64,000 nt of DNA, from positions 194,649 through 258,648 of the forward strand of contig VGJV01000001.1 of assembly GCA_016867315.1 (NCBI GenBank), read 5' to 3'. Shown one piece after another: positions 1 through 64,000 of this stretch (the first letter of the stretch is position 1; the number at the start of each line of letters is the position of its first letter). This DNA comes from Candidatus Liptonbacteria bacterium. Its GTDB lineage: Bacteria; Patescibacteriota; Minisyncoccia; UBA6257; 2-01-FULL-56-20. Under the pieces are notes generated by a model. That model saw only the letters and a list, made by a program, of their open reading frames with translations. It did not search any database and was not told where the DNA came from. The position numbers and the translations under genes are program-made.

Positions 1-590
1 TTTCGACCACTACGCATAAGACTCTTCGGGGACCTCGAGGAGCGATCATTATGTGCAAAGAGAAATTTGCGAAAGATATTGACCGAGCGGTATTCCCGGG
101 TGTTCAAGGAGGCCCGCATGATCACATCAACGCCGCCAAGGCAGTGGCCTTCGGAGAGGCGCTTAAGCCGGAATTTGTGCAATATGCCCAGCAGGTCATT
201 GCGAACGCTAGGGGCTTCGCGGCGGCGCTCATGAAGCGGGGATATCGGGTAATTTCGGGAGGCACAGACAACCACATCGTGCTCATCGATATGTTTGGCA
301 GCAAACAAATTACCGGTAAAGAAGCCGAACATGCTTTGGAACAGGTGAATATTTCCATTAATAAAAATATGATTCCGTACGATCCTCGAAAGCCCCTCGA
401 CCCTTCGGGAGTGCGCTTGGGAACTCCGGCAATAACTACGCGGGGGCTTAAAGAAAGTGACATGGAGACTGTGGCGGGATTCATTGACGAAACGCTTATC
501 AATCGAACGGACGAGGCGAAGCTCACCAGCATTCGTTCGCGCGTGACTCAGTTCGCGAGACAGTTTCCTGTGCCGGGGATAACGGCATAG
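1..590 (+). CDS. glyA: serine hydroxymethyltransferase, C-terminal portion (5' end lies upstream of window)
   Basis: Translation carries SHMT hallmark stretches '[28 protein letters not shown]' and '[15 protein letters not shown]'; reading frame stays open to the window edge. Confidence 0.85.
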
Positions 591-599
591 AATTTAGAA

Positions 600-1346
600 A
601 TTAGAACGTAGAAGAGGCGACGCTCACGATACTTTCACGCTTTTCTTCAAATACTGTAGGGATGTTCCTTGAGAAGTAAATTTGTGACGGTTGGATATCG
701 CGGAAACCCGAAACTCACGTTGCAAGCAAGGATCAAATAACCATACAGAACAGAGGAGGAGTATTATGTTGACTGCAACCGCAACTGCGCCGAGGGGTGT
801 CAATTCTGTTCGAGAGTCTCTCGACAACCCTACGTTAGAACACGTGCGAAGTTTCCCATTTAGGATGACCCATGGTTTTTCTCTTGATCGTTGTCCGCGA
901 TCCGGTTTTTTGCGATGGCATCCGGATTTGCACGACGCTAACTTTCCTGGCAGTGCTACGCATTGGGGGAAGACCTATGGCGCCGAAGTATATCGTCTGA
1001 AGGACGAGCTTACGCTGGAGATGCTCCTTCGTATGGCTATGGAGGGAGGACGGTTGTCTTTGGGAGCATGGACAAGCGCAAGGCTTTGCAGCCAATGTCG
1101 CGAACATCTTCCCAAGGATAACTGGGCAGTATGCGTAGGGGAAGAACACGAGCGAGGGACTCCGGGGTTCATATGGGTTCAGGAGGGAACGGGAGGTTGG
1201 GGACTCGCGCTTTTCAAATGGCGTGCTTCTTGGGCAAGGGGAGCTTACGCGATATTCTTTCACGAGCTTTAGGGAAGGAGGAAGGCTAGCCAAAGGGAAG
1301 CCCTCGGCGCGGGGATCATGCGTCGAGGGCGAATTTTATTTTTATT
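600..1346 (+). other. GC-rich non-coding block with mutually overlapping junk ORFs on both strands; candidate large structured RNA or long 3' region, closed by an intrinsic terminator
   Basis: ORFs 691..1272(+) and 835..1293(-) overlap each other and encode W/R/C-rich low-complexity peptides. Local GC is higher than in the neighbours. A stable hairpin plus T-run ends the block at 1300-1346. Confidence 0.25.
1300..1346 (+). terminator. rho-independent terminator (GCCCTCG...CGAGGGC stem then GAATTTTATTTTTATT)
   Basis: 7-bp GC stem with structured loop followed by a U-rich tract, 25 nt upstream of the folD start. Confidence 0.55.
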
Positions 1347-1370
1347 ACGAAGGAAGATATACTTCCCCCA

Positions 1371-2219
1371 TTGCGCATGGCTCAAATTCTTGATGGGAAA
1401 AAGATAGCTGGGGAGGTCCTTGTCCGGCTTAAGTCCAGACCAGTTCCAAAGCAGTTTTTCGCAGGAGTACTTATAGGCGATGATCCGGCCTCCGAAAGTT
1501 TTCAAAAACTCAAACAGGGGGTGGCACGGGAGCTCGGGATTGATTATGGGATCTCTAAACTTTCTCCGGAGCTGGGGGATGAAGGACTTCGCGAGGAGGT
1601 AGGACGGATGGCTGAGGAGAAGAATTGTGGAGGCGTGATTGTACAACTTCCTTTACCCGAAGGACTCAATCCGCATTATATTGTGAATGCGATTCCGGCG
1701 GAGAAAGATCCGGATGTGTTGGGAGAGCGAGCATTGGGAGCTTTTTATAATGGGAGCGGGGTTGCTGTCCATCCGGCGGCAGCTACGGTGTGGGAAATTT
1801 TGAAACAGACGAATTTCAACCTGGAGGGAAAAAAAGTAGCCATTGTGGGGCCGGGGACTCTTATTGGGAAGCCGGTGGCGGTATCGCTTTTAGGGAAGGT
1901 GAGTAATCTCTATGTTTTGGGAAGGGGGTCGGATATGAGTTTACTTAAAAATTGCGATCTTGTGATTTTGGGAGTAGGAAAGGCGGGACTTGTGACTCCC
2001 GATATGCTCAAAGAAGGAGTCGGAGTAATTGACTTTGGATACAGTCCCGGAGAAAAGTTGGGAGTGAATGGGAAACCGTTACTTCGTGGGGATTTTGATT
2101 CATCGGATGCAGCTCTTTGCGATGCGCGATTGGCGTTCTATACTCCTACGCCCGGAGGAACGGGGCCGATTCTTGTTTCCAAACTTTTTGAGAATTTTTA
2201 CGCCTTGAATTCGGAATAG
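1371..2219 (+). CDS. folD: bifunctional methylenetetrahydrofolate dehydrogenase/cyclohydrolase (ATG probably at 1377)
   Basis: Classic FolD C-terminal motif 'YTPTPGGTGPILVSKLFENF' and typical length. The track ORF begins with TTG at 1371, and an in-frame ATG at 1377 gives MAQILDGKK. Confidence 0.9.
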   Translation: MRMAQILDGKKIAGEVLVRLKSRPVPKQFFAGVLIGDDPASESFQKLKQGVARELGIDYGISKLSPELGDEGLREEVGRMAEEKNCGGVIVQLPLPEGLNPHYIVNAIPAEKDPDVLGERALGAFYNGSGVAVHPAAATVWEILKQTNFNLEGKKVAIVGPGTLIGKPVAVSLLGKVSNLYVLGRGSDMSLLKNCDLVILGVGKAGLVTPDMLKEGVGVIDFGYSPGEKLGVNGKPLLRGDFDSSDAALCDARLAFYTPTPGGTGPILVSKLFENFYALNSE

Positions 2220-2221
2220 TA

Positions 2222-3223
2222 ATGCAGCGAAAGAAATCCTCTCCTCTTTTAGGGAAAGTTTTGAAAAAGATCGCTCCAAAAATCGGAGCGCGAGTCATTT
2301 TAGAGCCTCGATGGAACATCGTGGGGCAAATTATTTTTAAGCGCGGACGAAAGCGATATTTCAGGTATTCCAGCTTGGATTTAAATCCGCTCGGGGCTTC
2401 GGAAATCTCGAACGATAAAGACTACGCGAATTTTTTTATGAAACGATTGGGGTATCCTACGGTACCGGGCGAAGCTTTTTTCTCTCCTCAATGGGCGGAA
2501 GCGATCGGTTCCCGCCGCACTTTTCAGGCTGCGTATCGCTATGCGCGGAAGTTAGGGTTCCCCGTGGTTGTGAAGCCCAACAGCGGTAGCCAAGGGCGAG
2601 GAGTGACGCTGGTATATAACAAGAAAGAATTTTATTCTGCGTTACGTGAGATATTTTTGAGAGATAGAGTGGTCTTAGTCCAAAAGCCCGTTTTGGGAAA
2701 TGATTATCGGGTGGTGGTTCTCAATGATAAGGTAATTTCTGCATACCAGCGTATTCCTTTGAATGTCATAGGTGATGGAGTGTGCACTATCCGACAATTA
2801 CTTTTGGTAAAACAGCGCAGTTTCGAAGCCTCGAGTCGTGATACCCAACTCAAACTTAATGACCAGCGCATTTCTAAAAAGCTTGCTCGTCAGCGTTTAT
2901 TTATGCGATCCATTCCTGCTAAAGGGAGACAAGTTTTTCTTTTAGACAATGCGAACCTTTCTACGGGAGGAGATTCAATCGATGTTACTCGGGAGATCCA
3001 TCCTGATTTTAAAAAGATCGCTGTCGCTCTTACTAAAGACATGGGACTTCGGCTTTGTGGGGTGGATCTTATGGTGCGGGGAGACATCCGTCAGCTGCCT
3101 GCTACTTATTGGATTCTTGAAATAAACGCAGCTCCAGGACTCGATCATTATGCAAAGAGTGGAAAAGCACAGGAAAAAATAGTAGAAGATCTCTACTTGC
3201 AGGTTCTTAAAAGTATGGAGTGA
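2222..3223 (+). CDS. ATP-grasp ligase, cyanophycin-synthetase G-domain-like / RimK-CofF-like
   Basis: Motifs 'PVVVKPNSGSQGRGVT', 'GNDYRVVVLNDKVISAYQRIPLNVIGDGVCTIRQLL' and 'DNANLSTGGDSIDVTREIHP' resemble the ATP-grasp domain of CphA/RimK-type amino-acid ligases (recalled family signatures). Confidence 0.6.
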   Translation: MQRKKSSPLLGKVLKKIAPKIGARVILEPRWNIVGQIIFKRGRKRYFRYSSLDLNPLGASEISNDKDYANFFMKRLGYPTVPGEAFFSPQWAEAIGSRRTFQAAYRYARKLGFPVVVKPNSGSQGRGVTLVYNKKEFYSALREIFLRDRVVLVQKPVLGNDYRVVVLNDKVISAYQRIPLNVIGDGVCTIRQLLLVKQRSFEASSRDTQLKLNDQRISKKLARQRLFMRSIPAKGRQVFLLDNANLSTGGDSIDVTREIHPDFKKIAVALTKDMGLRLCGVDLMVRGDIRQLPATYWILEINAAPGLDHYAKSGKAQEKIVEDLYLQVLKSME

Positions 3224-3225
3224 TG

Positions 3226-3936
3226 TTACTCCCTCTTTTTTCTTAATCGTGAAAAAAGAGGTTTATACATGTCCTCCTGGATGTTTATGGAACATTCCCG
3301 GCGATTTACTTTCTCGGCGAATTTTACCGGTGCATTTTGGATGAGTGCGAGAGGCTTTTTTTCATTCCCTTCCCCCATTGTTAATACTGCGGCGGTAGCT
3401 AAGCCATCCGCTATATTTGTCTGAGCAAATCTAAATCTTCTTCCAAAAATGTCTTTTGTGCCGCGGTAATCTTTAAGGCCTCGGAATCCGGCGTACCCGA
3501 GGGCCACTCCGGTAACGCCGAGTCGAAGGGGGATTGTGCGGCTATCGGTGATGAGTACCCCCCAATTTTTTATTTTGTAGCATCTTCGGAGCGCATCTCG
3601 AAGACGGCGGGCGGTTTTAAAGCTATCTTTGGGAAGCAAGATAAGCTTGCCGTTCGCGTTCGATTCATCTATTCCCGCTGAAGCCATCATCATTCCATCT
3701 TTTATTGTGAGCCATACGTGTTTAGTACGGATGGCCATTTCACTTTCTTTCCGAATGAGATCAGGTTTAGTTCTGGAATTTTTTATGGGCGCGGTTCGAT
3801 TTTCGGAGAGCGCCACAATTTTAGAAGTTACTACGAGTACCGAGTTTTCGGGGATTTTCTTTATATATTTTTTTATAAACGCGAGAAGGTTTTCGCCTTC
3901 TTTAAATATGTGAGTTTTTATTGGGTTTATGTGCAT
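3226..3936 (-). CDS. CofE-like protein (F420-0:gamma-glutamyl ligase family)
   Basis: N-terminal 'VLVVTSKIVALSENR' and 'ASAGIDESNANGKLILLPKD', plus a Gly-rich C-terminal region 'GVTGVALGYAGFRGLKDYRG', match my recollection of CofE/FbiB-N family motifs. Convergent with the ATP-grasp gene with a 2-nt gap. Confidence 0.45.
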   Translation of the reverse strand: MHINPIKTHIFKEGENLLAFIKKYIKKIPENSVLVVTSKIVALSENRTAPIKNSRTKPDLIRKESEMAIRTKHVWLTIKDGMMMASAGIDESNANGKLILLPKDSFKTARRLRDALRRCYKIKNWGVLITDSRTIPLRLGVTGVALGYAGFRGLKDYRGTKDIFGRRFRFAQTNIADGLATAAVLTMGEGNEKKPLALIQNAPVKFAEKVNRRECSINIQEDMYKPLFSRLRKKRE

Positions 3937-3981
3937 GAAAATGTGGAGGGCAACGATTGTTTTCCTGCCCTCCGTTGTACC

Positions 3982-4617
3982 TTATTTTTTGTTTCTCATC
4001 CATTTTTTTTCGATGAGATAGAGAATATCATCCGAGGTTTCTATTTCGAGATGTGAAGGAACGGTATACGTGAGGAGGGTTGTGCCTCGCGGTACCAAGC
4101 GACGGGCCGTGGAAAAGGGATACTTCGCGAAAAAATCATTCCGCGGCATTTCCTGTGCTCCTACTCTGTACCCGGCATGGATTACTGTGTTTCGATTTGT
4201 CATCAGGCCGACGTGTCCAATGAGAAGATTTCCCGCAGGGCGGCTTGAGAAAAGCCCCTCAGTGAAGACTATATCTTCTTCGCCCAGTTCGCTCTCCGCG
4301 ATGCCTTCTCCATACTCGAGCCATCGTAGAAAATCTTTTGGGAGCCATATTCCCCGAATTGCATACAGGTATTTGATGAAGGTGATGCAGTTCAAAATGT
4401 GGGGAGCATTGCTGAAATCTGTTTCTCGTGCATATTGCACTTTCCCGATTAAATGCCGCGCTTCGCCGAGGAGATTTACCTCAATGCGATGTAGGCCGGA
4501 ATTTCTGAGGATGCTTAGCGCATCCAGGTAGGGAATGTTAAGATTCGTGGAGTTTAGGTTTACCGCGCAGCGTCTTTCAGCGGATTGAGGCAATTGAGTG
4601 GCAATGAGATATTTCAC
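3982..4617 (-). CDS. hypothetical protein, co-oriented directly upstream of the CofE-like gene
   Basis: 211-aa ORF with plausible globular composition and no motif I can assign confidently. The antisense ORF 4070..4531 is judged spurious. Confidence 0.4.
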   Translation of the reverse strand: MKYLIATQLPQSAERRCAVNLNSTNLNIPYLDALSILRNSGLHRIEVNLLGEARHLIGKVQYARETDFSNAPHILNCITFIKYLYAIRGIWLPKDFLRWLEYGEGIAESELGEEDIVFTEGLFSSRPAGNLLIGHVGLMTNRNTVIHAGYRVGAQEMPRNDFFAKYPFSTARRLVPRGTTLLTYTVPSHLEIETSDDILYLIEKKWMRNKK

Positions 4618-4643
4618 AAGTTTCCTTTCTTTGTGGTTATGAA

Positions 4644-4675
4644 GAACAAAATTAAAACCGCCTCAGAAAGGCGGC
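4644..4675 (-). terminator. hairpin CCGCCTcagaaaGGCGG with T-run on the minus strand
   Basis: On the minus strand the sequence reads GCCGCCTTTCTGAGGCGG followed by TTTTTAATTTT, downstream of tRNA-Val and the EEP gene. Confidence 0.4.
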
Positions 4676-4780
4676 TCAATTAGAAATCAATGAGAGCCGC
4701 CTCTTACGTCGAGGTGTGCCTTGCAAAGCTAGACCAGGTGGAGCGAAAGCGAGTAATAAGCATGGGATTATTGTATCATG

Positions 4781-4852
4781 TGCGCCCTGTAGGATTTGAA
4801 CCTACGACCTATCGCGTGTAAAGCGACCGCTCTGCCGCTGAGCTAAGGGCGC
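4781..4852 (-). tRNA. tRNA-Val (anticodon TAC)
   Basis: The reverse complement folds as a cloverleaf: acceptor GCGCCCT/AGGGCGC, D-stem GCTC/GAGC, anticodon stem GTCGC/GCGAT with loop TTTACAC, T-arm GTAGG-TTCAAAT-CCTAC, discriminator A. Confidence 0.85.
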
Positions 4853-4879
4853 ATGCTGAATTGCGCATGCCGCCTCATA

Positions 4880-5692
4880 TTAATGGAATTCTAGTATAAG
4901 AGGCAAGTGGTCTGAAATTTCCACGTTTGGTACCTCGAATCGTTCCACGGCAACATCGTGGGATACTAAAATGTAATCTACTACTGCATCGAAATCCTTT
5001 TTGTTGAAATGCTTGGAAAGTCGACTCCTGGTGCGCTCAATCGAAAATTCTTCCACGAGATTGCGCATGTGTTCGGCCAGTAGTGCGAAGCTTTGCGTGT
5101 CGGGACGGAGGTTAAAGTCTCCGCAAATAATTTTAGGCTCTTTTTCTCCCTTGAGAAATTCAAGCACTTTCTCTGATTGAAGGAGCCGATCGGGGGTATC
5201 TCGATGGCCGAGAAAGTGCGGTTCTTTATGAAGTTTTGCCAGGGTCTCCGGAGGGTGGGCCAAGCCATGGAGGTTCGATATGGAGAAGGTTTTGGGGCCC
5301 ATGGCGATTCTCGTGCAGAGGAGCACGGAAGGTATTGTTTTGGTGTCTACCGCGCCATTGCGCTCGCGGTAAACGAAGGTTTCTTCGGTGGAGAGTACCT
5401 GAATGGACTTTCTTACAAACGTAGCCTGTCCGGCGGAGATATCAAAATCTACTTTGCCCTCGAAATCCCACCCATCTTGTTCGGCGGCGAAAAAACCTTC
5501 GAATTCAGGAAGAATTTGGGAAAATTCTCCAAACATATTCGTGCGGATGCCTCGACTCTCTGTCGCGTCCGAATTCGAGCGAAACATTTCCTGAAACAAA
5601 AAAAGATCCGTCGTCGGAGTTTCTTGCTTTATAAATTCGAGAAGCGGCTCGTAACACTTGCCGCCGAAGGTGTTTAGGGTAATAAGTCTCAT
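4880..5692 (-). CDS. endonuclease/exonuclease/phosphatase (EEP) family hydrolase
   Basis: C-terminal catalytic motif 'SDHLPLILEF' and an internal 'ICGDFNLRPDT' are typical of the EEP fold. Confidence 0.8.
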   Translation of the reverse strand: MRLITLNTFGGKCYEPLLEFIKQETPTTDLFLFQEMFRSNSDATESRGIRTNMFGEFSQILPEFEGFFAAEQDGWDFEGKVDFDISAGQATFVRKSIQVLSTEETFVYRERNGAVDTKTIPSVLLCTRIAMGPKTFSISNLHGLAHPPETLAKLHKEPHFLGHRDTPDRLLQSEKVLEFLKGEKEPKIICGDFNLRPDTQSFALLAEHMRNLVEEFSIERTRSRLSKHFNKKDFDAVVDYILVSHDVAVERFEVPNVEISDHLPLILEFH

Positions 5693-5781
5693 CCTGTTAG
5701 AAGCCGTGGTCGCACCGCAATAAAAAAGTTACACGAGGCATTTATTTTGAAGTAGAAACTGCGACCTGCTTCTCACGGGAC

Positions 5782-6183
5782 TCATTGAGTTTGTTCCCAT
5801 TTGGCTACGGCTGGATGAAAATCCACTTGATGCTCGGGGATTCCAAGTGCAATGCCATATTGTTTGGCTGCATCATATTCCGCTTGGCTTTTTCGATCAA
5901 CAAAGAAAACTTTATCACGAAATACTATGTAGTGATGGGTGGAATTTCTGAAATCGGCATACCATGCGTTATGCGTGTGATCGATTGACTGGCTGATTTT
6001 TTTCACACATTCTGCTGCGTGGGATTCAGGAATGAGCACTTCATGGAGCGTCCATTGTGAAACCCAGGGTGTTTTATGTTTGTCGGTGACTTGGCTTACT
6101 CGCGTACTTAAAATTTGCACTTCTTTGAGAATTGCTTTGTTCTCGAGAGATTCCTCGATTATCACGCCGCGGTAATCGGACAT
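5782..6183 (-). CDS. hypothetical protein
   Basis: 133-aa ORF with balanced composition and no assignable motif. Confidence 0.45.
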   Translation of the reverse strand: MSDYRGVIIEESLENKAILKEVQILSTRVSQVTDKHKTPWVSQWTLHEVLIPESHAAECVKKISQSIDHTHNAWYADFRNSTHHYIVFRDKVFFVDRKSQAEYDAAKQYGIALGIPEHQVDFHPAVAKWEQTQ

Positions 6184-6254
6184 AGTTATATTTTGCCCCG
6201 CCTTTGGCGGGACACAAGAGACTCTAACTCACTTCGTTCGAAGATTCTCTAGTG

Positions 6255-6325
6255 TCGGGCCGCCGAGATTTGAACTCGGACTAAATCTTCCCAAAAGACT
6301 CGTGCTGCCGTTACACTACGGCCCG
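6255..6325 (-). tRNA. tRNA-Pro (anticodon TGG)
   Basis: Reverse complement: acceptor CGGGCCG/CGGCCCG, D-stem GTGT/GCAC, anticodon stem AGTCT/AGATT with loop TTTGGGA, T-arm CCGAG-TTCAAAT-CTCGG, discriminator A. Confidence 0.8.
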
Positions 6326-6370
6326 TTGCCCTTCAAATTACGCTACTTTTCGGCTAGAATCAATGCGCTT

Positions 6371-6442
6371 GTCCTCGTAGTTCAACGGATAGAACTCCTG
6401 CCTTCTAAGCAGGTAATCGAGGTTCGATTCCTCGCGAGGACA
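6371..6442 (+). tRNA. tRNA-Arg (anticodon TCT)
   Basis: Acceptor GTCCTCG/CGAGGAC, D-stem GTTC/GAAC, anticodon stem CCTGC/GCAGG with loop CTTCTAA, T-arm CGAGG-TTCGATT-CCTCG, discriminator A. Confidence 0.85.
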
Positions 6443-6515
6443 CCGAGATTCTTAGGAAGTTAGGGGTCTATTGAAGGATTAATAAAAAATGTGTAAGCTG
6501 GGACTGCTATCGTAA

Positions 6516-6782
6516 GCCGCGGTAGCTCAGTGGCAGAGCATTCGCCTGAACTCTTCGGGCACCGATTCAGTAATGAGTCGGTAAAAACTGGGTGAATTCG
6601 GGGGAACTTCGCAAGAACAATCCCGAGCCAAGCTCCAAACTTGGAGAAGGTGTAGAGACTATCCCTTCGGGGAGTACTCTGAAAAATCAGAGGAAGCGCC
6701 CAGCTCCGCGCAAGCGGATGATGATATAGTCCAACTTCGCAGGAAGAGCGATTGGTCGTCAGTTCGATTCTGACCCGCGGCA
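6516..6782 (+). tRNA. tRNA-Phe (anticodon GAA) interrupted in the anticodon loop by a ~195-nt group I intron
   Basis: Exon 1 (6516-~6547): GCCGCGG-TA-GCTC-AGTGGCA-GAGC-A-TTCGC-CT. Exon 2 (~6743-6782): GAAGA-GCGAT-TGGTC-GTCAG-TTCGATT-CTGAC-CCGCGGC-A. Spliced anticodon loop is CTGAAGA. Acceptor, D, anticodon and T stems all pair. Confidence 0.7.
6548..6742 (+). ncRNA. group I self-splicing intron within tRNA-Phe
   Basis: Core elements are present: P-like GTGAATTCGGGGGAAC (6591-6607), Q-like AATCCCGAGCC (6619-6629), R 'GTAGAGACTA' (6652-6661) and S 'GATATAGTCC' (6723-6732) forming P7. The internal guide GGGC (6557-6560) pairs with exon GCCT, giving a U.G at the proposed 5' splice site. The candidate omega-G is at 6742. 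Exact exon boundaries are uncertain by a few nt. Confidence 0.65.
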
Positions 6783-6859
6783 CATTATATAAAGCAAAAC
6801 ACCTCCCCCGGGAGGTGTTTTGCTTTCCAGACTACTTGCTACCCGCTACGTGCTACTCG

Positions 6860-7957
6860 CTACTTCTTCAGTTTAAGCATTATCCGCTTTTCTTCCGGCT
6901 TCACGGCCTCTACCACGAATTTCTGCATGTCTCCTACGGGAAGTTTAGCTTTCATGGCATCTGCAGATTCGAATTCAGCGATGTGCACGGTGCCTTGAAT
7001 GCCCTGGCCCAAGTCGATAATCGCACCGAAGGGATTCAATTTATAAATTTTTCCTTCCACTTCTTCTCCTTTCTTGTAACGGTCGCCCAAAGTCGTCCAT
7101 GGGTCTTGCTGGAGCGCTTTCAAAGAGAGGAACACGCGGCCATCTTCGCGGATATCGATGATTTTTACTTTCACTGTTTCATCTACTTTAAGCACTTCTT
7201 TCGGATTATCTACTATATAGTGCGCGAGTTCGGAGATGTGGATCAGCCCTTCGAGCTGCGGTTCATCGACGAACCGGACGAATGCACCGAAGTCGGCGAT
7301 CCCCGTTACCAATCCCTGAATTTCGTCGCCCGCTTTGTATTTCTTCAAAAGTTCTTTTACGTTCCCGCTTACTACTTCACGTTCGGAAATAATGAACTTA
7401 TTGTGGCGCGGGTTTACGTCGATCACCTTTACCGTGAGCTCCTCGCCGATGAATTTCTTGAGTTCGTCAAATATTTTCTGGCGGTCGCCGTCTTCCACGC
7501 GCGGATAGTGCTCCTGAGAGAGTTGGGAGACAGGCAAAAAAGCTTTGAGATCGAGCAGGGTCGCGGTAAGGCCGCCGGCGTTCGCTCCTACAATTTTTAC
7601 TTTCACTAATTCTCCGGATTCCATGAGTTCTTTGGCTTGCTGCCAGAGCCGTTCTTTGCCGGCTTCGGCGAGGGAAAGCTCGATGTAGCCGTCTTCGGAT
7701 TCCAGGGTTTTGATTTTCGCGAGCACGGTGCCCCCGGGCTGAAGCTCTTTTACAATTTCTTTCGCATTCAAGAGTTCCACTCCCCATACGATACCCGTTC
7801 CGAATTTCCCTAAATCAAAAAACACCTTCCGGTCAGTTTTCCGGAGGAGTTTTACTTCCACCACGCTTCCTTCTTTAGGCCATTCGCCCGAAGGTATGGC
7901 CGCTTTCAAAGCGTCCAAGAGGGTGGTTTGCGAACTCTTTACTGAGGCATCTGCCAT
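6860..7957 (-). CDS. rpsA: 30S ribosomal protein S1 (four S1 domains)
   Basis: Repeated S1-domain signatures (for example 'GTVHIAEFE', 'GLIHISELA', 'GTGIVWGVEL'); 365 aa. The ORF 6752..7609(+) on the opposite strand is spurious. Confidence 0.85.
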   Translation of the reverse strand: MADASVKSSQTTLLDALKAAIPSGEWPKEGSVVEVKLLRKTDRKVFFDLGKFGTGIVWGVELLNAKEIVKELQPGGTVLAKIKTLESEDGYIELSLAEAGKERLWQQAKELMESGELVKVKIVGANAGGLTATLLDLKAFLPVSQLSQEHYPRVEDGDRQKIFDELKKFIGEELTVKVIDVNPRHNKFIISEREVVSGNVKELLKKYKAGDEIQGLVTGIADFGAFVRFVDEPQLEGLIHISELAHYIVDNPKEVLKVDETVKVKIIDIREDGRVFLSLKALQQDPWTTLGDRYKKGEEVEGKIYKLNPFGAIIDLGQGIQGTVHIAEFESADAMKAKLPVGDMQKFVVEAVKPEEKRIMLKLKK

Positions 7958-7989
7958 ACGTCCCCCGATTATAAAGATATTGAAAATAA

Positions 7990-8610
7990 ATGCAAATACG
8001 GCTGGAAATGCCCTTCGATCCTTGGTACAATGCCCCCGTGGTTATTACCTATTTAGGCGAAGGCTCATTCCGCCTCCAAAGCGGAGAAATTTCAATATTA
8101 ATAGACCCTACTTCGAATCGATTCAAGGGGGATTTGGTCTTGCGTACCGAAGCGGAATTTCCAAAGTCCGAGGCGGCGCCCGGGGCGCAAACGGAGATTT
8201 TGCATGCGGGAGAATTCGAATCCAAGGGTATTGAAGTGCAGGGAATTGTCTTAGGAGCGGATCATAAAGAGGGGAAAACGCACACGGGATACCTTGTGCG
8301 ATGGGAGGATCTTACTTTTGCATTTTTGGGGCCGCTCGCTCGGGTGCTTGATCCGGAGCTTTTGGAAAAATTTGACGATCCGGATGTGCTTTTTTTGCGG
8401 CTCGGGGCACGGTATCTCACTGAAGAAGCGGCGGAAAAAGTGGTCCGGCAAATTGAGCCCAAAGTGGTAATCCCGGCGTATGAAAAGTCTCCGCAAGCGT
8501 TTCTTAAAGAAATGGGAGAAGCGGGAGCGCTTGAGGAAAAGTTTGTGTTCCGCAAAAAGGATTTAGAGGCGATCGAGGGGACTAAAACAATCGCGCTCAA
8601 GGCGGCATAG
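7990..8610 (+). CDS. metallo-beta-lactamase-fold hydrolase-like protein
   Basis: N-terminal 'VVITYLGEGSFRLQSGEISILIDP' resembles the MBL-fold strand-1 signature; 206 aa. Assignment is tentative. Confidence 0.45.
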   Translation: MQIRLEMPFDPWYNAPVVITYLGEGSFRLQSGEISILIDPTSNRFKGDLVLRTEAEFPKSEAAPGAQTEILHAGEFESKGIEVQGIVLGADHKEGKTHTGYLVRWEDLTFAFLGPLARVLDPELLEKFDDPDVLFLRLGARYLTEEAAEKVVRQIEPKVVIPAYEKSPQAFLKEMGEAGALEEKFVFRKKDLEAIEGTKTIALKAA

Positions 8611-8613
8611 TAT

Positions 8614-8646
8614 ACAGCAAGTAGCAGGTAGCATGTAGCAAGTAGT
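8614..8646. repeat. short tandem repeat array (GTAGCA/AGCAAG units) upstream of small gene 8653..8964
   Basis: AGCAAGTAGCAGGTAGCATGTAGCAAGTAG. Confidence 0.5.
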
Positions 8647-8652
8647 ATAAAT

Positions 8653-8964
8653 ATGAACACCGACTTTTTAAAAAAGATTCAAGAAGCGGATCACGCGACG
8701 AAGAAGCAGGTGCTTTTTATTGCATCGGCTGTCGCGATGCTTCTTGTGGTTCTTGTCTGGTTGCTCTATTTTAATAATCTTGTAGCTTCCACGGCGGCAG
8801 AAATCTCTCCGCTTGCCGCAGAGGAGCCGCAAGAAGATCGTTCCTTTTGGGGAACGATGCATCGTGGGACCGCCGTGCTTTACGGGAATATAAAAGGAGG
8901 AGTTGAATGGTTGGGGCAGGCATTGCAGGCTCCTCGCGAATATATAGTGAAGCCTCCTCAGTAG
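8653..8964 (+). CDS. small single-TM membrane protein, hypothetical
   Basis: 103 aa with hydrophobic segment 'VLFIASAVAMLLVVLVWLLYF', flanked on both sides by TAGCA-type tandem repeats. Confidence 0.4.
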   Translation: MNTDFLKKIQEADHATKKQVLFIASAVAMLLVVLVWLLYFNNLVASTAAEISPLAAEEPQEDRSFWGTMHRGTAVLYGNIKGGVEWLGQALQAPREYIVKPPQ

Positions 8965-8996
8965 CTACATAGCAAAGAGCGAATAGCATATAGCGA
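8961..8996. repeat. short tandem repeat array (TAGCA-type) downstream of the small gene
   Basis: GTAGCTACATAGCAAAGAGCGAATAGCATATAGCGA. Confidence 0.5.
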
Positions 8997-9007
8997 AACC
9001 AAAATTT

Positions 9008-11452
9008 ATGTCGAACGTAGAAAAAAGAGAAATAACTAACGAATTAAGCGAGTCCTATCTCGACTATGCAATGTCGGTGATCGTGGCGCGTGCCCTTCCG
9101 GACGTGAGGGACGGATTGAAGCCTGTGCATCGTCGTGTGCTTTGGACAATGTGGTCCATTGGGCTCACGCATCTCGCGAAATTTAGGAAGTCGGCGAATG
9201 TGGTGGGAGAGACCATGGCCAAATACCATCCGCACGGAGATGTGGCGATTTACGACACCTTGGTGCGTATGGCCCAGGATTTCTCGCTCCGATACCCCTT
9301 GGTCAAAGGCCAAGGAAACTTCGGGTCGGTGGACGGCGATGCGGCCGCCGCTATGAGGTATACCGAATCTCGGCTTTCGAAGATCGCGGAGGAACTCCTG
9401 CTCGATATCGAAAAGGAAACGGTGGATTGGGCGCCGAACTACGATGCGACTCGGGAAGAACCAAAAGTATTTCCCGCCAAACTCCCGAACCTCCTGGTGA
9501 ACGGCACATTGGGAATCGCGGTTGGAATGGCGACGAGTATTCCGCCGCACAACCTGACCGAAGTGCTCGATGCCACGCTTCTGCTTGCCGATAAGCCTTC
9601 GGCGACGACTGAGGAACTTCTGGAGTTCGTCAAAGGCCCGGACTTTCCCACGGGAGGAGTGATGTACGACCGCGCCGCGATTCGCCAAGCCTATTCTACG
9701 GGTCGCGGGTCGGTCACGACGCGGGCCAAAGCGGAAGTCGTGGATCGGAAGAAGTCCGGCGAGAGCGGGCGTGGAGGACAAGATATCGTGATCACCGAAA
9801 TTCCCTATCAAGTGAACAAGTCGGAGTTAGTGAAGCAGATTGCGATACTTGTTACCGATAAAAAGGTAGAGGGCATCCGCGACCTTCGCGATGAATCCGG
9901 CCGGGAGGGGATGCGGATCGTGGTGGAGCTCAAAAACGATGCCGCGCCTCAGAAAGTGCTCAATCAACTTTATCGTCACTCCGATCTTCAGAAAGATTTT
10001 CACTTTAATATGATCGCGCTCCGCGACGGGATTCAGCCCGAACTTTTCTCTTTGAAAGAGATGCTTATGGCGTATCTTGAGCACCGCAAAGAAGTGGTAC
10101 GCCGGAGGACGCAATTTGATTTGAAACGAGCCGAAGAGCGGGCGCACATTTTGGAAGGGCTCGCGACAGCGCTCGACTCCATTGATAAGGTGATCTCGAC
10201 GATCCGGAAATCTAAGGACCGCGAAGATGCGCACGCGAATTTGATGAAACTTTTCAAACTTACGGATGTGCAGGCGACGGCAATTTTGGAAATGAAGCTG
10301 CAAACTTTGGCGGCGCTCGAACGGCAGAAGATCGAAGCCGAACTCAAAGAAAAGCGCGCGCTTATCAAAGAACTGAATCTTATCTTGAAGAGTCCGGCAC
10401 GAATTATGGGGGTGATCAAAGACGAGCTCAAAGACCTCAAAGAAAAGTATGGCGATCGGCGCCGCACGCAGGTGGTGGCCTCAGCCTTGAAGGCTATGAC
10501 CGATGAAGACCTCGTGCCTGAAGAGGATGCGATCGTGACTTTCTCTTCGAGCGGCTATGTGAAGCGCGTACCGCCGGATTCCTTCCGGATGCAGCGGCGT
10601 GGAGGCAAGGGGCTTATCGGGTCGGATGTCGCCGAAGAAGATTTTCTTTCCCATTTCTTCCACGCGAATACGCACGATAAAATTTTATTCTTTACCGATC
10701 GCGGGCGGGTATTCGAGACGCGGGCATATGAAATTCCCGCAGCGAGCCGGACGGCCAAAGGCAAAGCGATTCACAATTTCCTCGAGCTTCCCACGGATGA
10801 GAATATCAGCGCGATTGTGAATCTTCCTGCTAAAAGCTTAAAGCTTAACGCTCAAAGCTATTTATTTATGACCACTAAAGACGGGATGGTCAAGAAAACG
10901 CCTCTCAAAGATTTTGAAAATATTCGGCGCACCGGCATCATCGCCATCTCTTTGAAGAAAGGGGACATGCTCAAATGGGTGCGAGCTTCCACCGGGAACG
11001 ATCAAGTGATTCTGGTGACGGAACAAGGTCAATCCATTCGGTTTGCCGAATCTCAAGTGCGATCTATGGGGCGTGGCGCGGCAGGGGTGCGCGGGATTCG
11101 ATTGCGCAGCGGAGACTCGGTGGCGGGGTGTGACTTGGTGAAGAAGGGAGATACGGCACAACTTTTGGTCGTGATGGCAAACGGTTTTGGGAAACGCACG
11201 CCGCTCAAGGAATATAAAGTGCAGGGCCGCGGCGGATCGGGAATCAAGACGGCAAATGTGACGACCAAGACCGGGAAAGTGGTGGCGTCGCTCGTGATTG
11301 GAGAAGAGACTGAGCTTTTGGCACTTTCTGCTAAGGGGCAAGTGATTCGGACGGATTTAGGAAGTGTGCGTCAGACCGGCCGGTCTGCGCAGGGGGTGCG
11401 CATTATGAATATGAACCAGGGAGATAGGGTGGCGGGATTGGTGGTGATTTAG
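9008..11452 (+). CDS. gyrA: DNA gyrase subunit A
   Basis: N-terminal '[27 protein letters not shown]', an active-site tyrosine region, the GyrA-box 'QRRGGKG' and six C-terminal beta-pinwheel repeats; 814 aa. Confidence 0.95.
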
Positions 11453-11461
11453 CCATCTTGG

Positions 11462-11562
11462 GAATCCGCCCCTTCCTCCCTGCGGATTTACGGTCAGAAG
11501 GGGCGGATTCTCTGTGGGTCACCGAGCAGTAGGGCTATTGCGTTACGAGAATCCCCTCCCAT
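11462..11562. repeat. structured intergenic repeat element, copy E (14-bp perfect hairpin arms + conserved GCTAT..CGAGAATCCCC module)
   Basis: GAATCCGCCCCTTC...GAAGGGGCGGATTC hairpin (11462-11510), then GCTATTGCGTTACGAGAATCCCCTCC, related to copies at 27204, 28395, 36771, 42640, 57759 and 63128. Confidence 0.5.
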
Positions 11563-11613
11563 ACACTCCGTTACCGTAAGCCTTTTTATTTGGGGAGATG
11601 GTAGAATAAGGTT

Positions 11614-11910
11614 ATGACTTGGAAGAAATGGCCGTATTGGTTGCGAGGAGGGGTGATTGGGGGAGTGATTGCTCTTATTTCCTCAATACTGACGCATATT
11701 TGTGAATTTCAAGGCATAGGTCTTGATTGTGTCCTAGTGGGATTTCCTTGGTTAGTTCTCACCCCAATTTTTTTATGGCAGCTCCCGTTTTTTAACTTTG
11801 CGCTTATTACCTTATACCCTTTAACGATATTAATTGGTATCGGAATTTATTTTTTTCTCGGGTCTTTCGTAGGTAACATCATCGGATATATAAAAAAAAG
11901 AAAGTATTAA
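11614..11910 (+). CDS. small polytopic membrane protein, hypothetical
   Basis: 98 aa, almost entirely hydrophobic helices. Confidence 0.4.
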   Translation: MTWKKWPYWLRGGVIGGVIALISSILTHICEFQGIGLDCVLVGFPWLVLTPIFLWQLPFFNFALITLYPLTILIGIGIYFFLGSFVGNIIGYIKKRKY

Positions 11911-11915
11911 AACTG

Positions 11916-11962
11916 AAAGCCTTGTCTGCGGCGCAGACAAGGCTTCGTGATTTATTTCTTTT
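11916..11962. terminator. bidirectional intrinsic terminator between convergent genes
   Basis: AAAGCCTTGTCTGCG.GCGCAGACAAGGCTT near-perfect hairpin followed by TTTATTTCTTTTG, with an A-run on the 5' side. Confidence 0.6.
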
Positions 11963-11966
11963 GCGT

Positions 11967-14315
11967 TTAGGGGGTTGTAGCCCGATAAAATCGAGCAGGT
12001 GTGTTGGTTGTTAATGAGTCGGTGAATTGAACCGAGCCATTCATGTTTGCAAGCAGGGCAGTGGTGGTCCAGTCCACGAGATTTGATGAGGATTGTACCG
12101 TGTAGGTGTATCCTTGAGGTCCCCTGAGTTGGAGAATGGGCGTTCCATTTGTGAGTGTGCCTGTAAGGGAAAGCGAGAATGATTCTCGCAGTCCGCGGAA
12201 ACCAATTGCGACATTGGTGATGGTTACGCTTGAGCGGGCGTCCGAGAATGGATCGAGCCGGAAGCCCAACATGCGAATACCGTTTGTGGCGGTCTCGGGA
12301 ATCGGGAAAGAGTGCTTCTGTAATCCCGGAAGTGTTACTCTTTCGTCAAGCAATCCTATCACGTTTGTTCCCCAATAGATCGAAAGCAAACTCTCCGCTC
12401 TCTTTTCGCTTGTAAATGAAGCTTCGAAGGAGAGGAAGTTTATGACATTCGTTATCTCTATGGGTTTTGCAACCCATGCTGGTGAAGCAGTCGTGAGATG
12501 CATTCCTGTGCCGATGAGTTCCTTAATTCCTGTCGAACTTTGGATTAGGGATGTATCATTACCCCATTCAAATGTTGGGTTTGCGAACATGGGCGTCGTT
12601 TCGTTTGGGAGGGGTACGCAGGGGATATCCGACTTCCCTAATAGCATTGGTGATTTGTTGCCAGGAGGATATTGGTTCAATGCCTTTTTCCATCCTCCAG
12701 CTTCCTGACTTAAAGGAAAACCGAATCCCCTTGCGTCAGACCACTCCGGTTCTCTGATAGTGCGCTTGTAGAAGTCCACGGGCCAGTGATGACTACTCAC
12801 TATTGTTCCACATGTAGCACCTGCAATGCCTGCCACGGCAGAGTAGAATATCTGAACTAAATTTATGTTGTCATCTAGTCCAGTAACATCCACGTTGTAC
12901 GCCCCTTCAATGTATCCTTCCGTAGCAGAAAATATTTCACCACTTGTTTCAAGATCGTGAGCAAAATAATAATCTGACCAATCAGCCCGTTTCCCATACG
13001 TAGTCCTCCACTCATTATTAAGACCCATGAATGGGTCTAAAAAAGTGAGGTGAATTTTCACTTCGGATGAGAGGGAGGATTTTATAACATCCGAGGCCGT
13101 CTGTATTAAGGGCGCTCCTGCGCTGTAGGCAATTAAATGGACATTTTCCCACTTATTCATGAGAAGGCAGTCGCCGAGTATCACTCCTTCATCTCTAGAA
13201 TTGCGAATTGCTGTTGTTGGACTTGCTACCCAAGCTTTCTCTATCCACCTATAGGCGCAAACTTGCCAATTGTTAGCACCGCTTTTTCTCAGATAAGAGG
13301 TAATTTCATTGGTTATGGAATCTAGCCATGGGGAATCTGGAGGAGAGAAGGGACTTAGTAGTCGGTTAAGCCATCCATGTGTTACCACAATGAGGCCATC
13401 TTTCCCCGGGAGTTTCTCGGGGCAGTCGCCATACGTGGGTCGGATTGCTTGTGTTTGCTCCACTGTCCGCAGTTCCTCAGCAGAAATGCTGCGAGCGCGA
13501 TTCATCTCGAATACTCGGATGAATTCCGAGGCAGTGGCGAATGTGTCTGAGGGAGCTTGAATTGGATTTGATTTCGATCTGATTTCGGCGACAATGCCGA
13601 ATCTTGAGCGTAGCCAATAGAAGGTTCGTTGGTATTCCGTGGCAACACGCACAAATATTCCGTTGTCCTCGAAATCCATTTGAATTTCTTGTTCAGTGAG
13701 TTCGTTTACACGTAGTGCTTCGCCGGAATTTAATCCGGGTTGGGCAAGCGTGCCAAACGCATCGGCTTTGCTTGTGCGTTTCGAGATGATCCGAAGAGAG
13801 AGTCCAATCGGTTGATTAGGCTCATCTTGATTCAAAATCATTCTCACGTCGTATTGTGTTTCTGATTTCCATGCATCTCCGAATTTGATTGTTTCCGGAA
13901 AATCCACAATGGGGTTTACAAACGGTACGGAGTTGGAGCTCAACTTCGGATTGTAGAACCCGAAGAGCTGGCGACCTATGCCCGGAGTTTGAGCGATATA
14001 AAGCCAGGATTTCGAATTGTCGGCTGGATTTATTCTTCGTTCTGCGAGGGTAGCGCCAGGAATCGGAGTATTGCCGTCACTCACGGCTACGTAATCAAGT
14101 TGTAGGAGATTCGTAGGGCCCGAGGAGAAGTCCCAATGCTGGGGGCCTCCGGCGGTGCCTAATTTTCCCGCTACCGATACCTCGTTCGTGCTTGCATACG
14201 CGCGGGCATATTCTCCGATTTCACGGAATATGTCCTTAGAGGTGATGGTGATTTGCCCGTGTGCGGAAACAATTGTACCGACGATTGCGAGTAGTATCTG
14301 GAGTTTTCTTTTCAT
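11967..14315 (-). CDS. secreted alpha/beta-hydrolase (lipase/esterase-like) with C-terminal beta-sandwich sorting-like domain
   Basis: Signal peptide 'MKRKLQILLAIVGTIVSAHG'; central 'LIVVTHGW...VHLIAYSAGAPL' (a lipase-like A/GxSxG nucleophile elbow); C-terminal 'YTYTVQSSSNLVDWTT...RFYRATTP'. Confidence 0.45.
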   Translation of the reverse strand: MKRKLQILLAIVGTIVSAHGQITITSKDIFREIGEYARAYASTNEVSVAGKLGTAGGPQHWDFSSGPTNLLQLDYVAVSDGNTPIPGATLAERRINPADNSKSWLYIAQTPGIGRQLFGFYNPKLSSNSVPFVNPIVDFPETIKFGDAWKSETQYDVRMILNQDEPNQPIGLSLRIISKRTSKADAFGTLAQPGLNSGEALRVNELTEQEIQMDFEDNGIFVRVATEYQRTFYWLRSRFGIVAEIRSKSNPIQAPSDTFATASEFIRVFEMNRARSISAEELRTVEQTQAIRPTYGDCPEKLPGKDGLIVVTHGWLNRLLSPFSPPDSPWLDSITNEITSYLRKSGANNWQVCAYRWIEKAWVASPTTAIRNSRDEGVILGDCLLMNKWENVHLIAYSAGAPLIQTASDVIKSSLSSEVKIHLTFLDPFMGLNNEWRTTYGKRADWSDYYFAHDLETSGEIFSATEGYIEGAYNVDVTGLDDNINLVQIFYSAVAGIAGATCGTIVSSHHWPVDFYKRTIREPEWSDARGFGFPLSQEAGGWKKALNQYPPGNKSPMLLGKSDIPCVPLPNETTPMFANPTFEWGNDTSLIQSSTGIKELIGTGMHLTTASPAWVAKPIEITNVINFLSFEASFTSEKRAESLLSIYWGTNVIGLLDERVTLPGLQKHSFPIPETATNGIRMLGFRLDPFSDARSSVTITNVAIGFRGLRESFSLSLTGTLTNGTPILQLRGPQGYTYTVQSSSNLVDWTTTALLANMNGSVQFTDSLTTNTPARFYRATTP

Positions 14316-14514
14316 AACATTCAGAGCAATCTTTTTGAGTTTTAAATTTGTTGGTTAACCCTATTTGGAGCAGGGTTTATCTCTATAAGCAGAATACAAT
14401 GGAATTAAATTAGGTATCAAAATGTAAGCGGCCCTCCTTTGAGAAGATCTCTAGGGAGGGCCTGCTTATTTTCTGCTTTTGCTGCACTCGATTAAGGGTT
14501 TTCGGTTGGGGAGG

Positions 14515-15423
14515 TTAGTTCGGATACATCACTGATTGCACTGTGACTGTGATGGTGTTGGTTCCAAGGTTGTGGAAGGTAAACGCGTTTCCGATCACAT
14601 CTCTTTCCGCGCGGGCGGGCAGTTTTTCACTGCGCCCATTTGGAAAGAAAACGGCGACTTCGTCTGAATCGGTGGTGAGGACAATTCGACTGCTTCGATC
14701 GTCCACTTCCACTATGTCAGACTGGCCTTGCGGATCGATGGTTATTTCCTTCTTTCCCCTCAGTCCTACGCGGATCACGGTATTCGTGCTGCTGCCACCC
14801 ACGGTCCCTGCTCCTCCGCTTGTTCCTGATGCTGTATTTGTGGAAACTGTCGCCGTTTGACCGTTGATGCTCAACGAAAAGCGATTGTCGTTCACAAATA
14901 CGGTTGCGCCAGGTGTGCCCTGCACGGTGTAACTCACGTTTCCTGGTCCGGGACCTGGGATAACGGTCGGAGCGCTCGTGCTTCCGGGAGGCGGCGGGAT
15001 TGCCGCGGGTGGAGCCATATAGGTTGGTGCTGCTGAAGCTGGCGACGGAGTCGCGAGTTTCATGATAGCTGCCACAACGACGATGGTTCCCAGGATGGCG
15101 ATGAGCACCCATCCCCATGGAGGCATGACAGGAGTCGAGTTCGAAGGCGGCGCAGATGGTGTGTTGGGCATCACTGCTACCACAGCCGCAGGACCTGCGA
15201 CGGTGATTCCAAGCGCTGCAATTTGTACCATTGCATCGGCGTGATTTGCTGCGTTGATAGTGCCGCTCACGGGGGCGCCAGCCGAGTTCGTACCAGTGTA
15301 TGAGAAGGTATGCATAGCATTCAGAGTTTCGGACGTTTTGTTAACAAACAGTATGTAAAAGTGCTCTTTCCTTGTGAGCACCCGGTTTGGGAGGTTACCC
15401 CAAGGATTGGCATATATTAGCAT
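14515..15423 (-). CDS. hypothetical membrane-anchored protein (operon gene 4 of 4)
   Basis: TM segment 'WGWVLIAILGTIVVVAAIM' followed by a Pro-rich linker and a beta-rich domain; no domain recognised. Confidence 0.4.
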   Translation of the reverse strand: MLIYANPWGNLPNRVLTRKEHFYILFVNKTSETLNAMHTFSYTGTNSAGAPVSGTINAANHADAMVQIAALGITVAGPAAVVAVMPNTPSAPPSNSTPVMPPWGWVLIAILGTIVVVAAIMKLATPSPASAAPTYMAPPAAIPPPPGSTSAPTVIPGPGPGNVSYTVQGTPGATVFVNDNRFSLSINGQTATVSTNTASGTSGGAGTVGGSSTNTVIRVGLRGKKEITIDPQGQSDIVEVDDRSSRIVLTTDSDEVAVFFPNGRSEKLPARAERDVIGNAFTFHNLGTNTITVTVQSVMYPN

Positions 15424-15580
15424 ACTTCTCCTTTTAAGTCAATATCCCTTCGGCAAGCTCAGGGCAAGCCTAGGAGCATTGAAACGTAAGGGTTCGTGCG
15501 GATTATGTGTATAAAAAGGCAATGGCTTCTTCAGATTTTTCCAAAGAAGCCATTGTTTGAATTCGACTTCGCTACACTCG

Positions 15581-16510
15581 TTACTGGAATTGGATTCGGA
15601 TGATCACCGGTGTGGAGCCTGGGTTGTACCATCGCATACCGGTCGGGAGGTCCCTATCGGTTGAGCGATGGAGTGGGCCATCCTCTTGCGGAGCAGCCCA
15701 ACCCGTGGGAAAGTATTTCTGTACGCCTACGTTTCCATCCGGCTGTGCGTAGAATCCTGTTGCATCAGGTGGAGCCGCAAGCGTCTCCGTCCAATACCCA
15801 GGATGCACCGCCACCGCCGTCCACTTCGTTCCAGGATCCATCCTCCTCGTTAAGCTTCCGGTTGAATCCGGTCGCAGAACGATTGGTTCCACTCGGCCGA
15901 TGTTCTGGAACTTTGCATTGATCTTCCCCGGTCCTCCGAAGCACAGGATTACAGTGAATAGAATGGCGATGACCACCATCCCCGTCACCATTCCTGGTTT
16001 TCGGATTGTATGGAAGAATCCTGCAGCTCCAACCGATAGAATGATGACTGGTGTAAGCAGCCAGCTATTCGTGATCGGCACCAGCGCGAGATAGATCGAA
16101 GCTCCCAGACTTATCGCATAGGCTGTCGCTACCCACATCCACGCCTTAGTCAACAATCTCTTGCCGAGATCGAAGAACGAAAGCGCAGGAAGGAGGAGGG
16201 CATCTCGCAGTCTCACGATGTAGAGCATCAAGCCGAGGAGGCTTGATGCAAAGAACGCGACTGCGAGCCAGGCAATAAGTGTTCGCTGATCGAGGAGGGC
16301 CAGGGAAAAGATGGTGCCGAGATATGCCACCGCAAACCAGATAAACCTTTCGGCGTATCGGTTCGCGAGGAAGTTCGCTCGATCCCATCCTGCTTCTGCG
16401 ATGTCGATTGTGTCTCCGAACCTCATCGCGACTGGAGATCCCGGGTTACAGACTGTCGGGATCAATTCGCGAAGGAGTTGGAACAGGTGATTAATGAATG
16501 TTTGGTTCAT
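15581..16510 (-). CDS. hypothetical polytopic membrane protein (operon gene 3; start taken at internal Met, MNQTF)
   Basis: About five hydrophobic helices then a soluble C-terminal domain. The 4-nt overlap with the upstream gene suggests translational coupling. Confidence 0.4.
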   Translation of the reverse strand: MNQTFINHLFQLLRELIPTVCNPGSPVAMRFGDTIDIAEAGWDRANFLANRYAERFIWFAVAYLGTIFSLALLDQRTLIAWLAVAFFASSLLGLMLYIVRLRDALLLPALSFFDLGKRLLTKAWMWVATAYAISLGASIYLALVPITNSWLLTPVIILSVGAAGFFHTIRKPGMVTGMVVIAILFTVILCFGGPGKINAKFQNIGRVEPIVLRPDSTGSLTRRMDPGTKWTAVAVHPGYWTETLAAPPDATGFYAQPDGNVGVQKYFPTGWAAPQEDGPLHRSTDRDLPTGMRWYNPGSTPVIIRIQFQ

Positions 16511-17136
16511 CGTCGCACCGCTCCTTCCTGGGCCCAGAGGTGAGCTTTGAGGTTTTGCATCCCCGGATGCGCTCGTGTGCAAACGGCATCGACCCCGGGT
16601 TTCGCCCAGCTTCCCGCTTGTTGCGCTTTCGCTGCAACAAACGCGGCGCCCTGAGTAAACATGTCGTTGTGATGTGTCATGAGTTCCGCGAGGAACTCTT
16701 TGCCGGTGGGATCTGCGCGAAGAATGCGTTCAAGGCGGAGGAGTTTGTCTTTCCCTCCTTGTCCTGACCCATCTTTGCCTCCGGCAGTGACTCGTTTCAA
16801 GAGCTTTTCGATGGTATTCGCCATGTAGGGTTTCCCATCGATTGTGACGATGCCGTGTTTGGCATCTCGAAGCAGCTTGAGGATGTGACAGGTTTTATCT
16901 GTGAACCGATTGGCGACCCAGCCCAGATCATCCATTAAGGCTTCCGGTTCTTCCGGTTGCAGCCTTCTATGGAGTTCATGGCTCAAGCCGACGCCTAGCT
17001 TTTTCAGCTTTGAAGCGCCGGTGAGGTCGATTCGTTCTCCTGTCTCATGTGCGAGTACTCCCACTGCGAATTCCACTACGCTTTCTCCTGCTCCTTTAAG
17101 CAGCCCTTTTAGGCCACTCCAGATTTGATGCATCAT
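16507..17136 (-). CDS. hypothetical protein (operon gene 2; start at MMHQIW)
   Basis: Soluble, Gly/Lys-rich; no motif recognised. Confidence 0.4.
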   Translation of the reverse strand: MMHQIWSGLKGLLKGAGESVVEFAVGVLAHETGERIDLTGASKLKKLGVGLSHELHRRLQPEEPEALMDDLGWVANRFTDKTCHILKLLRDAKHGIVTIDGKPYMANTIEKLLKRVTAGGKDGSGQGGKDKLLRLERILRADPTGKEFLAELMTHHNDMFTQGAAFVAAKAQQAGSWAKPGVDAVCTRAHPGMQNLKAHLWAQEGAVRR

Positions 17137-17161
17137 AATTTTATTTTCAGATTGTTGAGGT

Positions 17162-17935
17162 TTAGATTGCGGCCGGGAGTATAGTGTGTTTTTGCAACTG
17201 TTTACCCGACCCCACTTGCACTTCGACATACCTTTCCTTTTCAGTGTTTGGAATCGTCACTTTAAGGGTTTTGGTGCCGTCGACGCCCGTGGTGAAGCTG
17301 CTGATTTTACCGCCATTAATGAATTTCCCGCGCCATCCAGGAAGAGGATTTCCGTGTTCATCGTCATATACGTAGACGATAATCTCGTAATTTCCTTCCG
17401 TTCCTACGATGTCCCACTCCACTTTCCCTGCGGATTTATGCGGAGTGTGATGGGCGGCGGCAATTTTCTTTTCGGCTTCAGCGATGTCTGCTTTGGATCG
17501 TGCGGCTTTTGCGAGGTGATCTTGTTTAACTGCTTCGACCTCCTCAGGACTTGCCGTCGTTCCCAACTTCGCTGCTGCGTGATCCGCTTTGGCTTTTTGC
17601 AACTTCGCCTCGGCGACCCGCGCTTCTTTTTCTTCTAGAAGCTCGGGTTTAGGAGGAGCAGGCGTGACGATTTTTCGACCCCACGTCATTCCTCCTACAC
17701 TCACACGGATGGGATACGCGGACCCAGCGTTCATAGAGGGACTGTCCCACGTCACTTTCACATTCCCGTTGGTGGGGATGCTTTGTGGGGCGCCTGTGTT
17801 GAACGAGATATCCACATGATTCGGAAGTTGCCCTCCTGGCCAACCTGTACCTAAGAGCTCGATTACTACTTGTGCGATGTAGTTACCGGTCGCGAGTTTT
17901 TGGGGAGTGCGAATCTCCACATTTAATCTAGGCAT
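17162..17935 (-). CDS. hypothetical protein with two beta-rich domains separated by a Lys/Ala/Glu-rich helical linker (operon gene 1)
   Basis: 257 aa; 'EEKEARVAEAKLQKAKADHAAAKL...' coiled-coil-like linker. Confidence 0.45.
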   Translation of the reverse strand: MPRLNVEIRTPQKLATGNYIAQVVIELLGTGWPGGQLPNHVDISFNTGAPQSIPTNGNVKVTWDSPSMNAGSAYPIRVSVGGMTWGRKIVTPAPPKPELLEEKEARVAEAKLQKAKADHAAAKLGTTASPEEVEAVKQDHLAKAARSKADIAEAEKKIAAAHHTPHKSAGKVEWDIVGTEGNYEIIVYVYDDEHGNPLPGWRGKFINGGKISSFTTGVDGTKTLKVTIPNTEKERYVEVQVGSGKQLQKHTILPAAI

Positions 17936-18175
17936 ACTGCCATCCTTTCTTTTCTATCTAATCTAAGTTGATATTGACTTTTCAATGAAACGAAACGATG
18001 GCAGTCCCACAATGAGTGCGGGATAGGCTCACTTCACAAACAGGTGAAGCGACCCTAGAACCCGCTCAAAGAGCAAGCTGCCACGTGGTTACATCTTACC
18101 ATAGATCTTCTTCAAAGTCAAGATGTGTACAGTAAGCATAATTACTAATTATTAATTACCAATTACAATGACTGC

Positions 18176-19450
18176 ATGCCTCTTTCGAAACGGCAACTTA
18201 TCATTATTGGAGTAGCTTTTGTGCTTGTCGTCGGCATCGGAGCTCTTTTTGTGTTCGGGGGCATGAAAAAGAAACTTCCCGAGGTGAGTTTGGTGGTGTG
18301 GGGGACGGAGAGTCCGGCCGTGTTCGAGCATCTCACTAAGCCGTACGAGAAGGTCCGCCGCAATGTGAAAATTACTTATGTAGAACTTTTGCCGGATCGA
18401 TATGAAGCCGCAATTCTCGAGGCGCTCGCGTCGGGGCAGGGGCCGGATGTGTTTATGATCGGGAATCGTGATCTTTTGTCCCAGCGCAATAAGTTGTTGC
18501 CTGCGCCGGTTACTACGTTTTCCCTAGCTCAGGTGCGGGAATTTTTCCCGACAGTCGTCGAAGATGATTTCGTGGACGGGGGATATGTGTATGCGCTCCC
18601 GCTTTCGATCGATACTTTGGCGCTTTTCTATAATAAAGATCTTTTGGATCGTGCGGCGATCACCACTCCGCCTGCTACTTGGGAAGAGTTGCTTTCAATA
18701 ATCGAACCCCTTCGCTCGATTGGCAGTCGGGGAGAACTCGGACGTGCAGCCGCGGCATTGGGGGGCACGATGCGGACGATTGTCACCGCGCCGGATATTC
18801 TCCAGCTGCTTTTTATGCAAAATGGGGTGCGGATGCTTTCGGAAGGAGGAGCGTCTGCGGCATTTGCGTCGGGAGAAGAAGTAGGGAGGGCGGTAAATGC
18901 GCTTCGATATTATTTACAATTTGCGGATGCAGGCAGTGCGGTCTATACCTGGAATGAAAGCCAGTCTCCTTCGCGCGAAGCCTTTGCAGCAGGGAAGGCG
19001 GCGATGATTCTCGACTATCAATCCATTTTGGGAGAAATGCGACGGCAGAGCCCGTTCTTGCGGATCGGAGTCGCGCCTGCGCCACAGTTAACTGCGGAGG
19101 CAATCGCGTTCCCGAAATATAAGGGGCTTACGGTATCGCGGCAGAGTTTCAAAGGAGATTGGGCATGGGATTTTGTGGTGCATGCGGCCACGAATCCCGG
19201 GGATTATCTGGTGGCTACCGGAGCGCCGCCGGCCTTGCGCAATGAAATTGCGCGGCGCTTGGGAGATCCGGAGCTCGACGTGTTCGCCCGGCAAGCTCTC
19301 ATTGCTCGATCGTGGCGGATGCCCGCGGAAAAAAATACAAACGCGATTTTTGATGAGATGCTGCGTACAGTGCTTTTGGGACAGGTACAACCCCGTATTG
19401 CGCTCGAGCGCGCGGAAGCAAAGGTGACGCAGTTATTGCAGGGCAGGTGA
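18176..19450 (+). CDS. extracellular solute-binding protein (ABC-transporter SBP family 1-like), orphan
   Basis: N-terminal signal anchor and 'LLPDRYEAAILEALASGQGPDVFMIGNRDL', typical of MalE-like SBPs. No permease or ATPase genes lie adjacent. Confidence 0.55.
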   Translation: MPLSKRQLIIIGVAFVLVVGIGALFVFGGMKKKLPEVSLVVWGTESPAVFEHLTKPYEKVRRNVKITYVELLPDRYEAAILEALASGQGPDVFMIGNRDLLSQRNKLLPAPVTTFSLAQVREFFPTVVEDDFVDGGYVYALPLSIDTLALFYNKDLLDRAAITTPPATWEELLSIIEPLRSIGSRGELGRAAAALGGTMRTIVTAPDILQLLFMQNGVRMLSEGGASAAFASGEEVGRAVNALRYYLQFADAGSAVYTWNESQSPSREAFAAGKAAMILDYQSILGEMRRQSPFLRIGVAPAPQLTAEAIAFPKYKGLTVSRQSFKGDWAWDFVVHAATNPGDYLVATGAPPALRNEIARRLGDPELDVFARQALIARSWRMPAEKNTNAIFDEMLRTVLLGQVQPRIALERAEAKVTQLLQGR

Positions 19451-19451
19451 T

Positions 19452-19479
19452 ACTTATAACTTATAACTTATGACTTATA
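19452..19479. repeat. 4 x heptamer tandem repeat ACTTATA(A/G) overlapping the start codon and -10-like boxes of paralog 1
   Basis: ACTTATAACTTATAACTTATGACTTATA. The ATG at 19470 lies inside unit 3, and TATAAC boxes lie 2 and 9 nt upstream. Confidence 0.6.
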
Positions 19480-20084
19480 ACGAGGGGCGTACGAAAAGAC
19501 TCGCGATTGTCATATTAGGATTGGCCTTTTTTTCACTTGCGTACTTCGCCCACGCGCTCGATCTGAATTATCTCGGGGCGGATGCGGTGAGGGAGCAGGT
19601 GGCGGCGCATCCGAGTTGGAAAACACCTGGGGTTTATGAGGCCACGCTTGGAGGAGATTCGGTGGATTTTATTCTGACGGATTCGCCTCCGGCGCAACCC
19701 AAGTCTTCGGCGCAGACAGGCACGAATAGAGGCTTAGGATTTCCTTACTGGCCTTCGGAACTATTACCACTATTGCCTTGCACAGGAACCAACTGCGTTA
19801 ATTTTTGCCAGCTCCTTACCTTTTTCCAGCGGTTGATTTATTTTGGAATGACTTTGGCGGTGGAAATCATTGCGCCGGTGTTTCTTATCTGGGGGATGTT
19901 CATGATTCTCATATCAGCGGGATCGAGTGAACGACTCGGTCAAGGCAAGACGATACTCACTACTACTATAGTAGGGGTAGTCCTTGCGCTTGGAGCGTTT
20001 CTTATCGTGAGCACTTTGCTTTGGCTTTTGGGGAACCCAGCAAGTGGAGGAGTGAGTTGGCCTAATGTCGCCTGCGTGATTTAA
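19470..20084 (+). CDS. paralog 1 of secreted two-TM small-protein family (VirB2/TrbC-pilin-like topology), with extended N-terminal domain
   Basis: Signal peptide, then ~110-aa Cys-containing region, then TM1-'SAGSSERLGQGKT'-TM2 shared with the three downstream paralogs. Confidence 0.5.
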   Translation: MTYNEGRTKRLAIVILGLAFFSLAYFAHALDLNYLGADAVREQVAAHPSWKTPGVYEATLGGDSVDFILTDSPPAQPKSSAQTGTNRGLGFPYWPSELLPLLPCTGTNCVNFCQLLTFFQRLIYFGMTLAVEIIAPVFLIWGMFMILISAGSSERLGQGKTILTTTIVGVVLALGAFLIVSTLLWLLGNPASGGVSWPNVACVI

Positions 20085-20091
20085 TTACCGT

Positions 20092-20442
20092 ATGTTCAAG
20101 AAAGCCCTACTTTGTTTGTTGCTGGTGTTGGGGTGGGTATCTATGGTTTCAGCCGATACGGGCAAACCGCCGAGCCGTACGTCGGTAAACTTGGTCAATC
20201 CTCTGGGGACGGATAATTTACAGGTAGCTTTGGAGCGGGCGGTCCCGCTTCTTATCGCGATTGCTGCACCTCTCGCCACCATTATGGTGCTTTATGGTGC
20301 GTTTCTCTTGATGACTTCGGCGGGTAATGAAGAGAAGATCAGTAAGGGAAGGGCGGCTATTTTTTGGGCGGCAGTTGGTTTTTTGGGAGTGCTCGTGGCG
20401 GGGTCTATCGTACCGGTGATTCGGAGCGTGTTCGGTAATTAG
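20092..20442 (+). CDS. paralog 2 of secreted two-TM small-protein family (VirB2/TrbC-like)
   Basis: SP 'MFKKALLCLLLVLGWVSMVSA', TM1, loop 'TSAGNEEKISKGRA', TM2 'AIFWAAVGFLGVLVAGSIV'. Confidence 0.55.
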   Translation: MFKKALLCLLLVLGWVSMVSADTGKPPSRTSVNLVNPLGTDNLQVALERAVPLLIAIAAPLATIMVLYGAFLLMTSAGNEEKISKGRAAIFWAAVGFLGVLVAGSIVPVIRSVFGN

Positions 20443-20458
20443 AATGCGGACTTTGTCT

Positions 20459-20743
20459 TTAGTGTAAATGCTTTTTTGCAAACGCGAACCCGGAACCTTG
20501 TTTTAAATATTTCTCGAAGGCGAGCGCTTTTGATTTGTCTTGAAAAGCGCAGTGCCATACCAGCTCAAAAGGCGCTTTGGTGCTTGAATAAGGTGAAGAA
20601 CCAGCATTGTGTTCTATAAGGCGCTTTTGCACATTTTCCGTGCAGCCTGTGTAATAGCTTCCGTCCTTAAGACTTTTCAGGATATAAACGCAATGCATAG
20701 AGAAATTATACTGCCCTACTTCGCTAAAGCTACGAAGGGCCAC
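20459..20743 (-). CDS. GIY-YIG nuclease superfamily protein (YhbQ/UPF0213-like)
   Basis: 'VYILKSLKDGSYYTGCTENVQKRLIEHN' is a canonical GIY-YIG motif; 94 aa; inserted antisense between paralogs 2 and 3. Confidence 0.7.
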   Translation of the reverse strand: MALRSFSEVGQYNFSMHCVYILKSLKDGSYYTGCTENVQKRLIEHNAGSSPYSSTKAPFELVWHCAFQDKSKALAFEKYLKQGSGFAFAKKHLH

Positions 20744-20860
20744 TGCTTCGCTTAACTTCAGTAGTATATATAGCTACTTGCACTGCGAAGCTTTAGCGAA
20801 GTAGTGGTTGTGGAAATCTGGAGTTGAACAATTTAGAAAAGAAGAGATATACTGAACTTA

Positions 20861-21337
20861 ATGAAAATATACCGGGGGTTGGGGGTATTTGGCGGGCTTA
20901 TTTTAGGAGGGCTGCCCTTTTTTGCATTTGCACAAACCGTCCAGCCTATCACCGTAAGGAACATTCAGGGGGTGGAGGGGCTTATCTATAAGGTGGTGGA
21001 TTGGGTATTTCTTTTCCTGATCGCGATCTCGATCCTCATGATCCTCGTCGCTGCATATTACTATATGACGGCGCAGGGGAATTCGGAGAAGGTTTCGAAG
21101 GGGCATAAAACGATTACCTGGGCGGCGGTGGGGATTATGGTAGCGCTGCTTGCGAAGGGGGTACCTGCGATTGTCAGGTCTATTTTTGCTGCTGATGGAG
21201 TTCCAGCTAATCAAGCCGGGGTGCAGACTGCTCCCCGATCCTCACCTTCTTCCCTCCCCCCTGCTCAACTCCCCGGAACGAGGCCCGCATTACCTCCTGC
21301 AGGATCATTGACTCCCGGGGCGCCGGCGGTGCAGTGA
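20861..21337 (+). CDS. paralog 3 of secreted two-TM small-protein family, with Pro-rich C-terminal tail
   Basis: SP, TM1, 'TAQGNSEKVSKGHK', TM2 'ITWAAVGIMVALLAKG', then a P/A/S-rich 45-aa tail. Confidence 0.55.
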   Translation: MKIYRGLGVFGGLILGGLPFFAFAQTVQPITVRNIQGVEGLIYKVVDWVFLFLIAISILMILVAAYYYMTAQGNSEKVSKGHKTITWAAVGIMVALLAKGVPAIVRSIFAADGVPANQAGVQTAPRSSPSSLPPAQLPGTRPALPPAGSLTPGAPAVQ

Positions 21338-21429
21338 GTTGAGAGAAGAGAACTCAGTATGCTACACTTCTTACGACGTATTTTCTCGAAAGGTCGAAGT
21401 GACGTGAATGAGTAAGAGAGACTAAACAC

Positions 21430-21810
21430 ATGGCGAAATTTACGAAATGGGCGGCTCCAGTGGTAAGCACGTTGCTCCCAATGATCACAATGGCACAGGG
21501 CTCGAACCCACGGCGGCCAGCGGGAGGATCTGAAGCTCCGGCTCCCATTACTACTTTGGGCGGAGCTTTCGATATTCTCTGTAACGTTTTGGGATGGATC
21601 TTCATCCTTCTTATCGTACTCGCGGTATTCTTCGTGATCGTGGCGGCATTCCGCTACTTGATGGCGGGAGGGGAGCCGGAGAAGGTGGGAGCTGCAAACC
21701 ACACGTTGATCTATGCAGCGGTCGCAGTGGTCGTTGCAATCATCGCGCGCGGTATCCCTATTATTATCGCGAACTTCTTCAACGTGGGAGTTGTAGGAAC
21801 AGTTTGTTAA
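21430..21810 (+). CDS. paralog 4 of secreted two-TM small-protein family
   Basis: SP 'MAKFTKWAAPVVSTLLPMITMAQG', TM1, 'MAGGEPEKVGAANH', TM2. Confidence 0.55.
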   Translation: MAKFTKWAAPVVSTLLPMITMAQGSNPRRPAGGSEAPAPITTLGGAFDILCNVLGWIFILLIVLAVFFVIVAAFRYLMAGGEPEKVGAANHTLIYAAVAVVVAIIARGIPIIIANFFNVGVVGTVC

Positions 21811-21830
21811 TCTTGACCTTTGGCTGATAA

Positions 21831-21860
21831 AAACCCTCCGTCATGGAGGGTTTTTGTTTA
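21831..21860 (+). terminator. intrinsic terminator after the paralog array
   Basis: AAACCCTCC-GTCAT-GGAGGG followed by TTTTTGTTT. Confidence 0.6.
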
Positions 21861-21896
21861 GAGGAAGCTGTGGTAGATATGTAGTGGTGTAGGAAT

Positions 21897-21979
21897 GCCG
21901 GGATGGTGAAATGGGAGACACGCAGCGCTTAGAACGCTGTATCCGCAAGGATATGGAGGTTCGATTCCTCCTCCCGGCA
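21897..21979 (+). tRNA. tRNA-Leu (anticodon TAG), type II with long variable arm
   Basis: Acceptor GCCGGGA/TCCCGGC, anticodon stem CAGCG/CGCTG with loop CTTAGAA, variable arm ATATCC-GCAA-GGATAT, T-arm GGAGG-TTCGATT-CCTCC, discriminator A. Confidence 0.85.
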
Positions 21980-22038
21980 CAAAAGGGGTACGGAGCGGGA
22001 CCCACAGTTGGTTATACTAGTTCAATGAATGTTTTAGG

Positions 22039-23058
22039 GTGGCGACTTTTATATGGAGTGGGTTTTTTGGCGCTTTTTTTTTGGTTCTTGGGATTGAGTT
22101 GGTGGCCCCTGGAGTTTTTACCATTACTCCCGTGGGAGAGTTGCCGCTTGAGGACTATGTAGCCATGGAAGCGGACCTGGTGCAGGTGCTCCAACAAGAA
22201 GGAGTGCGCCCTGCTCTTTTGGAACTCATTACCGCTGCTCAAGCCGACTCTCGGGTGATGAATTCGTGTCATTCTCTTGCGCATACTTTAGGGAGAGCTG
22301 CGCTCCGTTATGTGGGGGATTTTGGAGAGGCCTTCATGTATCAAGATGAGTTTTGCAATTCTGGTTTTATTCACGGCATACTCGAAGAACGATTTAGTGA
22401 TTCTTTGAATGTAGAAAAGGATATGAGAATGGCCTGCGAAAGCTCTTCGCCCAATATGTTTGAATATTGGCAGTGTCACCATGGAGTAGGACACGGGCTC
22501 ATGTTCTATTCGGAAAATGATCTTCCTGCGTCGCTCGATCTTTGTGATGCCTATTCAGTAGAAATGGCTCGATCTGCATGCAGGAACGGAGTTTTTATGG
22601 AGAACTTTAATGTAGATGGAAAGCTGCATCTATCTCAATATCTCAATCCTCACGACCCATTCGTTCCTTGTGCATCACTTCCTTATCAGGAAGAATGTTA
22701 TCTCTATGCTCCCATTTATATTTTAAGTTTGAATCGTGGAGCTTTGGAGATGGTAGTGCAATTTTGTGATCGTGCTCCTTCTCCTTTCGATGTAATGTGT
22801 GCGAGAGGAGCAGGATTCCAAATTTTGAAGCGTAATGTGCAGGAGGCCGCTTTTGTCCAGGAGTTGTGTATGCGCGCTTTTACTCAGGATCAAAGGAGTG
22901 GTTGTATCGAAGGGATGGTTAATTTTTATGTGCATCACTACGGAGGAAATACCAAGGAAGCCTTACATCTTTGTCGGGAAGTGCGCAGTCAATATTCTGC
23001 TCTCTGTCGCGCTCATGTGGATTTTCTGCGAGAGTACTACTCCTTAGAAGCTATCTAA
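22039..23058 (+). CDS. Cys/His-rich membrane-anchored hypothetical protein (N-terminus ambiguous around a T10 homopolymer)
   Basis: Repeated C..G/HG motifs (CHSLAHTLG, CNSGFIHG, CHHGVGHG, CRNGVF). Alternative in-frame N-termini exist in two frames either side of the T-run at about 22072-22082. Confidence 0.45.
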   Translation: MATFIWSGFFGAFFLVLGIELVAPGVFTITPVGELPLEDYVAMEADLVQVLQQEGVRPALLELITAAQADSRVMNSCHSLAHTLGRAALRYVGDFGEAFMYQDEFCNSGFIHGILEERFSDSLNVEKDMRMACESSSPNMFEYWQCHHGVGHGLMFYSENDLPASLDLCDAYSVEMARSACRNGVFMENFNVDGKLHLSQYLNPHDPFVPCASLPYQEECYLYAPIYILSLNRGALEMVVQFCDRAPSPFDVMCARGAGFQILKRNVQEAAFVQELCMRAFTQDQRSGCIEGMVNFYVHHYGGNTKEALHLCREVRSQYSALCRAHVDFLREYYSLEAI

Positions 23059-23065
23059 GAGTGTT

Positions 23066-23950
23066 TTATTTTCTTCTTCTGCCGTGAAAGGCTTTGTGCG
23101 CGTCGCGGAGTTCTTGATTCGTGAGGTGCGTGTAGATTTGCGTGGTCGAGATATTTGCATGTCCTAACAGCTCCTGTACGGAGCGGATGTCCGCCCCATT
23201 CATTAAAAGGTCGGTGGCAAAGGAATGGCGAATTTGGTGAGGGTGAATTCGCTTCGGGATCCCCGCTTCGATTGCACGTTGGGCGACCATTCGTTCGACG
23301 GCGCGGGGGGTGATCCGGCCTAAAGGGTTGCCCGTGCGGGTGAGACTTATAAAGAGGGCGGGATCTACATCACCGCGTTTTTCCAAATAATTTTTGATAG
23401 CTTTTCTTCCTTGCTCCGAAAAAAACACTACGCGCAGTTTGTCTCCTTTGCCTCGCACCGTGGTTTCGCCGCGTTCGAGATCTATCGTTCTATCGAGCGA
23501 GCAGAGTTCGGAGAGCCGGAGGCCAGTGGAGAAAAGAGTTTCCAGAATTGCGCGATCCCGGAGGCTTCTGAGAGATGTGCTTTTGGGGGCGTCTAAAAGA
23601 CGCTCAAGCTCTTTGTAATCTAATACTTCGATTTGCCGCGCTTGAGGTTTGGGGAGCTCTATTTTTTCAGGAGCGGTAACCTCATAATCCCGCTTTATTA
23701 AATATTTTAGGAAGTTGCGGATCGCGATTACGTAATAACTTTGCGTGATTTTTTTTATGTCTCTTCGGGCCAGAGTCAGGCGGAACTCCCGGATTTTGGT
23801 TTCGGTGAGGTCCCGGGGAGTTTTGGGAGTCGCGAATTTAAAAAATTCCCGTAGATGCCGCTCATAACTTTCCCGAGTCTTCGGAGAGCGATTTTTCTCG
23901 ATTTCGAGATAATTCAGATAGTCTTGAAGCAGTTTTTCGATCTCGGTCAT
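23066..23950 (-). CDS. tyrosine site-specific recombinase XerC/XerD-like (start taken at MTEIEK)
   Basis: C-terminal catalytic 'HQIRHSFATDLLMNGADIRSVQELLGHANISTTQIYTHL' with R..H..R..Y residues. The track ORF extends to 24154 but has an implausible leader. Confidence 0.85.
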   Translation of the reverse strand: MTEIEKLLQDYLNYLEIEKNRSPKTRESYERHLREFFKFATPKTPRDLTETKIREFRLTLARRDIKKITQSYYVIAIRNFLKYLIKRDYEVTAPEKIELPKPQARQIEVLDYKELERLLDAPKSTSLRSLRDRAILETLFSTGLRLSELCSLDRTIDLERGETTVRGKGDKLRVVFFSEQGRKAIKNYLEKRGDVDPALFISLTRTGNPLGRITPRAVERMVAQRAIEAGIPKRIHPHQIRHSFATDLLMNGADIRSVQELLGHANISTTQIYTHLTNQELRDAHKAFHGRRRK

Positions 23951-23996
23951 GGGGAGTCTGTTTGGACCCTTATATTTTACGACATTTAAGGAGAAT

Positions 23997-24031
23997 TTGC
24001 TCTTTCCCTCGTTTTCCCGTATAATCTCCCC
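23997..24031 (+). promoter_or_regulatory. sigma70-like promoter for a leaderless rpsO mRNA (-35 TTGCTC, 17-nt spacer, -10 TATAAT, ATG 7 nt downstream)
   Basis: TTGCTC at 23997-24002, TATAAT at 24020-24025, ATG at 24032; no Shine-Dalgarno sequence. Confidence 0.45.
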
Positions 24032-24298
24032 ATGCTTACGAAGCGGGTAAAAGCCCGAATTATTGGGGAGCATCAGGACCACGACAAAGATACCGGCTCT
24101 GCCACGGTGCAGGTGGCGGTACTTTCGCGGCAAATTGATGATCTCGCGACTCATTTAAAGAAACATCCTAAAGATAACCACTCTCGGCGCGGGCTTTTGA
24201 AGATGGTGAGCCAGCGGCGGAAACTTTTGGCATATCTCAAACGGCGTGAACTTTCGACGTACGAAAAAGTTATTAAGAAATTAGGTCTCAAGAAATAA
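24032..24298 (+). CDS. rpsO: 30S ribosomal protein S15
   Basis: 'DTGSATVQVAVLSRQIDDLATHLKKHPKDNHSRRGLLKMVSQRRKLLAYLKRRELSTYEKVIKKLGL' aligns along its whole length to S15. Confidence 0.9.
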   Translation: MLTKRVKARIIGEHQDHDKDTGSATVQVAVLSRQIDDLATHLKKHPKDNHSRRGLLKMVSQRRKLLAYLKRRELSTYEKVIKKLGLKK

Positions 24299-24422
24299 TT
24301 AATATTTATTAAATTAACGCGAGACTCTGCCGGGAACGAGCAGGGAATACGTGAGGGCGAATAAGAAAGTTTGTTCTTCCTCACCTGTTCCTCCTTCGGC
24401 CCGAGAGCGAAGTGAACCTCTT

Positions 24423-24995
24423 ATGGCAACAACCGATCATTACTCGAACCAGCAGCGTGTGGGCATTTTCATTGATGTCCAGAATTTGTATCATTCCGCG
24501 AAAAATCTTTACCGCGGCCGGGTGAATTATCGCGAGCTCGTGCGCCACTTGGTGGGGGATCGGCAACTTATCCGCACGTTGGGATACGTGGTGCGGAGTG
24601 AAGGGATCATCGACACTTTACCTTTAAAGGCTAATCGTCCCGATGTGCCCGAAGGCGCCCATCTTTCTTCGGAGGCGGCATTTTTCGAAGCGCTCGAAAA
24701 AGCAGGAATCGAATTGCGGCTTAAAGATATTCAAGTATACGCGGGAGGCTCTAAGAAGGCAGACTGGGATGTGGGGATGGCCGTGGACGCCATTCGCATG
24801 GCCTCGTTTCTCGATGTGATCATTTTGGTAACGGGAGACGGCGATTTTATTCCCCTCGTCGATTATTTGAAATGGGGGATGGGAAGACTTGTCGAGGTCG
24901 CCGCATTTCGTCGAAGCGCATCGTCCAAGTTGCAGGAGGCAGCGGATCGGTTTATCAACGTCGAAGAAATTCCCAAAATAATCATTCGTAAATAG
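24423..24995 (+). CDS. NYN-domain (LabA-like, PIN-like) ribonuclease-family protein
   Basis: 'VGIFIDVQNLYHSAKNLY...DVIILVTGDGDFIPLVDYLK' is the NYN/DUF88 signature. The track ORF starts at 24351; ATG 24423 is preferred. Confidence 0.65.
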   Translation: MATTDHYSNQQRVGIFIDVQNLYHSAKNLYRGRVNYRELVRHLVGDRQLIRTLGYVVRSEGIIDTLPLKANRPDVPEGAHLSSEAAFFEALEKAGIELRLKDIQVYAGGSKKADWDVGMAVDAIRMASFLDVIILVTGDGDFIPLVDYLKWGMGRLVEVAAFRRSASSKLQEAADRFINVEEIPKIIIRK

Positions 24996-25073
24996 CTTTT
25001 AGCTTCGAGCTTTAAGCTGTAAGTAAAGAGTCAAACACTTAAACCTAAAAACTAGAACCTTAAAGCTACTCAT

Positions 25074-27197
25074 ATGGCACTCAACAGAAAACAATATTCT
25101 ATAGAAGTAGGAGGGAAGCCTCTCGTTTTTGAATTATCTACGCTCGCGGAGCAGGCGAATTCTTCCGTGCTTGTCCGATATGGCGACACGGTGGTCTTGG
25201 TGACTGCAGTGATGTCCAGCGAAGATCAGCCCTTGGATTACATGCCGCTTACGGTGGATTATGAGGAGCGATTTTACGCCGCAGGGAAAATTATCGGCAG
25301 CCGTTTCGTGCGCCGAGAAGGCCGACCTTCCGAAGAGGCGATTCTCGCGGGGCGGCTTGTAGACCGCACTATCCGACCTCTTTTTGATGGACGGATGCGC
25401 CGCGCGGTGCAGATCGTTGTTACCGTGTTGGCATATGACGAAGAGAATGATCCGGAATTTTTGGGGTTGATGGGAGCGTCTTTGGCACTTTCACTCTCGG
25501 ATATTCCCTGGAATGGGCCTGTGGGGGGGGTGCGTATTGCCCAAATGAGTGACCGCTTTGTGGTGAATCCGATAAACTCCGAACTCAAAGCCGTACCGAC
25601 AACGTTCGAGACGTTCGTGGCGGGTTCTCGCGGGAAGATCAATATGATCGAGCTTGGCGGAATGGAAGCTTCAGAAGCTTCAGTGCTCGACTCATTTAAG
25701 CTGGCGCAGCAAGAAATTGACCGGTTGATTGAATTCCAAGCGGGAATAGTAAAGGAAATTGGAAAATCCAAAGCTTCAGTGCATCTTGCGGAAGTCGATC
25801 CTGCAGTGCGGGCGGCGGTAGACGCTTTTCTCGCCTCTCGTCTCGAAGCGGCGGTGTATCAGCCTACGAAGATGGAGCACTACGCGAAACTCGCGGAGCT
25901 CAAGGCAGCGCTTCATGCGCATATTGCAGAGACTATACCCGACGTGCATCACAAAGTGCTCGAAGAATTATTCGACGGAGCGGTGAACGATATTGTGCAT
26001 AAAAATATTTTGGAAAAAGAAAAGCGGCCGGACGGAAGGGGTTTGGATCAGCTGCGTCAGTTGGGCGGGGAAGTGGCTCTTTTGCCGCGCACGCATGGCT
26101 CCGCACTCTTCGTACGCGGGAACACTCAGGCTTTGGCGGTGACCACGCTTGCAGCTCCCGGAGCCGAGCAGCTTATCGAAACTATGGAGACGACGGGAAA
26201 GCGGCGCTTTATGCTCCACTACAACTTCCCGCATTTTTCGGTGGGAGAAACAGGACGCATGGGGAGTCCCGGCCGACGTGAAATCGGGCATGGGAATTTG
26301 GCGCGGAAAGCCGTAGAGTCTTTGATTCCCACGGAAGAAACGTTTCCGTATACGATCCGAGTAGTGTCCGAGATCCTTTCTTCAAACGGGTCTTCGTCTA
26401 TGGCTACGGTGTGTGCCTCTATTATGTCCCTCCTCGATGCCGGAGTGCCTTTGAAAAAGATGGCCGCGGGAATCGCTATGGGGCTCATGATGGAAGATAG
26501 CAAAGAGCAAATAGCCAATGGCGCATCGCCTAAGTTTAAAGTGCTTACGGACATCCAAGGTCCCGAGGATCATCATGGAGATATGGATTTCAAAGTGGCA
26601 GGGACCGACACGGGAATTACGGCCCTTCAGATGGATGTGAAAGTGGATGGGCTCACTCTCGAAATTCTTGAGAAGGCACTTTCCCAGGCTCGCAAAGCTC
26701 GCCTCGAAATTTTAAATGTCATGCAACAGGTTATTAAAGAGCCTCGGACGGCACTTTCGCCCCACGCTCCTGCGGTCATCCCCGTGAGAATCGATCCGGA
26801 GAAGATCGGCCTTTTGATCGGACCGGGAGGCAAAACCATCAACGGCATGATTAAGAAATTCGAGTTAGCAACGATTGACGTCGAAGACGACGGCCGAGTG
26901 TTTGTGGCGGGGCCGGTGCGGGCGAATGTAGAAGCCGCAGCGGTAGAAATCCGGGCCCTTACTCGCGAAATCAAAGTGGGAGAAATTGTGGAAGGCACGG
27001 TAATAAAAATTCTCGATTTTGGAGCGATTGTGGATTTGGGAGGAGGGAAAGACGGCATGATTCACGTTTCCGAACTTAAGAATGGGTTTGTAAAAACTGT
27101 TGCCGAAGTCCTCAAGGTTGGGGACTTCGTGCGTGCGAAAGTGATTCGAGCAGAGGACGACAGAATAGGGTTGTCTTTGAAGCAGCTCCAGGGCTAG
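25074..27197 (+). CDS. pnp: polyribonucleotide nucleotidyltransferase (PNPase)
   Basis: Two RNase-PH domains, then KH and S1 C-terminal domains ('IGPGGKTINGMIKKF', 'GTVIKILDFGAIVDLGGGKDGMIHVSEL'); 707 aa. Confidence 0.95.
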   Translation: MALNRKQYSIEVGGKPLVFELSTLAEQANSSVLVRYGDTVVLVTAVMSSEDQPLDYMPLTVDYEERFYAAGKIIGSRFVRREGRPSEEAILAGRLVDRTIRPLFDGRMRRAVQIVVTVLAYDEENDPEFLGLMGASLALSLSDIPWNGPVGGVRIAQMSDRFVVNPINSELKAVPTTFETFVAGSRGKINMIELGGMEASEASVLDSFKLAQQEIDRLIEFQAGIVKEIGKSKASVHLAEVDPAVRAAVDAFLASRLEAAVYQPTKMEHYAKLAELKAALHAHIAETIPDVHHKVLEELFDGAVNDIVHKNILEKEKRPDGRGLDQLRQLGGEVALLPRTHGSALFVRGNTQALAVTTLAAPGAEQLIETMETTGKRRFMLHYNFPHFSVGETGRMGSPGRREIGHGNLARKAVESLIPTEETFPYTIRVVSEILSSNGSSSMATVCASIMSLLDAGVPLKKMAAGIAMGLMMEDSKEQIANGASPKFKVLTDIQGPEDHHGDMDFKVAGTDTGITALQMDVKVDGLTLEILEKALSQARKARLEILNVMQQVIKEPRTALSPHAPAVIPVRIDPEKIGLLIGPGGKTINGMIKKFELATIDVEDDGRVFVAGPVRANVEAAAVEIRALTREIKVGEIVEGTVIKILDFGAIVDLGGGKDGMIHVSELKNGFVKTVAEVLKVGDFVRAKVIRAEDDRIGLSLKQLQG

Positions 27198-27203
27198 AAT
27201 TTT

Positions 27204-27303
27204 CCGCACTTCGCAGAGTACTGCGACCCGGGTTTTTCGTTCTCGAAAATCCCTCTTACTCCCGCCGTCGCGGTCCGTACGGTCGCAGTATCACTGCGAA
27301 TTG
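27204..27303. repeat. structured intergenic repeat element, copy D (composite)
   Basis: Inverted arms AGTACTGCGAC...GTCGCAGTA enclose 'CGTTCTCGAAAATCCCTC...CCGCCGTCGCGGTCCG', with a CACTGCGAA tail. Related to copies C and G. Confidence 0.45.
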
Positions 27304-27377
27304 CTTATTCTGGAGCTACTTAAATTTGGATTTTGTGATTTGAAATTAGCCAATTTTGCCTGTGGTAAAATTGACTT

Positions 27378-28364
27378 ATGGAACTCGGACCCCCATCTTC
27401 CTCAACTAACTCCAATTCGCCTATCCCGCCGTTAGTACCCACTCCGCCTGCGGAGGTTTTTATTCGCACTATGGCGTCCGATTTACAGTCTCTTCGCGCG
27501 AGTGGAGGAGTACGACCCAAATCGGAACGTATCGTATTATCCAAACCCGCCGAGAACGAGCAGCCTCGGATTTCGTGGCTGGCCTCAAAAAATATTGAAG
27601 TGAAATGGCTTTTTGTAGCAGGGGGCGCAATCCTCATGCTCGGAGCGCTCTTGGTGTATGGGTTTAACCGATTTTCGGTGCCTTTTCCTTTCGGAGGGGG
27701 ACTCTCCGGTGCAGTTGCTACTTCTACCGCTGCAGAGGAGGAACTCGCTTTTGCTACTTCTTCGGTGCCGCAGGAACGGCCTAGCCTCCAAAAAGGGATT
27801 TTTCGTAAACCTTTAGACAGGTCTGCGTCTTTTATTGCGGCGCAGGTGGCGCAAAATATTACTGAACTTAAAACTCCGGTACAGCGGTTGCGGGAAGCTT
27901 TAGAAGCTTTGCCTGCACCTTCGGCTTCCTCGACTCTCGTCGAGATGCTTCCTATAGGCGAAAGCGGCGAACCTGTTTCCCTTTCGGAATATTTTACACT
28001 TCTGGATTTGGATGTATTTAACTCCGGATTTCTCGCCACTCACTTTGAGGGGCGGTTTGGGATGTTTGTGTATCGGGATAAAAAAGGCTGGTGGCCGGGA
28101 TATGTATTGGCTTTGAAACCCGGCGAGAATTGGCTTTTCCTTAAAGAAGAAATGGCTGCGCTCGAAGAATCCCCCAATCTTTCTAACTTTTTCCTTACTG
28201 CTCCCGGGAGTCCCAAATCTAATTTCTTAGATGCCCGCATCGGAGATGTGTCGGCGCGAGAGATCCTTTGGGCAGATGGACGATTTATTTATGGCTGGTT
28301 CCGGGGATATTTAGTTTTGAGCACGTCGCAAGCAGGGTTGGAGGCGGTGTTGCCGCGATTGTAA
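27378..28364 (+). CDS. hypothetical single-TM membrane protein
   Basis: 328 aa; TM 'WLFVAGGAILMLGALLVYGF' then an extracytoplasmic domain; no motif recognised. Confidence 0.45.
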   Translation: MELGPPSSSTNSNSPIPPLVPTPPAEVFIRTMASDLQSLRASGGVRPKSERIVLSKPAENEQPRISWLASKNIEVKWLFVAGGAILMLGALLVYGFNRFSVPFPFGGGLSGAVATSTAAEEELAFATSSVPQERPSLQKGIFRKPLDRSASFIAAQVAQNITELKTPVQRLREALEALPAPSASSTLVEMLPIGESGEPVSLSEYFTLLDLDVFNSGFLATHFEGRFGMFVYRDKKGWWPGYVLALKPGENWLFLKEEMAALEESPNLSNFFLTAPGSPKSNFLDARIGDVSAREILWADGRFIYGWFRGYLVLSTSQAGLEAVLPRL

Positions 28365-28394
28365 GCCTCGGCGTAGGTTCACATGATTCGGGGA

Positions 28395-28460
28395 TGCGGT
28401 TTTCGGCTTGTTGCCGAAACCGCTATGCTCTCACGCCGCCGCGTTCCGAGAATCCCCTCA
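28395..28460. repeat. structured intergenic repeat element, copy A
   Basis: GCGGTTTTCGGCTTGTTGCCGAAACCGC hairpin, then TATGCTCTCACGCCGCCGCGTTCCGAGAATCCCCTC; 80-90% identical to copy B at 63128. Confidence 0.55.
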
Positions 28461-28481
28461 TCACGCGAACCTGACGCTTCT

Positions 28482-29516
28482 TTATTCTTCTTTTCCTGTT
28501 TCTTCTCCGACAGTCGCTCCTTCTTTTACTGCGTGGGCGGTTTTGGTTTTGATCGCGTTCAATAATTTTTTATCTTCCTTGAGCTTGGTGCGCACCGCAT
28601 CGAAACCGGTACCCAAGCGTTCGCCTTCGAAGGTGTAGCTTGCGCCTGATTTGGAGACAGTGCCATATCGCACGGCAGCGTTTAACACGTCTGCTTCGTA
28701 AGAAATTCCTTCGTTAAACATGATGTCGAATTCTGCGGTGCGGAAGGGAGGCGCCACTTTATTTTTCACTACTTTGGTTTTGACACGGCTGCCAATCACC
28801 GCTTCTCCTTTTTTGACTTGGGCGATGCGGCGGACATCAAGTCGAACCGAAGCGGCGAACTTGAGCGCCATTCCTCCGGGGGTGGTTTCGGGATTTCCAA
28901 ACATCACGCCGATTTTCATGCGCAATTGATTGATGAAGATCACGAGCGTTTGAGTTTGATTCGCGATGGCGGTGAGCTTTCGCAAGGCTTGCGCCATCAT
29001 ACGGGCTTGGCGGCCCACATGCTGGTCGCCCATTTCGCCTTCAAGCTCTGCGCGCGGGGTCAAGGCCGCGACAGAGTCTACAACTACCACCGAGATGATG
29101 CCTGAGCGCACGAGGCTTTCCAAAATATTCAGCGCTTCTTCGCCGTTGTCGGGTTGGGAAATTAAAAGATCATTTACCTTTACTCCTAGTCGGGCGGCAT
29201 ATTCCGGATCCATCGCATGTTCCGCGTCGATGAAGGCGGTTTTCCCTCCTTGTCGCTGAGCTTGCGCCACGACATTTAAAGCCAAAGTGGTTTTGCCGCT
29301 TGATTCCGGTCCGTAGATTTCTACAATGCGGCCGCGGGGCAGACCCCCTACTCCCAACGCGAGGTCAAGCGAAAAAGAGCCGGTGGGGACCACGGCCACG
29401 TCCACTTTTCGGGCTTCCCCTAACTTCATAATCGCTCCGTCGCCGAATTTATCGCGGAGCGTGGAGATTAAGTCCTCCAGCTCACCTCCTACTTCTTTGG
29501 TTTTCTTTGGGGTCAT
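28482..29516 (-). CDS. recA: recombinase RecA
   Basis: Walker A '[12 protein letters not shown]' and RecA signatures '[17 protein letters not shown]', 'AFIDAEHA'. Confidence 0.95.
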
Positions 29517-29630
29517 GGGTTTAAGTCTAGGGGAGTAGCTTTTAGTGTCAATCAGAGAGGAGGTGTGTACAAAAGTAGCGTGTATCAGTGTGATATACTA
29601 AAAGCAATAAATATTTCCGTGGGAAGCTTT

Positions 29631-30953
29631 ATGGAATATCTAAGCAGTAAGAATAAAAGTCTAAGAATTTTTACCTGCGGCGTGCTGGGAGTGATGCTCC
29701 TCCTCGCAAATTTTTCTTCGGTTTGGGCTCAAACTAAGGCGGAAATTGTAGATTGTTTCGATTACTACAAGTTCAATAGCGTGCAGGCGGATATTTCTTC
29801 CGCAAGTGCAGTATTGCCGGCGGGAGTGGAAGCCTCTTTTACCGCTACTTTCCATAATGAAAACCCTTATCCGATTGTAGGAGGTTCGCTTTATGTGAAA
29901 GTTTTTAAAAAACAAGCAGATGCTTCGGCGGGGCATCGCAATGCGGATTTGGTAGTGGATCAGTTTTTTGCGTTGGAAGGCATCGCACTCGATGCTCGCG
30001 CTACGCTTAAGAAGAGCTTCGCCTGGAAAGTGCCTGCACATGCCGAGACAGGAGAGTACTCTATCGCGAGTTTTTTTGTAACCAATAAAAAATTCAATTT
30101 ATTGGGACTTTCATTTACGGACGACGTGATTGGGAATTCTTTCGATTTTAAAATTGAGGGGACTACGGGTGGGAGTATTGTTTTCGATAAGAATGCGGTG
30201 ACTATGAACGGAGACGCGTACCGGTTTGCAGCTTTCCCTCCCAGATTTGGAAGTGAAAACATCGAAGTCCAAACAATTATCACAAACACTACTCGGAAAA
30301 CCCAGGAAGTGCCGGTTACATGGAAGCTTTACTACTGGGATGGGCTGGATTCGGAACGTTTGCTCACCGAGAAAAAAGAGATGTATGTGGTGCCAGCCGG
30401 GGGTACGCAGCCCGTCTCTTTCGTGATTACGCAGAACGAGCACTCTGTCTATTATTTAGTAGGAGAATTAGTTTATGAAGATACAAAATCAGTGATTGGG
30501 ATGCGTGCTGTGAGAACAGGGGTAAATAATACGCGGATCAATTTCCCTAGTCTTACGAAATATCCTTTGCGAGAGGGCGAAGCAAACTCAATTTTTTCTT
30601 GTGCGCATGCCACTGTGCAAGAAGATCCCTCCGCTTCCCTTAAGCTCAGTCTTAAAGACTCCTCCGGATATGTGATTCACTCTTCGGAGTATCGCGGGGC
30701 GATTACGGGAGATATGATGGGTCTGAAAAGCAATTTTGTGCCCGCTAAGCATTACGATAATGTAACGCTTTACGCCGAACTTTACCGCGGCTCGCAGCTT
30801 GTAGATTCGGCGGTGATGCCATACCAATGCGATGCAATTAATCCGAAATACTGTACGCCCCGGCCATATGTGCAACTATTACTATGGATACTTATTGCGG
30901 GGGTCATCGCGCTCGGGGTTGGGTTGATGGTAATTAATAGACGAAACGCATGA
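29631..30953 (+). CDS. secreted hypothetical protein with C-terminal TM anchor (start at MEYLSS)
   Basis: Signal peptide 'LRIFTCGVLGVMLLLANFSSVWAQ', a beta-rich body, and a C-terminal 'LLLWILIAGVIALGVGLMVINRRNA' anchor. Confidence 0.5.
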   Translation: MEYLSSKNKSLRIFTCGVLGVMLLLANFSSVWAQTKAEIVDCFDYYKFNSVQADISSASAVLPAGVEASFTATFHNENPYPIVGGSLYVKVFKKQADASAGHRNADLVVDQFFALEGIALDARATLKKSFAWKVPAHAETGEYSIASFFVTNKKFNLLGLSFTDDVIGNSFDFKIEGTTGGSIVFDKNAVTMNGDAYRFAAFPPRFGSENIEVQTIITNTTRKTQEVPVTWKLYYWDGLDSERLLTEKKEMYVVPAGGTQPVSFVITQNEHSVYYLVGELVYEDTKSVIGMRAVRTGVNNTRINFPSLTKYPLREGEANSIFSCAHATVQEDPSASLKLSLKDSSGYVIHSSEYRGAITGDMMGLKSNFVPAKHYDNVTLYAELYRGSQLVDSAVMPYQCDAINPKYCTPRPYVQLLLWILIAGVIALGVGLMVINRRNA

Positions 30954-32158
30954 ACTACAAACTCAGAATAATTTTGCCTATTTTGTTTGCTGCGATAGGG
31001 ATCAGTATTTCTGGGAACCATATTGCTGAGGCAAAGGATGCAATATGGAGTAAGACTTTTTCGAATAATTTTTATTACTACTCCGAGCGTTTCCCGATTG
31101 AGTCAGGAGGAAAAGGATTAGGGAATCCTAATGTGACGATACGCTACCATGCGTTGATCAAAAATGCGGCGGATGGAAAGTATGTGGCGGACGGGAGCAC
31201 GATTCCTGTTGGCACTAAGCTTTTGTTTGAACGCGTCTCTTCCGTGGACGAGGATATTACATGGAATGGAACAGGATATTCGAGTGATACTCCCTACGGA
31301 CATTTCATTCCAAATGCCGGAGGGCCCGTTGTTGATTGTAATCCAGGAGAGAAAATGGGAAGTGTCACATCACCCAATGGCTCTAAATTTGATCCTTACG
31401 TAGTATTTTCAGCTCATCCTCCGTCCCATTCAATTTCTCATGCGGGCACTGCTGTGCTTTCTTGTAATGCCGATAACACTGAGTGCACGGTAACTTCGCC
31501 GGGTACTATTCAGACTACGTTTAATATTCGAGATACAACAGGCAAGTTTTATTATCGCTATTACGACTATAGAAGCGGAAAAGTGGAGTCCAATAATTTT
31601 AAACTAATCCCGGGATGTTATGGCAACAATATTCCTATGTCCCTCACTCCTACAAAGAATGGCAATCCCGGCGCTCCCTTTATTATGAACATCCCTTCTC
31701 AGGCCATCTCTTATAAATTTAATGCAGTTCAGCCCAATAGAGCCCCAGCGAAACCTGTTTGTTCTACGAGTCCCGCGAATGGAACCGTAGATACTCAATA
31801 TACTATTAAAGCCCAGGCTTCGGATCCCGATGGAGACGGGCTTCGCTATGAATTTGCATTTGAGGGGAATACGCAGGCCACTGTGTACGTTCCCAGCACG
31901 GGATATGCACGGAGCGGGGCCGAGCAATCTATCCTGAAACAGTGGGCTTCGGAGGGAACGAAGAAAGTGCAGGTGCGAGCGATTGATGCAAGCGGTGCGC
32001 AATCAGAGTGGGGAGCATGCGATGTGTCGGTGGGAGCACGCGCGCGGCCTAAGGTGCAGCTTTTTATAGGGCCCTTGGGGAAGTGCGAGGCCGGGAAGGA
32101 AGTAACCGTTTTGAAGAATGAAAAAGTTTCCTTATGTTGGAAGGTGAATGTAGAATAA
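30950..32158 (+). CDS. secreted hypothetical protein
   Basis: Signal peptide 'MNYKLRIILPILFAAIGISISG'; the ATGA overlap with the upstream gene suggests translational coupling. Confidence 0.5.
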   Translation: MNYKLRIILPILFAAIGISISGNHIAEAKDAIWSKTFSNNFYYYSERFPIESGGKGLGNPNVTIRYHALIKNAADGKYVADGSTIPVGTKLLFERVSSVDEDITWNGTGYSSDTPYGHFIPNAGGPVVDCNPGEKMGSVTSPNGSKFDPYVVFSAHPPSHSISHAGTAVLSCNADNTECTVTSPGTIQTTFNIRDTTGKFYYRYYDYRSGKVESNNFKLIPGCYGNNIPMSLTPTKNGNPGAPFIMNIPSQAISYKFNAVQPNRAPAKPVCSTSPANGTVDTQYTIKAQASDPDGDGLRYEFAFEGNTQATVYVPSTGYARSGAEQSILKQWASEGTKKVQVRAIDASGAQSEWGACDVSVGARARPKVQLFIGPLGKCEAGKEVTVLKNEKVSLCWKVNVE

Positions 32159-34395
32159 TGCAAAGCAAAAAAAATTTAGTGGGGTTGTTTATCGCATTTT
32201 CATTGGTGTTTATTCCAGGGTTTTTTGTTGGAGTTAAGGCTCAATCTTCGCAGGTGTTCGACAAACCCGGAACATATACCTGGACTGTGCCGCAGGATGT
32301 GACTCAGATAAAAGTGAAAGTATGGGGTGCGGGAGGAGCAGGAGGATTGGGGCACCAGGCGGCCAATAAATATCTTCTACTACGTGCTGCGGGTGGTGGA
32401 GGAGGAGGGGGAGGTTATGCCGAGGGGGTTTTGAGCGTGACTCCTGGGATAACATACGAGGTGATAGTTGGGGCAGGAGGAGAGCCAGGCTTTACTCCTG
32501 ATGGTAGCAAAGGATTTTCCGTAGATCCCAAATACCTTTTACAAGGGGGATGGTATGCCAGTCCAGCAGGAAATAGCGAATTCCGTGTTAATTGGAAAAA
32601 TCAATGGTTTGCGGTAGGAGCCGGGGGCGGAGGAAGTGGAGGTTCAGCGCAATTAGGAACCGTAACCACAGGGGCTTTTTTGGGAATCGGAGCACCGGGA
32701 AAAGGGTGGGGGGGTACCGTATGGGCTCAGGGAGCGGGTAATGGAGGTTGGGATTCGAGACAACCTAATGATCCCCAAAAATTTCCCACGGGAGGGGGTG
32801 GAGGATCAGGTTATTTTATTGGTTATGCTCAAGGGCAAGTGGGAGGCATTTCTAAAACGGGTGCCAATGGAAGCGGAGTCCCTTTGACTTCAGGTAATGG
32901 CGGCGCAGGGGCCGAAGGTGGCGCCGGAGGGTTGGCTGGGAGCGGCCGAACTCCTGGGGGAGATGGGATAGCTCCTGGGGGCGGTGGCGGAGGATCTATG
33001 GAAGGAATGTACGACAATGGCTCCGTTTCCTACGAGCTGGCAGGAAGCGGGGCGGATGGGAAAGTAGTAATTGAGTATTTAACCAGCCAAGCTCCTGTGA
33101 CGCCTGCTTCACCTACTTTTGAATGCAGACCCGTCGCGGAGTCGGTGTCGGGAGATTTTCGCGGGAACCTGCCTTTGCCTGCCGGAAGCGCTACTTCGGG
33201 ACCGCTCTCGACGGATAAAAAATTTAAGATCGAGTGTTGGAACACGGCAGATCCGGAAGCTCCGCATATTTTCGATCAGGTGGAGGCAAAAGTAACTGGG
33301 CCGGACCTGGTGGCGACGACTCCTGTTGTCCAATGGGTAAGTGGTGGCAAAACTGGACAGGAAGGTCAAAATATTTTTGCAGAAGGAGCTACTCTTCGTT
33401 TCTCTTACGGGATTAAAAATGAGGGGAAGGCAACGGCTGGAGCATCCAAAATGAGTTGGAGGGCGGCCGAGACCACCATTCCAGATAAGGTAGAGAAGTT
33501 CGGAGTACTCCCGCCTTTAGTGGATACTCCGCAGCTCGCAATAGGAGGAGTGGCGCCGTTTGTTCGGGAAATCGCCGATGTTCGAGTCGGGGAGTTTGGA
33601 TTGGGAATTTGCGCGGATGAGGAAAAGAAAGTAGATGAATCAAACGAAACCAATAACTGCTCGGGTATTTTGAAACTTAAGGTGGTAAAGGTAGAAAAAA
33701 AGTCTTTTTGTGAAGAAAATCCTAATGATCCATCGTGCAAACCCGTGACAGGAGGGAAGTGGGATGGGTGGATCAAGATGTCCGGAAAAACTACCACGGG
33801 AGCTGATTATGGCGTGCGCTATGATCCGCAAACCACCCGATTCTGCGGGTACGCGTGGGGGGGCGCAGTCGTAGGGTGGGTGTCTTTTGGACCTTTGCCG
33901 GGGACTGCAACTGGATGTGATCAATCTCCGACTTTGTACCAATGGGCACGACTTTCAACTGTGGCTGATGCCAAAATACGGCCTGAGGTAAAGAAAATTG
34001 AACTTCCCAATCTTACAGAAAAAGACGCTCTAGTTTTTCCTTTGGCTTATCAATTAGGGGGGTGGGCTTGGTCTTCAAATATTGGTTGGATCAGTCTTTC
34101 TAATGCAAATCATGCAGGAACTGTTAATTATGGCGTGACAATGGATGTAAAGGGAGACGTTCAAGATAAAGCTTCTGGGCGTAGTTTAAAGGGGTGGGCT
34201 TGGTCTTCCAATATTGGTTGGATTAAGTTCGATGCGGCTCCATTCAACTTTTCAAGGCCAAATGGAGAAATGTATCCGGATGCGCCTCAGAAATCTGCAA
34301 CTACGAATATTAATACGAATATGATAGAGGGTTGGGCGCGAGTGTGTGCGGGAACTATAAAGGGAGATTGTAATAGTTCTAGTAGAGCTGATTAA
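32158..34395 (+). CDS. secreted glycine-rich protein (Gly_rich/PF12810-like N-terminal domain) with Trp-rich C-terminal repeats
   Basis: 'PGTYTWTVPQDVTQIKVKVWGAGGAGG' matches the glycine-rich-protein family signature as I recall it. Long poly-G tracts; C-terminal repeats 'GGWAWSSNIGWI' x2 and 'GYAWGGAVVGWVSF' are cell-wall-binding-repeat-like. The TAATG overlap with the upstream gene suggests coupling. Confidence 0.5.
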   Translation: MQSKKNLVGLFIAFSLVFIPGFFVGVKAQSSQVFDKPGTYTWTVPQDVTQIKVKVWGAGGAGGLGHQAANKYLLLRAAGGGGGGGGYAEGVLSVTPGITYEVIVGAGGEPGFTPDGSKGFSVDPKYLLQGGWYASPAGNSEFRVNWKNQWFAVGAGGGGSGGSAQLGTVTTGAFLGIGAPGKGWGGTVWAQGAGNGGWDSRQPNDPQKFPTGGGGGSGYFIGYAQGQVGGISKTGANGSGVPLTSGNGGAGAEGGAGGLAGSGRTPGGDGIAPGGGGGGSMEGMYDNGSVSYELAGSGADGKVVIEYLTSQAPVTPASPTFECRPVAESVSGDFRGNLPLPAGSATSGPLSTDKKFKIECWNTADPEAPHIFDQVEAKVTGPDLVATTPVVQWVSGGKTGQEGQNIFAEGATLRFSYGIKNEGKATAGASKMSWRAAETTIPDKVEKFGVLPPLVDTPQLAIGGVAPFVREIADVRVGEFGLGICADEEKKVDESNETNNCSGILKLKVVKVEKKSFCEENPNDPSCKPVTGGKWDGWIKMSGKTTTGADYGVRYDPQTTRFCGYAWGGAVVGWVSFGPLPGTATGCDQSPTLYQWARLSTVADAKIRPEVKKIELPNLTEKDALVFPLAYQLGGWAWSSNIGWISLSNANHAGTVNYGVTMDVKGDVQDKASGRSLKGWAWSSNIGWIKFDAAPFNFSRPNGEMYPDAPQKSATTNINTNMIEGWARVCAGTIKGDCNSSSRAD

Positions 34396-34471
34396 AAAGC
34401 GAAAGACCCAAATAGGTGTTTGGGTCTTCGTTGATTGGTTGTCTGCAAAAGTCTTTTAGGCACAACCGGGC

Positions 34472-35530
34472 CTATTCTCGGTATCGAGCGCGATAAAATC
34501 CGGGTTGTTCTGTCACGTCGTCACCTGTTAACACCGTTGATCCTTCATGCACAACGCTTGGGATTGTGATCCAGGATTTGAAGTCTGTTGTTTTTTCGAA
34601 AATAACATCTTCTTTGCTGTTGATGTTGTCTCCGAATGCACTAAGACTAATCCATGGACCACTCCACTCATTGGCGGGGTGATGTTGGGTGACGAGGAGT
34701 AATGGTTCTTGATCCGTTGCTGGAAGTTTGTTCCCAGCTCCTGTGTAATACCGGACAATGCTTTCGTCCGCTAATTCCATCGTGAGAACTCCTATGGACT
34801 TCTCAAGTATGGGTTTCGCAGGAAGGGCTACTAATCCAGTTTCGGGATCTACAGAAACCACGAATGGGCCGGGGATGAAGGCTTTTGGAGTTGCACTTTT
34901 CACTCCTAGTTGTTGGTAGTAGGGATTCGAGTCGTTAAACTTTTTTCCATCCCACCAACGCATTCGGCCGTTCACCGCTCCTGGTATCCGCATGAAGACG
35001 CTTTTCCCAAGTTTCATTTGGAGATCGTTTGCGACAGATTGTGACGGACGCCACATTTCATCGCTTCCTTTCTCTAAAGTGAAATTGAGGATGTCTTCGA
35101 AGAAAGTTGCTGCTCCGAAATAACTTAGCTCAGTCCAATTTACCCTGACGACGTAACGCGCGTTTTGGACACGCTGGATCGAGGCTAGGTATTTTCGAAT
35201 GCCTTTCTTTGCATGCTCGAGGAGTTGAGTTTCAGTCCAATCTCCTTGAGTGTTGATTTTTTGCAGGGCGGGATCTTCTATCCCTGTGTCCACTCCCCAT
35301 CCTTCTGAGGGTGGGGTGGGTCCCATGTCGTTCAGCGGGGCAGCATTCACGTTCTCGGTGATTTTCCGAGAAAGGAATATTGCTCGCGTGAAGCTCGCTC
35401 CTTGCTGCCGGAAGTAGGATGCATTTCCCACCTCCATCTTTTGAGGAGCTTGCGGTGCGTCAGTGGCGAAAGCCCTGACTAGCATGCAAGCAAAGCAGAA
35501 AAGAGTAGTTACTCCAGTCAGAGTTTTCAT
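34472..35530 (-). CDS. secreted hypothetical protein
   Basis: Signal peptide 'MKTLTGVTTLFCFACMLVRAFA'; 352 aa. Confidence 0.45.
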   Translation of the reverse strand: MKTLTGVTTLFCFACMLVRAFATDAPQAPQKMEVGNASYFRQQGASFTRAIFLSRKITENVNAAPLNDMGPTPPSEGWGVDTGIEDPALQKINTQGDWTETQLLEHAKKGIRKYLASIQRVQNARYVVRVNWTELSYFGAATFFEDILNFTLEKGSDEMWRPSQSVANDLQMKLGKSVFMRIPGAVNGRMRWWDGKKFNDSNPYYQQLGVKSATPKAFIPGPFVVSVDPETGLVALPAKPILEKSIGVLTMELADESIVRYYTGAGNKLPATDQEPLLLVTQHHPANEWSGPWISLSAFGDNINSKEDVIFEKTTDFKSWITIPSVVHEGSTVLTGDDVTEQPGFYRARYRE

Positions 35531-35792
35531 AAAGGTGAATCTTTCAATTCAGTCAAAGCAGTCCGGTATTTTCGAACGTAAATCTCTCCACCCGGAGAGC
35601 AGTTCGTTTTTCAAGGCGCACTTTGATTGCTTACATTATACCACGAAATTTGGGGTCCCGTCAATGTTCGATTGGCCCTTGGTATGTAAGGATTGGGGGT
35701 CGAAAAGTCCACAGAATATACACATTACCCCTTTCTTCTTAAAGAGGAATTATGCACAATTTTCCGATTTGCAGTGTGATACAATTTGAATA

Positions 35793-36386
35793 ATGACCGC
35801 TAAAGCTCGAGCCAGATTAGGAGTAATCGCAGGACTCGCACTTATTTTTGTTCTCGGTATTTTTCTTTGGAAGGAGGGATATTTCCATAATGCGCAGATG
35901 GTGCCTGCGGCTCTGGCTCAAGCGGGATCAGAGGGAGGAATTTGTGCAAAATCTACCACAGCAACTCCAAGTATATCTGTGGAAAGAAAACCTGATGGCA
36001 CCGCTGCTGTTTATTGGGCGGTGACAGGAGCTGGGGATTTTGCGCCCAAATTCCAAAATTGCAAAGTTAGTTTATATGATGAGAAAAGCGGAAGTTGTAT
36101 TCAGACTTCCACGAAAGCCCCCAGTGCTTCTTTTTTGCGATATTGTGATGCGCCGACGTTAGAGCAGGGAAAATGGAAATCTAATTGCAAGGTAAATGAT
36201 GATAGGGCGTATCATGTGCAGATTGCTTGTGTGTCCGAGATTGTGGGTGCCCAGAATTCTCAAGGGAAGCCGGTGGCCCCGGAAGATAGTTATAAAATGG
36301 TAATAGGAGCCCCATCTACTTCCACTTCCACGGATAAATTGCCGGAGCCGCCGCCGCCTGTGAAGCCGAGATACAGAGAGTTTTAG
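35793..36386 (+). CDS. hypothetical membrane-anchored/secreted protein
   Basis: N-terminal TM 'LGVIAGLALIFVLGIFLW', a Cys-containing ectodomain and a Pro-rich C-terminus. Confidence 0.4.
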   Translation: MTAKARARLGVIAGLALIFVLGIFLWKEGYFHNAQMVPAALAQAGSEGGICAKSTTATPSISVERKPDGTAAVYWAVTGAGDFAPKFQNCKVSLYDEKSGSCIQTSTKAPSASFLRYCDAPTLEQGKWKSNCKVNDDRAYHVQIACVSEIVGAQNSQGKPVAPEDSYKMVIGAPSTSTSTDKLPEPPPPVKPRYREF

Positions 36387-36449
36387 ATGGCGAGTAGCCA
36401 GTAGCACGGAGCGGGTAGTAAAAGGAATAACTAATAGAAAGACAAAATT

Positions 36450-36731
36450 ATGGCACGAGGGAAATCAACCACAAATCCAGAAACTGTTTGGCTCATCGTG
36501 GGATTGGGTGTTCTCGCGGCCTTTTTAGTGGTGATGCTCGCGCAGGTTTTATTTCCTTCACAAAGCATTGCGCCTTTGGGAAGGGTAACTGATATCGTGC
36601 CCGAACAGATGGATACGCTTTTCGGATTGGAGGCGGCGGCGAGTATGAGGCCATCGGCACCACCACTTACTGCGGCACAGGAAGTTACGCTTCGCTTACT
36701 CGAAGAGCGGGCGGGGATTCAGAGAAATTAA
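36450..36731 (+). CDS. small single-TM protein, hypothetical
   Basis: 93 aa; TM 'VWLIVGLGVLAAFLVVMLAQVLF'. Confidence 0.35.
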   Translation: MARGKSTTNPETVWLIVGLGVLAAFLVVMLAQVLFPSQSIAPLGRVTDIVPEQMDTLFGLEAAASMRPSAPPLTAAQEVTLRLLEERAGIQRN

Positions 36732-36770
36732 AACGGAAATGTTGCTCACCCTATTCCTTGCGGGGACGTT

Positions 36771-36840
36771 GTCTCCGACCGACTGTCGGAGCAACTATAC
36801 TCTCGGGCCGTCGCCCTGTGAGAACCCCCGCGCGGAACAG
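36771..36840. repeat. structured intergenic repeat element, copy F
   Basis: CTCCGACCGACTGTCGGAG hairpin, then CAACTATACTCTCGGGCCGTCGCCCTGTGAGAACCCCCGCG. Confidence 0.5.
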
Positions 36841-36880
36841 AGTTCGCATTTTCCACAGTTTAATTTGTTATACTGTAATT

Positions 36881-37801
36881 ATGATTTTTAAAAGAGCTGG
36901 GGTAGTCGGGATAGTGGGAGCCGCGGCATTTCTTTTGGGCTCGGGAGCGAGTTATCTTTTTGCGCAGACTACTGCGGGATGGACTGCGCCTACTGCCACT
37001 CCGCCAGGAGGAAATACGGAGGCGCCGGTGAATGTAGGACCTTTTCTTCAGCATAAGAATGGAGGGTTGAGTGTGGGGGGGAATGGGCAGCCACTCAATG
37101 CCAGTGGAACTTTGAGTGTGGTGGGGGATACAAAATTGGGCAAAGATTTGGAAGTTATCGGAAGAGTAAAAGTAGGGCAATCGCTCATAGCTCCGATCAT
37201 ATCTGCGGGACCGCTTTCGCCCGAAGCGCCGCTTTCGTCAGTGGCTTTGACTGTGGGAGGGAAGGTGCAGATTCGAGGAGGGAATCCTCAATCCGGGTAT
37301 GTACTTACTGCCACGGGAACAGATGGTACCACGGAGTGGAAGGCTGCTCCTATCACTAAAATTGTCCCCGGGAGCAACGTGACGGTTAGCCCGGCTTCCG
37401 GAATGGGAGAAGTGACTATTAATGCCATAGGAGGAGTAACCAAGCTGCGAGCGGGATCAAATATTTCTATCGATCAGGAAACTGGGGAAGTTACGGTGAG
37501 CGCTTCGTTTTCAGATAATACGCCTTCTTGGGTGAATAACATTCCATATCCGCCGGGAGGTGGGAAGATTCTGGTATCGAATTCAGAGGGGAGTGCGTCT
37601 TGGCAGGATCCGCTTTCGCTTCCAGAGCTGCGCCCGCGTGCTGCTACTGGCACTGTGTGTGGAGGAGGAACGGACGGGGCAGGGCAGGGATTGGGATCTT
37701 TACCTACTGTGTGGGGAAGTTGTGCATCTCAACGGACGCCGAATTGTGTAAATGCAACTTACCAGCGCGTAGGAGGCAGCGGATTTATTTGTGTGCGATA
37801 A
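36881..37801 (+). CDS. secreted beta-rich protein, possibly tail-fibre/adhesin-like (start at MIFKRAG)
   Basis: Signal peptide 'VVGIVGAAAFLLGSGASYLFAQ', repetitive G/V/T/S-rich beta strands and a Cys-rich C-terminus. The track ORF starts at 36758 inside repeat copy F, which is implausible. Confidence 0.4.
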   Translation: MIFKRAGVVGIVGAAAFLLGSGASYLFAQTTAGWTAPTATPPGGNTEAPVNVGPFLQHKNGGLSVGGNGQPLNASGTLSVVGDTKLGKDLEVIGRVKVGQSLIAPIISAGPLSPEAPLSSVALTVGGKVQIRGGNPQSGYVLTATGTDGTTEWKAAPITKIVPGSNVTVSPASGMGEVTINAIGGVTKLRAGSNISIDQETGEVTVSASFSDNTPSWVNNIPYPPGGGKILVSNSEGSASWQDPLSLPELRPRAATGTVCGGGTDGAGQGLGSLPTVWGSCASQRTPNCVNATYQRVGGSGFICVR

Positions 37802-37804
37802 TCG

Positions 37805-38461
37805 TTATTCTAAAGTACTGGTTGCAGTGCTGGGAGCAGTGTAAAGTATTTGCCTTACAACTTTCGAAGTGCCGCCGAGAAATCGGCGGCCTTCTATTTC
37901 TATGGTGTTCAAACCTTCGTGGAGTACTACGCGCTTTTCCCATTCTCCATCTTTTCCTACCGGAGTTTCTTCTTGATTTACTAATACTTTATCGCCATAG
38001 CGAAGGGAGCCGTGTACTACGATTTCCGGAGTCTCCGAGGGAGTAATTTCGCGTGGGGGATATTCCACGAGAAGAAGAGGGGTGCCGAATATGGCCGCAA
38101 AACGAGCTACGAGATACACGATGAGAATCAGAGCGATGCCCCCTATCCAGTACGGCGTGGCAGGGCTTTCTTTGAAGCGGTTTTTGGGAAGAGCGTCGGT
38201 GCTCCCGGAGGTTTTTACGGCACCTTCGGATTTAAGTTCGTTCCACCAGGCTTCGCCATCGAAATCGAGAACATTTCCTAATTTGTGGAGATAGCCATGT
38301 ACGTATGGAGCCGGGGGGAGAGCTTCAAAATTCCCGGCCATAAGGTGTTCCAAGTGAGCAATCGAAATGTTGGAGGTTTGGGAGAGTTTTTCCAAGTTCC
38401 AGCCCTTTTCCCGGAGGCGGTCATGGAGAAACTGGCCAAATTGTTGGGAATTTTCGTTCAT
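37805..38461 (-). CDS. RodZ-like protein (N-terminal HTH, TM, C-terminal domain)
   Basis: XRE-type HTH 'LREKGWNLEKLSQTSNISIAHLEHLMAGNFEALP', then TM 'WIGGIALILIVYLVARFAAIF'; architecture as in RodZ. Confidence 0.45.
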   Translation of the reverse strand: MNENSQQFGQFLHDRLREKGWNLEKLSQTSNISIAHLEHLMAGNFEALPPAPYVHGYLHKLGNVLDFDGEAWWNELKSEGAVKTSGSTDALPKNRFKESPATPYWIGGIALILIVYLVARFAAIFGTPLLLVEYPPREITPSETPEIVVHGSLRYGDKVLVNQEETPVGKDGEWEKRVVLHEGLNTIEIEGRRFLGGTSKVVRQILYTAPSTATSTLE

Positions 38462-38475
38462 AAACGTATTAGGTG

Positions 38476-38545
38476 AATAGGATTAGTAATTAGGTAATTG
38501 AGTAATTGGTAATTGGACTCGTAATAGTTAATGGATTACCTAATT
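38476..38545. repeat. tandem array of GTAATT(A/G)G octamer-like units (left flank of four-helix-bundle gene)
   Basis: TAGGATTAGTAATTAGGTAATTGAGTAATTGGTAATTGG ... GGATTACCTAATTACGAGG. Confidence 0.55.
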
Positions 38546-38908
38546 ACGAGGGTTAACCTGTTCTTTTGTTGTTCGGATGTAGTTGTTTAATTTGTGGTGG
38601 AGTGATTCTAACCCTTCAAGCAGTATTTTGTGTGTTTCCATCGGAATGCGTTTTCTTTCGAATAGTACATGTGTCCAGTAGATTGATTCAAGTAGCGAGC
38701 CACGTGCGTTATAGTTGAATTTATTTTTGTCGAGATAGTGGAAACGCCCGAATCCTTCAGCAATATTTGCTCCAATTGAGTCTATTGCGGAGATCCATTG
38801 ATCTCCCATTACCTTTTTGTCTTGCCAATTCAGTTTCTCATACTCTTCCCATATAAGTCTAGAAATCTCTCGAGAGAGTTTATATACCTCGAGATCCTCA
38901 AGTTTCAT
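38540..38908 (-). CDS. four-helix-bundle protein (23S rRNA intervening-sequence protein / Avd-like family)
   Basis: 'LEVYKLSREISRLIWE...DQWISAIDSIGANIAEGFGRF' matches the TIGR02436-type four-helix-bundle signature; 122 aa. Confidence 0.7.
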   Translation of the reverse strand: MKLEDLEVYKLSREISRLIWEEYEKLNWQDKKVMGDQWISAIDSIGANIAEGFGRFHYLDKNKFNYNARGSLLESIYWTHVLFERKRIPMETHKILLEGLESLHHKLNNYIRTTKEQVNPRN

Positions 38909-38942
38909 AATTACCCAATTACTAATTACTTAATTACGTAAT
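38908..38942. repeat. inverted-orientation array of CCAATTAC/TAATTAC units (right flank of four-helix-bundle gene)
   Basis: ATAATTACCCAATTACTAATTACTTAATTACGTAAT is the reverse complement of the left-flank units. Confidence 0.55.
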
Positions 38943-41078
38943 ACTTTCGTTATTCTGCGGAAACTTCTCAAAATAGACTTCGCGGGGCTTGGCGCCATCG
39001 CCGGGACCGATAAGTCCCTGAGCTTCCATGAGATCCAAGAGGCGGGCGGCGCGGGCATAACCAACCTTCAGCCTCCGCTGGAGGAGCGAGGCAGAGGCGC
39101 GTTTGGATTCAAATACTACCGCGGTAGCTTCGTCGAGCATTTCATCATCGTCCCCTTCTGTCGCGTAGGAGTCGAAATCTACGCTGTTGTCGATCGGGGC
39201 GCTCGGACCTTCTTTGGGGCCTACTTGAATGTCTGCCGGGGGCTCCACTTCGTTATTGTCTCGGATAAAATCGGCGACCGCATTAATTTCCGCTTCGGTT
39301 ACATAGCAACCCTGGATACGTTTAGGTTTCGAAAGTTCTGCAGAGACAAAGAGTAGATCGCCACCACCTAAAAGTTTTTCCGCACCGGAAGTATCGAGAA
39401 TAGTGCGAGAGTCAATCTGGCTTGCTACTTGGAGAGCGACTCGGCTCGTAATGTTCGCCTTGATAAGGCCGGTGATTACTTCTACTGAGGGCCGCTGGGT
39501 GGAGAGGACAAGGTGAATGCCTGTGGCTCGAGCCATTTGGGCGAGACGTACAATCGACCCTTCTACTTCTTTGCCGTAAGAAGTCATGAGGTCGGCAAGT
39601 TCATCTACGACGATTACCAGGTAAGGCAAGGCTTCTTCCTTATGAGAGTTGTTGTAGCTCTTGATGTCTCGGGAGCCTCCTTTGAGGAGCAGATCATAGC
39701 GGCGATCCATTTCGCTTATTGCCCATCGGAATACTCCTATCGCCTTTTTATTTTCAGTGATCACAGGGGAAATGAGGTGGGGAATATGCTCATAAATAGA
39801 AAGCTCCACTCGTTTCGGGTCGATCATAATCATTTTCAAGGTAGCAGGAGAGTTTTTGAAGAGGAGCGATAGAATAAGCGAATGGATAGTGACCGATTTT
39901 CCCGAACCTGTAGCTCCCGCAATCAAGAGGTGGGGCATCTTTTCGATATTTCCGAAGATGGGTTCGCCGGTTACATCTCTTCCGATTGCAAAAGAAAGCA
40001 TGCCTGAGGACTGGAAATCCGGATATCCCATGAGGCTGCTCAAACGGACAAGCGCAGCGGCTTTATTCGGTACCTCGATACCCACCAGAGATTTGCCGGG
40101 AATAGGAGCTTCGATGCGGATGGGATGGGCGGCGAGGGCTAAGGCGAGATCTTGGTTTAAGGCTACGATTCTCGAGAGTTTTACACCTTCTGCGGGTTTT
40201 AGGGTATAGCGGGTAACTTTAGGCCCAATGTTGATTTCGCCCATTTCGACGGAGATGCCGAACGATTCCAAGGTGCGTTTGATTATATTCGCATTGGCGC
40301 GAAGGTCGCCTGTAGTCGGTTTTTCGGTGCCGGAAGAAAGGAGGGAAAGGGGCGGAGGAGTGTAGTTTATATGCACCACTTGTTTTACAGGTTTGCCTTT
40401 GGGAGCGGGCATTCTCGCGGGTTCTGCGATCACAATGTCCGCATCCTCCTCATCTTCGGCATCAGCTTTAAGCTTTAAACTTTTAGCTTTAAGTTTTTCA
40501 TTCGAATCCTCATCCCTATTCTCATTTTCCTCCTCTTCTTCCGGTTCGATGATTGCATCCCCAACCTCGATCTCTTTTTTAGTTTTTGAACGGAAACGAG
40601 AAAAGTCCAAAGGGGCATTGAGGGCGATCAGGATTCCTACAATAAGGAATACGCTATTCAAAATAGTGGCGGCAAGATTTCCGAAAGGAACGCGTAACGA
40701 GCCGAAGAGAAGTCCCACCCATCCTCCCTTGCCTGGAAGGGCAATTTCAATAAGGCCGAGAAGGGTGAGAAAAGAAAGGCTGACTCCGATAGAGGTCGTC
40801 GTTACAATGCGCGGACCTTCTGCAAAAAGAAGAATTCCTGCGGCAAAGAGCAGCGTAGCCGGGAGGGCCACATATCCCGCGCCTAAAAGGGCTTCAAGGC
40901 CTTTATAAATGTAGATTCCCGCCGGGCCGGCTTTGCCAAATTGCGCGAGGACAAGCACCAATGCGAGACCGATAAATACGATCGCGACGATGCTTTTCTT
41001 GGTCGCGGAGTGGAGGCGTGATTCTTCGGAGAGGTTCCGTGGGAAGTCGTTGCCGTTGCGTTTGGAGCTTTTAGCCAT
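38934..41078 (-). CDS. ftsK: DNA translocase FtsK/SpoIIIE
   Basis: N-terminal TM helices, an acidic linker and a C-terminal motor with Walker A 'GATGSGKSVTIHSLILSLL' and 'LVIVVDELADLM'. Confidence 0.9.
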   Translation of the reverse strand: MAKSSKRNGNDFPRNLSEESRLHSATKKSIVAIVFIGLALVLVLAQFGKAGPAGIYIYKGLEALLGAGYVALPATLLFAAGILLFAEGPRIVTTTSIGVSLSFLTLLGLIEIALPGKGGWVGLLFGSLRVPFGNLAATILNSVFLIVGILIALNAPLDFSRFRSKTKKEIEVGDAIIEPEEEEENENRDEDSNEKLKAKSLKLKADAEDEEDADIVIAEPARMPAPKGKPVKQVVHINYTPPPLSLLSSGTEKPTTGDLRANANIIKRTLESFGISVEMGEINIGPKVTRYTLKPAEGVKLSRIVALNQDLALALAAHPIRIEAPIPGKSLVGIEVPNKAAALVRLSSLMGYPDFQSSGMLSFAIGRDVTGEPIFGNIEKMPHLLIAGATGSGKSVTIHSLILSLLFKNSPATLKMIMIDPKRVELSIYEHIPHLISPVITENKKAIGVFRWAISEMDRRYDLLLKGGSRDIKSYNNSHKEEALPYLVIVVDELADLMTSYGKEVEGSIVRLAQMARATGIHLVLSTQRPSVEVITGLIKANITSRVALQVASQIDSRTILDTSGAEKLLGGGDLLFVSAELSKPKRIQGCYVTEAEINAVADFIRDNNEVEPPADIQVGPKEGPSAPIDNSVDFDSYATEGDDDEMLDEATAVVFESKRASASLLQRRLKVGYARAARLLDLMEAQGLIGPGDGAKPREVYFEKFPQNNESIT

Positions 41079-41181
41079 GAGAAGTGGAAGCGCTTATATA
41101 TTACTATTCCTTTTTTGTCCGAGCTAGTCGTTCGCTTGGACTCATGCGGGGTTCATAGAGACTTGCGATATAATAGGGGGA

Positions 41182-42615
41182 ATGAAAGTAAATCCGCACA
41201 TATTCCGAGGGTATGATTTGCGCGGTTTGGTCGAGAAAGATCTAACTCCCGAAATCGTAGAACATATCGGAAAAGCTTTAGGCACGTATCTCAAGCGCCG
41301 GGGCATACGGGAACTGGTGGTAGGGCGGGATTCACGTGCGACGGGGCCCGCATATAGCGAGGCTCTTATTCGAGGACTTACTTGGACCGGGGCGGATGTC
41401 ATCGATATAGGGATGACGCTCGTGGGGACGTTTTATTGGGCTCAACACTTTTTAGGACGGCGTGGGGGGGCTTTTGTTTCGGCTTCGCATAATCCACCCG
41501 AATATAACGGGTTCAAATTTGCCAATGATTTTTCAGAGACGCTTGTAAGCGATGGCATGCAGGAGTTGCGGCGAATAGTGGAGGAAGAGGATTACGAGCA
41601 GGGGGAGGCTCCGGGGAAATTTTGCCTTCAAGATGTTCGAGAAGAATATTATGCGGATATTCTTTCGCGAGTGAAGCTTGAGGGAGCGCGGCGCGTAGTC
41701 GTGGATCCCACGGCTTCCACTGCCGGTGCGTTGGTCCCCGAGCTTTTGCGGCGCGCGGGATGCGAAGTAATTGAAAAAAACTGCGAAGTGGATTCTTCTT
41801 TCCCATTGGGGGTGGCCGACCCCACGGCAACAGACATTGCAGAGCGGTTGCGCGACGAGGTGCTTGAAGCGAACGCGGATATCGGATTTTCTTATGATGC
41901 TGATGGAGACAGGATCGGGATTGTCGATGAGAAGGGAGGGATCATATGGAACGATGTGCTCGTCGCCCTTTTTGCTCAAGATGTTCTTCAAGAACATCCG
42001 GGTGCGACGATCATGTATAACACGTTGTGTTCGAGGGTGGTGGAAGAAACTATCCGCAATGCCGGAGGGACGCCTTTCATGTGGAGGACGGGACATTCCT
42101 TCTTAAAGAAAAAGAATCAGGAAGTGGGGGCGGCATTTATCGGGGAGCTTTCCGGACATTTCTTTTTCTCCAAAGATTTTTATAACCACGATGATGGTAT
42201 GTATTCCACGATGCGGTTATTGCGCTATCTTACTCGGACGAACCAGACCCTCTCGGAGGCAGTAGCGAAGCTTCCTCAGTATGTTTCGAGTCCCGAGATA
42301 AAAGTGTTTTGCGCGGACGATAAAAAAGCCGAACTTGTCAAAAAAGCCAGTCCGCAACTTCGGAAAGACTTTCCCCAGGCGCAAGTCATCGATGATGAGC
42401 GAGCGGGGGACGGAATCCGCATGGATCTTCCAGATGCGATGCTTGTGGTGCGATATTCGCAGAACGGTCCCTATCTCACCATCAAATTCGAAGGTAAAAC
42501 CGAAGTGCAATATAACGAACTAAAAGGGTACCTTTCCCAATTTCTTAGAAGTTTTGGAGAGATTGATTGGAAGTCGAAGATCAATGTGAATGTAGAGGCG
42601 CTTGGGGTGGTCTAG
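41182..42615 (+). CDS. phosphoglucomutase/phosphomannomutase (alpha-D-phosphohexomutase family)
   Basis: Active-site 'SASHNPPEYNGFKF', metal-binding 'DADGDR' and sugar-binding 'GELSGH' motifs. Confidence 0.85.
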   Translation: MKVNPHIFRGYDLRGLVEKDLTPEIVEHIGKALGTYLKRRGIRELVVGRDSRATGPAYSEALIRGLTWTGADVIDIGMTLVGTFYWAQHFLGRRGGAFVSASHNPPEYNGFKFANDFSETLVSDGMQELRRIVEEEDYEQGEAPGKFCLQDVREEYYADILSRVKLEGARRVVVDPTASTAGALVPELLRRAGCEVIEKNCEVDSSFPLGVADPTATDIAERLRDEVLEANADIGFSYDADGDRIGIVDEKGGIIWNDVLVALFAQDVLQEHPGATIMYNTLCSRVVEETIRNAGGTPFMWRTGHSFLKKKNQEVGAAFIGELSGHFFFSKDFYNHDDGMYSTMRLLRYLTRTNQTLSEAVAKLPQYVSSPEIKVFCADDKKAELVKKASPQLRKDFPQAQVIDDERAGDGIRMDLPDAMLVVRYSQNGPYLTIKFEGKTEVQYNELKGYLSQFLRSFGEIDWKSKINVNVEALGVV

Positions 42616-42639
42616 ATTCGTACTGCATAATTCAGGGAC

Positions 42640-42700
42640 GCTGTCCGCGAGGGGCTCTCCCGGCAGCTATATTCTCGTGCTGTCGCACTGCGAAAATCCC
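42640..42700. repeat. structured intergenic repeat element, copy C
   Basis: CCCGGCAGCTATATTCTCGTGCTGTCGCACTGCGAAAATCCC. Confidence 0.5.
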
Positions 42701-42810
42701 TTCATTATGCAGTGCAAATTACCCTGATTTAATTGACGTATAGGTTCTTGGAGACTATAGTGGGGAGAACCAATTGATACTGCAATTCGGGTGGCAATTG
42801 GGCACTTACT

Positions 42811-43290
42811 ATGCCGGAGTTTTTGAACAGTTCGCTCGGGTTCAAGCTCTCGATACCCCAAGTGGTTCGAGAGATTGTTCGATTTATGCACGAAGATACC
42901 CGACGGAAATATAAAGTGATTATTGGCACAGACTCGGAGCGACTCCCGGGTCACAAGGCGGATTTTGTGAATGCGGTCGTGGTGCACCGCATTGGAAATG
43001 GCGGGCGATATTTCTGGAGAAGGCTTGAACACGGCTCCATTCACACGCTCCGCGATAGGATTATCAAGGAGGCGCTTATTTCTTTAGACATCGCGAAAGA
43101 ACTCTTGCAGGAACTCAAGAACGCTTCCGCTCCAGATTTCGATTTCGAAATTCACGTGGATGTAGGAGAGAACGGACCTACAAAACCCATGATTCAGGAG
43201 GTAGTAGGCATGATTCGCGCGAATAACTTCGAAGCTAAAACGAAGCCTGAAAGTTATGCGGCTTCTTCAGTAGCCGATAGGCATGTCTAA
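42811..43290 (+). CDS. RNase-H-like hypothetical protein (possibly DUF458/YkuK family)
   Basis: 'YKVIIGTDSER...ADFVNAVVVHRIGNGG' resembles the YkuK-type RNase H-like fold. Tentative. Confidence 0.35.
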   Translation: MPEFLNSSLGFKLSIPQVVREIVRFMHEDTRRKYKVIIGTDSERLPGHKADFVNAVVVHRIGNGGRYFWRRLEHGSIHTLRDRIIKEALISLDIAKELLQELKNASAPDFDFEIHVDVGENGPTKPMIQEVVGMIRANNFEAKTKPESYAASSVADRHV

Positions 43291-43874
43291 TGGACACCTT
43301 AGTTTTCGACATAGAGACTCAAAATTTTTTCACCGATCCCGGAGTGGGATGGGATAACTTTGAAGCGTTGAAAATTTCAGTAGTGGGAGTGTATTCCTAC
43401 GATACAAATAAGTATTTCTGTTTTGAAGAGAAGGAAATGCGCGCAGTGGCCGAGCTTTTTCAAGGGGCGAATCGAATCGTCGGATTTAGTATCAATCGCT
43501 ACGACGTGCCGGTGATGCAGGCCTATTTCAATCGTTTTAAAGAGGGGATCAAGCCGGATTTGTGGCAGAAAGAACGAGTGGATCTTCTTGCGGAGATAGA
43601 GATGGCAACCGGCTCGAGAATCAGTTTGAGTAAAGTGTGCGAAGCGAACTTAGGATCGGGAAAAGATAGGAAGGGTGCAGAAGCTCCCCAGCTTTATAGA
43701 GAAGGAAAAATCGCGGAGCTCAAGGAATATTGTTTGAAAGATGTGCGGCTTACCAAAGAAATTTATGACCTTTATCGCAAGCAGGGATTTCTTATGGTGC
43801 CGGAACGGGGGACCGGGAAGATGCAGAAAATCAGCTTTACTACGCTCGCAATTCCCAGTGCTCGGTTGCTCTAG
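43290..43874 (+). CDS. DEDD-type 3'-5' exonuclease (RNase H-like superfamily)
   Basis: Exo I motif 'LVFDIETQN' at the N-terminus and 'VGFSINRYDVPVM' (Exo II-like). The start overlaps the upstream stop (TAATG). Confidence 0.55.
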   Translation: MDTLVFDIETQNFFTDPGVGWDNFEALKISVVGVYSYDTNKYFCFEEKEMRAVAELFQGANRIVGFSINRYDVPVMQAYFNRFKEGIKPDLWQKERVDLLAEIEMATGSRISLSKVCEANLGSGKDRKGAEAPQLYREGKIAELKEYCLKDVRLTKEIYDLYRKQGFLMVPERGTGKMQKISFTTLAIPSARLL

Positions 43875-43912
43875 TTGAGTTCAAAGACAAGGTGCGTTAC
43901 TTTCTAATTGCT

Positions 43913-45202
43913 ATGAAGCGAATTTACTTAGATTTTGCGGCTACTACTCCGCTTGACCCGGCGGTGGGGCGGGCAATGGAGCCGTATTTATATGAAGAGT
44001 TTGGGAATCCAAGTTCACTCCATTCTTTCGGGCAGAAGGCGATTGCAGCAATTGATAAGGCGCGGGAGATGTTCGCTCGAGAGCTTAATGCCAATTTTCG
44101 AGAAATTATTTTTACCGGATCTGCGACCGAGGCCAACAATCTGGGGTTCAGAGGGGTTATAAAAGGAATCAGGAAACAGGAATTAGGAATTAGGCAAAAG
44201 AAATTCACTCCTCGTATCATTATTTCGGCGATCGAACATGAATCCATTCGAGAAACGGCGAAAGACCTGGAACGCGAAGGAGTGGAAGTGATCGAAATTC
44301 CGGTAAGTCGCGAGGGGTTGGTAGATGTTCAGAAATTGAAGAACGCACTTAATGAGCGGACGGTTTTGGTTTCGGTCATGTATGCAAATAACGAGATAGG
44401 GACAGTGCAGCCGATTTCTGCAATCGGCAAAATCATAACCGATTTTAGAAAGCAAATAGCGGATAGCAAAGAGCCAAGAGCGCCATTGGCTATTGGCCAT
44501 TGGCCAATTTTTCACACCGACGCCGCGCAGGCTTTTCAATTTCTGGATTGCGATGTCCAATTTCTTGGAGTGGACCTTATGACTCTTTCGGCGCATAAGA
44601 TTTACGGGCCGAAAGGAGTGGGCGCGCTCTACATGCGGCGAATTGTGAATAGTGAATTGCGAAGTGTGAATAATTCTCAACTCCCAACTCCCACTTCTCA
44701 ATTCTTGAGCCCTGTGATTACCGGGGGTGGACAGGAATTTGGTTTGCGTTCGGGTACCGAGAATGTGGCAGAGATTGTGGGATTTGGCCATGCGGCACGT
44801 CGCGCAGGAGAGCTGCGTGTTAGAGAAGGAGCGCGGCTTGGAGGATTGTGCGAAAAGTTATGGAAAGGAATTATCAAAAAATATCCTCGCGCTACTTTAA
44901 ATGGTGTTTCTGCAAAGCGCTTCACTCGACATTCATCCCTTGCATTGCCTAATATTCTTAGCGTGCGGTTTTCTGATCTGGAGGCCGAAGCGCTCCTTGT
45001 CCGGCTTGATATCATGGGGCTCGCCGCTTCCGCTGGACCTGCATGCAGCAGTCGTTCACTCGAAGTTTCTAACGTTCTCCAAGCAATTGGGCTTACTCCT
45101 AAGCAGGCGCGGGAAACTATACGGTTTAGCCTTGGCCGCACTACAAAGGAGAAAGATGTTGCGCACGCTCTTTCCCTTTTGACTCAGGTTTTTCGGAGAT
45201 AG
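43913..45202 (+). CDS. iscS: cysteine desulfurase (IscS/NifS family; start at MKRIYLD)
   Basis: 'IYLDFAATTPLDP', the PLP-lysine region 'SAHKIYGPKGVGALYMRR' and an active-site Cys loop 'SAGPACSS'. It carries lineage-specific insertions, including an in-frame heptamer-repeat-encoded 'GIRKQELGIRQKK'. Confidence 0.85.
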   Translation: MKRIYLDFAATTPLDPAVGRAMEPYLYEEFGNPSSLHSFGQKAIAAIDKAREMFARELNANFREIIFTGSATEANNLGFRGVIKGIRKQELGIRQKKFTPRIIISAIEHESIRETAKDLEREGVEVIEIPVSREGLVDVQKLKNALNERTVLVSVMYANNEIGTVQPISAIGKIITDFRKQIADSKEPRAPLAIGHWPIFHTDAAQAFQFLDCDVQFLGVDLMTLSAHKIYGPKGVGALYMRRIVNSELRSVNNSQLPTPTSQFLSPVITGGGQEFGLRSGTENVAEIVGFGHAARRAGELRVREGARLGGLCEKLWKGIIKKYPRATLNGVSAKRFTRHSSLALPNILSVRFSDLEAEALLVRLDIMGLAASAGPACSSRSLEVSNVLQAIGLTPKQARETIRFSLGRTTKEKDVAHALSLLTQVFRR

Positions 45203-45274
45203 CCATATTTTTTGCGAGGCTTAGGGAGGACGCTATATAATAGGAGTAAAGGTAAGAGTTATTTTATAAATACT

Positions 45275-46534
45275 ATGAAAAAATCTCTCTTTACATTTTT
45301 AGGTGGGTTCAGCGCCGCAGCGTTTTTCCTCTTTTTACTTTCGGGCCCTGCAGCGAGGGCGGGATTTTGGGGTGATCTCATGGGGAGCATTTCTTCATTT
45401 GTAGTTCCTGCGCCCAGTACGAGTACCCGACAGATTGTTCCTGCTCAAACTTCCCCTCAGACTTTATATCAGCCAGCATTGGACTATGAGCGCGCAGTCA
45501 TCGCTGCAGTGAAGCGTGCGGAGCCCGCAGTAGTTTCTATCACTATCACCAAGAATGTGCCTATTTTGGAGAACTGCCCCGTGAATCCGTTTGGAGACTT
45601 GCCCCCAGAATTCCAGCAATTTTTCGGAGGCTCCCCTCAATTTTTTGCTCCGTGTGAACGAGGAACTCATTTAGAGAATGTAGGAGGAGGAAGCGGTTTT
45701 ATCATCTCTGCAGATGGACTTATCGTTACCAACAAACATGTGGTGAGCGATTCCAAGGCTTCTTATACCGTATTTACCAATGATGGGAAAAAATATGAAG
45801 CTAAAGTACTCGCTCAAGACCCCGTGCAGGATCTCGCTCTTATAAAAATAGAAGCTCGAGGATTACCCACCGTTACTTTAGGGGATTCGGACGCAGTAGA
45901 GCTGGGACAGACGGCGATTGCAATCGGAAACGCTTTAGGGGAATTCCGCAATACGGTTTCGGTGGGAGTGATTTCCGGCCTTTCTCGGACGGTTACCGCG
46001 GCTGGAGGAGGATTAGTTGAAACAATTGCAGGAGTGTTGCAGACGGATGCCGCAATCAATCTGGGAAATTCTGGGGGGCCGCTTTTAAATCTTCGAGGAG
46101 AGGTCATTGGTATTAACACCGCCGTAGCTTCCGGAGCTCAAAATGTAGGTTTCGCGCTGCCTATCAATGCGGCGAAGCGGGCTATTACTTCGGTTCGGAC
46201 CACGGGGACCATTGAAACTCCTTTCCTCGGGGTGCGGTATATTTTGGTGACTCCCGAGCTTGCGAAGCGGCAGAATCTTCCTGTAGAATATGGCGCACTC
46301 GTGCGGGGAGCCCAAGAAGGGGTCGCCGTTATGGCGAATTCTCCTGCGGCACGGGCAGGGTTGCTTGCGGAAGATATCATTTTAGAGGTTGGGGGAGAGA
46401 AGATCGACAAGGATCACCCTCTTGCGGCGCTCATTGCGAAGCGTACGGTAGGAGAGAAAGTAGCCGTTAAGGTGCGTCGCGGAAATCAAACTCTTACCAT
46501 TACTGTTACCCTCACCGCGCGCCCGAAGCAGTAA
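45275..46534 (+). CDS. HtrA/DegP-family serine protease with PDZ domain (start at MKKSLF)
   Basis: Signal peptide, catalytic 'TNKHVV' (His), 'DLALIKI' (Asp) and 'GNSGGPLLN' (Ser), plus a C-terminal PDZ domain 'ALVRGAQEGVAVMANSPAARAGL'. Confidence 0.85.
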   Translation: MKKSLFTFLGGFSAAAFFLFLLSGPAARAGFWGDLMGSISSFVVPAPSTSTRQIVPAQTSPQTLYQPALDYERAVIAAVKRAEPAVVSITITKNVPILENCPVNPFGDLPPEFQQFFGGSPQFFAPCERGTHLENVGGGSGFIISADGLIVTNKHVVSDSKASYTVFTNDGKKYEAKVLAQDPVQDLALIKIEARGLPTVTLGDSDAVELGQTAIAIGNALGEFRNTVSVGVISGLSRTVTAAGGGLVETIAGVLQTDAAINLGNSGGPLLNLRGEVIGINTAVASGAQNVGFALPINAAKRAITSVRTTGTIETPFLGVRYILVTPELAKRQNLPVEYGALVRGAQEGVAVMANSPAARAGLLAEDIILEVGGEKIDKDHPLAALIAKRTVGEKVAVKVRRGNQTLTITVTLTARPKQ

Positions 46535-46554
46535 AATAGACTATTATATAGATA

Positions 46555-49194
46555 ATGCCTCACTTTCATCGATTTACTATAAAAGCCCAGGAGGCGTTAC
46601 AGAACGCCCAGGAGCTGGCGGGGAGAAAGAATCATGGAGAATTAAAAGTACTCCATCTTTTAGCATCTTTGCTCGAGGATCAGTCGTCGCTTGTGGTGCC
46701 GGTGCTTACGCGATTGGGAGTCAATCTCGAAAAACTTCAGGAGCAAATTGATCTGGAGCTTGATAGGATTCCCAAAATTGTGGGAAATTCCAATGTTGGC
46801 CAGCTCTATCTTTCGCATGAAATTATGAGGGTGCTTGATCAGGCCGCCAAAGTAGCTGCGCAGCAGAAGGATGAGTTTGTCTCCTGCGAGCATCTTCTCC
46901 TTGCAATTCTTGATGTGCCGGCAGCGGCGAAATCGGTGTTGGAGCAGTTCGGGGTACGGCGGGAGGCGGCGTTTCGTATCCTCGCGCAGCTTCGCGGTTC
47001 TGTGCGTGTGACGGATGAAACCCCCGAGAGTAAATTTCAGGTACTCGAGAAGTATGCGATCAATCTTACTGAGAAAGCTCGGGCGGGGGAGCTCGATCCA
47101 GTGATCGGCCGGGAAGAAGAATTGCGCCGTGTTATGCAGGTGCTGTCGCGGCGTACAAAAAATAACCCCGTGCTTATCGGAGAACCCGGCGTAGGCAAGA
47201 CCGCAATTGTAGAAGGCTTGGCTCAGCAGATTGTGCATGGGGATGTACCCGAGCCTTTGAAGGGCAAAGAAATTCTTATGTTGGATCTTGGTGCGCTCAT
47301 CGCCGGGACGAAATTCCGTGGAGAATTTGAAGACCGGCTCAAAGCTTTTATGAAAGAAATCAAGAATGCGAGCGGGAAACTCATCCTTTTCATAGATGAA
47401 ATTCATGCGATTGTAGGCGCAGGAGCGGCAGAAGGAGCGGTGGATGCGTCGAACCTCTTAAAGCCAGCGCTTGCGCGAGGGGAACTGCATGCGATAGGAG
47501 CTACTACTATCCGAGAATACCAACGGTATATCGAGAAAGATCCTGCGCTTGAGCGGCGATTCCAGCCTATCATTGTGGAGGAGCCTTCACTCGAAGATAG
47601 TGTTGCAATTCTCCGCGGGCTTAAAGAGAAATACGAGATGCATCACGGACTGCGTATCAGCGATGAGGCAATCGTCGAGGCGGTGCAACTTTCTTCACGT
47701 TATATTACGGATCGATTTCTGCCGGATAAGGCCGTAGATTTGATAGATGAGGCGGCAGCGGCACGGCGATTAGAATCGGAGAGTCTGCCGAAAGAGATTG
47801 ATTCGGTTCGGAGAGAAATTACGCGGCTTGAAGTAGAGCGGCAGGCTTTGACGCGCGAGGAGAAAAATCCCGTTCGCCTAAAAGAAATAGACTCCGCACT
47901 CAAAAATCTTAAGGATAAGAACGATGAGCTTTCGGCGCGATGGCACACCGAGAAAATAAAGTTTGAAACTTTGCACGAATTACGCCGAAAGATCGATACA
48001 TTGCGGCGTGAGGCAGAAGTAGCGGAGCGAGAGGGGAATTTGGAGCGCGTGGCTCAAATTATTTATGGCGAGCTACCTCAGGCGGAAAAGGACTATTCTT
48101 TATTTGAGAAAAAGCATTTTAGCGGGATAAAGCGTCGAAAAAAACTCGAGGGCCCTGAGGAGCGTTTTCTTAAGGAGGCAGTCGATAAGGAAGATGTGGC
48201 TGCGGTAGTATCGGTGTGGACTGGGATTCCCATCACCCGCATGCTTGAATCCGAAAGTACAAAACTCACCAAAATCGAAGATTCCCTTCGGGAGAGAGTA
48301 GTGGGACAAACTGAAGCAATTGAGGCGGTGGCGAATGCCTTACGCCGTGCGCGCGCGGGGCTTTCGGATGTTCACCGGCCATTGGGGTCTTTCATGTTTC
48401 TGGGGCCTACGGGGGTAGGGAAGACCGAGCTTGCTCGGGCTTTGGCGGAGTTTATGTTTAACGACGAGAAAGCTTTGGTACGAATTGATATGTCGGAATA
48501 TATGGAGCGGCATGCAGTGAGCCGGCTTATCGGATCGCCTCCCGGGTATGTGGGACATGAGGAAGGGGGGCAACTTACTGAGATTCTTCGCCATCGGCCT
48601 TACAGCCTCATCCTTTTTGACGAAATAGAAAAGGCTCATCCGGAGGTATTCAACCTTTTGCTTCAGATTTTGGACAACGGGAGGCTGACGGATGCCAAGG
48701 GGAAAACGGTGAATTTTAAAAATGCGATCATTATCATGACTTCCAATGTGGGAAGTGAGTATCTCCGCGCGATGTCTTCGCTGGGCTTTTCTGCCGGGAA
48801 AGAGACCCATGTGCAAGAAGAGGGGACCTATAAGGGGAAAGTGCTGGGGGCCCTTCGGGAAAGTTTCCGGCCAGAGTTTTTGAACCGAATCGATGAAATA
48901 ATCATTTTCAATCCTCTTACCAGAGCGGATATAGAACAAATCGTCGATATTCAGATTAGTCTTCTCGAAAAGCGGCTTCAAGAGAATAATATTACTATTA
49001 AGGTAGACGCTGCGGCGCGAGAATATCTTTCCCGAGAGGGATTTAGTGCGGAGTTCGGCGCGCGACCTTTAAAGCGGTTACTCCAAAAAGTGATTCTCGA
49101 TAAGTTGGCAGATAAGATTATTCGAGGCGAGATTAAAGATGGAGATAAAGTTAAAGTCCACTTTAAGTCAAATTCCTTGGTGGTTGGCGTGTAA
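46555..49194 (+). CDS. clpB: ATP-dependent chaperone ClpB
   Basis: Clp N-domain, NBD1 '[15 protein letters not shown]', the long coiled-coil M-domain and NBD2 '[17 protein letters not shown]' with the 'GARPLKR' sensor; 879 aa. Confidence 0.95.
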
Positions 49195-49867
49195 GGCGAT
49201 TTTTATCGCGCTTTCTTGGTTTATCTTCCCTTTTTGGCTATTTTTTTTAGTCGCTAATTATTTTTATTGGCTTCCTTTTTTTGCAGCAGGAGTATTTTTA
49301 GTTCCCTTTGTGCTTACTCTTTTGCTTTCAGCTGTAGGGGAGCCTACGGGTTGGCTTTTGGCGGGCATAGGGAGTCTTTTTTTCCTGATACTTGGAGCTA
49401 AAGAGCTCGCCTTTATTCATCGCGCTCGGGTATACGAAGTGCTTTCAGTGGTGCTTCTTTTTTTGGGGTGTCTTCAGATTGCTTCTTTTATCCAAGGGAA
49501 GGACCAGATTGGATTACCATTCATATATCTTGCCGTGGCATTCATATTTTTCTTGCTTCGGGACAGCGCTTTCCGGTATGAGAGATCTCACCGGGGAGAT
49601 GCGGCGATACCTCAATTTCCTGGAAAGCAGCAGTTTCTGGAAAGTGCACTTCCCGCATTTCTTTTTTTTGGATACGGAAGTATTGTGAGCGGATTTCCTT
49701 TGGAAGTCTTACCCAAAAGCGCAGTACTTTTTGCAGGGGCTATCGCTTTTTTCTTCCTTACGCCTTTTGAGGGTCATCAACTTCCACTTGAAAAACTCGG
49801 GCGTTATTTGGGGATACTTACTGCAGCGATTATAATCATCTTTATTACTTCAAGTTGGACTCTTTAG
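49139..49867 (+). CDS. hypothetical polytopic membrane protein (start may lie downstream of 49139)
   Basis: About seven hydrophobic helices. The annotated ATG overlaps the clpB 3' end by 56 nt in another frame. Confidence 0.4.
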   Translation: MEIKLKSTLSQIPWWLACKAIFIALSWFIFPFWLFFLVANYFYWLPFFAAGVFLVPFVLTLLLSAVGEPTGWLLAGIGSLFFLILGAKELAFIHRARVYEVLSVVLLFLGCLQIASFIQGKDQIGLPFIYLAVAFIFFLLRDSAFRYERSHRGDAAIPQFPGKQQFLESALPAFLFFGYGSIVSGFPLEVLPKSAVLFAGAIAFFFLTPFEGHQLPLEKLGRYLGILTAAIIIIFITSSWTL

Positions 49868-49912
49868 ACCTTCTCATTGTTTCTTCAGTTTGAACCTCGT
49901 ATTCTTGTATCT

Positions 49913-50677
49913 ATGAAAGCTATTATACTTGCGGCGGGTTATGCTACGCGGCTTTATCCGCTTACTCTCTCTCAGCCCAAACCTTTACTTTCCATTGCGG
50001 GTAGGCCAATGATTGATTATACGCTCGATTCTTTGCGGGAAATGAAGGGGTTAGACGGAGTAGTAGTGGTTTCTAACGCCAAGTTTGTGGCGAATTTTCA
50101 AGAATGGGCTGCGGTTAAGAAAAAAGAAGGATTTCCTTTTGCTATTTCTATCTTGAATGATGGATCTACCGAAGATGCAAATAAAAAAGGGGCAATTGGA
50201 GATCTTTTTTTTGCCTTGGAGCAAGCCCAAATCAATGATGATCTGATAGTAATTGCCGGAGATAACCTTTTTACGGAGAGTGTCGGAGCGTTTGCGGAAT
50301 TTGCCCGTACTCGGAAAACACCAGTCCTTGCCGTTTATGATGTGAAGAGTCTGGAGGCGGCAAAGAAATTTAGCGTGTTTACTTTAGCTTCCGATGGGCA
50401 CATTGTGGATTTTGAAGAAAAGCCCCAAGCTCCCAAAAGTACGCTTATAGGAATTGCCCTTTACTATTACCCCCAAGAAACCTTAGCGCTCATTCGGCAA
50501 TATGTGGCGGAGGGGAACAATCCGGATCAGCCCGGGAGACTTATTCAGTGGCTTTACCCCAAAGTTTCAGTTTATACGTGGGCGGTGCCGGGTGTGTGGT
50601 ATGACATTGGGTCCAAGGAGACTTTGGAGGAAGCTGAAAAGACGTTTTCGGCAGTTCCTCGAGTAAAGCCTGCTTAG
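49913..50677 (+). CDS. sugar-phosphate nucleotidyltransferase (start at MKAIILAAG)
   Basis: N-terminal 'MKAIILAAGYATRLYPLTLSQPKPLL' is the G1P-nucleotidyltransferase signature. Confidence 0.8.
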   Translation: MKAIILAAGYATRLYPLTLSQPKPLLSIAGRPMIDYTLDSLREMKGLDGVVVVSNAKFVANFQEWAAVKKKEGFPFAISILNDGSTEDANKKGAIGDLFFALEQAQINDDLIVIAGDNLFTESVGAFAEFARTRKTPVLAVYDVKSLEAAKKFSVFTLASDGHIVDFEEKPQAPKSTLIGIALYYYPQETLALIRQYVAEGNNPDQPGRLIQWLYPKVSVYTWAVPGVWYDIGSKETLEEAEKTFSAVPRVKPA

Positions 50678-50720
50678 CTCGGTTGACAAAGAAATTGCCG
50701 AAGAATATATTTTCGGCAAT

Positions 50721-51410
50721 ATGCGAGAAGAAGAAGCAGCCAAAGTGGTTGCCAAAAAATCTTATGAGGTGAGCTACGCTCTTTGCCGGGTAGCTTCCAG
50801 AGTTAAGCCTTCTATTTCGGCAAAGCTGGAGGAATGCGCTTTCTCTATTATAGAGTCGGCAAGTGCTTTAAATATTGCCGGAATAAGGAACTCTCTTAAT
50901 CTGGCAAAAAACTATGTTCGTATTGGAGCAGATTCCAATCTTTTGCATAAATCCAACGCAGATTTACTTCTCAGTGAAATTCTGAGGTTTGATTCTGTAT
51001 TGTCGACTTTAGAGGCCTTAAACTTTTCCGCCAAAGCAAATTTAGGCGGTGTATTTTCTTCTTCCCCTAGCCCTGCTCCTGAGCCTACCTATAAAAGAAA
51101 GGAATCTTCCTTATCTACGGAAAAAAAAGAGGAATCACCTAACGAATCGGAAAGACACAGTGCCGGAGAGCGGCAATCGGCAATACTTGGTTTTGTTGGA
51201 AAGACCGGCAATTGCCGGATGAAAGATTTGATGGAACAATTCCCTTCTACGAGTGAGCGAACGTTACGCTATGATCTTCAGGGTCTTGTAGAGCAAGGGG
51301 CTTTGGAGCGTGTGGGGGAGGGAGGACCCGGTACTTTTTATAGGCTTAAATCCCCCAGTATTCCGCTTTCCAGTGGATCGGACAATACCACTCCGCTTTT
51401 GGGAGAGTAA
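50721..51410 (+). CDS. hypothetical protein with C-terminal winged-HTH-like region
   Basis: N-terminal helical domain, a Ser/Glu-rich linker and C-terminal 'RMKDLMEQFPSTSERTLRYDLQGLVEQGALERVG' (DeoR-like wHTH). Confidence 0.4.
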   Translation: MREEEAAKVVAKKSYEVSYALCRVASRVKPSISAKLEECAFSIIESASALNIAGIRNSLNLAKNYVRIGADSNLLHKSNADLLLSEILRFDSVLSTLEALNFSAKANLGGVFSSSPSPAPEPTYKRKESSLSTEKKEESPNESERHSAGERQSAILGFVGKTGNCRMKDLMEQFPSTSERTLRYDLQGLVEQGALERVGEGGPGTFYRLKSPSIPLSSGSDNTTPLLGE

Positions 51411-51627
51411 CCTTTAAAAAAGGCCTTCGTTTTAAAGAATAGCTGCAGCTATTGGCCTTTGGGCAAAGTTGTGGTAAGGTAGTAGCACGTTGGTTCAGGT
51501 TCTGGCCCTTTATTTATGGGGGTTCAGGACGTGAGGCTGAACCAGATAAGGATTGGGGGGAAGAAGCGTTTGGGGCGGTTTTAGGCGCCCATTACTTCTT
51601 GTATCCATATCCTTTCCACGTTTCAGC

Positions 51628-51655
51628 CTCGCTCGCAAGCGAGTTTTTTTATTTT
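51628..51655 (+). terminator. intrinsic terminator (CTCGCT-CGCA-AGCGAG + T7AT4)
   Basis: Perfect 6-bp stem with tetraloop followed by TTTTTTTATTTT, about 220 nt downstream of the preceding CDS. Confidence 0.55.
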
Positions 51656-51888
51656 AGTAAACGTAAGTTCTCTCGCGGTCACTCCTATCCACTCAACCTC
51701 ACGGGTGGAGAGGGTCGAAGTGATCGATAGGGAGCTTTCCCGAGTTCGAAAGGTCGACGGCCTCAATATCCAATCAGTACACACTTAGAATAATTTGGTC
51801 GATAACTTAATTTACCTCTAAGTGGGTTACTTTTGGTAATTGGTCGATAAAACAAGAAACGAAAGTCGAAATAAAAGTAATTATCTAA

Positions 51889-54800
51889 ATGAGTACATTC
51901 GGTAAGAAGTTTGTTTCAGTAGCGCTTATGGCGACCGTAGCAGTATGGGCGTCAGGAGCGCTTCTTTTTGTGCCGGTGGCAAATGCACAATCTTCGGCTG
52001 ATCTTCAGGCGCAGATTGCAGCGCTTTTGGCACAAATCGCCCAACTTCAAGCCCAGCTCAACACTGGTTCGAGTGTTTCTGCTCCTTCCACCACGTTTAC
52101 CCGCGACCTCACCGTGGGAAGCACTGGTGCGGACGTAAAAGCGCTCCAACAGTGGTTGAATGCTAACGGCTACAGAATTGCGGCGAGCGGAGCTGGGTCC
52201 CCTGGAAATGAAACCACCTACTTCGGGCCTGCCACGAAAGCGGCAGTAGCGAAGTATCAAGCTGCAAAAGGCATTTCGCCCGCTGCAGGGTCTTTCGGTC
52301 CTAAGACTCGAGCTTCTCTTTCGGCAGTAGCGGGAACTCCGTCGACGCCAAGCACGCCGTCGACTCCTTCTACTCCTTCAACGCCAGCGCCTGCGTCGGG
52401 ACTTATGGTGAGCTTGTCTCCCTCTAGCCCGGCTGCGGGATCCTTGATCTCGTCTTCGAACAGTGCAGCGGCTCGCGTCCCTGTGCTTGCAGTGAATCTC
52501 ACGGCCGGCACGGCGAGCGGTGTGACTGTTACGGGACTTAAATTCAAGAAAACTGGCGTGCTCTCGGACAGCTCTATTTCCGGAGCTTACATCGAAGAGA
52601 ACGGCAAAGTATTGGCTCAATACACCTCGATCTCGGGTGGCGTAATCAGCTTCCCTGGATTGGCGATTAACCTCGCTGCGGGGCAGACCAAGACTTTGAC
52701 CCTTTCGATTGACCCGGCTCAGGGTTTGTCTGCGGGTAACACCGTGGGATTTGCTATGACGATGGCTTCGGACGTAACGGCTGTTGACGCCACTGGCTCA
52801 GCAGTAACTCCGTCCGGCAGCTTCCCGGTTAATGGCAACACCTTCACGGTAACCTCCGTTTCGAATCCCTCGATCGCGACTCTTACGATAGCGTCGAGCT
52901 CGATCGGAACGACGGTATACGCTGGCACCAAAAATGTCATCGTAGGTGCCTGGAGCTTCACTGGCGCGAACAGCAAAGTGTGGCTCAAGGGACTCAACTT
53001 CAAGGTTATTGGATCGGCGTCTAAAACCGATATCCAAAACGTGAAGCTTTACGTGAATGGTTCGCAGGTAGGCTCTACCCTTCCCTCGGTATCGGCGGAT
53101 GGGACGGCGTACTTCGACCTCACGGTGGCTCCGGCTACCTTGAACACGGGCGCGAACAACGTCCAAGTCTACGCGGACGTAATGGGATCTCCGAACTTCA
53201 CGTTCCAATTTGAGATCTTGAACGCGTACGACGTATTGGCGGTAGACTCGCAGTACAATGTGCCGATCACGGCGGTTTCGAACACTGGAACCCAGGTTAC
53301 GATCAACGCCGGAACGGTAACGGTAACTGCAGCTTCCGACACTCCGACGGGTAACATCGCGAAAGGGCAGACGAACGTCACCCTCGCGAAGTTCAGCGTG
53401 TACGCGGCGGGTGAACCTGTAAAAGTAAAGTGGCTCACCTTCCAGTTGGCGTTTACGGGCAACCAATCCGCTACGTCCACCATTGACACGTACATCAAGA
53501 ACGTGCACTTGGATGACGACGCGGGAGGCCAAGTGGGATCTACGATCACCTCTTTGGCTACGTCCGTAACCTGTACGGATGCGACGTATTCCGCAGCAAC
53601 CTCGACGGCTACGAACTGTTTCGGATCGTCTGGTTCTCCCATCAACTACATCATTCCGGCGAACACCACTCGGGTGCTCTCGCTCAAGGGTGATATCCAG
53701 AACAATGCGGGAACTGACTTCGGAACGATCAAGGCTTCGCTCGTTGCCGGATCGAGCAGCAACGTGCAGGGTATGATTTCCAGTGCGACTGCAAACACCG
53801 GAGCGGCTTCGGGAAGCGCATTGAGCTTGTCCTCGAGCGCCCTCACGGTGGCTCAGAACACTGGGGTAGGAACGCAGACGGTTTCGAAGGGAGCTGCGAA
53901 CGTACGAATCGGTTCGTACGCATTCACTGCTTCTTCGGCTGAAGGTGTTACCGTATCTAACCTTACCGTTACTATGGGAGCGGCTGGTTCCGACTTCCAG
54001 AACTTGAAGGTGAAGATTGGCAATAGCCAATTCGGCTCGACGCAAGCCACGCTTGCGAACAGCGGCGCTTACTCGTACTCGGGAACGCCGTTTACCGTGC
54101 CTGCGGGTGGAACGACCTACGTGGATGTGTACGCCGACGTACTTTCTTCGGCGAGCGCTGCCACGAAGGCCACTATCACCACTCTTAGCGGTTGTTCCGG
54201 TTCAGGAGCGACGTCTCTCACGGCTATCTCCTGTACTTCCACGAGCGGACAAAGCGTAGTCGTAGCGGGTCAGTCCACTGTGACTGTCGCGCTTGACAAT
54301 GCGCTTTCGCCTGCGGCTGGACAGATCGTGATGGGCTCCACTGGAGTATCCCTCGCGGCCTGGAGGCTCACGGAGACCACCAACATTGAAGCCATTAAGA
54401 TCACCGATCTTAACATCTTCCAACAGGTGGCTTCGTCGACGACTGTAAAAGCCGGGTTCTCGAACCTCAAGCTTTACAAGTCGACGGATTTGACGACCCC
54501 GCTTGCGACCGGAGGAGTAGCGAACACTTCGATCGCTACCTCGACGCCGGGTATGGGATACTACTACAAGTTCAACTTTGGAACGCCCGTAGTAGTACCG
54601 CAATCCGGATCGGTAACGCTCGTCTTGAAGGGAGACGTTTCGTCCTACATCTCTTCGGGTGCTACGGACAACACGACTCACGTCTTCAAGATCGCGACTT
54701 CGACGGACACTGCGAACGACTCGTTGCCTGAAACTATCGTGGCGCTGGGTTCGACCTCGAACAACAGTTCCTCGATAACCTTGAGCTCCCCGAACGGAAA

Positions 54801-55353
54801 CACCTTGACGGTGCTCCGCTCGAAACTCACGGTAACGGCAGCGGGTTTGGGCAGCGCTTCGAATCGTAACAAGACCAACCCAGATGACTTGGGTACCATT
54901 ACCTTTACTGCGGACAGTGCAGGAGCGACTGCGCTTAACACTGTAATCGTGACCTTCAGCGGCACGGCGCCTTCTATCTCCACCTTCTTGGATGGAGTGG
55001 ATCTCCTTGACGCGAACGGTGTATCGGTAACGAACACCTCAGGTGTATCTGTGGCTACGTCTTCGCAATGTACGGGAACCAACACCTGTACGAAGACTTG
55101 GAGCCTTGGAGCGACCACCAACGGCTGGCAGATTTCGGCTGGCAACTCGTACACCTTCAAGTTACGGGTTGACTCCACGAAGACTCTGGCTGGGGCGGCA
55201 AACGTAACGCAGACTTTGACGGCTCGAATCAACGCGACCACGGATGTTGCGTACACTGACGGACTTGACTCCGCAGCGAACAGCAACATTAACCTTCCGT
55301 CGAACGTGGTTCCGATTCCGATCAACTCCATCTCGTTCGCTTCCGGATCCTAG
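51889..55353 (+). CDS. large secreted surface protein with PG_binding_1-like domain and long low-complexity beta-rich repeats
   Basis: Signal peptide, coiled 'LQAQIAALLAQIAQLQAQL', a peptidoglycan-binding-like 'GADVKALQQWLNANGY...YFGPATKAAVAKYQAAKGI', a (PST)5 linker, then about 950 aa of T/S/G/A/V/N-rich repeats. The large antisense ORF 52798..54045 is spurious. Confidence 0.55.
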   Translation: MSTFGKKFVSVALMATVAVWASGALLFVPVANAQSSADLQAQIAALLAQIAQLQAQLNTGSSVSAPSTTFTRDLTVGSTGADVKALQQWLNANGYRIAASGAGSPGNETTYFGPATKAAVAKYQAAKGISPAAGSFGPKTRASLSAVAGTPSTPSTPSTPSTPSTPAPASGLMVSLSPSSPAAGSLISSSNSAAARVPVLAVNLTAGTASGVTVTGLKFKKTGVLSDSSISGAYIEENGKVLAQYTSISGGVISFPGLAINLAAGQTKTLTLSIDPAQGLSAGNTVGFAMTMASDVTAVDATGSAVTPSGSFPVNGNTFTVTSVSNPSIATLTIASSSIGTTVYAGTKNVIVGAWSFTGANSKVWLKGLNFKVIGSASKTDIQNVKLYVNGSQVGSTLPSVSADGTAYFDLTVAPATLNTGANNVQVYADVMGSPNFTFQFEILNAYDVLAVDSQYNVPITAVSNTGTQVTINAGTVTVTAASDTPTGNIAKGQTNVTLAKFSVYAAGEPVKVKWLTFQLAFTGNQSATSTIDTYIKNVHLDDDAGGQVGSTITSLATSVTCTDATYSAATSTATNCFGSSGSPINYIIPANTTRVLSLKGDIQNNAGTDFGTIKASLVAGSSSNVQGMISSATANTGAASGSALSLSSSALTVAQNTGVGTQTVSKGAANVRIGSYAFTASSAEGVTVSNLTVTMGAAGSDFQNLKVKIGNSQFGSTQATLANSGAYSYSGTPFTVPAGGTTYVDVYADVLSSASAATKATITTLSGCSGSGATSLTAISCTSTSGQSVVVAGQSTVTVALDNALSPAAGQIVMGSTGVSLAAWRLTETTNIEAIKITDLNIFQQVASSTTVKAGFSNLKLYKSTDLTTPLATGGVANTSIATSTPGMGYYYKFNFGTPVVVPQSGSVTLVLKGDVSSYISSGATDNTTHVFKIATSTDTANDSLPETIVALGSTSNNSSSITLSSPNGNTLTVLRSKLTVTAAGLGSASNRNKTNPDDLGTITFTADSAGATALNTVIVTFSGTAPSISTFLDGVDLLDANGVSVTNTSGVSVATSSQCTGTNTCTKTWSLGATTNGWQISAGNSYTFKLRVDSTKTLAGAANVTQTLTARINATTDVAYTDGLDSAANSNINLPSNVVPIPINSISFASGS

Positions 55354-55407
55354 TCTGACTCGAACCAGTTATCCTCCTCTGCTTCGCAGATCGGGATTGA
55401 ACTGGAA

Positions 55408-55441
55408 GAAACCGCCCCTCTTCGGAGGGGCGGTTTTGTTC
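55408..55441 (+). terminator. intrinsic terminator (CCGCCCCTC-TTCG-GAGGGGCGG + TTTTGTT)
   Basis: 9-bp GC-rich stem with UUCG tetraloop and a U-tract. Confidence 0.65.
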
Positions 55442-55501
55442 CTAGAATCGTATGCTCGAATCATTTTGTTTTATAAGAATTTTTCCGGTAGGATAAACCT
55501 C

Positions 55502-57742
55502 ATGTCTACGAGCGCCTTGCTTCGGGTGGTAAAATCTCTTTTCTACCTTACGGTGGTGGGGGTGCCTCTCTTCTATATTGCGAGGACAGTATACCCCTAC
55601 GGGTTGGCAAAAAGTTTATTTTTCCAGATTGTGGTGGAGCTGCTTTTGGCTGCATGGTTACTTTTGGCATACTATGACAGGCGATTTCGACTTTCTTGGA
55701 CTCCTTTAACTGTGGGATTGGCAGGGTTTGCCGTTTTTTTGCTTCTCACTACTTTTATGGGCGTGGATCCCTGGCGCAGTTTCTGGTCCACTCAGGAACG
55801 AGCCCTTGGAGTTTTCACCATGCTTCATGTTTTGGGATTCGTAGCAGTCACCAGCTCCCTTTTTCGCGTCATACGGCATGAGCCCTTTTTCTATGCCTCG
55901 TTGGGGACGTCCCTTGCTATTTCTCTCCTCGCTTTTCTTCAGCTTTCTATTCCTCACCTCCTTCTTCCCAGCGAGTCTGTGCAGGCGCGGCCAGGAAGTA
56001 CGTTTGGCAATCCTTCGTTCCTCGCCGGGTATCTCACTTTCAACATTTTTCTCGCGCTTTATCTTTTACTCAATTGGATTCGGAAGCGAAGAGAGGGGGA
56101 AGTTTTTTCCCGCTTGGCGCCCTGGTTTTTACTTGTAGTGCTTGCGGCAGATGGATTGGTGTTATTTCTTACGGAAACGCGGGGAGATATTTTGGGAATT
56201 GTTGCGGGTGTTATCCTGCTCCTTATTCTTTTTGCGATCGAACCTCCGCGGATCAAAGGCTTTAGCGAACGACGCCTCTATGTGATTATTTTAGGGGTAT
56301 TAGTTGTGTTAGGGGCATTTTTCTGGATTACTCGGAGCAATTCTTTGTGGGGGAAGGTGCCCGGACTGGGGAGATTTCAAGAAATCTCTCTTCAGGGTGA
56401 ATCTTTAGTTCCGCGGTTGATTGCGCTGGAGGCCGCGTGGAAAGGGTTTAAGGAGAAGCCTTTTTTGGGGTGGGGTTGGGATAATTTTAATATTGTATTT
56501 AATAAATTTTATGACCCTCGGGTGTTGCAGGTTAGCTACCAAGAAACTAGATTTGATAAGCCGCATAACTTTGTTCTCGAGTATCTGGTAGTGGGAGGGG
56601 CTTTGCTTGCTCTCGCCTACCTTTGTGTATTCGCAGCTTTTTTTCTCCAGGCGCGTCGCATTTTCGATAGGCTTTTGGGGAATGTTTTTATTGCAGCGGC
56701 GGGGGCATATATTGTCCGCAATATCTTTATTTTTGAGACGCTGGGCCCTTTGCTCATGTGGGGGCTTTTCTTAGGAGTTATTGATGCTTTATATGTGTCT
56801 CAGAAAAAGGAATTTAGCGTCCCATCCCCGCGAAGCATTTCTTGGGGAGCTCTGGGTTTGGTTTTCCTGCCCGCCGTGCTTCTCTTGTATTTTATAAATA
56901 TTCGGTCCATACAGGCTTCCAATCATCAATTTTGGGGATTTAATTATTTCCTCCATGGGAAGCCCCTCGCGGCAATTCAAAGTTTTAAGAGAGGTTTAGA
57001 GATGTGGAGTCCTTATGGGTGGAACTTGAAACGGGATTATGCGTCGGTAGTAACGGAAGCGTATTTCTATAATCCCGGTCTTATTCCCGACAAGGAGGCG
57101 CGAGAGGCACTACGGGCGATGGAAGAGGCAGTGCAAGAACATCCATTGGATGCTTATTACCACTATGCCTTGGTGGATATGTATAATCAGGTTTCGAATA
57201 TTGACCCTGAAACGCTGCTTCCGGCGGCGGAGCGCGCAGCAGCAACTGCGCTTGTACTCAGTCCGCGGCGACAAGAGGTGTATTTTTCACTCGCCAAGAC
57301 CAAATCTCTTCAGGGAGACAACGAGGCGGCCTTGCAATTGCTTAAAGAAGCCCTTTCCTTTGATCCTAAGGTAGCAGATGCGCACTTTTATTACGGACTA
57401 GTCGCGTACGCTCTCAAAGATCATGAAACCGGGTATCGGGAGATACAAGAGGCTTTGAGCATGGGTAGGAAATGGAAAAAGTATCATGAGCCGCGCGTAG
57501 TCGGAAACTTTTTCGCGGATTCAGGACATCTCGATGAGGCAATCTCTTTATTTGAAACGGCAATTGCCATGGAGCCGAATGACTTAGAGGCGCGAACAAA
57601 ACTTGGAGTGGCTTACTTTATTAAAGGGGAGAAAGGGAAAGCTAAAGAACAGCTAGAAATCGTGAGTAAGCAGTTCGATTTTCGCACAAGCCCCTCCTAT
57701 GCCTCCATGAAGCCAATATTGGAGGCGTTAGGGATACGGTAG
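55502..57742 (+). CDS. O-antigen ligase/polymerase-like (Wzy_C) membrane protein with C-terminal TPR repeats (start at MSTSALL)
   Basis: About 10-12 TM helices with a large periplasmic loop, followed by TPR-like repeats ('ALQLLKEALSFDPKVADAHFYYGLVAYAL', 'AISLFETAIAMEPNDLEARTKLGVAYF'). Confidence 0.6.
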   Translation: MSTSALLRVVKSLFYLTVVGVPLFYIARTVYPYGLAKSLFFQIVVELLLAAWLLLAYYDRRFRLSWTPLTVGLAGFAVFLLLTTFMGVDPWRSFWSTQERALGVFTMLHVLGFVAVTSSLFRVIRHEPFFYASLGTSLAISLLAFLQLSIPHLLLPSESVQARPGSTFGNPSFLAGYLTFNIFLALYLLLNWIRKRREGEVFSRLAPWFLLVVLAADGLVLFLTETRGDILGIVAGVILLLILFAIEPPRIKGFSERRLYVIILGVLVVLGAFFWITRSNSLWGKVPGLGRFQEISLQGESLVPRLIALEAAWKGFKEKPFLGWGWDNFNIVFNKFYDPRVLQVSYQETRFDKPHNFVLEYLVVGGALLALAYLCVFAAFFLQARRIFDRLLGNVFIAAAGAYIVRNIFIFETLGPLLMWGLFLGVIDALYVSQKKEFSVPSPRSISWGALGLVFLPAVLLLYFINIRSIQASNHQFWGFNYFLHGKPLAAIQSFKRGLEMWSPYGWNLKRDYASVVTEAYFYNPGLIPDKEAREALRAMEEAVQEHPLDAYYHYALVDMYNQVSNIDPETLLPAAERAAATALVLSPRRQEVYFSLAKTKSLQGDNEAALQLLKEALSFDPKVADAHFYYGLVAYALKDHETGYREIQEALSMGRKWKKYHEPRVVGNFFADSGHLDEAISLFETAIAMEPNDLEARTKLGVAYFIKGEKGKAKEQLEIVSKQFDFRTSPSYASMKPILEALGIR

Positions 57743-57758
57743 TTCCTCGAGTTTATTA

Positions 57759-57905
57759 TCTCGGACACGGGTACTTTTCTACTGAAAAGTACCTCTCACT
57801 CGCACCGCCGTGTCGGTCCGAGGTACTAAACTCTGCGTCGACCAGATAAGTTTTTTATAGAAAAATGTATGCCGTCGCGGTCCGGATAGCCGAATATGGA
57901 GAAAG
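57759..57905. repeat. structured intergenic repeat element, copy G (nested hairpins)
   Basis: CTCGGACACGG...GGTACTTTTC-tact-GAAAAGTACC...CCGTGTCGGTCCGAG, then 'GCCGTCGCGGTCCGGATAGCCGAATA' resembling the core of copy D. Confidence 0.45.
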
Positions 57906-58064
57906 GTTATAAGGTGGTAGGGATTGCGCCACATTCCATATATTTTGAGAAATTGAGTCAATCCACAGGCAGAGGCGCGAATTTCCCTTGATTTTGCTAC
58001 ACTAGTTGGTACAGTAAATGAAACCCTACGGGGAAAAGGTCGGTGAGTTTCGAGAATCATTTTT

Positions 58065-58340
58065 ATGACTAAAGACGGATTGGTGGAAGCAGTAATGAAG
58101 GCTGCGGAAATTGAGACCAAGGCAGCAGCGCATCGTGCAGTAGAAGCAGTATTCGACACCATCACGAAATCCTTGGGTCGGGGCGAAGATGTGGCGATCA
58201 CGGGTTTCGGCACGTTCCGCGTAGCGAAACGGGCTGCTCGACAGGGACGGAACCCCAAAACCGGGGAAACCATCCAAATTCCGGCCTCGGTGAAACCGAA
58301 GTTCCGCGCCGGAAAGATGCTCAAAGAAGCAGTAAAATAG
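58065..58340 (+). CDS. hup: DNA-binding protein HU
   Basis: 'GFGTFRVAKRAARQGRNPKTGETIQIPASVKPKFRAGKMLKEAV' is the HU/IHF arm signature. Confidence 0.9.
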   Translation: MTKDGLVEAVMKAAEIETKAAAHRAVEAVFDTITKSLGRGEDVAITGFGTFRVAKRAARQGRNPKTGETIQIPASVKPKFRAGKMLKEAVK

Positions 58341-58360
58341 TTTTTATAGTTTTGAATAAA

Positions 58361-58392
58361 ATACCGCCTGTGAGGGGCGGTATTTTATTTTT
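58361..58392. terminator. bidirectional intrinsic terminator between hup and the convergent minus-strand operon
   Basis: ATACCGCC-TGTGAGG-GGCGGTAT followed by TTTATTTTTT, with an A-run on the 5' side. Confidence 0.6.
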
Positions 58393-59134
58393 TCTCTTTG
58401 CCGTGGGGAAGGAGGCTATTGATTGTATCACTCAATTCGATAAAGGAATGATAGGTTTTGGCGAGGGCTTCGAGAGAAAGCTTAATTGAGTTTGCAGGAT
58501 CCAAACCATTTAGGAATGCGTTCCGGGCTTTTCCATGAAAGTCCACGGCGGTTCGGTAGCTGCGGTCTGCGTCTTCCAGAAGAGTTTGGATTTCGTCTAG
58601 GTGGTCCACGATTCTTAGGAGCTGTACGCTTCTCTTCAGTTCTTCCAGGCGGCGGTTGGCGATGGTTAAGAATTCTTCATTGTTGGTCCACGTGATAAAA
58701 GCACGAATTTTCGTTTGCTGGGGAGCGAATGTATTTGTTCTCCATTCTCGAGCATTGGCGGCGATATCTTTTGCGGAACGGAGGCCGGCATTGGAGATGC
58801 TTTCTTTTCGATCTTCGTAGTATTGTGCAGCAGCTTCGAGCGAGGCCATAAAGTTAGTTCTCACCGCCTGCATATTCGCTTCCTTTACCTCGGTGCGTTC
58901 TAGCGCGGTGCGATCGGTACGAACTTCCTCCTCGAGGCATTCCAACACATTTCGGAGGAGGGCTTTCCTCGTTTGCAGTTCCGTGTGTACGGAATCGGAG
59001 ATTTTTGATTTTTGAAGTGCGGAAAAGGATTGAGTTTCTAGTGTGCAGCCCGGGGTTTCGGTTTTGGCGTGAACTGCTCCTCCAAAAGAAAGGAAGATTA
59101 TCGCGCATGAAAAGAATAGGGAAAGGCGTCGCAT
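58385..59134 (-). CDS. secreted alpha-helical hypothetical protein (third gene of sigma/anti-sigma operon)
   Basis: Signal peptide 'MRRLSLFFSCAIIFLSFGGAVHA'; helical repeats; no motif recognised. Confidence 0.45.
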   Translation of the reverse strand: MRRLSLFFSCAIIFLSFGGAVHAKTETPGCTLETQSFSALQKSKISDSVHTELQTRKALLRNVLECLEEEVRTDRTALERTEVKEANMQAVRTNFMASLEAAAQYYEDRKESISNAGLRSAKDIAANAREWRTNTFAPQQTKIRAFITWTNNEEFLTIANRRLEELKRSVQLLRIVDHLDEIQTLLEDADRSYRTAVDFHGKARNAFLNGLDPANSIKLSLEALAKTYHSFIELSDTINSLLPHGKEKK

Positions 59135-59138
59135 GGGT

Positions 59139-59654
59139 TTATTTCGCTAATTCTTCTAGGGCTTCATCAATCGAGAGAGTGGAGGCCTCTGTGGTTTCAA
59201 GGGTGGAGCTGGAAGTGGGGATCTCTTCTGTGGAGGAAAGGGGAGCGACCGCAGGGGCTTCTATTGGTTTTTTGAGCGGGGCCGATTTCAATTCCGGGAC
59301 GGGCATTGCCACGGAAGATGTGGATTCTTGGTAACGGAGGTTTGCGAGTTGAATTTGAATATCTATGGCTTCGGCTTCAGCGTGAAGTGCGGCGAGGTCG
59401 AGACGAGCAATTCCCAGAGGCGAGAAAGATTTCCAAATGGAGAAACCTGCAAATATTAAAAAGAGGCAGAGGCCCGCAAGAGCCAAGGAAGCTGCAGATT
59501 CAATATTTCCCATAAACCATCCCCACACCGCCCTTGCCGGAGGTTCGGAAGGAGTAGCGCGCAACACCACGCTTCGAGAGCGCATTTGGTAGTGCGAATC
59601 AGGTTCTATGTTGCGTAATTTTTTTAGCGTAGAAATAAGATTCATGGAATTCAA
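59139..59654 (-). CDS. membrane protein, putative anti-sigma factor
   Basis: Single TM 'LALAGLCLFLIFAGFSIW'. The start overlaps the sigma gene stop (ATGA), positioned as anti-sigma factors usually are. Confidence 0.4.
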   Translation of the reverse strand: MNSMNLISTLKKLRNIEPDSHYQMRSRSVVLRATPSEPPARAVWGWFMGNIESAASLALAGLCLFLIFAGFSIWKSFSPLGIARLDLAALHAEAEAIDIQIQLANLRYQESTSSVAMPVPELKSAPLKKPIEAPAVAPLSSTEEIPTSSSTLETTEASTLSIDEALEELAK

Positions 59655-60181
59655 CTTATTAATCCTTGGAGGGCTTTCATTGCCCGATGTTGCATAAGCT
59701 TTACCGCTCCTTCTGTTTTCCCCAGGGCTGCAGCGGTTTCTTTGAGCGAAAGTTCTTCGATAAAGCGCATAATAATCACATCTTGATATTCCGGTTTTAG
59801 CTGTGTAAGTGCGCGTCTCACTCTTTCCATCTCCAGCTTTTCCTCAAGGGCTAAGGAAGCTACGGCGGGAGCTACGAAATATTCGGGATCCACCTCTTCT
59901 ATCGAGGTATTCGTTTTTTTCGTTCGGTAATGATCTATCACGCGGTTTCGAGCGATTTGATACAACCAGCTCGAAAAAGGGAAACCGAAGTCGCGATAAT
60001 TCCGGATGTTTTGCCAGGCACTCATGAACACTTCATGGGTGAGGTCTTCGGCTTCCTCACGATGGCCGACTTTAAACAATACAAACCGGTAAATTTTCGG
60101 TTGATACCTGTCGTAGAGTTGGCCAAAAGCCGAAGCCTCACCCCCGACGGCGCTTTCAATTATTTGGCGCTCATCCATCAT
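59651..60181 (-). CDS. RNA polymerase sigma factor, ECF (sigma-70 family group 4)
   Basis: Region 2 'YQPKIYRFVLFKVGHREEAEDLTHEVFMSAW...SSWLYQIARNRVIDHYR' and region 4 'RFIEELSLKETAAALGKTEGAVKLMQHRAMKAL'. Confidence 0.85.
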   Translation of the reverse strand: MMDERQIIESAVGGEASAFGQLYDRYQPKIYRFVLFKVGHREEAEDLTHEVFMSAWQNIRNYRDFGFPFSSWLYQIARNRVIDHYRTKKTNTSIEEVDPEYFVAPAVASLALEEKLEMERVRRALTQLKPEYQDVIIMRFIEELSLKETAAALGKTEGAVKLMQHRAMKALQGLIS

Positions 60182-60316
60182 AGAAAACGAATAAGGGCGT
60201 CGTTGGTTACATAATCACCAAGAACGCCTTACCCGCCAATATAATACGATTTCTCACTTTTCTCGTCAAAAATCCGTGTAATTGCAGGAAAGAGTTTTCT
60301 CATATAGGATGGGGGG

Positions 60317-60793
60317 GTGTCGGACTCTCACTCAAAGGAAATTGTTACTTGGCAAGCTCCCGAGTTTGAATATCGGCATAAAGGAGTGTCGTGGTATTGG
60401 ATTACCATCATCTGCGCAGTGCTTCTCGTGGCGATCGCAGTGTGGCAACGCAATTTCCTCTTCGGATTGTTCGTCGTGATCGCTGAAATACTGGTGCTTA
60501 CTTGGGGAGCCCGGAATCCTTCGCTCATTACCTTTAAGGCCTTTGAGAAGGAATTGATTATTAATGAGCGAGAGCGATATCCTTGGGGGGATTTTCAAAG
60601 TTTTACTCCCGAGGAGATAGAAGGGGGGTCTTCTGTAATACTCCGATTTCGCAGACGTATACGCCCTCCGATTCGGATTTTTGTGCCTCAAGATAAGATG
60701 GAAGGATTTTTGCAATGTATTACTCCTTGGTGTGCGCAAACCGATGAACCTAGTTCTTTTGTAGATGCACTCGAAGAAATTTTCAGGTTTTAA
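60317..60793 (+). CDS. hypothetical membrane protein
   Basis: Two TM helices near the N-terminus and a conserved-looking C-terminal domain; no motif recognised. Confidence 0.4.
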   Translation: MSDSHSKEIVTWQAPEFEYRHKGVSWYWITIICAVLLVAIAVWQRNFLFGLFVVIAEILVLTWGARNPSLITFKAFEKELIINERERYPWGDFQSFTPEEIEGGSSVILRFRRRIRPPIRIFVPQDKMEGFLQCITPWCAQTDEPSSFVDALEEIFRF

Positions 60794-60811
60794 GCGAAAG
60801 GTTTACATTAA

Positions 60812-60883
60812 GTCCCCATAGCTCAACGGATAGAGCGTATCCCTGCGGAGGATAAGATAGAGGTTCAATTCCTCTTGGGGACA
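60812..60883 (+). tRNA. tRNA-Arg (anticodon read as GCG)
   Basis: Acceptor GTCCCCA/TGGGGAC, D-stem GCTC/GAGC, anticodon stem TATCC/GGATA with loop CTGCGGA, T-arm AGAGG-TTCAATT-CCTCT, discriminator A. Confidence 0.7.
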
Positions 60884-60886
60884 CAG

Positions 60887-60932
60887 AGATAGAAAGTAGA
60901 AAATAGAAAATAGAAAGTAGAAAATAGTAGAA
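60887..60932. repeat. tandem AGAAAATAGAAAGT-type repeat array immediately upstream of a leaderless promoter
   Basis: AGATAGAAAGTAGAAAATAGAAAATAGAAAGTAGAAAATAGTAGAAG, followed by TATAAT (60945-60950) and ATG at 60957. Confidence 0.5.
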
Positions 60933-60956
60933 GACACGAATTGGTATAATTCTTAT

Positions 60957-61211
60957 ATGCAAAAGCGCGGTTTACTTATTGGGGGTTTGCTCGTGATCGT
61001 GGCATTGGGGGTGATTGTTTTCTTCTCTCGTCCGGAGCAATCTTCTCCCGCGCCCACGTGGACTCCGCCGGTTTCCAATCCACCTTCTGCCGAAGTGCAA
61101 GTTCTTCCTGCTTCGAATCCCCCCTCTTCTTCTACCTTCCGAGGGCCAGTGGGTGCCCCCTATATCGAAGGACCTAAAGAACAGCCGCCTACGGGAGCTC
61201 CCGCTCGATAG
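60957..61211 (+). CDS. small membrane-anchored Pro-rich protein, hypothetical
   Basis: TM 'GLLIGGLLVIVALGVIVFF', then a P/S-rich tail; leaderless (TATAAT 6 nt upstream). Confidence 0.3.
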   Translation: MQKRGLLIGGLLVIVALGVIVFFSRPEQSSPAPTWTPPVSNPPSAEVQVLPASNPPSSSTFRGPVGAPYIEGPKEQPPTGAPAR

Positions 61212-61225
61212 AAGTAGAACCTGTT

Positions 61226-61915
61226 TTGGGTTATAATGTCCTAGTGGACACAGGTTCGGATCTTTCGGAACGTATACTTTCTCTTAGGAGAAATCGAAAA
61301 AGCTATAACGAAATAGCTCAAGCTCTTGGCATTTCTAAAAGCACTGTTTCTTATTGGCTTGCAGAGAATCCTGAATCTAAAAAAATAAAGAGTTTCCTTA
61401 TGGCTGAAAATAGGGAAAGGAGTCGCTATAGGATTCAAAAGGTTATCCAATCTTCTCGAGAGAAATGGGAAAAGGTTCGAGAATTAGGGAGAAAGGAAGC
61501 TCATAATTCTTTCAATACGTTTTTGGAGAACCCTATCTTTCTTGTGGGACTTTCGTTCTATTGGGGGGAAGGAGATAGTAAGCCTAAAAACCCTTTGCGA
61601 ATTTCCAATACCGATCCTCGAATGGTACATTTATACATCCGTTTTCTAAAAGAGATTCTTTCTATTTCATCAGATAAAATAAAACTTGGACTTATTCTTT
61701 ACCCGGACATTTCCGAGGTGAGCGCAAGAGAATTTTGGTTAAGAGCTACGGGTTTGGATCAGAATAATTTTTTTAAAACTCAATATATTCGCGGTCGGCA
61801 TCCTACTAAAAGACTTTCTCAGGGGATTTGTATGATAGTAACAAGGAGTATTAAGGAAAAAGCCAAAGTTTTGGAGTGGATTGATATTTTCTATAATCAA
61901 TTTAGAATGGTTTAG
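61226..61915 (+). CDS. HTH-domain protein with possible LAGLIDADG-like motif (homing-endonuclease-like), wedged between two tRNA genes
   Basis: N-terminal HTH 'SYNEIAQALGISKSTVSYWL' and central 'IFLVGLSFYWGEGDSKPKN', reminiscent of LAGLIDADG 'LAGFxDGDGS'. Ends 3 nt before tRNA-Gly. Confidence 0.35.
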   Translation: MGYNVLVDTGSDLSERILSLRRNRKSYNEIAQALGISKSTVSYWLAENPESKKIKSFLMAENRERSRYRIQKVIQSSREKWEKVRELGRKEAHNSFNTFLENPIFLVGLSFYWGEGDSKPKNPLRISNTDPRMVHLYIRFLKEILSISSDKIKLGLILYPDISEVSAREFWLRATGLDQNNFFKTQYIRGRHPTKRLSQGICMIVTRSIKEKAKVLEWIDIFYNQFRMV

Positions 61916-61918
61916 CCT

Positions 61919-61989
61919 GCGGGATTCGTATAGTGGCAGTACATTACCTTGCCAAGGTAAAGGCGCGAGTTCGATTCTCGTATCCCGCT
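61919..61989 (+). tRNA. tRNA-Gly (anticodon GCC)
   Basis: Acceptor GCGGGAT/ATCCCGC, D-stem GTAT/GTAC (with G.U), anticodon stem TTACC/GGTAA with loop TTGCCAA, T-arm, discriminator U. Confidence 0.8.
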
Positions 61990-61993
61990 CTAG

Positions 61994-62392
61994 ATGGAAC
62001 CCACATCTGTAGTGCATAAGGCTTTGATTATTCCTATAAATAAGGAAGGGAAGATTTTTATACAAGATAGGCGGGGATACAAAAAGCCGGACTGGGGATT
62101 TTTCGGCGGCAGTATTGAACAAGGGGAGACTCCGCTTGAAGCTGTACTCCGGGAAACCCATGAAGAATTAGATATTGAGTTGCGCCCAGAGACCCTTTTG
62201 TTTTTAGGTGTATTTTATGCAGCGTGGAATGATCTCGAGAGGCATATCTATTTATTTAAAACTGACAAAGAGCAATTCACTGTGAAAGAAGAAAATGGGG
62301 GATGTTGGCTGACGCTCGAGGAGGCGAGGGATCGAATGGACAGTAAGGAACGCTTTGACGAGATAGCTCGAAAGATCAAAACGGTTCTTTAG
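61994..62392 (+). CDS. NUDIX hydrolase
   Basis: Nudix box 'GGSIEQGETPLEAVLRETHEELDIEL'. Confidence 0.8.
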   Translation: MEPTSVVHKALIIPINKEGKIFIQDRRGYKKPDWGFFGGSIEQGETPLEAVLRETHEELDIELRPETLLFLGVFYAAWNDLERHIYLFKTDKEQFTVKEENGGCWLTLEEARDRMDSKERFDEIARKIKTVL

Positions 62393-62396
62393 GGGT

Positions 62397-63092
62397 TCAT
62401 GCCTTCGCGGCGGCAATGGCAAGAATCTGGCGTGCTCCGTTTTCACGGAGTACTTTCGCGGCTTCGAAGAAGGTAGCCCCTGAAGTAGTGACATCATCCA
62501 GAAGAAGGATTTTGGATTTAGGGAGAAGATCAGGATTTATTACTCTAAATGCTTCTCGGACATTCTCGCGGCGCAGTTCCCATTTTTCCAGCTGACTTTG
62601 AGGATCGGAGTGTTTTATACGCACCAGTACATTTTCAAGAATAGGAATTTGTATGTGTGTCTGAAGCGAGCGAGCGAGAAGCGCTGATTGGTTATAGCCT
62701 CTTTCCCGCTCTCTTTTAGAGGAGAGAGGTATGGGGAGAATAGTGAACGCAGAGAGTTGAAGCGGAACATTTTGAAGGTACTTCGCGAGAAGCGATCCTA
62801 AAACTTCTGCGGCCGCGTGTGCGTGACGGAATTTGAGGCCTTGGATAAGCGCTCGGATGTGGGGGTCTGAATAGTGAGAGGCCGCGCCCAATATATAAGG
62901 GAAGCTTTTGTGGCAGATTCTTTTTTCTTCGGGGATTCGCGCTAAGCATTCTCCGCATCGCAATGTTTGTTCGAGAGAAATAGAAGAGAAACAGGAGAGA
63001 CAAAGGGCATCTTTCGCGGAGGAAATCGCGGTATTGCAGGAGAGACAGCGAGGAGGAAAGAAGAGGTCGAGGAGCGGCTCAAGCATGTTCAT
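62397..63092 (-). CDS. comF: ComF-family protein (double zinc-ribbon + phosphoribosyltransferase domain)
   Basis: N-terminal 'CLSCNTAIS...CLSCFSS...CGEC' zinc ribbons and C-terminal PRTase 'ILLLDDVTTSGATFFEAAKVLRENGA'. Confidence 0.75.
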   Translation of the reverse strand: MNMLEPLLDLFFPPRCLSCNTAISSAKDALCLSCFSSISLEQTLRCGECLARIPEEKRICHKSFPYILGAASHYSDPHIRALIQGLKFRHAHAAAEVLGSLLAKYLQNVPLQLSAFTILPIPLSSKRERERGYNQSALLARSLQTHIQIPILENVLVRIKHSDPQSQLEKWELRRENVREAFRVINPDLLPKSKILLLDDVTTSGATFFEAAKVLRENGARQILAIAAAKA

Positions 63093-63127
63093 AGTATAGC
63101 AACGCTCGTCCTATTCCTCGCGGAGAC

Positions 63128-63190
63128 GCGGTTTCCGACTTGCTGCCGGAACCGCTATGCTCTCGTGCCGCCGCACTGCGAGAATCTCCG
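63128..63190. repeat. structured intergenic repeat element, copy B
   Basis: GCGGTTTCCGACTTGCTGCCGGAACCGC hairpin, then TATGCTCTCGTGCCGCCGCACTGCGAGAATCTCC. Confidence 0.55.
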
Positions 63191-63267
63191 CAAGAAACAA
63201 GACTTCGCTCTCCCACTGCATTATATGGAGCTCCCTTCTTTTTGGAGCTTGGCCGCTCCTTTCATTG

Positions 63268-63310
63268 GGATTTTTTTAGAAATTAGGAATTAGAGCTTAG
63301 AAATTAGGGT
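63268..63310. repeat. tandem AGAAATTAGG/AGGAATTAG-type repeat array upstream of pilM
   Basis: TTAGAAATTAGGAATTAGAGCTTAGAAATTAGGG. The same heptamer family occurs at 590-618 and in-frame inside iscS (44150-44200). Confidence 0.5.
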
Positions 63311-63321
63311 ATACTGTGGGT

Positions 63322-64000
63322 ATGTGGAACGTGTTCGAGAATTTGAAGCAAGCTACTTTCCCGATCTATCTCGGAGTAGACATTGGCACGACTTCGATCA
63401 AGGCGGTCGAGGTGAAGCAGGGAGAAAAACTTCCTGAACTTTTGAATTATGGAATGCTTGAACTGGGGGGATATCTTCTCCGGGCAAATAACGCGCTTCA
63501 GACGAGCACGCTCAAAATTTTTGAGGAAGAAGTCGCGGAGCTTCTCAAGGTGCTTATGGCTAAAATGAAGCTTCGCGCCAAGGAGGTGGTGGCCTCAATT
63601 CCGGCATTCGCCGCGTTTACTACGGTGCTCGATTTTCCCGCGATGACTCCGGAGGAGCTGAAGAAAACGATCGCCTTTCAGGCGAAAGAATACATTCCTC
63701 AGCCACTTTCCGAAGTGGCAATCGATTGGCTTAAAGTAGGGGAGTTTGAGGATAAAGGATACAAACATGACCAGATTCTTATTATTTCCGTGCCTCGGGA
63801 GCAGATTAAGCGGTATCAGCGCCTTTTTGGGATGGCGGGGCTTACCCTTCGGGCGCTTGAAATTGAGAGTTTGAGTTTGGCGCGGATTCTCACGATGGGG
63901 GATCCCACCCCCACTATCATTGCGGATATTGGGAGTCGGTCTACAAGCATCGCGTTTGCGGCCCGAGGAGAGCTTCGGTATGTCGGCCAGAGCGATTTTG
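63322..64000 (+). CDS. pilM: type IV pilus assembly protein PilM (3' end beyond window)
   Basis: 'IYLGVDIGTTSIKAVEV' actin-like ATPase N-terminus and later 'ADIGSRSTSIAFA'; frame open to the window edge. Confidence 0.8.
   Translation, partial: MWNVFENLKQATFPIYLGVDIGTTSIKAVEVKQGEKLPELLNYGMLELGGYLLRANNALQTSTLKIFEEEVAELLKVLMAKMKLRAKEVVASIPAFAAFTTVLDFPAMTPEELKKTIAFQAKEYIPQPLSEVAIDWLKVGEFEDKGYKHDQILIISVPREQIKRYQRLFGMAGLTLRALEIESLSLARILTMGDPTPTIIADIGSRSTSIAFAARGELRYVGQSDF

What the first reader, a model, noticed from the sequence alone, without database searches (positions are those of the whole stretch)
19470..21810. Tandem array of four paralogous secreted two-TM mini-proteins (VirB2/TrbC-pilin-like topology) with an embedded GIY-YIG gene, next to an orphan solute-binding protein
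Four consecutive same-strand genes (19470, 20092, 20861, 21430) encode proteins with a cleavable signal peptide, a hydrophobic helix, a short conserved polar loop ([ST]AG[NSE].E[KR][IVL][GS]K/QG) and a second hydrophobic helix. This is the architecture of conjugative T-pilins (TrbC/VirB2), although no T4SS ATPase or channel gene is nearby. The paralogs have diverged extensions: a 110-aa Cys-containing N-domain on copy 1 and a Pro-rich tail on copy 3. This suggests a surface-exposed, diversifying family such as filament subunits, bacteriocin/holin-like peptides or receptor mimics. They lie immediately downstream of an SBP that lacks any ABC permease/ATPase partner, and end in a strong terminator before tRNA-Leu. 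This gene family and arrangement may be undescribed
Basis: partly seen in the sequence, partly recalled or inferred. Interest (0 to 1): 0.75.

Follow-up and report, generated by a model that had tools for sequence, protein, structure and literature searches.

The report
SBP-led VirB2-like pilin gene array
The four small genes are a tandem array of VirB2/TrbC-like "T4SS pilin" (Pfam PF18895) subunits of the kind already described in ultrasmall Patescibacteria; the one feature I did not find reported is that in this lineage the array always follows a membrane-anchored sugar-binding-type protein that has no transporter partner nearby.

Summary
Four same-strand ORFs (19470, 20092, 20861, 21430) each encode a Sec-type signal peptide, two hydrophobic helices and a short conserved charged loop. 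A GIY-YIG gene lies on the opposite strand between copies 2 and 3. A strong terminator and tRNA-Leu follow.

The family is not undescribed. Copies 2-4 pass the gathering threshold of Pfam PF18895 (T4SS_pilin). Copy 1 belongs through its orthologues (hhalign 99.6%). The window comes from a Liptonbacteria-like Patescibacterium from Lake Tanganyika. Published work already reports 441 such VirB2-like arrays of 2-11 genes, about 25% identical to each other, some interrupted by a non-pilin gene, and an essential array in Southlakia.

What I add:
- The upstream solute-binding protein (SBP) is a conserved operon partner. In 75 of 75 usable species-representative loci it is followed, at a median gap of 9 nt, by 1-7 pilin genes.
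- The pilin model gave no hit anywhere else in those loci.
- The array members are positional orthologues rather than a fast-diversifying set.
- No VirB4, VirB6 or ABC ATPase lies nearby.
- GIY-YIG is a lineage-specific insertion.

Most likely these are T4SS-type pilin subunits assembled by machinery encoded elsewhere. The SBP may act as a surface ligand-binding partner.

Verdict: a new member of a known kind. Interest is moderate to low, except for the SBP coupling.

The parts
18176..19450 (+). Lead gene of the module: a 424-aa MalE-like solute-binding protein (SBP_bac_1/SBP_bac_8). It has an N-terminal transmembrane anchor and no lipobox Cys. No ABC permease or ATPase partner lies nearby.
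   Evidence: Pfam 75-76 bits. PDB sequence matches to sugar/maltose-binding proteins, 4qrz E 2.8e-14 over the full length. 523 homologues at E<=1e-10, mostly Parcubacteria/Liptonbacteria. Followed by pilin genes in 75 of 75 usable loci. No ORF with ABC-ATPase motifs in the window or in 97 loci.
19453..19480 (+). Four tandem heptamers CTTATRA spanning the ATG of copy 1. An SD-like AGGTGA (19445-19450) sits 19 nt upstream of the ATG.
   Evidence: Read directly from the sequence. The only such tandem in the window, and invariant in 8 same-species contigs.
19470..20084 (+). Copy 1 (204 aa), the 'lead' pilin-like subunit. It has a signal peptide, a variable disordered spacer, the Cys motif C104/C109/C113, a helical hairpin and a C-terminal C202.
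   Evidence: PF18895 is sub-threshold alone (15.9 bits). Its orthologues occupy the first array position in 80 of 81 loci, and 38 of 42 of them hit PF18895. hhalign of this subfamily against the other array members gives 99.6%, E 1e-23. AF2 hairpin at 112-147/153-188. Four conserved Cys.
20092..20442 (+). Copy 2 (116 aa): canonical PF18895 pilin-like subunit. It starts 7 nt after copy 1.
   Evidence: PF18895 35.5 bits against a cutoff of 26.6. Orthologues at 66% and 49% identity. AF2 pLDDT 78.8, hairpin 43-74/80-114. Best hit is the second array gene in 44 of 78 loci.
20459..20743 (-). Stand-alone GIY-YIG nuclease-domain gene (94 aa, or 79 aa from the internal ATG). It is an insertion into the copy 2-copy 3 spacer, not a functional part of the array.
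   Evidence: Pfam GIY-YIG 61.1 bits. Absent from the orthologous array in L009, where copies 2 and 3 are 20 nt apart. Single copy in the window. GIY-YIG ORFs occur at other positions in or near the array in L027 and L089, and several kb from the SBP in L079 and L090.
20716..20804 (.). 25-nt inverted repeat (88% complementary, arms 20716-20740 and 20780-20804) at the 5' end of, and upstream of, the GIY-YIG gene.
   Evidence: the repeat finder I1.
20861..21337 (+). Copy 3 (158 aa): PF18895 pilin-like subunit with a 47-aa Pro-rich C-terminal (extracytoplasmic) tail.
   Evidence: PF18895 33.7 bits. c2-c3 E 3e-12 and c3-c4 E 7e-17.
21430..21810 (+). Copy 4 (126 aa): the 'last' PF18895 subunit. It has a Cys before helix 1 (C51) and a C-terminal Cys (C126).
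   Evidence: PF18895 31.0 bits. Best hit is the last array gene in 56 of 77 loci. The Cys pair is conserved in orthologues P0128, P0132 and P0138. Identical to NCBI FJY98_01210, Candidatus Liptonbacteria (P0127).
21826..21860 (+). Intrinsic terminator closing the operon: a CCCTCC/GGAGGG core extended by A/U pairs, followed by a T-run.
   Evidence: RNA fold dG -25.3 kcal/mol, z -4.07, 0 of 200 shuffles as stable.
21897..21980 (+). tRNA-Leu(TAG): the downstream boundary.
   Evidence: ARAGORN.

Best explanation
The locus is one operon-like module of a Patescibacterium (class Paceibacteria, Liptonbacteria-like). A membrane-anchored MalE-type solute-binding protein is followed by four differentiated paralogues of the VirB2/TrbC-superfamily 'T4SS_pilin' family (PF18895).

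Proposed mechanism:
1. Each protein is exported by Sec and its signal peptide is cut by signal peptidase I. This is inferred from the -3/-1 sites.
2. The mature protein sits in the membrane as a helical hairpin, with both ends outside and the conserved charged loop (T-[AS]-[GA]-G-[DNS]-[PE]-E-[KR]...[AG]-[KR]) on the cytoplasmic side. This is inferred from topology and homology to VirB2.
3. Cys pairs flanking the hairpin in copies 1 and 4 probably clamp the N- and C-terminal ends by disulfides. This is an inference; it would be functionally reminiscent of head-to-tail cyclisation in TrbC/VirB2.
4. The subunits are extracted and polymerised into a short pilus or stalk by a VirB4-dependent, monoderm-type T4SS encoded elsewhere in the genome. 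This is inferred from the literature: 80% of Patescibacteria assemblies carry VirB4, and the pilin array of Southlakia is essential. It is not shown for this genome.
5. The four copies are conserved positional orthologues (a lead 4-Cys subunit, middle subunits, and a terminal Cys-pair subunit). They therefore more likely play distinct structural roles (major, minor, tip or base) than serve antigenic variation.
6. The co-transcribed SBP probably acts as a surface glycan- or ligand-binding partner (adhesin, sensor or capture protein) rather than as part of a local ABC importer.

The GIY-YIG gene is a selfish or incidental insertion.
For: - Family membership. PF18895 scores of 35.5, 33.7 and 31.0 bits against a cutoff of 26.6. 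Weak hits to the NCBIfam Mbov_0395 pilin-like conjugal transfer model. 100 of 101 sampled array members in relatives hit PF18895 and 31 of 101 also hit PF04956 TrbC/VirB2, best E 1.6e-9. Copy 1's subfamily against the rest: hhalign 99.6%. Array profile against genuine Agrobacterium-type VirB2/TrbC: in-register alignment over 80 columns, pairwise E 2.5e-4, probability 43%.
- Topology and fold.
- Organism and context. Patescibacteria contigs, housekeeping flanks (gyrA, rpsO, pnp, recA).
- Module conservation. 75 of 75 loci with usable downstream DNA have 1-7 pilin ORFs directly after the SBP. All 289 HMM hits lie there, and none lie in 440 kb upstream or 91 kb beyond, or on the minus strand anywhere in the loci. 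The linkage persists where gyrA is absent (L108 and at least 6 other loci).
- Positional orthology.
- Literature. VirB2-like arrays of 2-11 genes, mean identity 25%, sometimes interrupted by a non-pilin gene. A pilin gene lies near virB4 in only 1135 of 1948 assemblies. VirB4 is present in 2417 of 3035 assemblies (PMC12102498). Essential pilin array inside the Southlakia T4SS cluster (PMC10633639; PMC12857230).
Against: - No VirB4, VirB6, VirB3 or VirD4 gene in the 64-kb window or about 8-10 kb beyond either end. None appeared among the large ORFs within +-7 kb of the SBP in 80 related species. The link to a T4SS therefore rests on family homology and literature, not on this genome.
- The four window proteins do not hit PF04956 (TrbC) themselves.
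- No pilus of this family has been visualised in any Patescibacterium.
- Polypeptides with 2-17 fused hairpin domains exist in the family. That is awkward for a simple one-hairpin-per-subunit filament unless they are processed.
- The strict SBP coupling is not explained by any known T4SS.
Confidence: 0.7

Rival explanations
1. The SBP plus the hairpin proteins form a self-contained surface device that does not depend on a T4SS. The 2-TM subunits would form a membrane platform or short stalk that anchors, displays or couples the orphan SBP, analogous to the archaeal 'bindosome'. Alternatively they would form an unconventional uptake channel fed by the SBP.
For: - Strict SBP-array coupling in 75 of 75 loci, with a median 9-nt gap and several -3 overlaps.
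- The coupling survives changes of flanking genes.
- No ABC permease or ATPase and no VirB4 within reach in any locus.
- Many invariant aromatic residues in the SBP suggest a real ligand pocket.
- Fused multi-hairpin polypeptides exist.
Against: - Clear homology to the PF18895/TrbC pilin family.
- In other Patescibacteria classes the same family sits inside T4SS clusters and is essential there.
- There is no energy source in the module.
- Synteny alone does not show physical interaction.
- A solitary pilin without an SBP exists at an equivalent site in another lineage.
Confidence: 0.2
2. The four genes encode secreted class II bacteriocin-like or holin-like membrane-active peptides.
For: Small size, a leader peptide, two hydrophobic helices and tandem paralogues.
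Against: - No bacteriocin or holin Pfam/NCBIfam hit.
- The leaders are Sec/AxA type, not double-glycine.
- No immunity gene, ABC exporter, lysin or phage genes nearby.
- The module is fixed in a housekeeping context in at least 514 species-level genomes, with conserved positional orthologues.
Confidence: 0.02
3. They are unrelated generic hairpin membrane proteins (for example ATP-synthase-c-like), or chance hydrophobic ORFs.
For: The top Foldseek hit is E. coli subunit c (E 0.98, TM 0.47/0.63).
Against: - No ATP-synt_C Pfam hit, and no acidic residue in helix 2.
- Orthologues are conserved across at least 80 species, and the HMM hits nothing off-array.
Confidence: 0.01

Closest known systems
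VirB2-like pilin arrays of Patescibacteria (Pfam PF18895 T4SS_pilin). Examples: the essential six-pilin array in the Southlakia epibionticum T4SS cluster SEML1_0006-0019, and the 441 arrays catalogued by Quinonero-Coronel et al. 2025.
   Same: - Same Pfam family.
- Same architecture: signal peptide plus helical hairpin.
- Same tandem arrangement of paralogues that are about 25% identical, sometimes interrupted by a non-pilin gene.
- Same phylum and chromosomal location.
   Different: - Here the array is not in a T4SS cluster.
- It is led by an orphan MalE-like SBP and usually follows gyrA. I found this arrangement throughout Paceibacteria but not in the papers searched.
- The lead subunit has a 4-Cys signature.
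Canonical conjugative T-pilins TrbC/VirB2 (PF04956; Agrobacterium VirB2, RP4 TrbC)
   Same: - A leader cut by signal peptidase I, two hydrophobic helices, a short loop and a small mature size.
- 31% of sampled array members in relatives hit PF04956.
- The profile-profile alignment is in register from the AxAQ cleavage site to the C-terminus.
   Different: - The window proteins themselves do not hit PF04956.
- The loop is about 7 residues longer and charged.
- No adjacent virB1/virB3/virB4, whereas the genuine VirB2 genes I fetched are flanked by virB1 and virB3.
- The host is a monoderm.
- Cyclisation is unknown. Cys pairs may replace it (an inference).
Mycoplasma ICE 'Mbov_0395 family pilin-like conjugal transfer protein' (NCBIfam NF045849) of MPF_FATA-type systems
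   Same: Sub-threshold but consistent HMM similarity for copies 2-4 (31.2, 26.6 and 24.9 bits). The host is also a monoderm, and the T4SS is of the class from which the Patescibacteria system is said to derive.
   Different: All scores are below the 40-bit cutoff. There is no ICE context, relaxase or coupling protein here.
Archaeal Ced/Ted conjugation-like pili (for example the Aeropyrum pernix pilus, PDB 8dfu)
   Same: VirB2-like helical hairpin. Rank-5 Foldseek hit with TM 0.47/0.63.
   Different: E 2.4, not significant. No CedA/CedB-like genes nearby.
Orphan or signalling SBPs linked to T4SS or pilus biology: pCF10 PrgZ, Agrobacterium ChvE, and the Sulfolobus bindosome (Bas). These are from my own knowledge and were not tested here.
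   Same: An SBP without its own permease that functions with a conjugation/T4SS system or with pilin-like assembly factors.
   Different: PrgZ is a peptide-binding SBP_bac_5 protein. ChvE signals through VirA. Bas uses type IV (class III signal) pilins. None is encoded in an operon with VirB2-like pilins. The resemblance is a lead only.

Membership tests
Pfam PF18895 T4SS_pilin (Patescibacterial VirB2-like pilins) | HMM score at or above the gathering threshold (26.6 bits) | tested here: met
   Copies 2, 3 and 4 score 35.5, 33.7 and 31.0 bits. Copy 1 scores only 15.9 bits on its own. However, 38 of 42 of its positional orthologues hit PF18895, and its subfamily aligns to the rest at hhalign 99.6%, E 1e-23.
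Pfam PF18895 T4SS_pilin (Patescibacterial VirB2-like pilins) | Cleavable signal peptide, two hydrophobic helices and a short polar loop | tested here: met
   Hydropathy and -3/-1 sites. AF2 hairpins. Loop consensus over 277 members. Cleavage itself is inferred.
Patescibacterial VirB2-like pilin array (PMC12102498) | [quoted passage not shown] | tested here: met
   Four genes, 21-34% identical. GIY-YIG lies between copies 2 and 3.
Patescibacterial T4SS gene cluster | virB4, and usually virB6/virB3/trsD, within about 20 genes | tested here: not met
   None in the window or about 8-10 kb beyond either end. None appeared in the 10 largest or Walker-A-bearing of 42 clusters of large ORFs within +-7 kb in 80 related loci; the other clusters were not scanned against Pfam. 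This is not strictly defining: only 1135 of 1948 assemblies have a pilin gene near virB4.
Patescibacterial T4SS gene cluster | virB4 present somewhere in the same genome | not testable with these tools
   Only the window and its immediate flanks could be read. The prior from the literature is 2417 of 3035 assemblies.
TrbC/VirB2 (PF04956) | HMM match, or profile homology to bona fide VirB2/TrbC | tested here: inconclusive
   No PF04956 hit for the four window proteins at E<=1. 31 of 101 sampled array members and 6 of 42 lead subunits in relatives hit it. hhalign against 8 genuine VirB2/TrbC sequences: probability 42.6%, E 2.5e-4.
TrbC/VirB2 (PF04956) | Assembly into an extracellular pilus; head-to-tail cyclisation | not testable with these tools
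   Needs microscopy and mass spectrometry.
F-type ATP synthase subunit c | ATP-synt_C HMM match and an essential carboxylate in helix 2 | tested here: not met
   No Pfam hit. No D or E in helix 2 of any copy. The Foldseek hit at E 0.98 is non-significant.
Class II bacteriocin / holin | Family HMM match; double-glycine leader or a phage-lysis/immunity context | tested here: not met
   No hits. Sec-type leaders. Housekeeping context.
SBP-dependent ABC importer | SBP encoded with cognate permease(s) and an ABC ATPase | tested here: not met
   The SBP is present. There is no ORF with Walker A plus an LSGGQ-like signature in the window or in any of 97 loci. No BPD_transp or ABC_tran family in six Pfam-annotated neighbourhoods.
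GIY-YIG nuclease domain (PF01541) | HMM score at or above the gathering threshold | tested here: met
   61.1 bits against 22.6. A stand-alone domain of 79-94 aa.

The most novel reading that the evidence does not exclude
In Paceibacteria the VirB2-like hairpin proteins have been recruited into a dedicated, SBP-led module that works apart from the T4SS gene cluster. A membrane-anchored glycan-binding SBP would be physically coupled to a filament or platform built from four or more differentiated VirB2-like subunits: a 4-Cys lead subunit, middle subunits and a Cys-clamped terminal subunit. The result would be a host-attachment or nutrient-capture organelle, a bacterial counterpart of the archaeal bindosome. 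This SBP-pilin coupling was not found in the literature I could search.
Probability: 0.2. Interest if true: 0.7.

Novelty: new member of a known kind. Interest (0 to 1): 0.35.

Why it matters
The array itself adds one more example to a catalogued class, so it changes little.

The useful output is the rule found here: in at least 75 Paceibacteria species an orphan, membrane-anchored MalE-like SBP is the invariant first gene of a VirB2-like pilin operon. The first and last positions of the array are held by conserved orthologues, and the linkage holds even where flanking genes differ.

Patescibacteria are obligate epibionts. Their T4SS and its pilin array are the only T4SS components shown to be essential for growth (Southlakia), yet what the putative pilus does is unknown. 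A conserved ligand-binding partner gives a concrete handle on that question: what does the SBP bind, and does it sit on or next to the pilus? It also gives a marker for finding these arrays when they lie far from virB4.

Tried and rejected
- A profile search against PDB sequences gave nothing significant.
- The 782-aa ORF at 11967-14315 has a VirB4-like size, but it is a signal-peptide-bearing secreted protein with no P-loop or Pfam hit. Rejected as VirB4.
- Looking for VirB4 one step beyond each window end found FtsH and housekeeping genes on the left, and a type IV pilus (not T4SS) cluster on the right.
- The phase-variation idea for the CTTATRA heptamers at the copy 1 start found no support: the repeat number is identical in 8 contigs.
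- The hypervariation or antigenic-variation idea was rejected. Orthologues are 45-66% identical, there is one SNP in the array across 8 same-species contigs, and positions are orthologous.
- HMM drift was checked and excluded. The seed-only and iterated models both hit only ORFs directly downstream of the SBP.
- The supplementary files of PMC12102498 held as text contain no SBP or Pfam terms, nor the two assembly accessions searched (GCA_001818625 for L014, GCA_024654525 for L009).
- RK2 (BN000925) was not in the plasmid collection. Genuine VirB2/TrbC sequences were obtained by tblastn instead.


Full report
**1. What is there**

The region holds five co-oriented genes on the + strand:
- A 424-aa solute-binding protein (SBP) at 18176-19450.
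- Four small ORFs at 19470-20084 (204 aa), 20092-20442 (116 aa), 20861-21337 (158 aa) and 21430-21810 (126 aa).

The gaps are 19 nt (SBP to copy 1), 7 nt (copy 1 to 2), 418 nt (copy 2 to 3) and 92 nt (copy 3 to 4).

The 418-nt gap contains a GIY-YIG ORF on the minus strand (20459-20743; Pfam 61.1 bits against a cutoff of 22.6).

After copy 4 comes a hairpin at 21826-21858 with a T-run. Its dG is -25.3 kcal/mol, z is -4.07, and 0 of 200 shuffles fold as well. tRNA-Leu(TAG) follows at 21897-21980.

Each small protein has the following features:
- An N-terminal hydrophobic segment ending in a signal-peptidase-I-type -3/-1 site. For copy 4 this segment stays below the hydropathy cut-off used.
- Two strong hydrophobic helices separated by a short charged loop.
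- AlphaFold2 models show a helical hairpin with pLDDT about 90 in the core (copy 2; copy 1).

Paralogy is significant for neighbouring pairs: c2-c3 E 3e-12, c3-c4 E 7e-17 and c1-c2 E 2e-4.

Three nuances apply:
- The long N-terminal region of copy 1 is predicted disordered, and its length varies among orthologues. Only a Cys motif and a C-terminal Cys are conserved.
- The GIY-YIG gene is on the opposite strand.
- Public gene calls truncate copy 2 to 99 aa, which removes its signal peptide.

**2. What it is**

Copies 2, 3 and 4 exceed the gathering threshold of Pfam PF18895, 'Type IV secretion system pilin' (35.5, 33.7 and 31.0 bits against 26.6). Copy 1 scores 15.9 bits. NCBIfam gives sub-threshold matches to the Mycoplasma ICE 'Mbov_0395 pilin-like conjugal transfer protein' model.

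The window is a chromosomal piece of a Patescibacterium:
- Exact copies lie on Lake Tanganyika metagenome contigs of up to 290 kb.
- Copy 4 is identical to a protein of a 'Candidatus Liptonbacteria' MAG (P0127).
- The flanks are housekeeping genes: SHMT, folD, gyrA, xerC-like, rpsO, pnp, recA, ftsK and clpB.

A profile of the family finds 102,169 cluster representatives at E<=1e-3, so this is a very large known family.

The literature already describes this kind of locus:
- Quinonero-Coronel et al. 2025 searched 3,035 Patescibacteria genomes with PF18895 and PF04956.
- A pilin gene lies near virB4 in only 1135 of 1948 assemblies.
- VirB4 occurs in 2417 of 3035 assemblies.
- Wang et al. 2023 showed that the pilin array inside the Southlakia T4SS cluster is essential.
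- A 2025 T4SS review highlights these systems as the only monoderm T4SSs with VirB2-like pilins.

**3. Relation to canonical VirB2/TrbC**

None of the four window proteins hits PF04956. Among array members in related genomes, 31 of 101 do, with a best E of 1.6e-9. Six of 42 lead subunits also do.

I retrieved eight genuine VirB2/TrbC genes from conjugative MPF_T plasmids. Seven of the eight are flanked by a lytic transglycosylase/VirB1 gene and by virB3; for the eighth only virB3 is listed. The array profile aligns to them in register from the AxAQ cleavage site through both helices. The support is modest: hhalign probability 42.6%, pairwise E 2.5e-4.

Membership in PF18895 is therefore solid. 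Homology to classical T-pilins is plausible. Function as a pilus is untested.

**4. What is new here: the SBP is part of the module**

Orthologues of copy 2 (66% and 49% identical) sit in the same arrangement in other species: SBP, a copy-1-like gene, then three or more PF18895 genes. The same holds for distant SBP orthologues in Liptonbacteria, Jorgensenbacteria and others, where gyrA directly precedes the SBP.

I scanned species-representative genomes with an SBP alignment. There were at least 514 relatives, and 80 loci were kept. I then searched their six-frame ORFs with a pilin HMM built from window copies 2-4 and iterated. The results were:
- All 289 hits lie on the SBP strand within 5 kb downstream of the SBP.
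- No hit lies in 440 kb upstream or 91 kb further downstream, and none is on the minus strand.
- 75 of 75 loci with at least 600 nt downstream have at least one hit. With the un-iterated seed model the figure is 71 of 75.
- Arrays have 1-7 genes, with a mode of 3.
- The median gap from the SBP stop to the first ORF is 9 nt, and several overlap by 4 nt.
- gyrA abuts the SBP in about 62 of 79 loci.
- The SBP-array linkage persists where gyrA is absent: six or more loci, plus L108, which has a different flank.

In the window itself a 6.7-kb, five-gene block on the minus strand (11967-17935) separates gyrA from the SBP.

No ORF in the window or in any locus carries ABC-ATPase motifs. No ABC permease or ATPase family appears in six Pfam-annotated neighbourhoods. 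The 'orphan' status of the SBP is therefore a conserved feature.

The SBP has an N-terminal transmembrane anchor and no lipobox. It is related over its full length to sugar-binding SBPs (4qrz, E 2.8e-14). It has many invariant aromatic residues.

I found no paper that links an SBP to these arrays. That search covers open-access text only.

**5. Differentiated, not diversifying**

The best hits of the window copies in other species fall at matching array positions:
- Copy 1: the first array gene in 80 of 81 loci.
- Copy 4: the last in 56 of 77.
- Copy 2: the second in 44 of 78.

The lead subfamily has four conserved cysteines (PC...C..C before helix 1, and W...C at the C-terminus). It is homologous to the other members at hhalign 99.6%. 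Copy-4-type proteins keep one Cys before helix 1 and a C-terminal Cys. Both positions are extracytoplasmic in the predicted topology, so a disulfide clamp across the hairpin ends is likely. This is an inference.

Orthologue identities are 45-66%, comparable to the SBP at 49-59%. Eight same-species contigs from different samples show a single SNP in the array, a nonsense change in one 2.6-kb contig. This argues against antigenic-variation-like diversification. It favours distinct structural roles for the subunits.

**6. The GIY-YIG gene**

It is absent from the orthologous array of the nearest other species, where copies 2 and 3 are 20 nt apart. It is single-copy in the window. Related GIY-YIG ORFs sit at other positions in or near arrays in a few other loci. 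A 25-nt inverted repeat flanks its 5' end. I read it as a lineage-specific insertion that splits the operon. Promoter-like hexamers precede copies 3 and 4, but at chance frequency.

**7. Mechanism and rivals**

Best explanation (confidence about 0.7): these are Sec-exported hairpin subunits of the VirB2 superfamily, clipped by signal peptidase I. A VirB4-type T4SS encoded elsewhere would assemble them. The SBP would be a surface ligand-binding partner. The T4SS dependence is inferred, not shown. No T4SS core gene lies in the window, within about 8-10 kb of either end, or in the 10 largest or Walker-A-bearing of 42 clusters of large ORFs near the module in 80 species.

Main rival (about 0.2): the SBP plus hairpin proteins form a T4SS-independent, bindosome-like or uptake device. 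The strict coupling and the lack of any transporter or VirB4 nearby favour it. The family's placement inside essential T4SS clusters in other classes argues against it.

The bacteriocin/holin, ATP-synthase-c and chance readings are rejected.

**8. Verdict**

The claim of an undescribed family is wrong. The locus is a new member of a known kind. The SBP-led, gyrA-proximal arrangement, detached from any T4SS cluster and built of positional orthologues, is the only aspect that may be new. It deserves a targeted genome-wide check.

Noticed in passing
window 19445-19480: Four tandem CTTATRA heptamers span the start codon of copy 1. An SD-like AGGTGA sits an unusually long 19 nt upstream of the ATG. 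The repeat number is identical in 8 same-species contigs, so there is no sign of phase variation.
   Followed up: partly
L008:1611-2225 (equivalent to window 19845): One short contig from another Lake Tanganyika sample carries a G->T change that makes G126* in copy 1. It splits the N-terminal part from the hairpin. It could be a real null allele or an assembly error.
   Followed up: partly
window 11967-17935 (minus strand): A five-gene block lies between gyrA and the SBP, whereas gyrA abuts the SBP in most Paceibacteria. The block comprises a 782-aa secreted protein, a Pro/Thr-rich 266-302-aa protein with a precomputed T2SSF_N hit, a 5-6-TM protein, and two soluble proteins with no Pfam match. 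Two similar-sized minus-strand genes (212 and 228 aa) precede the SBP in L009, though homology was not tested. Function unknown.
   Followed up: partly
L107:637-9771 (just beyond the right end of the window, next to comFC at window 62397-63092): A complete type IV pilus cluster (pilM, pilB, pilT, pilC, an N_methyl pilin and a prepilin peptidase) lies immediately after the window. It is a T4P cluster, not a T4SS.
   Followed up: no
proteins P0149-P0153, P0160, P0004 (database hits): Many database polypeptides carry 2-17 tandem PF18895-like hairpin domains in one chain, for example P0153 with 1775 aa and 17 matched stretches. These may be fused or polyprotein pilin arrays, or the result of read-through or recoding. 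Their processing is unknown.
   Followed up: no
window 20092-20142: Public gene calls (JGI, Logan, ENA) start copy 2 at M18, giving 99 aa and deleting the signal peptide. The longer ORF matches the signal peptides of its orthologues.
   Followed up: yes
window 20716-20804: A 25-nt inverted repeat (88% complementary) overlaps the 5' end of the GIY-YIG gene. It may be a regulatory or mobility-related hairpin.
   Followed up: partly
window 22039-23058: A 339-aa membrane-anchored, Cys-rich protein (many conserved-looking C/H residues) directly follows tRNA-Leu. It has no Pfam match.
   Followed up: no
window 29565-34395: A run of three large secreted or anchored proteins (462, 402 and 753 aa). They have weak PKD, CARDB and Gly-rich-domain hits and are possibly surface adhesins.
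   Followed up: no
L110:7341-7775 versus L108:7925-12019: Upstream of nusA-H+PPase-trigger factor, one lineage has a full SBP plus five-pilin module. Another has a solitary PF18895 gene without an SBP. This suggests loss or gain of the module at a fixed site.
   Followed up: no
P0128 versus window copy 4 (21430-21810): A close variant of copy 4, listed as a separate protein cluster, differs mainly in the exposed N-terminal mature segment (NPRRPAGGSEAPAPITTLG against KPMYPGGGSGTPAPVQTLG). The hairpin is nearly invariant.
   Followed up: no

Follow-up and report, generated by a model that had tools for sequence, protein, structure and literature searches.

In a 64-kb stretch of Candidatus Liptonbacteria DNA (hereafter, the window), the spacer between two cell-division genes, ftsK and a rodZ-like gene, is filled with a compact cassette in which a gene for a 122-aa four-helix-bundle (4HB) protein lies between two arrays of short tandem repeats that are complementary to each other. 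This gene-in-hairpin layout recurs around the 4HB family in many bacteria. Under the reading that we favor, with a probability of about one half, this is a cassette of the rRNA-IVS type that resides outside rRNA and is co-transcribed with ftsK, and its arms form an RNA helix of ~36 bp that is probably cut by RNase III. The literature that we covered on PF05635, TIGR02436, GxxExxY, IVS proteins and heptanucleotide repeats, which includes few papers from subscription journals, contains no description of such a bracket outside rRNA genes.

Architecture of the cassette in the ftsK-rodZ spacer

The 4HB gene (38540-38908, minus strand) belongs to the family PF05635 (23S_rRNA_IVP)/TIGR02436 according to both the HMM match and the AF2 model. 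The protein passes the cut-offs of the two family HMMs (PF05635, E=2e-20, 73.3 bits with a cut-off of 33.8; TIGR02436, E=1e-19, 70.5 bits with a cut-off of 24), and its AF2 model (pLDDT 91) contains helices at residues 2-24, 27-52, 57-83 and 89-115. A Foldseek search with this model retrieves 2GSC and 2RLD (TM 0.84-0.90, rmsd 1.0-1.9), and the profile matches of the protein are the same two, 2RLD (BT_0352) and 2GSC (Xcc0516). Each of the two deposited entries contains five chains, and the Xcc0516 protein is a homopentamer (PMC4990558). By analogy with these structural relatives, the 4HB protein probably is a nucleic-acid-binding homopentamer. Structures of PF05635/S23p proteins have been available since 2006 but, to our knowledge, no function is known in this family except for that of the DGR Avd. 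The alignment of 32 homologues includes 28 invariant columns, and the dN/dS ratio of the 4HB genes of two orthologous loci, L013 and L016, is 0.035; judged from such sequence comparisons, the protein is held by strong purifying selection. In the nearest relative of the window, L009, the 4HB reading frame contains an in-frame TGA; TGA in place of a Trp codon is seen in both L009 and L018. The profile of the 4HB subfamily matches 3,557 clusters at 50% identity.

The gene is bracketed by two 29-nt arms with four GTAATTNN units apiece. The 5' arm (38909-38937, minus strand), which reads GTAATTAA GTAATTA GTAATTGG GTAATT on the sense (minus) strand, is a G-containing, C-free array whose last base adjoins the ATG of the 4HB gene and whose first unit encompasses the ftsK stop codon TAA (38934-38936). 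The 3' arm (38486-38514, minus strand; AATTACC AATTACTC AATTACCT AATTAC on the sense strand) is reverse-complementary to the 5' arm, C-containing and G-free; it starts 25 nt past the 4HB stop codon in the window (immediately at the stop in L009) and stops 24 nt short of the rodZ-like ATG. TRF delineates the left array as 38482-38516 (period 8, 4.7 copies, with the consensus unit printed as 7 nt) and the right array as 38908-38942 (period 8, 4.5 copies). An initial annotation of this DNA had described the 4HB gene as lying between inverted arrays that form imperfect inverted repeats of ~30 bp, and both parts of this description hold: the repeat 38489-38516/38915-38942 extends over 28 nt with 89% complementarity and is the top inverted repeat of the entire window at spacings of up to 700 nt. 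The motifs GTAATT and AATTAC each occur 17 to 20 times in the window, near the expected number of 14, with a 4+4 cluster at the element. Over 569 nt of the element, eight contigs, each from another sample, agree in every base, so the element is no assembly artefact; because all eight contigs are identical, polymorphism in unit number is invisible.

When the sense RNA (481 nt) is folded, 36 long-range pairs join the two arms in both the MFE and the centroid structure, and this long-range helix has z=-2.6 in the window and in L009 alike. Nested within it is a local hairpin that spans the 4HB stop codon (38518-38550, minus strand) and in which the plus-strand segment CTCGTAAT (38518-38525) pairs with ATTACGAG (38543-38550); it holds an additional G-type unit (GTAATTAG) within the last 4HB codons, and the 77-nt fold has an energy of -13.3 kcal/mol (z=-4.95). 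A 26-nt segment of this hairpin is missing in the orthologous cassette of L009.

Both flanking genes are co-directional with the cassette: ftsK upstream (38934-41078, minus strand; FtsK_alpha, FtsK_SpoIIIE and FtsK_gamma domains) and the rodZ-like gene downstream (37805-38461, minus strand; HTH_25 and Glucodextran_B domains). Across loci, the upstream neighbor is co-directional with the cassette in 43 of 44 cases, compared with a baseline of 0.77 (p=1e-4), and the spacer upstream of the 4HB gene is ~50 nt long (25 nt in the window), so that the cassette spacers leave no space for a promoter of their own. A scan of positions 37700-41300 for promoter and terminator consensus sequences gave no match inside the element. 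With a spacer of 25 nt, no match to a promoter and a biased orientation across loci, the 4HB gene is likely to be transcribed by read-through from ftsK. The initial annotation had named as its counter-case a single-copy gene whose flanks are ordinary promoter or terminator sequences conserved in all relatives; this case does not apply to the element.

Recurrence of the bracket and covariation of the arms

Among the 32 Patescibacteria loci, 75% of the 4HB genes are bracketed (IR score of at least 30) compared with 5 of the 98 other ORFs (Mann-Whitney p=1e-15), and 4 of these 5 are further 4HB genes or a gene with the GxxExxY nuclease fold; with such further cassettes set aside, the bracketed fraction of the other ORFs is ~1%. 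At least 15 flank-to-flank MFE pairs are predicted in 29 of the 32 loci (mean of 31, against 16 in the swapped-flank control). Bracketed cassettes are found in many unrelated genomic contexts; the distance from the 5' array to the AUG is 0 to 10 nt in most loci, and the arm units range among loci from 3 to more than 9 in number and from 7 to 11 in period. The bracket is not universal in PF05635 because a homologue on a Pseudanabaena plasmid (35% identity) has no flanking arrays.

The GTAAT/ATTAC arm motif is present in about half of the 4HB cassettes. The GxxExxY cassettes have the arm motif ACGC(G/T)GAT and outer termini TAGAAGC...GCTTCTA, the latter found in 21 of 72 GxxExxY loci and in none of the 45 4HB loci. 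Thus, arm motifs go with the type of cargo, a specificity that would not be expected if any stem were good enough; joint inheritance of the arms and the gene could explain it.

The arm units vary from locus to locus, and the two arms of one locus are complementary unit by unit: the median arm match score within a locus is 38, compared with a cross-locus mean of 18. Between the window and L009, T-to-C replacements in units 2 and 4 are present in both arms; between L025 and L026, the unit switches from AGAAATT to GGAGAAA, again in both arms. The order of units is mirrored between the arms in 19 of 25 loci, in what is a biased test. Orthologues differ in the number of units (3 in L013, 9 in L016), and proteins that are 60-75% identical carry widely different arm units. 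Arm complementarity outlasts complete turnover of the unit sequence. A test for asymmetry of G-U wobble pairs, which would discriminate between maintenance at the RNA and at the DNA level, detected no RNA-strand signal in the arms (52 mismatches are G-U in the sense RNA and 59 are G-U in the antisense only; the 143 transversions exceed both), and the sense and antisense helices are equal in stability, with symmetric duplex and MFE energies. Hence the complementarity could be kept at the DNA level.

Solo and cargo-less arrays

The gene-less AATTAC array that the initial annotation had placed at 18135-18172 consists of four TAATTAC units (18139-18166, plus strand); a gene for a solute-binding protein follows 10 nt downstream, and the array has neither a partner arm nor cargo. 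The window contains at least 13 further period-7 arrays, with at least 8 different units in 64 kb; besides the array at 18139-18166, the other ~12 differ in unit from the cassette. In 254 kb of related loci, 97 period-7 arrays lie outside 4HB flanks, and 32 of these 97 distant arrays share at least 30% of their 6-mers, in an uncontrolled comparison. In the rest of these genomes, similar arrays of period 7 that have no partner arm are widespread, a point against the favored reading. Cargo-less or array-only forms are seen in the L062 spacer, upstream in L023 and at L036:2198-2273, and array blocks are inserted in-frame in iscS. Two candidates were rejected. An 'empty bracket' in iscS (44640-44705), considered as a cargo-less cassette, has a hairpin of non-significant stability (z=-0.9), and the pair of arrays at 6832 and 8616, considered as a second cassette, is of opposite polarity and has housekeeping genes (rpsA-like, MBL-fold) inside.

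A proposed mechanism and the parallel with rRNA IVSs

Under the favored reading, the element is a single self-contained cassette, with the order G-type tandem array, 4HB ORF, C-type tandem array, which lacks a promoter and would be read through from ftsK. In the transcript, the arms would pair to form an interrupted helix of ~36 bp that ends at the AUG and closes off the ORF. The pairing potential of the arms and its evolutionary maintenance are demonstrated by the comparisons above, and we infer that the helix forms in the cell. By analogy with rRNA IVSs, RNase III would cut the helix, so that the cassette RNA would be excised, the flanking cistrons would be left unharmed, and a 4HB mRNA with a short leader would result. 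Repeat slippage would change the arms fast, both arms together. The cassette would be old, inherited vertically since the split of the window lineage and L009, and its gain or loss at any one site would be rare. A search of the 64-kb window for rnc gave no match, the window being too small for this result to be informative.

The closest parallel is the ORF-bearing 23S rRNA IVS of Coxiella burnetii and Leptospira, and the comparison with rRNA IVSs that the initial annotation implied proves apt. In Coxiella, the IVS has a length of 428 nt and a 28-bp terminal stem that encloses the S23p ORF and within which RNase III cuts (PMC4990558). The cassette shares with these IVSs the PF05635/S23p family, the size (~460 nt here compared with 428-444 in Coxiella), the location of the ORF in the loop of an inverted-repeat stem of at least ~28 bp (28-40 bp in IVSs), embedding in a host transcription unit with probable co-transcription, and sporadic distribution among relatives (PMC4990558). 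Unlike these IVSs, the cassette lies in an mRNA spacer between ftsK and rodZ rather than in helix 9, 25 or 45 of 23S rRNA, and its arms consist of tandem units, 7-8 nt in length, that undergo sequence turnover from locus to locus. Moreover, the ORF of the cassette is intact and under purifying selection, unlike that of Coxiella, whose S23p is apparently not synthesized in vivo according to the authors of that work (PMC4990558). With Rfam, the element matches no family and the window contains no rRNA, and among 20 related loci none is in an rRNA gene (0/20), so that a direct link to true IVSs is hypothetical.

Site history and mobility

The lack of a sense-strand G-U bias would suit a DNA-level mobile element, a reading that we consider rather unlikely. 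Here, the inverted arrays would serve as the terminal repeats or hairpin/cruciform ends of a cassette that inserts into operon spacers. An activity associated with recombination or replication, which might involve the cargo protein (4HB or the PD-(D/E)XK-fold GxxExxY), would recognize either the structure of these ends or short motifs in them, and array-only derivatives would stay behind or spread. The use of the same bracket architecture by two unrelated small cargo families, one of them with a nuclease fold, the conserved outer termini of the GxxExxY cassettes and the in-frame array insertions in iscS all speak for such an element, as does the G+C content of 0.38, below the ~0.50 of the surroundings.

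The history of the site is ambivalent. The ftsK-rodZ site holds the cassette in the window and in L009 (FtsK 87% identical) and lacks the 4HB gene in L060-L063 (FtsK 82-86% identical), where other structured fillers are found instead; the filler in L062 is a gene-less GCGAATA-type bracket (-66.9 kcal/mol, z=-8.5). Relatives thus differ in the occupancy of one site, in favor of a DNA element, and the empty sites anticipated by the initial annotation exist insofar as the gene is absent from four relatives; against it, none of these four has a clean empty site, and no direct repeat that would represent a target-site duplication was seen outside the arms. The sequence ATTACGTAA at the end of ftsK was considered as a target duplication and rejected, being the ancestral 3' end of ftsK that is shared with L060 and L063.

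The copies are similarly two-sided. Several can be present in one genome, as expected of a DNA element and in keeping with the 'multicopy' label of the initial annotation, but these are old, with paralogues within one genome 26-73% identical, and lack shared arms. Near-identical copies are absent: among 5.8 billion proteins, the closest homologue other than the protein itself reaches 75% identity, the identical 122-aa protein always occurs in the same context, and a tblastn and HMM search of the six-frame translation finds a single 4HB copy in the window. Copies in one genome have unlike arm units (AGAAATT and AAGTRGT in L025; GTAATTTG and GATTAAA in L012), so one sequence-specific enzyme cannot serve all cassettes. 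The 64-kb window encodes no transposase, and the one recombinase gene that it contains, XerC/D-like, is located 15 kb from the element. No 4HB relative was found in IMG/VR, that is, no phage carriage, and PHROGs and PADLOC gave no match above noise. Nor would an autonomous DNA transposon be expected to share the orientation of its upstream neighbor so consistently. Like TIR transposons and MITEs, the cassettes have inverted termini around a small cargo and cargo-less versions exist; unlike them, the cassettes of one genome have no common termini, and no transposase is seen in the window, nor any target-site duplication or recent copy. Altogether, there is no sign of recent or active movement. 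Of the 'miniature mobile cassette' proposed initially, 'cassette' is supported, with the gene and arrays acting as a unit, and 'mobile' only indirectly.

A broader and more speculative possibility, which we regard as doubtful, is that the 4HB and GxxExxY cassettes are gene-carrying members of an undescribed, structure-defined class of elements, in which the cargo acts on co-evolving inverted tandem-array ends and cargo-less arrays are non-autonomous products. The cargo would bind the arrays, or the PD-(D/E)XK-fold protein would cut them; among these products would be the blocks inserted in-frame into iscS, gyrA and ftsK as well as the 'empty' ftsK-rodZ fillers, and they would relate to the cassettes as REPINs relate to RAYTs. 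In REP/REPIN systems with a RAYT, a small gene lies between inverted short repeats, related repeats are dispersed in intergenic spacers, and palindromes are embedded in operons; the RAYT cargo is a HUH/Y1 (IS200/IS605-like) transposase, and the REP is one conserved palindrome. The cassette partly resembles these systems, in its inverted flanks, its embedding in an operon and the one dispersed array of the cassette unit in the window (18139-18166), but its cargo is a 4HB (PF05635) or GxxExxY protein rather than a HUH/Y1 transposase, and its repeats are tandem arrays with variable units, each cassette in a genome having its own.

Other explanations of the arrays

Binding of the arrays by the 4HB protein would be the essence of an autoregulatory unit, which we also deem unlikely. 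As a pentamer, the 4HB protein would bind the tandem units either in its own transcript, as a TRAP-like ring on 4-5 repeats, or in its own DNA, and the complementary array would be an anti-array that competes with the protein and tunes translation at the adjacent AUG. The presence of ~4-5 units per arm alongside the five-chain relatives 2GSC and 2RLD and the homopentameric Xcc0516 (PMC4990558) fits this scheme, as do the closeness of the 5' array to the AUG (0-10 nt in most loci), the cargo-specific arm motifs, and the fact that the next-closest fold, Avd, sits in the DGR ribonucleoprotein 8UB7. The variation of the units in number, from 3 to over 9, and in period, from 7 to 11, does not fit, nor do the wide differences in units between proteins that are 60-75% identical; furthermore, protein binding does not need unit-by-unit mirror complementarity of the arms, and the architecture is shared by GxxExxY proteins, whose fold is unrelated.

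Intergenic tandem heptamer arrays are known as STRR in cyanobacteria. TAACTGA heptamer arrays of Beggiatoaceae and cyanobacteria, with 2-6 copies, are mostly intergenic, lie in forward orientation and end a few bases before start codons, and a role as post-transcriptional signals has been proposed for heptamer arrays in this position (PMC4679880), which lends some support to autoregulation; the paper makes no mention of 4HB genes (PMC4679880). The arrays described here are likewise tandem heptamers in intergenic spacers that end just before start codons, but they include many units per genome with no dominant heptamer, and they are paired and inverted around a specific gene family.

That the arrays are ordinary slippage-prone intergenic microsatellites, inverted around the gene by chance and without a shared function, is strongly disfavored and very improbable: period-7 arrays are indeed abundant and orthologues vary in unit number (3 in L013, 9 in L016), yet the bracket shows specificity for 4HB and GxxExxY genes (75% compared with ~1%), it is the top inverted repeat of the window, and complementarity persists through full unit turnover.

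Finally, a DGR remnant with the 4HB gene as its Avd is extremely improbable: the protein shares the four-helix-bundle fold of Avd (Foldseek 4DWL/8UB7, TM ~0.78), which in structure 8UB7 belongs to a DGR ribonucleoprotein with a reverse transcriptase, but the identity is 7-9%, 2GSC and 2RLD are far closer in structure, the NCBIfam Avd HMM does not match whereas TIGR02436 does, no RVT domain was detected by Pfam in 33 window ORFs (nearly all of those of at least 280 aa included), the gene calls up to 6 kb from the 4HB gene include no RT, and, in place of TR/VR pairs, the window direct repeats of at least 40 nt comprise two tRNAs, an element of 72 nt and a repeat within rpsA. The absence of a reverse transcriptase and a variable repeat from the window agrees with the initial annotation, and the tie to Avd and DGRs that it had suggested holds at the level of the fold only.

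Implications

The bracket turns the vague label 'multicopy, IVS-associated' into a defined element with arms, cargo and a host transcript, each of which is testable. The 30-year-old question of rRNA IVSs now reaches protein-coding operons and is tied to the unexplained heptamer arrays of several bacterial phyla. As short modules that are portable and self-complementary, the arms might find use in RNA processing or insulation, and the cassette, together with the in-frame array insertions, calls for caution in gene calling in Patescibacteria. If the doubtful reading of these cassettes as an element class with cargo acting on its array ends is true, it would provide a function for the long-enigmatic IVS-protein family and an origin for the STRR and TAACTGA heptamer arrays.

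A four-helix-bundle gene between complementary tandem arrays

The gene at 38540-38908 (minus strand) encodes a 122 amino acid protein that is a clear member of the four-helix-bundle (4HB) family PF05635 (23S_rRNA_IVP, 73 bits)/TIGR02436 ('four helix bundle protein'). An AlphaFold model built from 32 homologues consists of four helices (pLDDT 91); its top structural matches are 2GSC and 2RLD (TM 0.84-0.90), each deposited with five chains, and Avd, the accessory protein of diversity-generating retroelements (DGR), ranks next (TM ~0.78, 7-9% identity). The dN/dS ratio of 0.035 for one pair of related loci (L013 and L016), together with 28 invariant columns in the protein alignment, indicates that the 4HB protein evolves under purifying selection. 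In three metagenome-assembled genomes (MAGs), the 4HB frame contains TGA stops, all four of them exactly at the codons for the invariant Trp19 or Trp77 (L009:3229-3231, codon 20 of L018, and codons 20 and 78 of L041). L041 looks TGA-recoded, with a longest ORF of 194 amino acids in code 11 versus 360 in code 4, and L009 seems not to be (707 ftsK codons without TGA); in L009 and L018, the 4HB ORF could be a pseudogene, or UGA could be leaky and decoded as Trp.

The 5' arm (38909-38937, 29 nt; GTAATTAA-GTAATTA-GTAATTGG-GTAATT on the sense, minus strand) directly precedes the ATG, and its first unit contains the stop codon of ftsK. The 3' arm (38486-38514; AATTACC-AATTACTC-AATTACCT-AATTAC on the same strand) is its reverse complement; it is preceded by an extra segment of 26 nt after the 4HB stop codon, which contains a local 8-bp hairpin, and is separated by 24 nt from the ATG of a rodZ-like gene. 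All three genes share one strand. The inverted repeat (28 nt, 89%) ranks first in the entire 64-kb window among those with arms at most 700 nt apart, the G+C content of the element is 0.38 versus ~0.50 in the surroundings, and its sequence is identical in eight independently assembled contigs. The gene call, the family match, the inverted repeat and the eight contigs all bear out the initial annotation of a 4HB gene between inverted arrays; the solo array that it reported is also present, as TAATTAC units at 18139-18166.

The bracket in other genomes and around a second protein family

Relatives are encoded at 51 loci in a scan limited to one genome for each species. In nearly every Patescibacteria locus, a tandem array of 3-9 units (period 7-8, sometimes 10-11) lies upstream of the 4HB gene and stops 0-10 nt short of the ATG, and the reverse-complement array begins at, or just past, the stop codon. 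The arm-to-arm alignment score has a median of 38, compared with a cross-locus mean of 18 and a shuffle 99th percentile of 28; 75% of the 4HB genes score at least 30, versus 5 of 98 other ORFs of the same loci (p=1e-15). The five comprise three PF05635 genes of other subfamilies, one GxxExxY protein and one plain palindrome. This contrast and the rank of the inverted repeat in the window exclude a chance origin of the bracket. Minimum free energy folds of the sense RNA contain on average 31 long-range pairs, versus 16 in the swapped-flank control, with at least 15 such pairs in 29 of 32 loci. The same layout is found in MAGs labelled Bacteroidetes, Chloroflexota, Dehalococcoidales, Actinomycetota, Thermodesulfovibrionales and Brocadia; flanking arrays are absent from a distant homologue on a Pseudanabaena plasmid, and thus the bracket marks this subfamily, not all PF05635 proteins. 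The window element is one case of a general and specific architecture.

Four contigs carry a second 4HB cassette within 1-2.5 kb of the first (L012:5561-5920, L025:1906-2271, L031:955-1308 on the minus strand, and L054:691-1206), each with its own array unit and with a protein just 26-60% identical to the neighboring one. GxxExxY proteins (TIGR04256, PF13366, PD-(D/E)XK superfamily) are bracketed in the same manner in Patescibacteria-type contigs (L024:4129-4557, L015:4037-4450 and L065-L144). A metagenome scan gave 80 GxxExxY loci, 73 of them with both flanks, and 59% of these 73 score at least 30. Their arms are built from ACGCGGAT or ACGCTGAT units and are frequently bounded by outer termini TAGAAGC...GCTTCTA, which occur in 21 of 72 GxxExxY loci versus 0 of 45 4HB loci; GTAAT/ATTAC is present in about half of the 4HB arms.

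Co-evolution and polarity of the arms

The units vary widely among loci (for example, GTAATTNG, GTAACTTG, GATATTAG, AGAAATT, GGAGAAA and GAGATAAAATT), but the two arms match each other within every locus. The orthologous loci L013 and L016 differ in unit number, with 3 and 9, respectively. Between the window and L009, the closest relative at the same site (FtsK 87% and 4HB proteins 74% identical), GTAATT is replaced by GTAAC(T) in units 2 and 4 of both arms, in mirror order; between L025 and L026, which share an upstream gene (74% identical), AGAAATT is replaced by GGAGAAA in both arms. Mirrored unit order was found in 19 of 25 loci, in a test that is biased in that the arms had been pre-chosen by alignment. 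These comparisons indicate that the arms of each cassette co-evolve. Polarity is constant, with G exceeding C in the 5' arm of 38 of 45 loci and C exceeding G in the 3' arm of 39 of 45; the two apparent exceptions (L023 and L050) contain nested arrays whose G-type partner is located farther upstream. The polarity is identical when read from either strand and is therefore a property of the bracket, not of gene orientation.

Operon setting and history of the ftsK-rodZ site

Cassettes are embedded in co-directional operons: the upstream neighbor is co-directional in 43 of 44 loci; the baseline for these loci is 0.77 (p=1e-4). The spacers upstream of 4HB genes are ~50 nt long and consist mostly of the array itself, and no promoter or terminator consensus was detected in the window element. 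Together, these features point to probable read-through transcription from the upstream gene.

The cassette occupies the ftsK-rodZ site in the window and L009. In four other relatives (L060-L063, FtsK 82-86% identical), the rodZ-like gene comes next after ftsK, across a spacer of 83-221 nt. None of these spacers qualifies as a clean empty site. The L062 spacer (L062:3349-3500) holds an insert rich in hairpins (-66.9 kcal/mol, z=-8.5) between inverted arrays of the GCGAATA type and is a GxxExxY-type bracket without a gene; the L060 spacer (L060:3280-3500) is strongly structured (z=-4.6), and those of L061 and L063 fold without significant structure. As a site for hairpin-type fillers, the spacer seems to be persistent; the cassette itself has a patchy but old occupancy among relatives.

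There is no indication of recent movement. Every occurrence of the identical 4HB protein is in one and the same context; of 5.8 billion proteins, the closest other one is 75% identical; paralogues in a single MAG share 26-73% identity; and no relative turned up in viral contigs. No target-site duplication was seen at the element edges; a candidate at the left edge, ATTACGTAA, was ruled out as the ancestral end of ftsK. Of the proposed 'mobile cassette', the second word holds, given that the gene and both arrays behave as a unit across loci and the arms co-vary; mobility is supported indirectly at most, and not for the recent past.

Possible mechanism

The arms can pair, and this potential is kept through sequence turnover. 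The closest precedent, from which we derive a mechanism, is the ORF-bearing intervening sequence (IVS) of 23S rRNA: in the Coxiella IVS (428 nt), an S23p ORF is enclosed by a terminal stem of 28 bp, within which RNase III cuts (PMC4990558). The comparison to IVS in the initial annotation is apt in that an S23p-family ORF lies inside a terminal stem. By analogy, the cassette would be transcribed together with ftsK, its arms would pair as an interrupted helix of ~36 bp ending at the AUG, and RNase III would excise the cassette RNA without damage to the cistrons on either side. This RNA mechanism is weakened most by the missing RNA-strand signature in the arms: 52 mismatches are compatible with G-U in the sense orientation and 59 in the antisense, along with 143 transversions. 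A DNA-level element would fit such arms, and the cargo-specific motifs would fit protein recognition, as in an autoregulatory operator formed by the arrays; hence both remain live rivals of RNase III excision. The suggested Avd/DGR connection does not hold for this window, where searches with the Avd HMM, for reverse transcriptase and for template/variable repeats were negative, excluding a DGR origin.

Other arrays and RNA elements in the window

Short intergenic spacers very frequently contain period-7 arrays, which have many different units and often stop just short of a start codon. The window has at least 13 of them (for example, 588-606, 8616-8645, 8969-8997, 19452-19481, 24993-25018, 60889-60927 and 63276-63307), and the related loci (L009-L058, 254 kb) have 97 that lie outside 4HB flanks. 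Units recurring in the window are TAGAAAW (three times), AAGCTTW (three) and CTACNNG (two). Other period-7 arrays lie inside genes, namely gyrA (10829-10859), the ftsK linker (40464-40497) and iscS (cysteine desulfurase, ORF 43892..45202), in which three arrays (44164-44205, 44482-44506 and 44640-44705) coincide with in-frame insertions of 9, 8 and 18 amino acids when compared with 9wep, a homologue of solved structure. In the third, a G-type array precedes a C-type array that is roughly complementary to it, but the hairpin is not significantly stable. The mutually reverse-complement arrays at 6832-6864 and 8616-8645 (CTACNNG and CNNGTAG), 1.75 kb apart around rpsA-like and MBL-fold genes, were rejected as a cassette: the C-type array comes before the G-type one, the reverse of the polarity of the 4HB bracket.

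Two RNA elements were also noted. A tRNA-Phe(GAA)-like gene at 6517-6787 (plus strand), read by eye from the exons GCCGCGGTAGCTCAGTGGCAGAGCATTCGCCTGAA and GAGCGATTGGTCGTCAGTTCGATTCTGACCCGCGGCA and not called by ARAGORN, appears to carry a group I intron (Rfam RF00028, 6538-6753, 50.9 bits) that splits its anticodon loop. A structured element of ~75 nt occurs in three plus-strand copies (28389-28460, 36761-36832 and 63121-63192; 64-82% identical); RNAalifold predicts 32 pairs, of which 12 are preserved despite changes on both sides, and no Rfam family matches. It is a candidate for an undescribed RNA motif or small repeat element.

Relationship to known systems

The cassette would work like an rRNA IVS but lies outside the location that defines one, having no rRNA context. 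The layout of REP/RAYT is similar, but the enclosed enzyme differs, and with TIR transposons the inverted ends are the sole likeness. Beggiatoaceae and cyanobacteria have similar arrays, the so far unexplained heptamer repeats found upstream of start codons (PMC4679880); those of the cassette come in pairs associated with a gene family. A literature search with limited coverage of subscription journals found no account of the bracket outside rRNA, of tandem-unit arms or of the GxxExxY counterpart.

The single locus is of modest interest; the wider pattern, a specific, co-evolving bracket around two enigmatic families of small proteins across phyla, is more notable. The genomes that carry it are full of heptamer arrays, even in-frame inside essential genes, and the pattern makes the old question of the function of IVS proteins testable.
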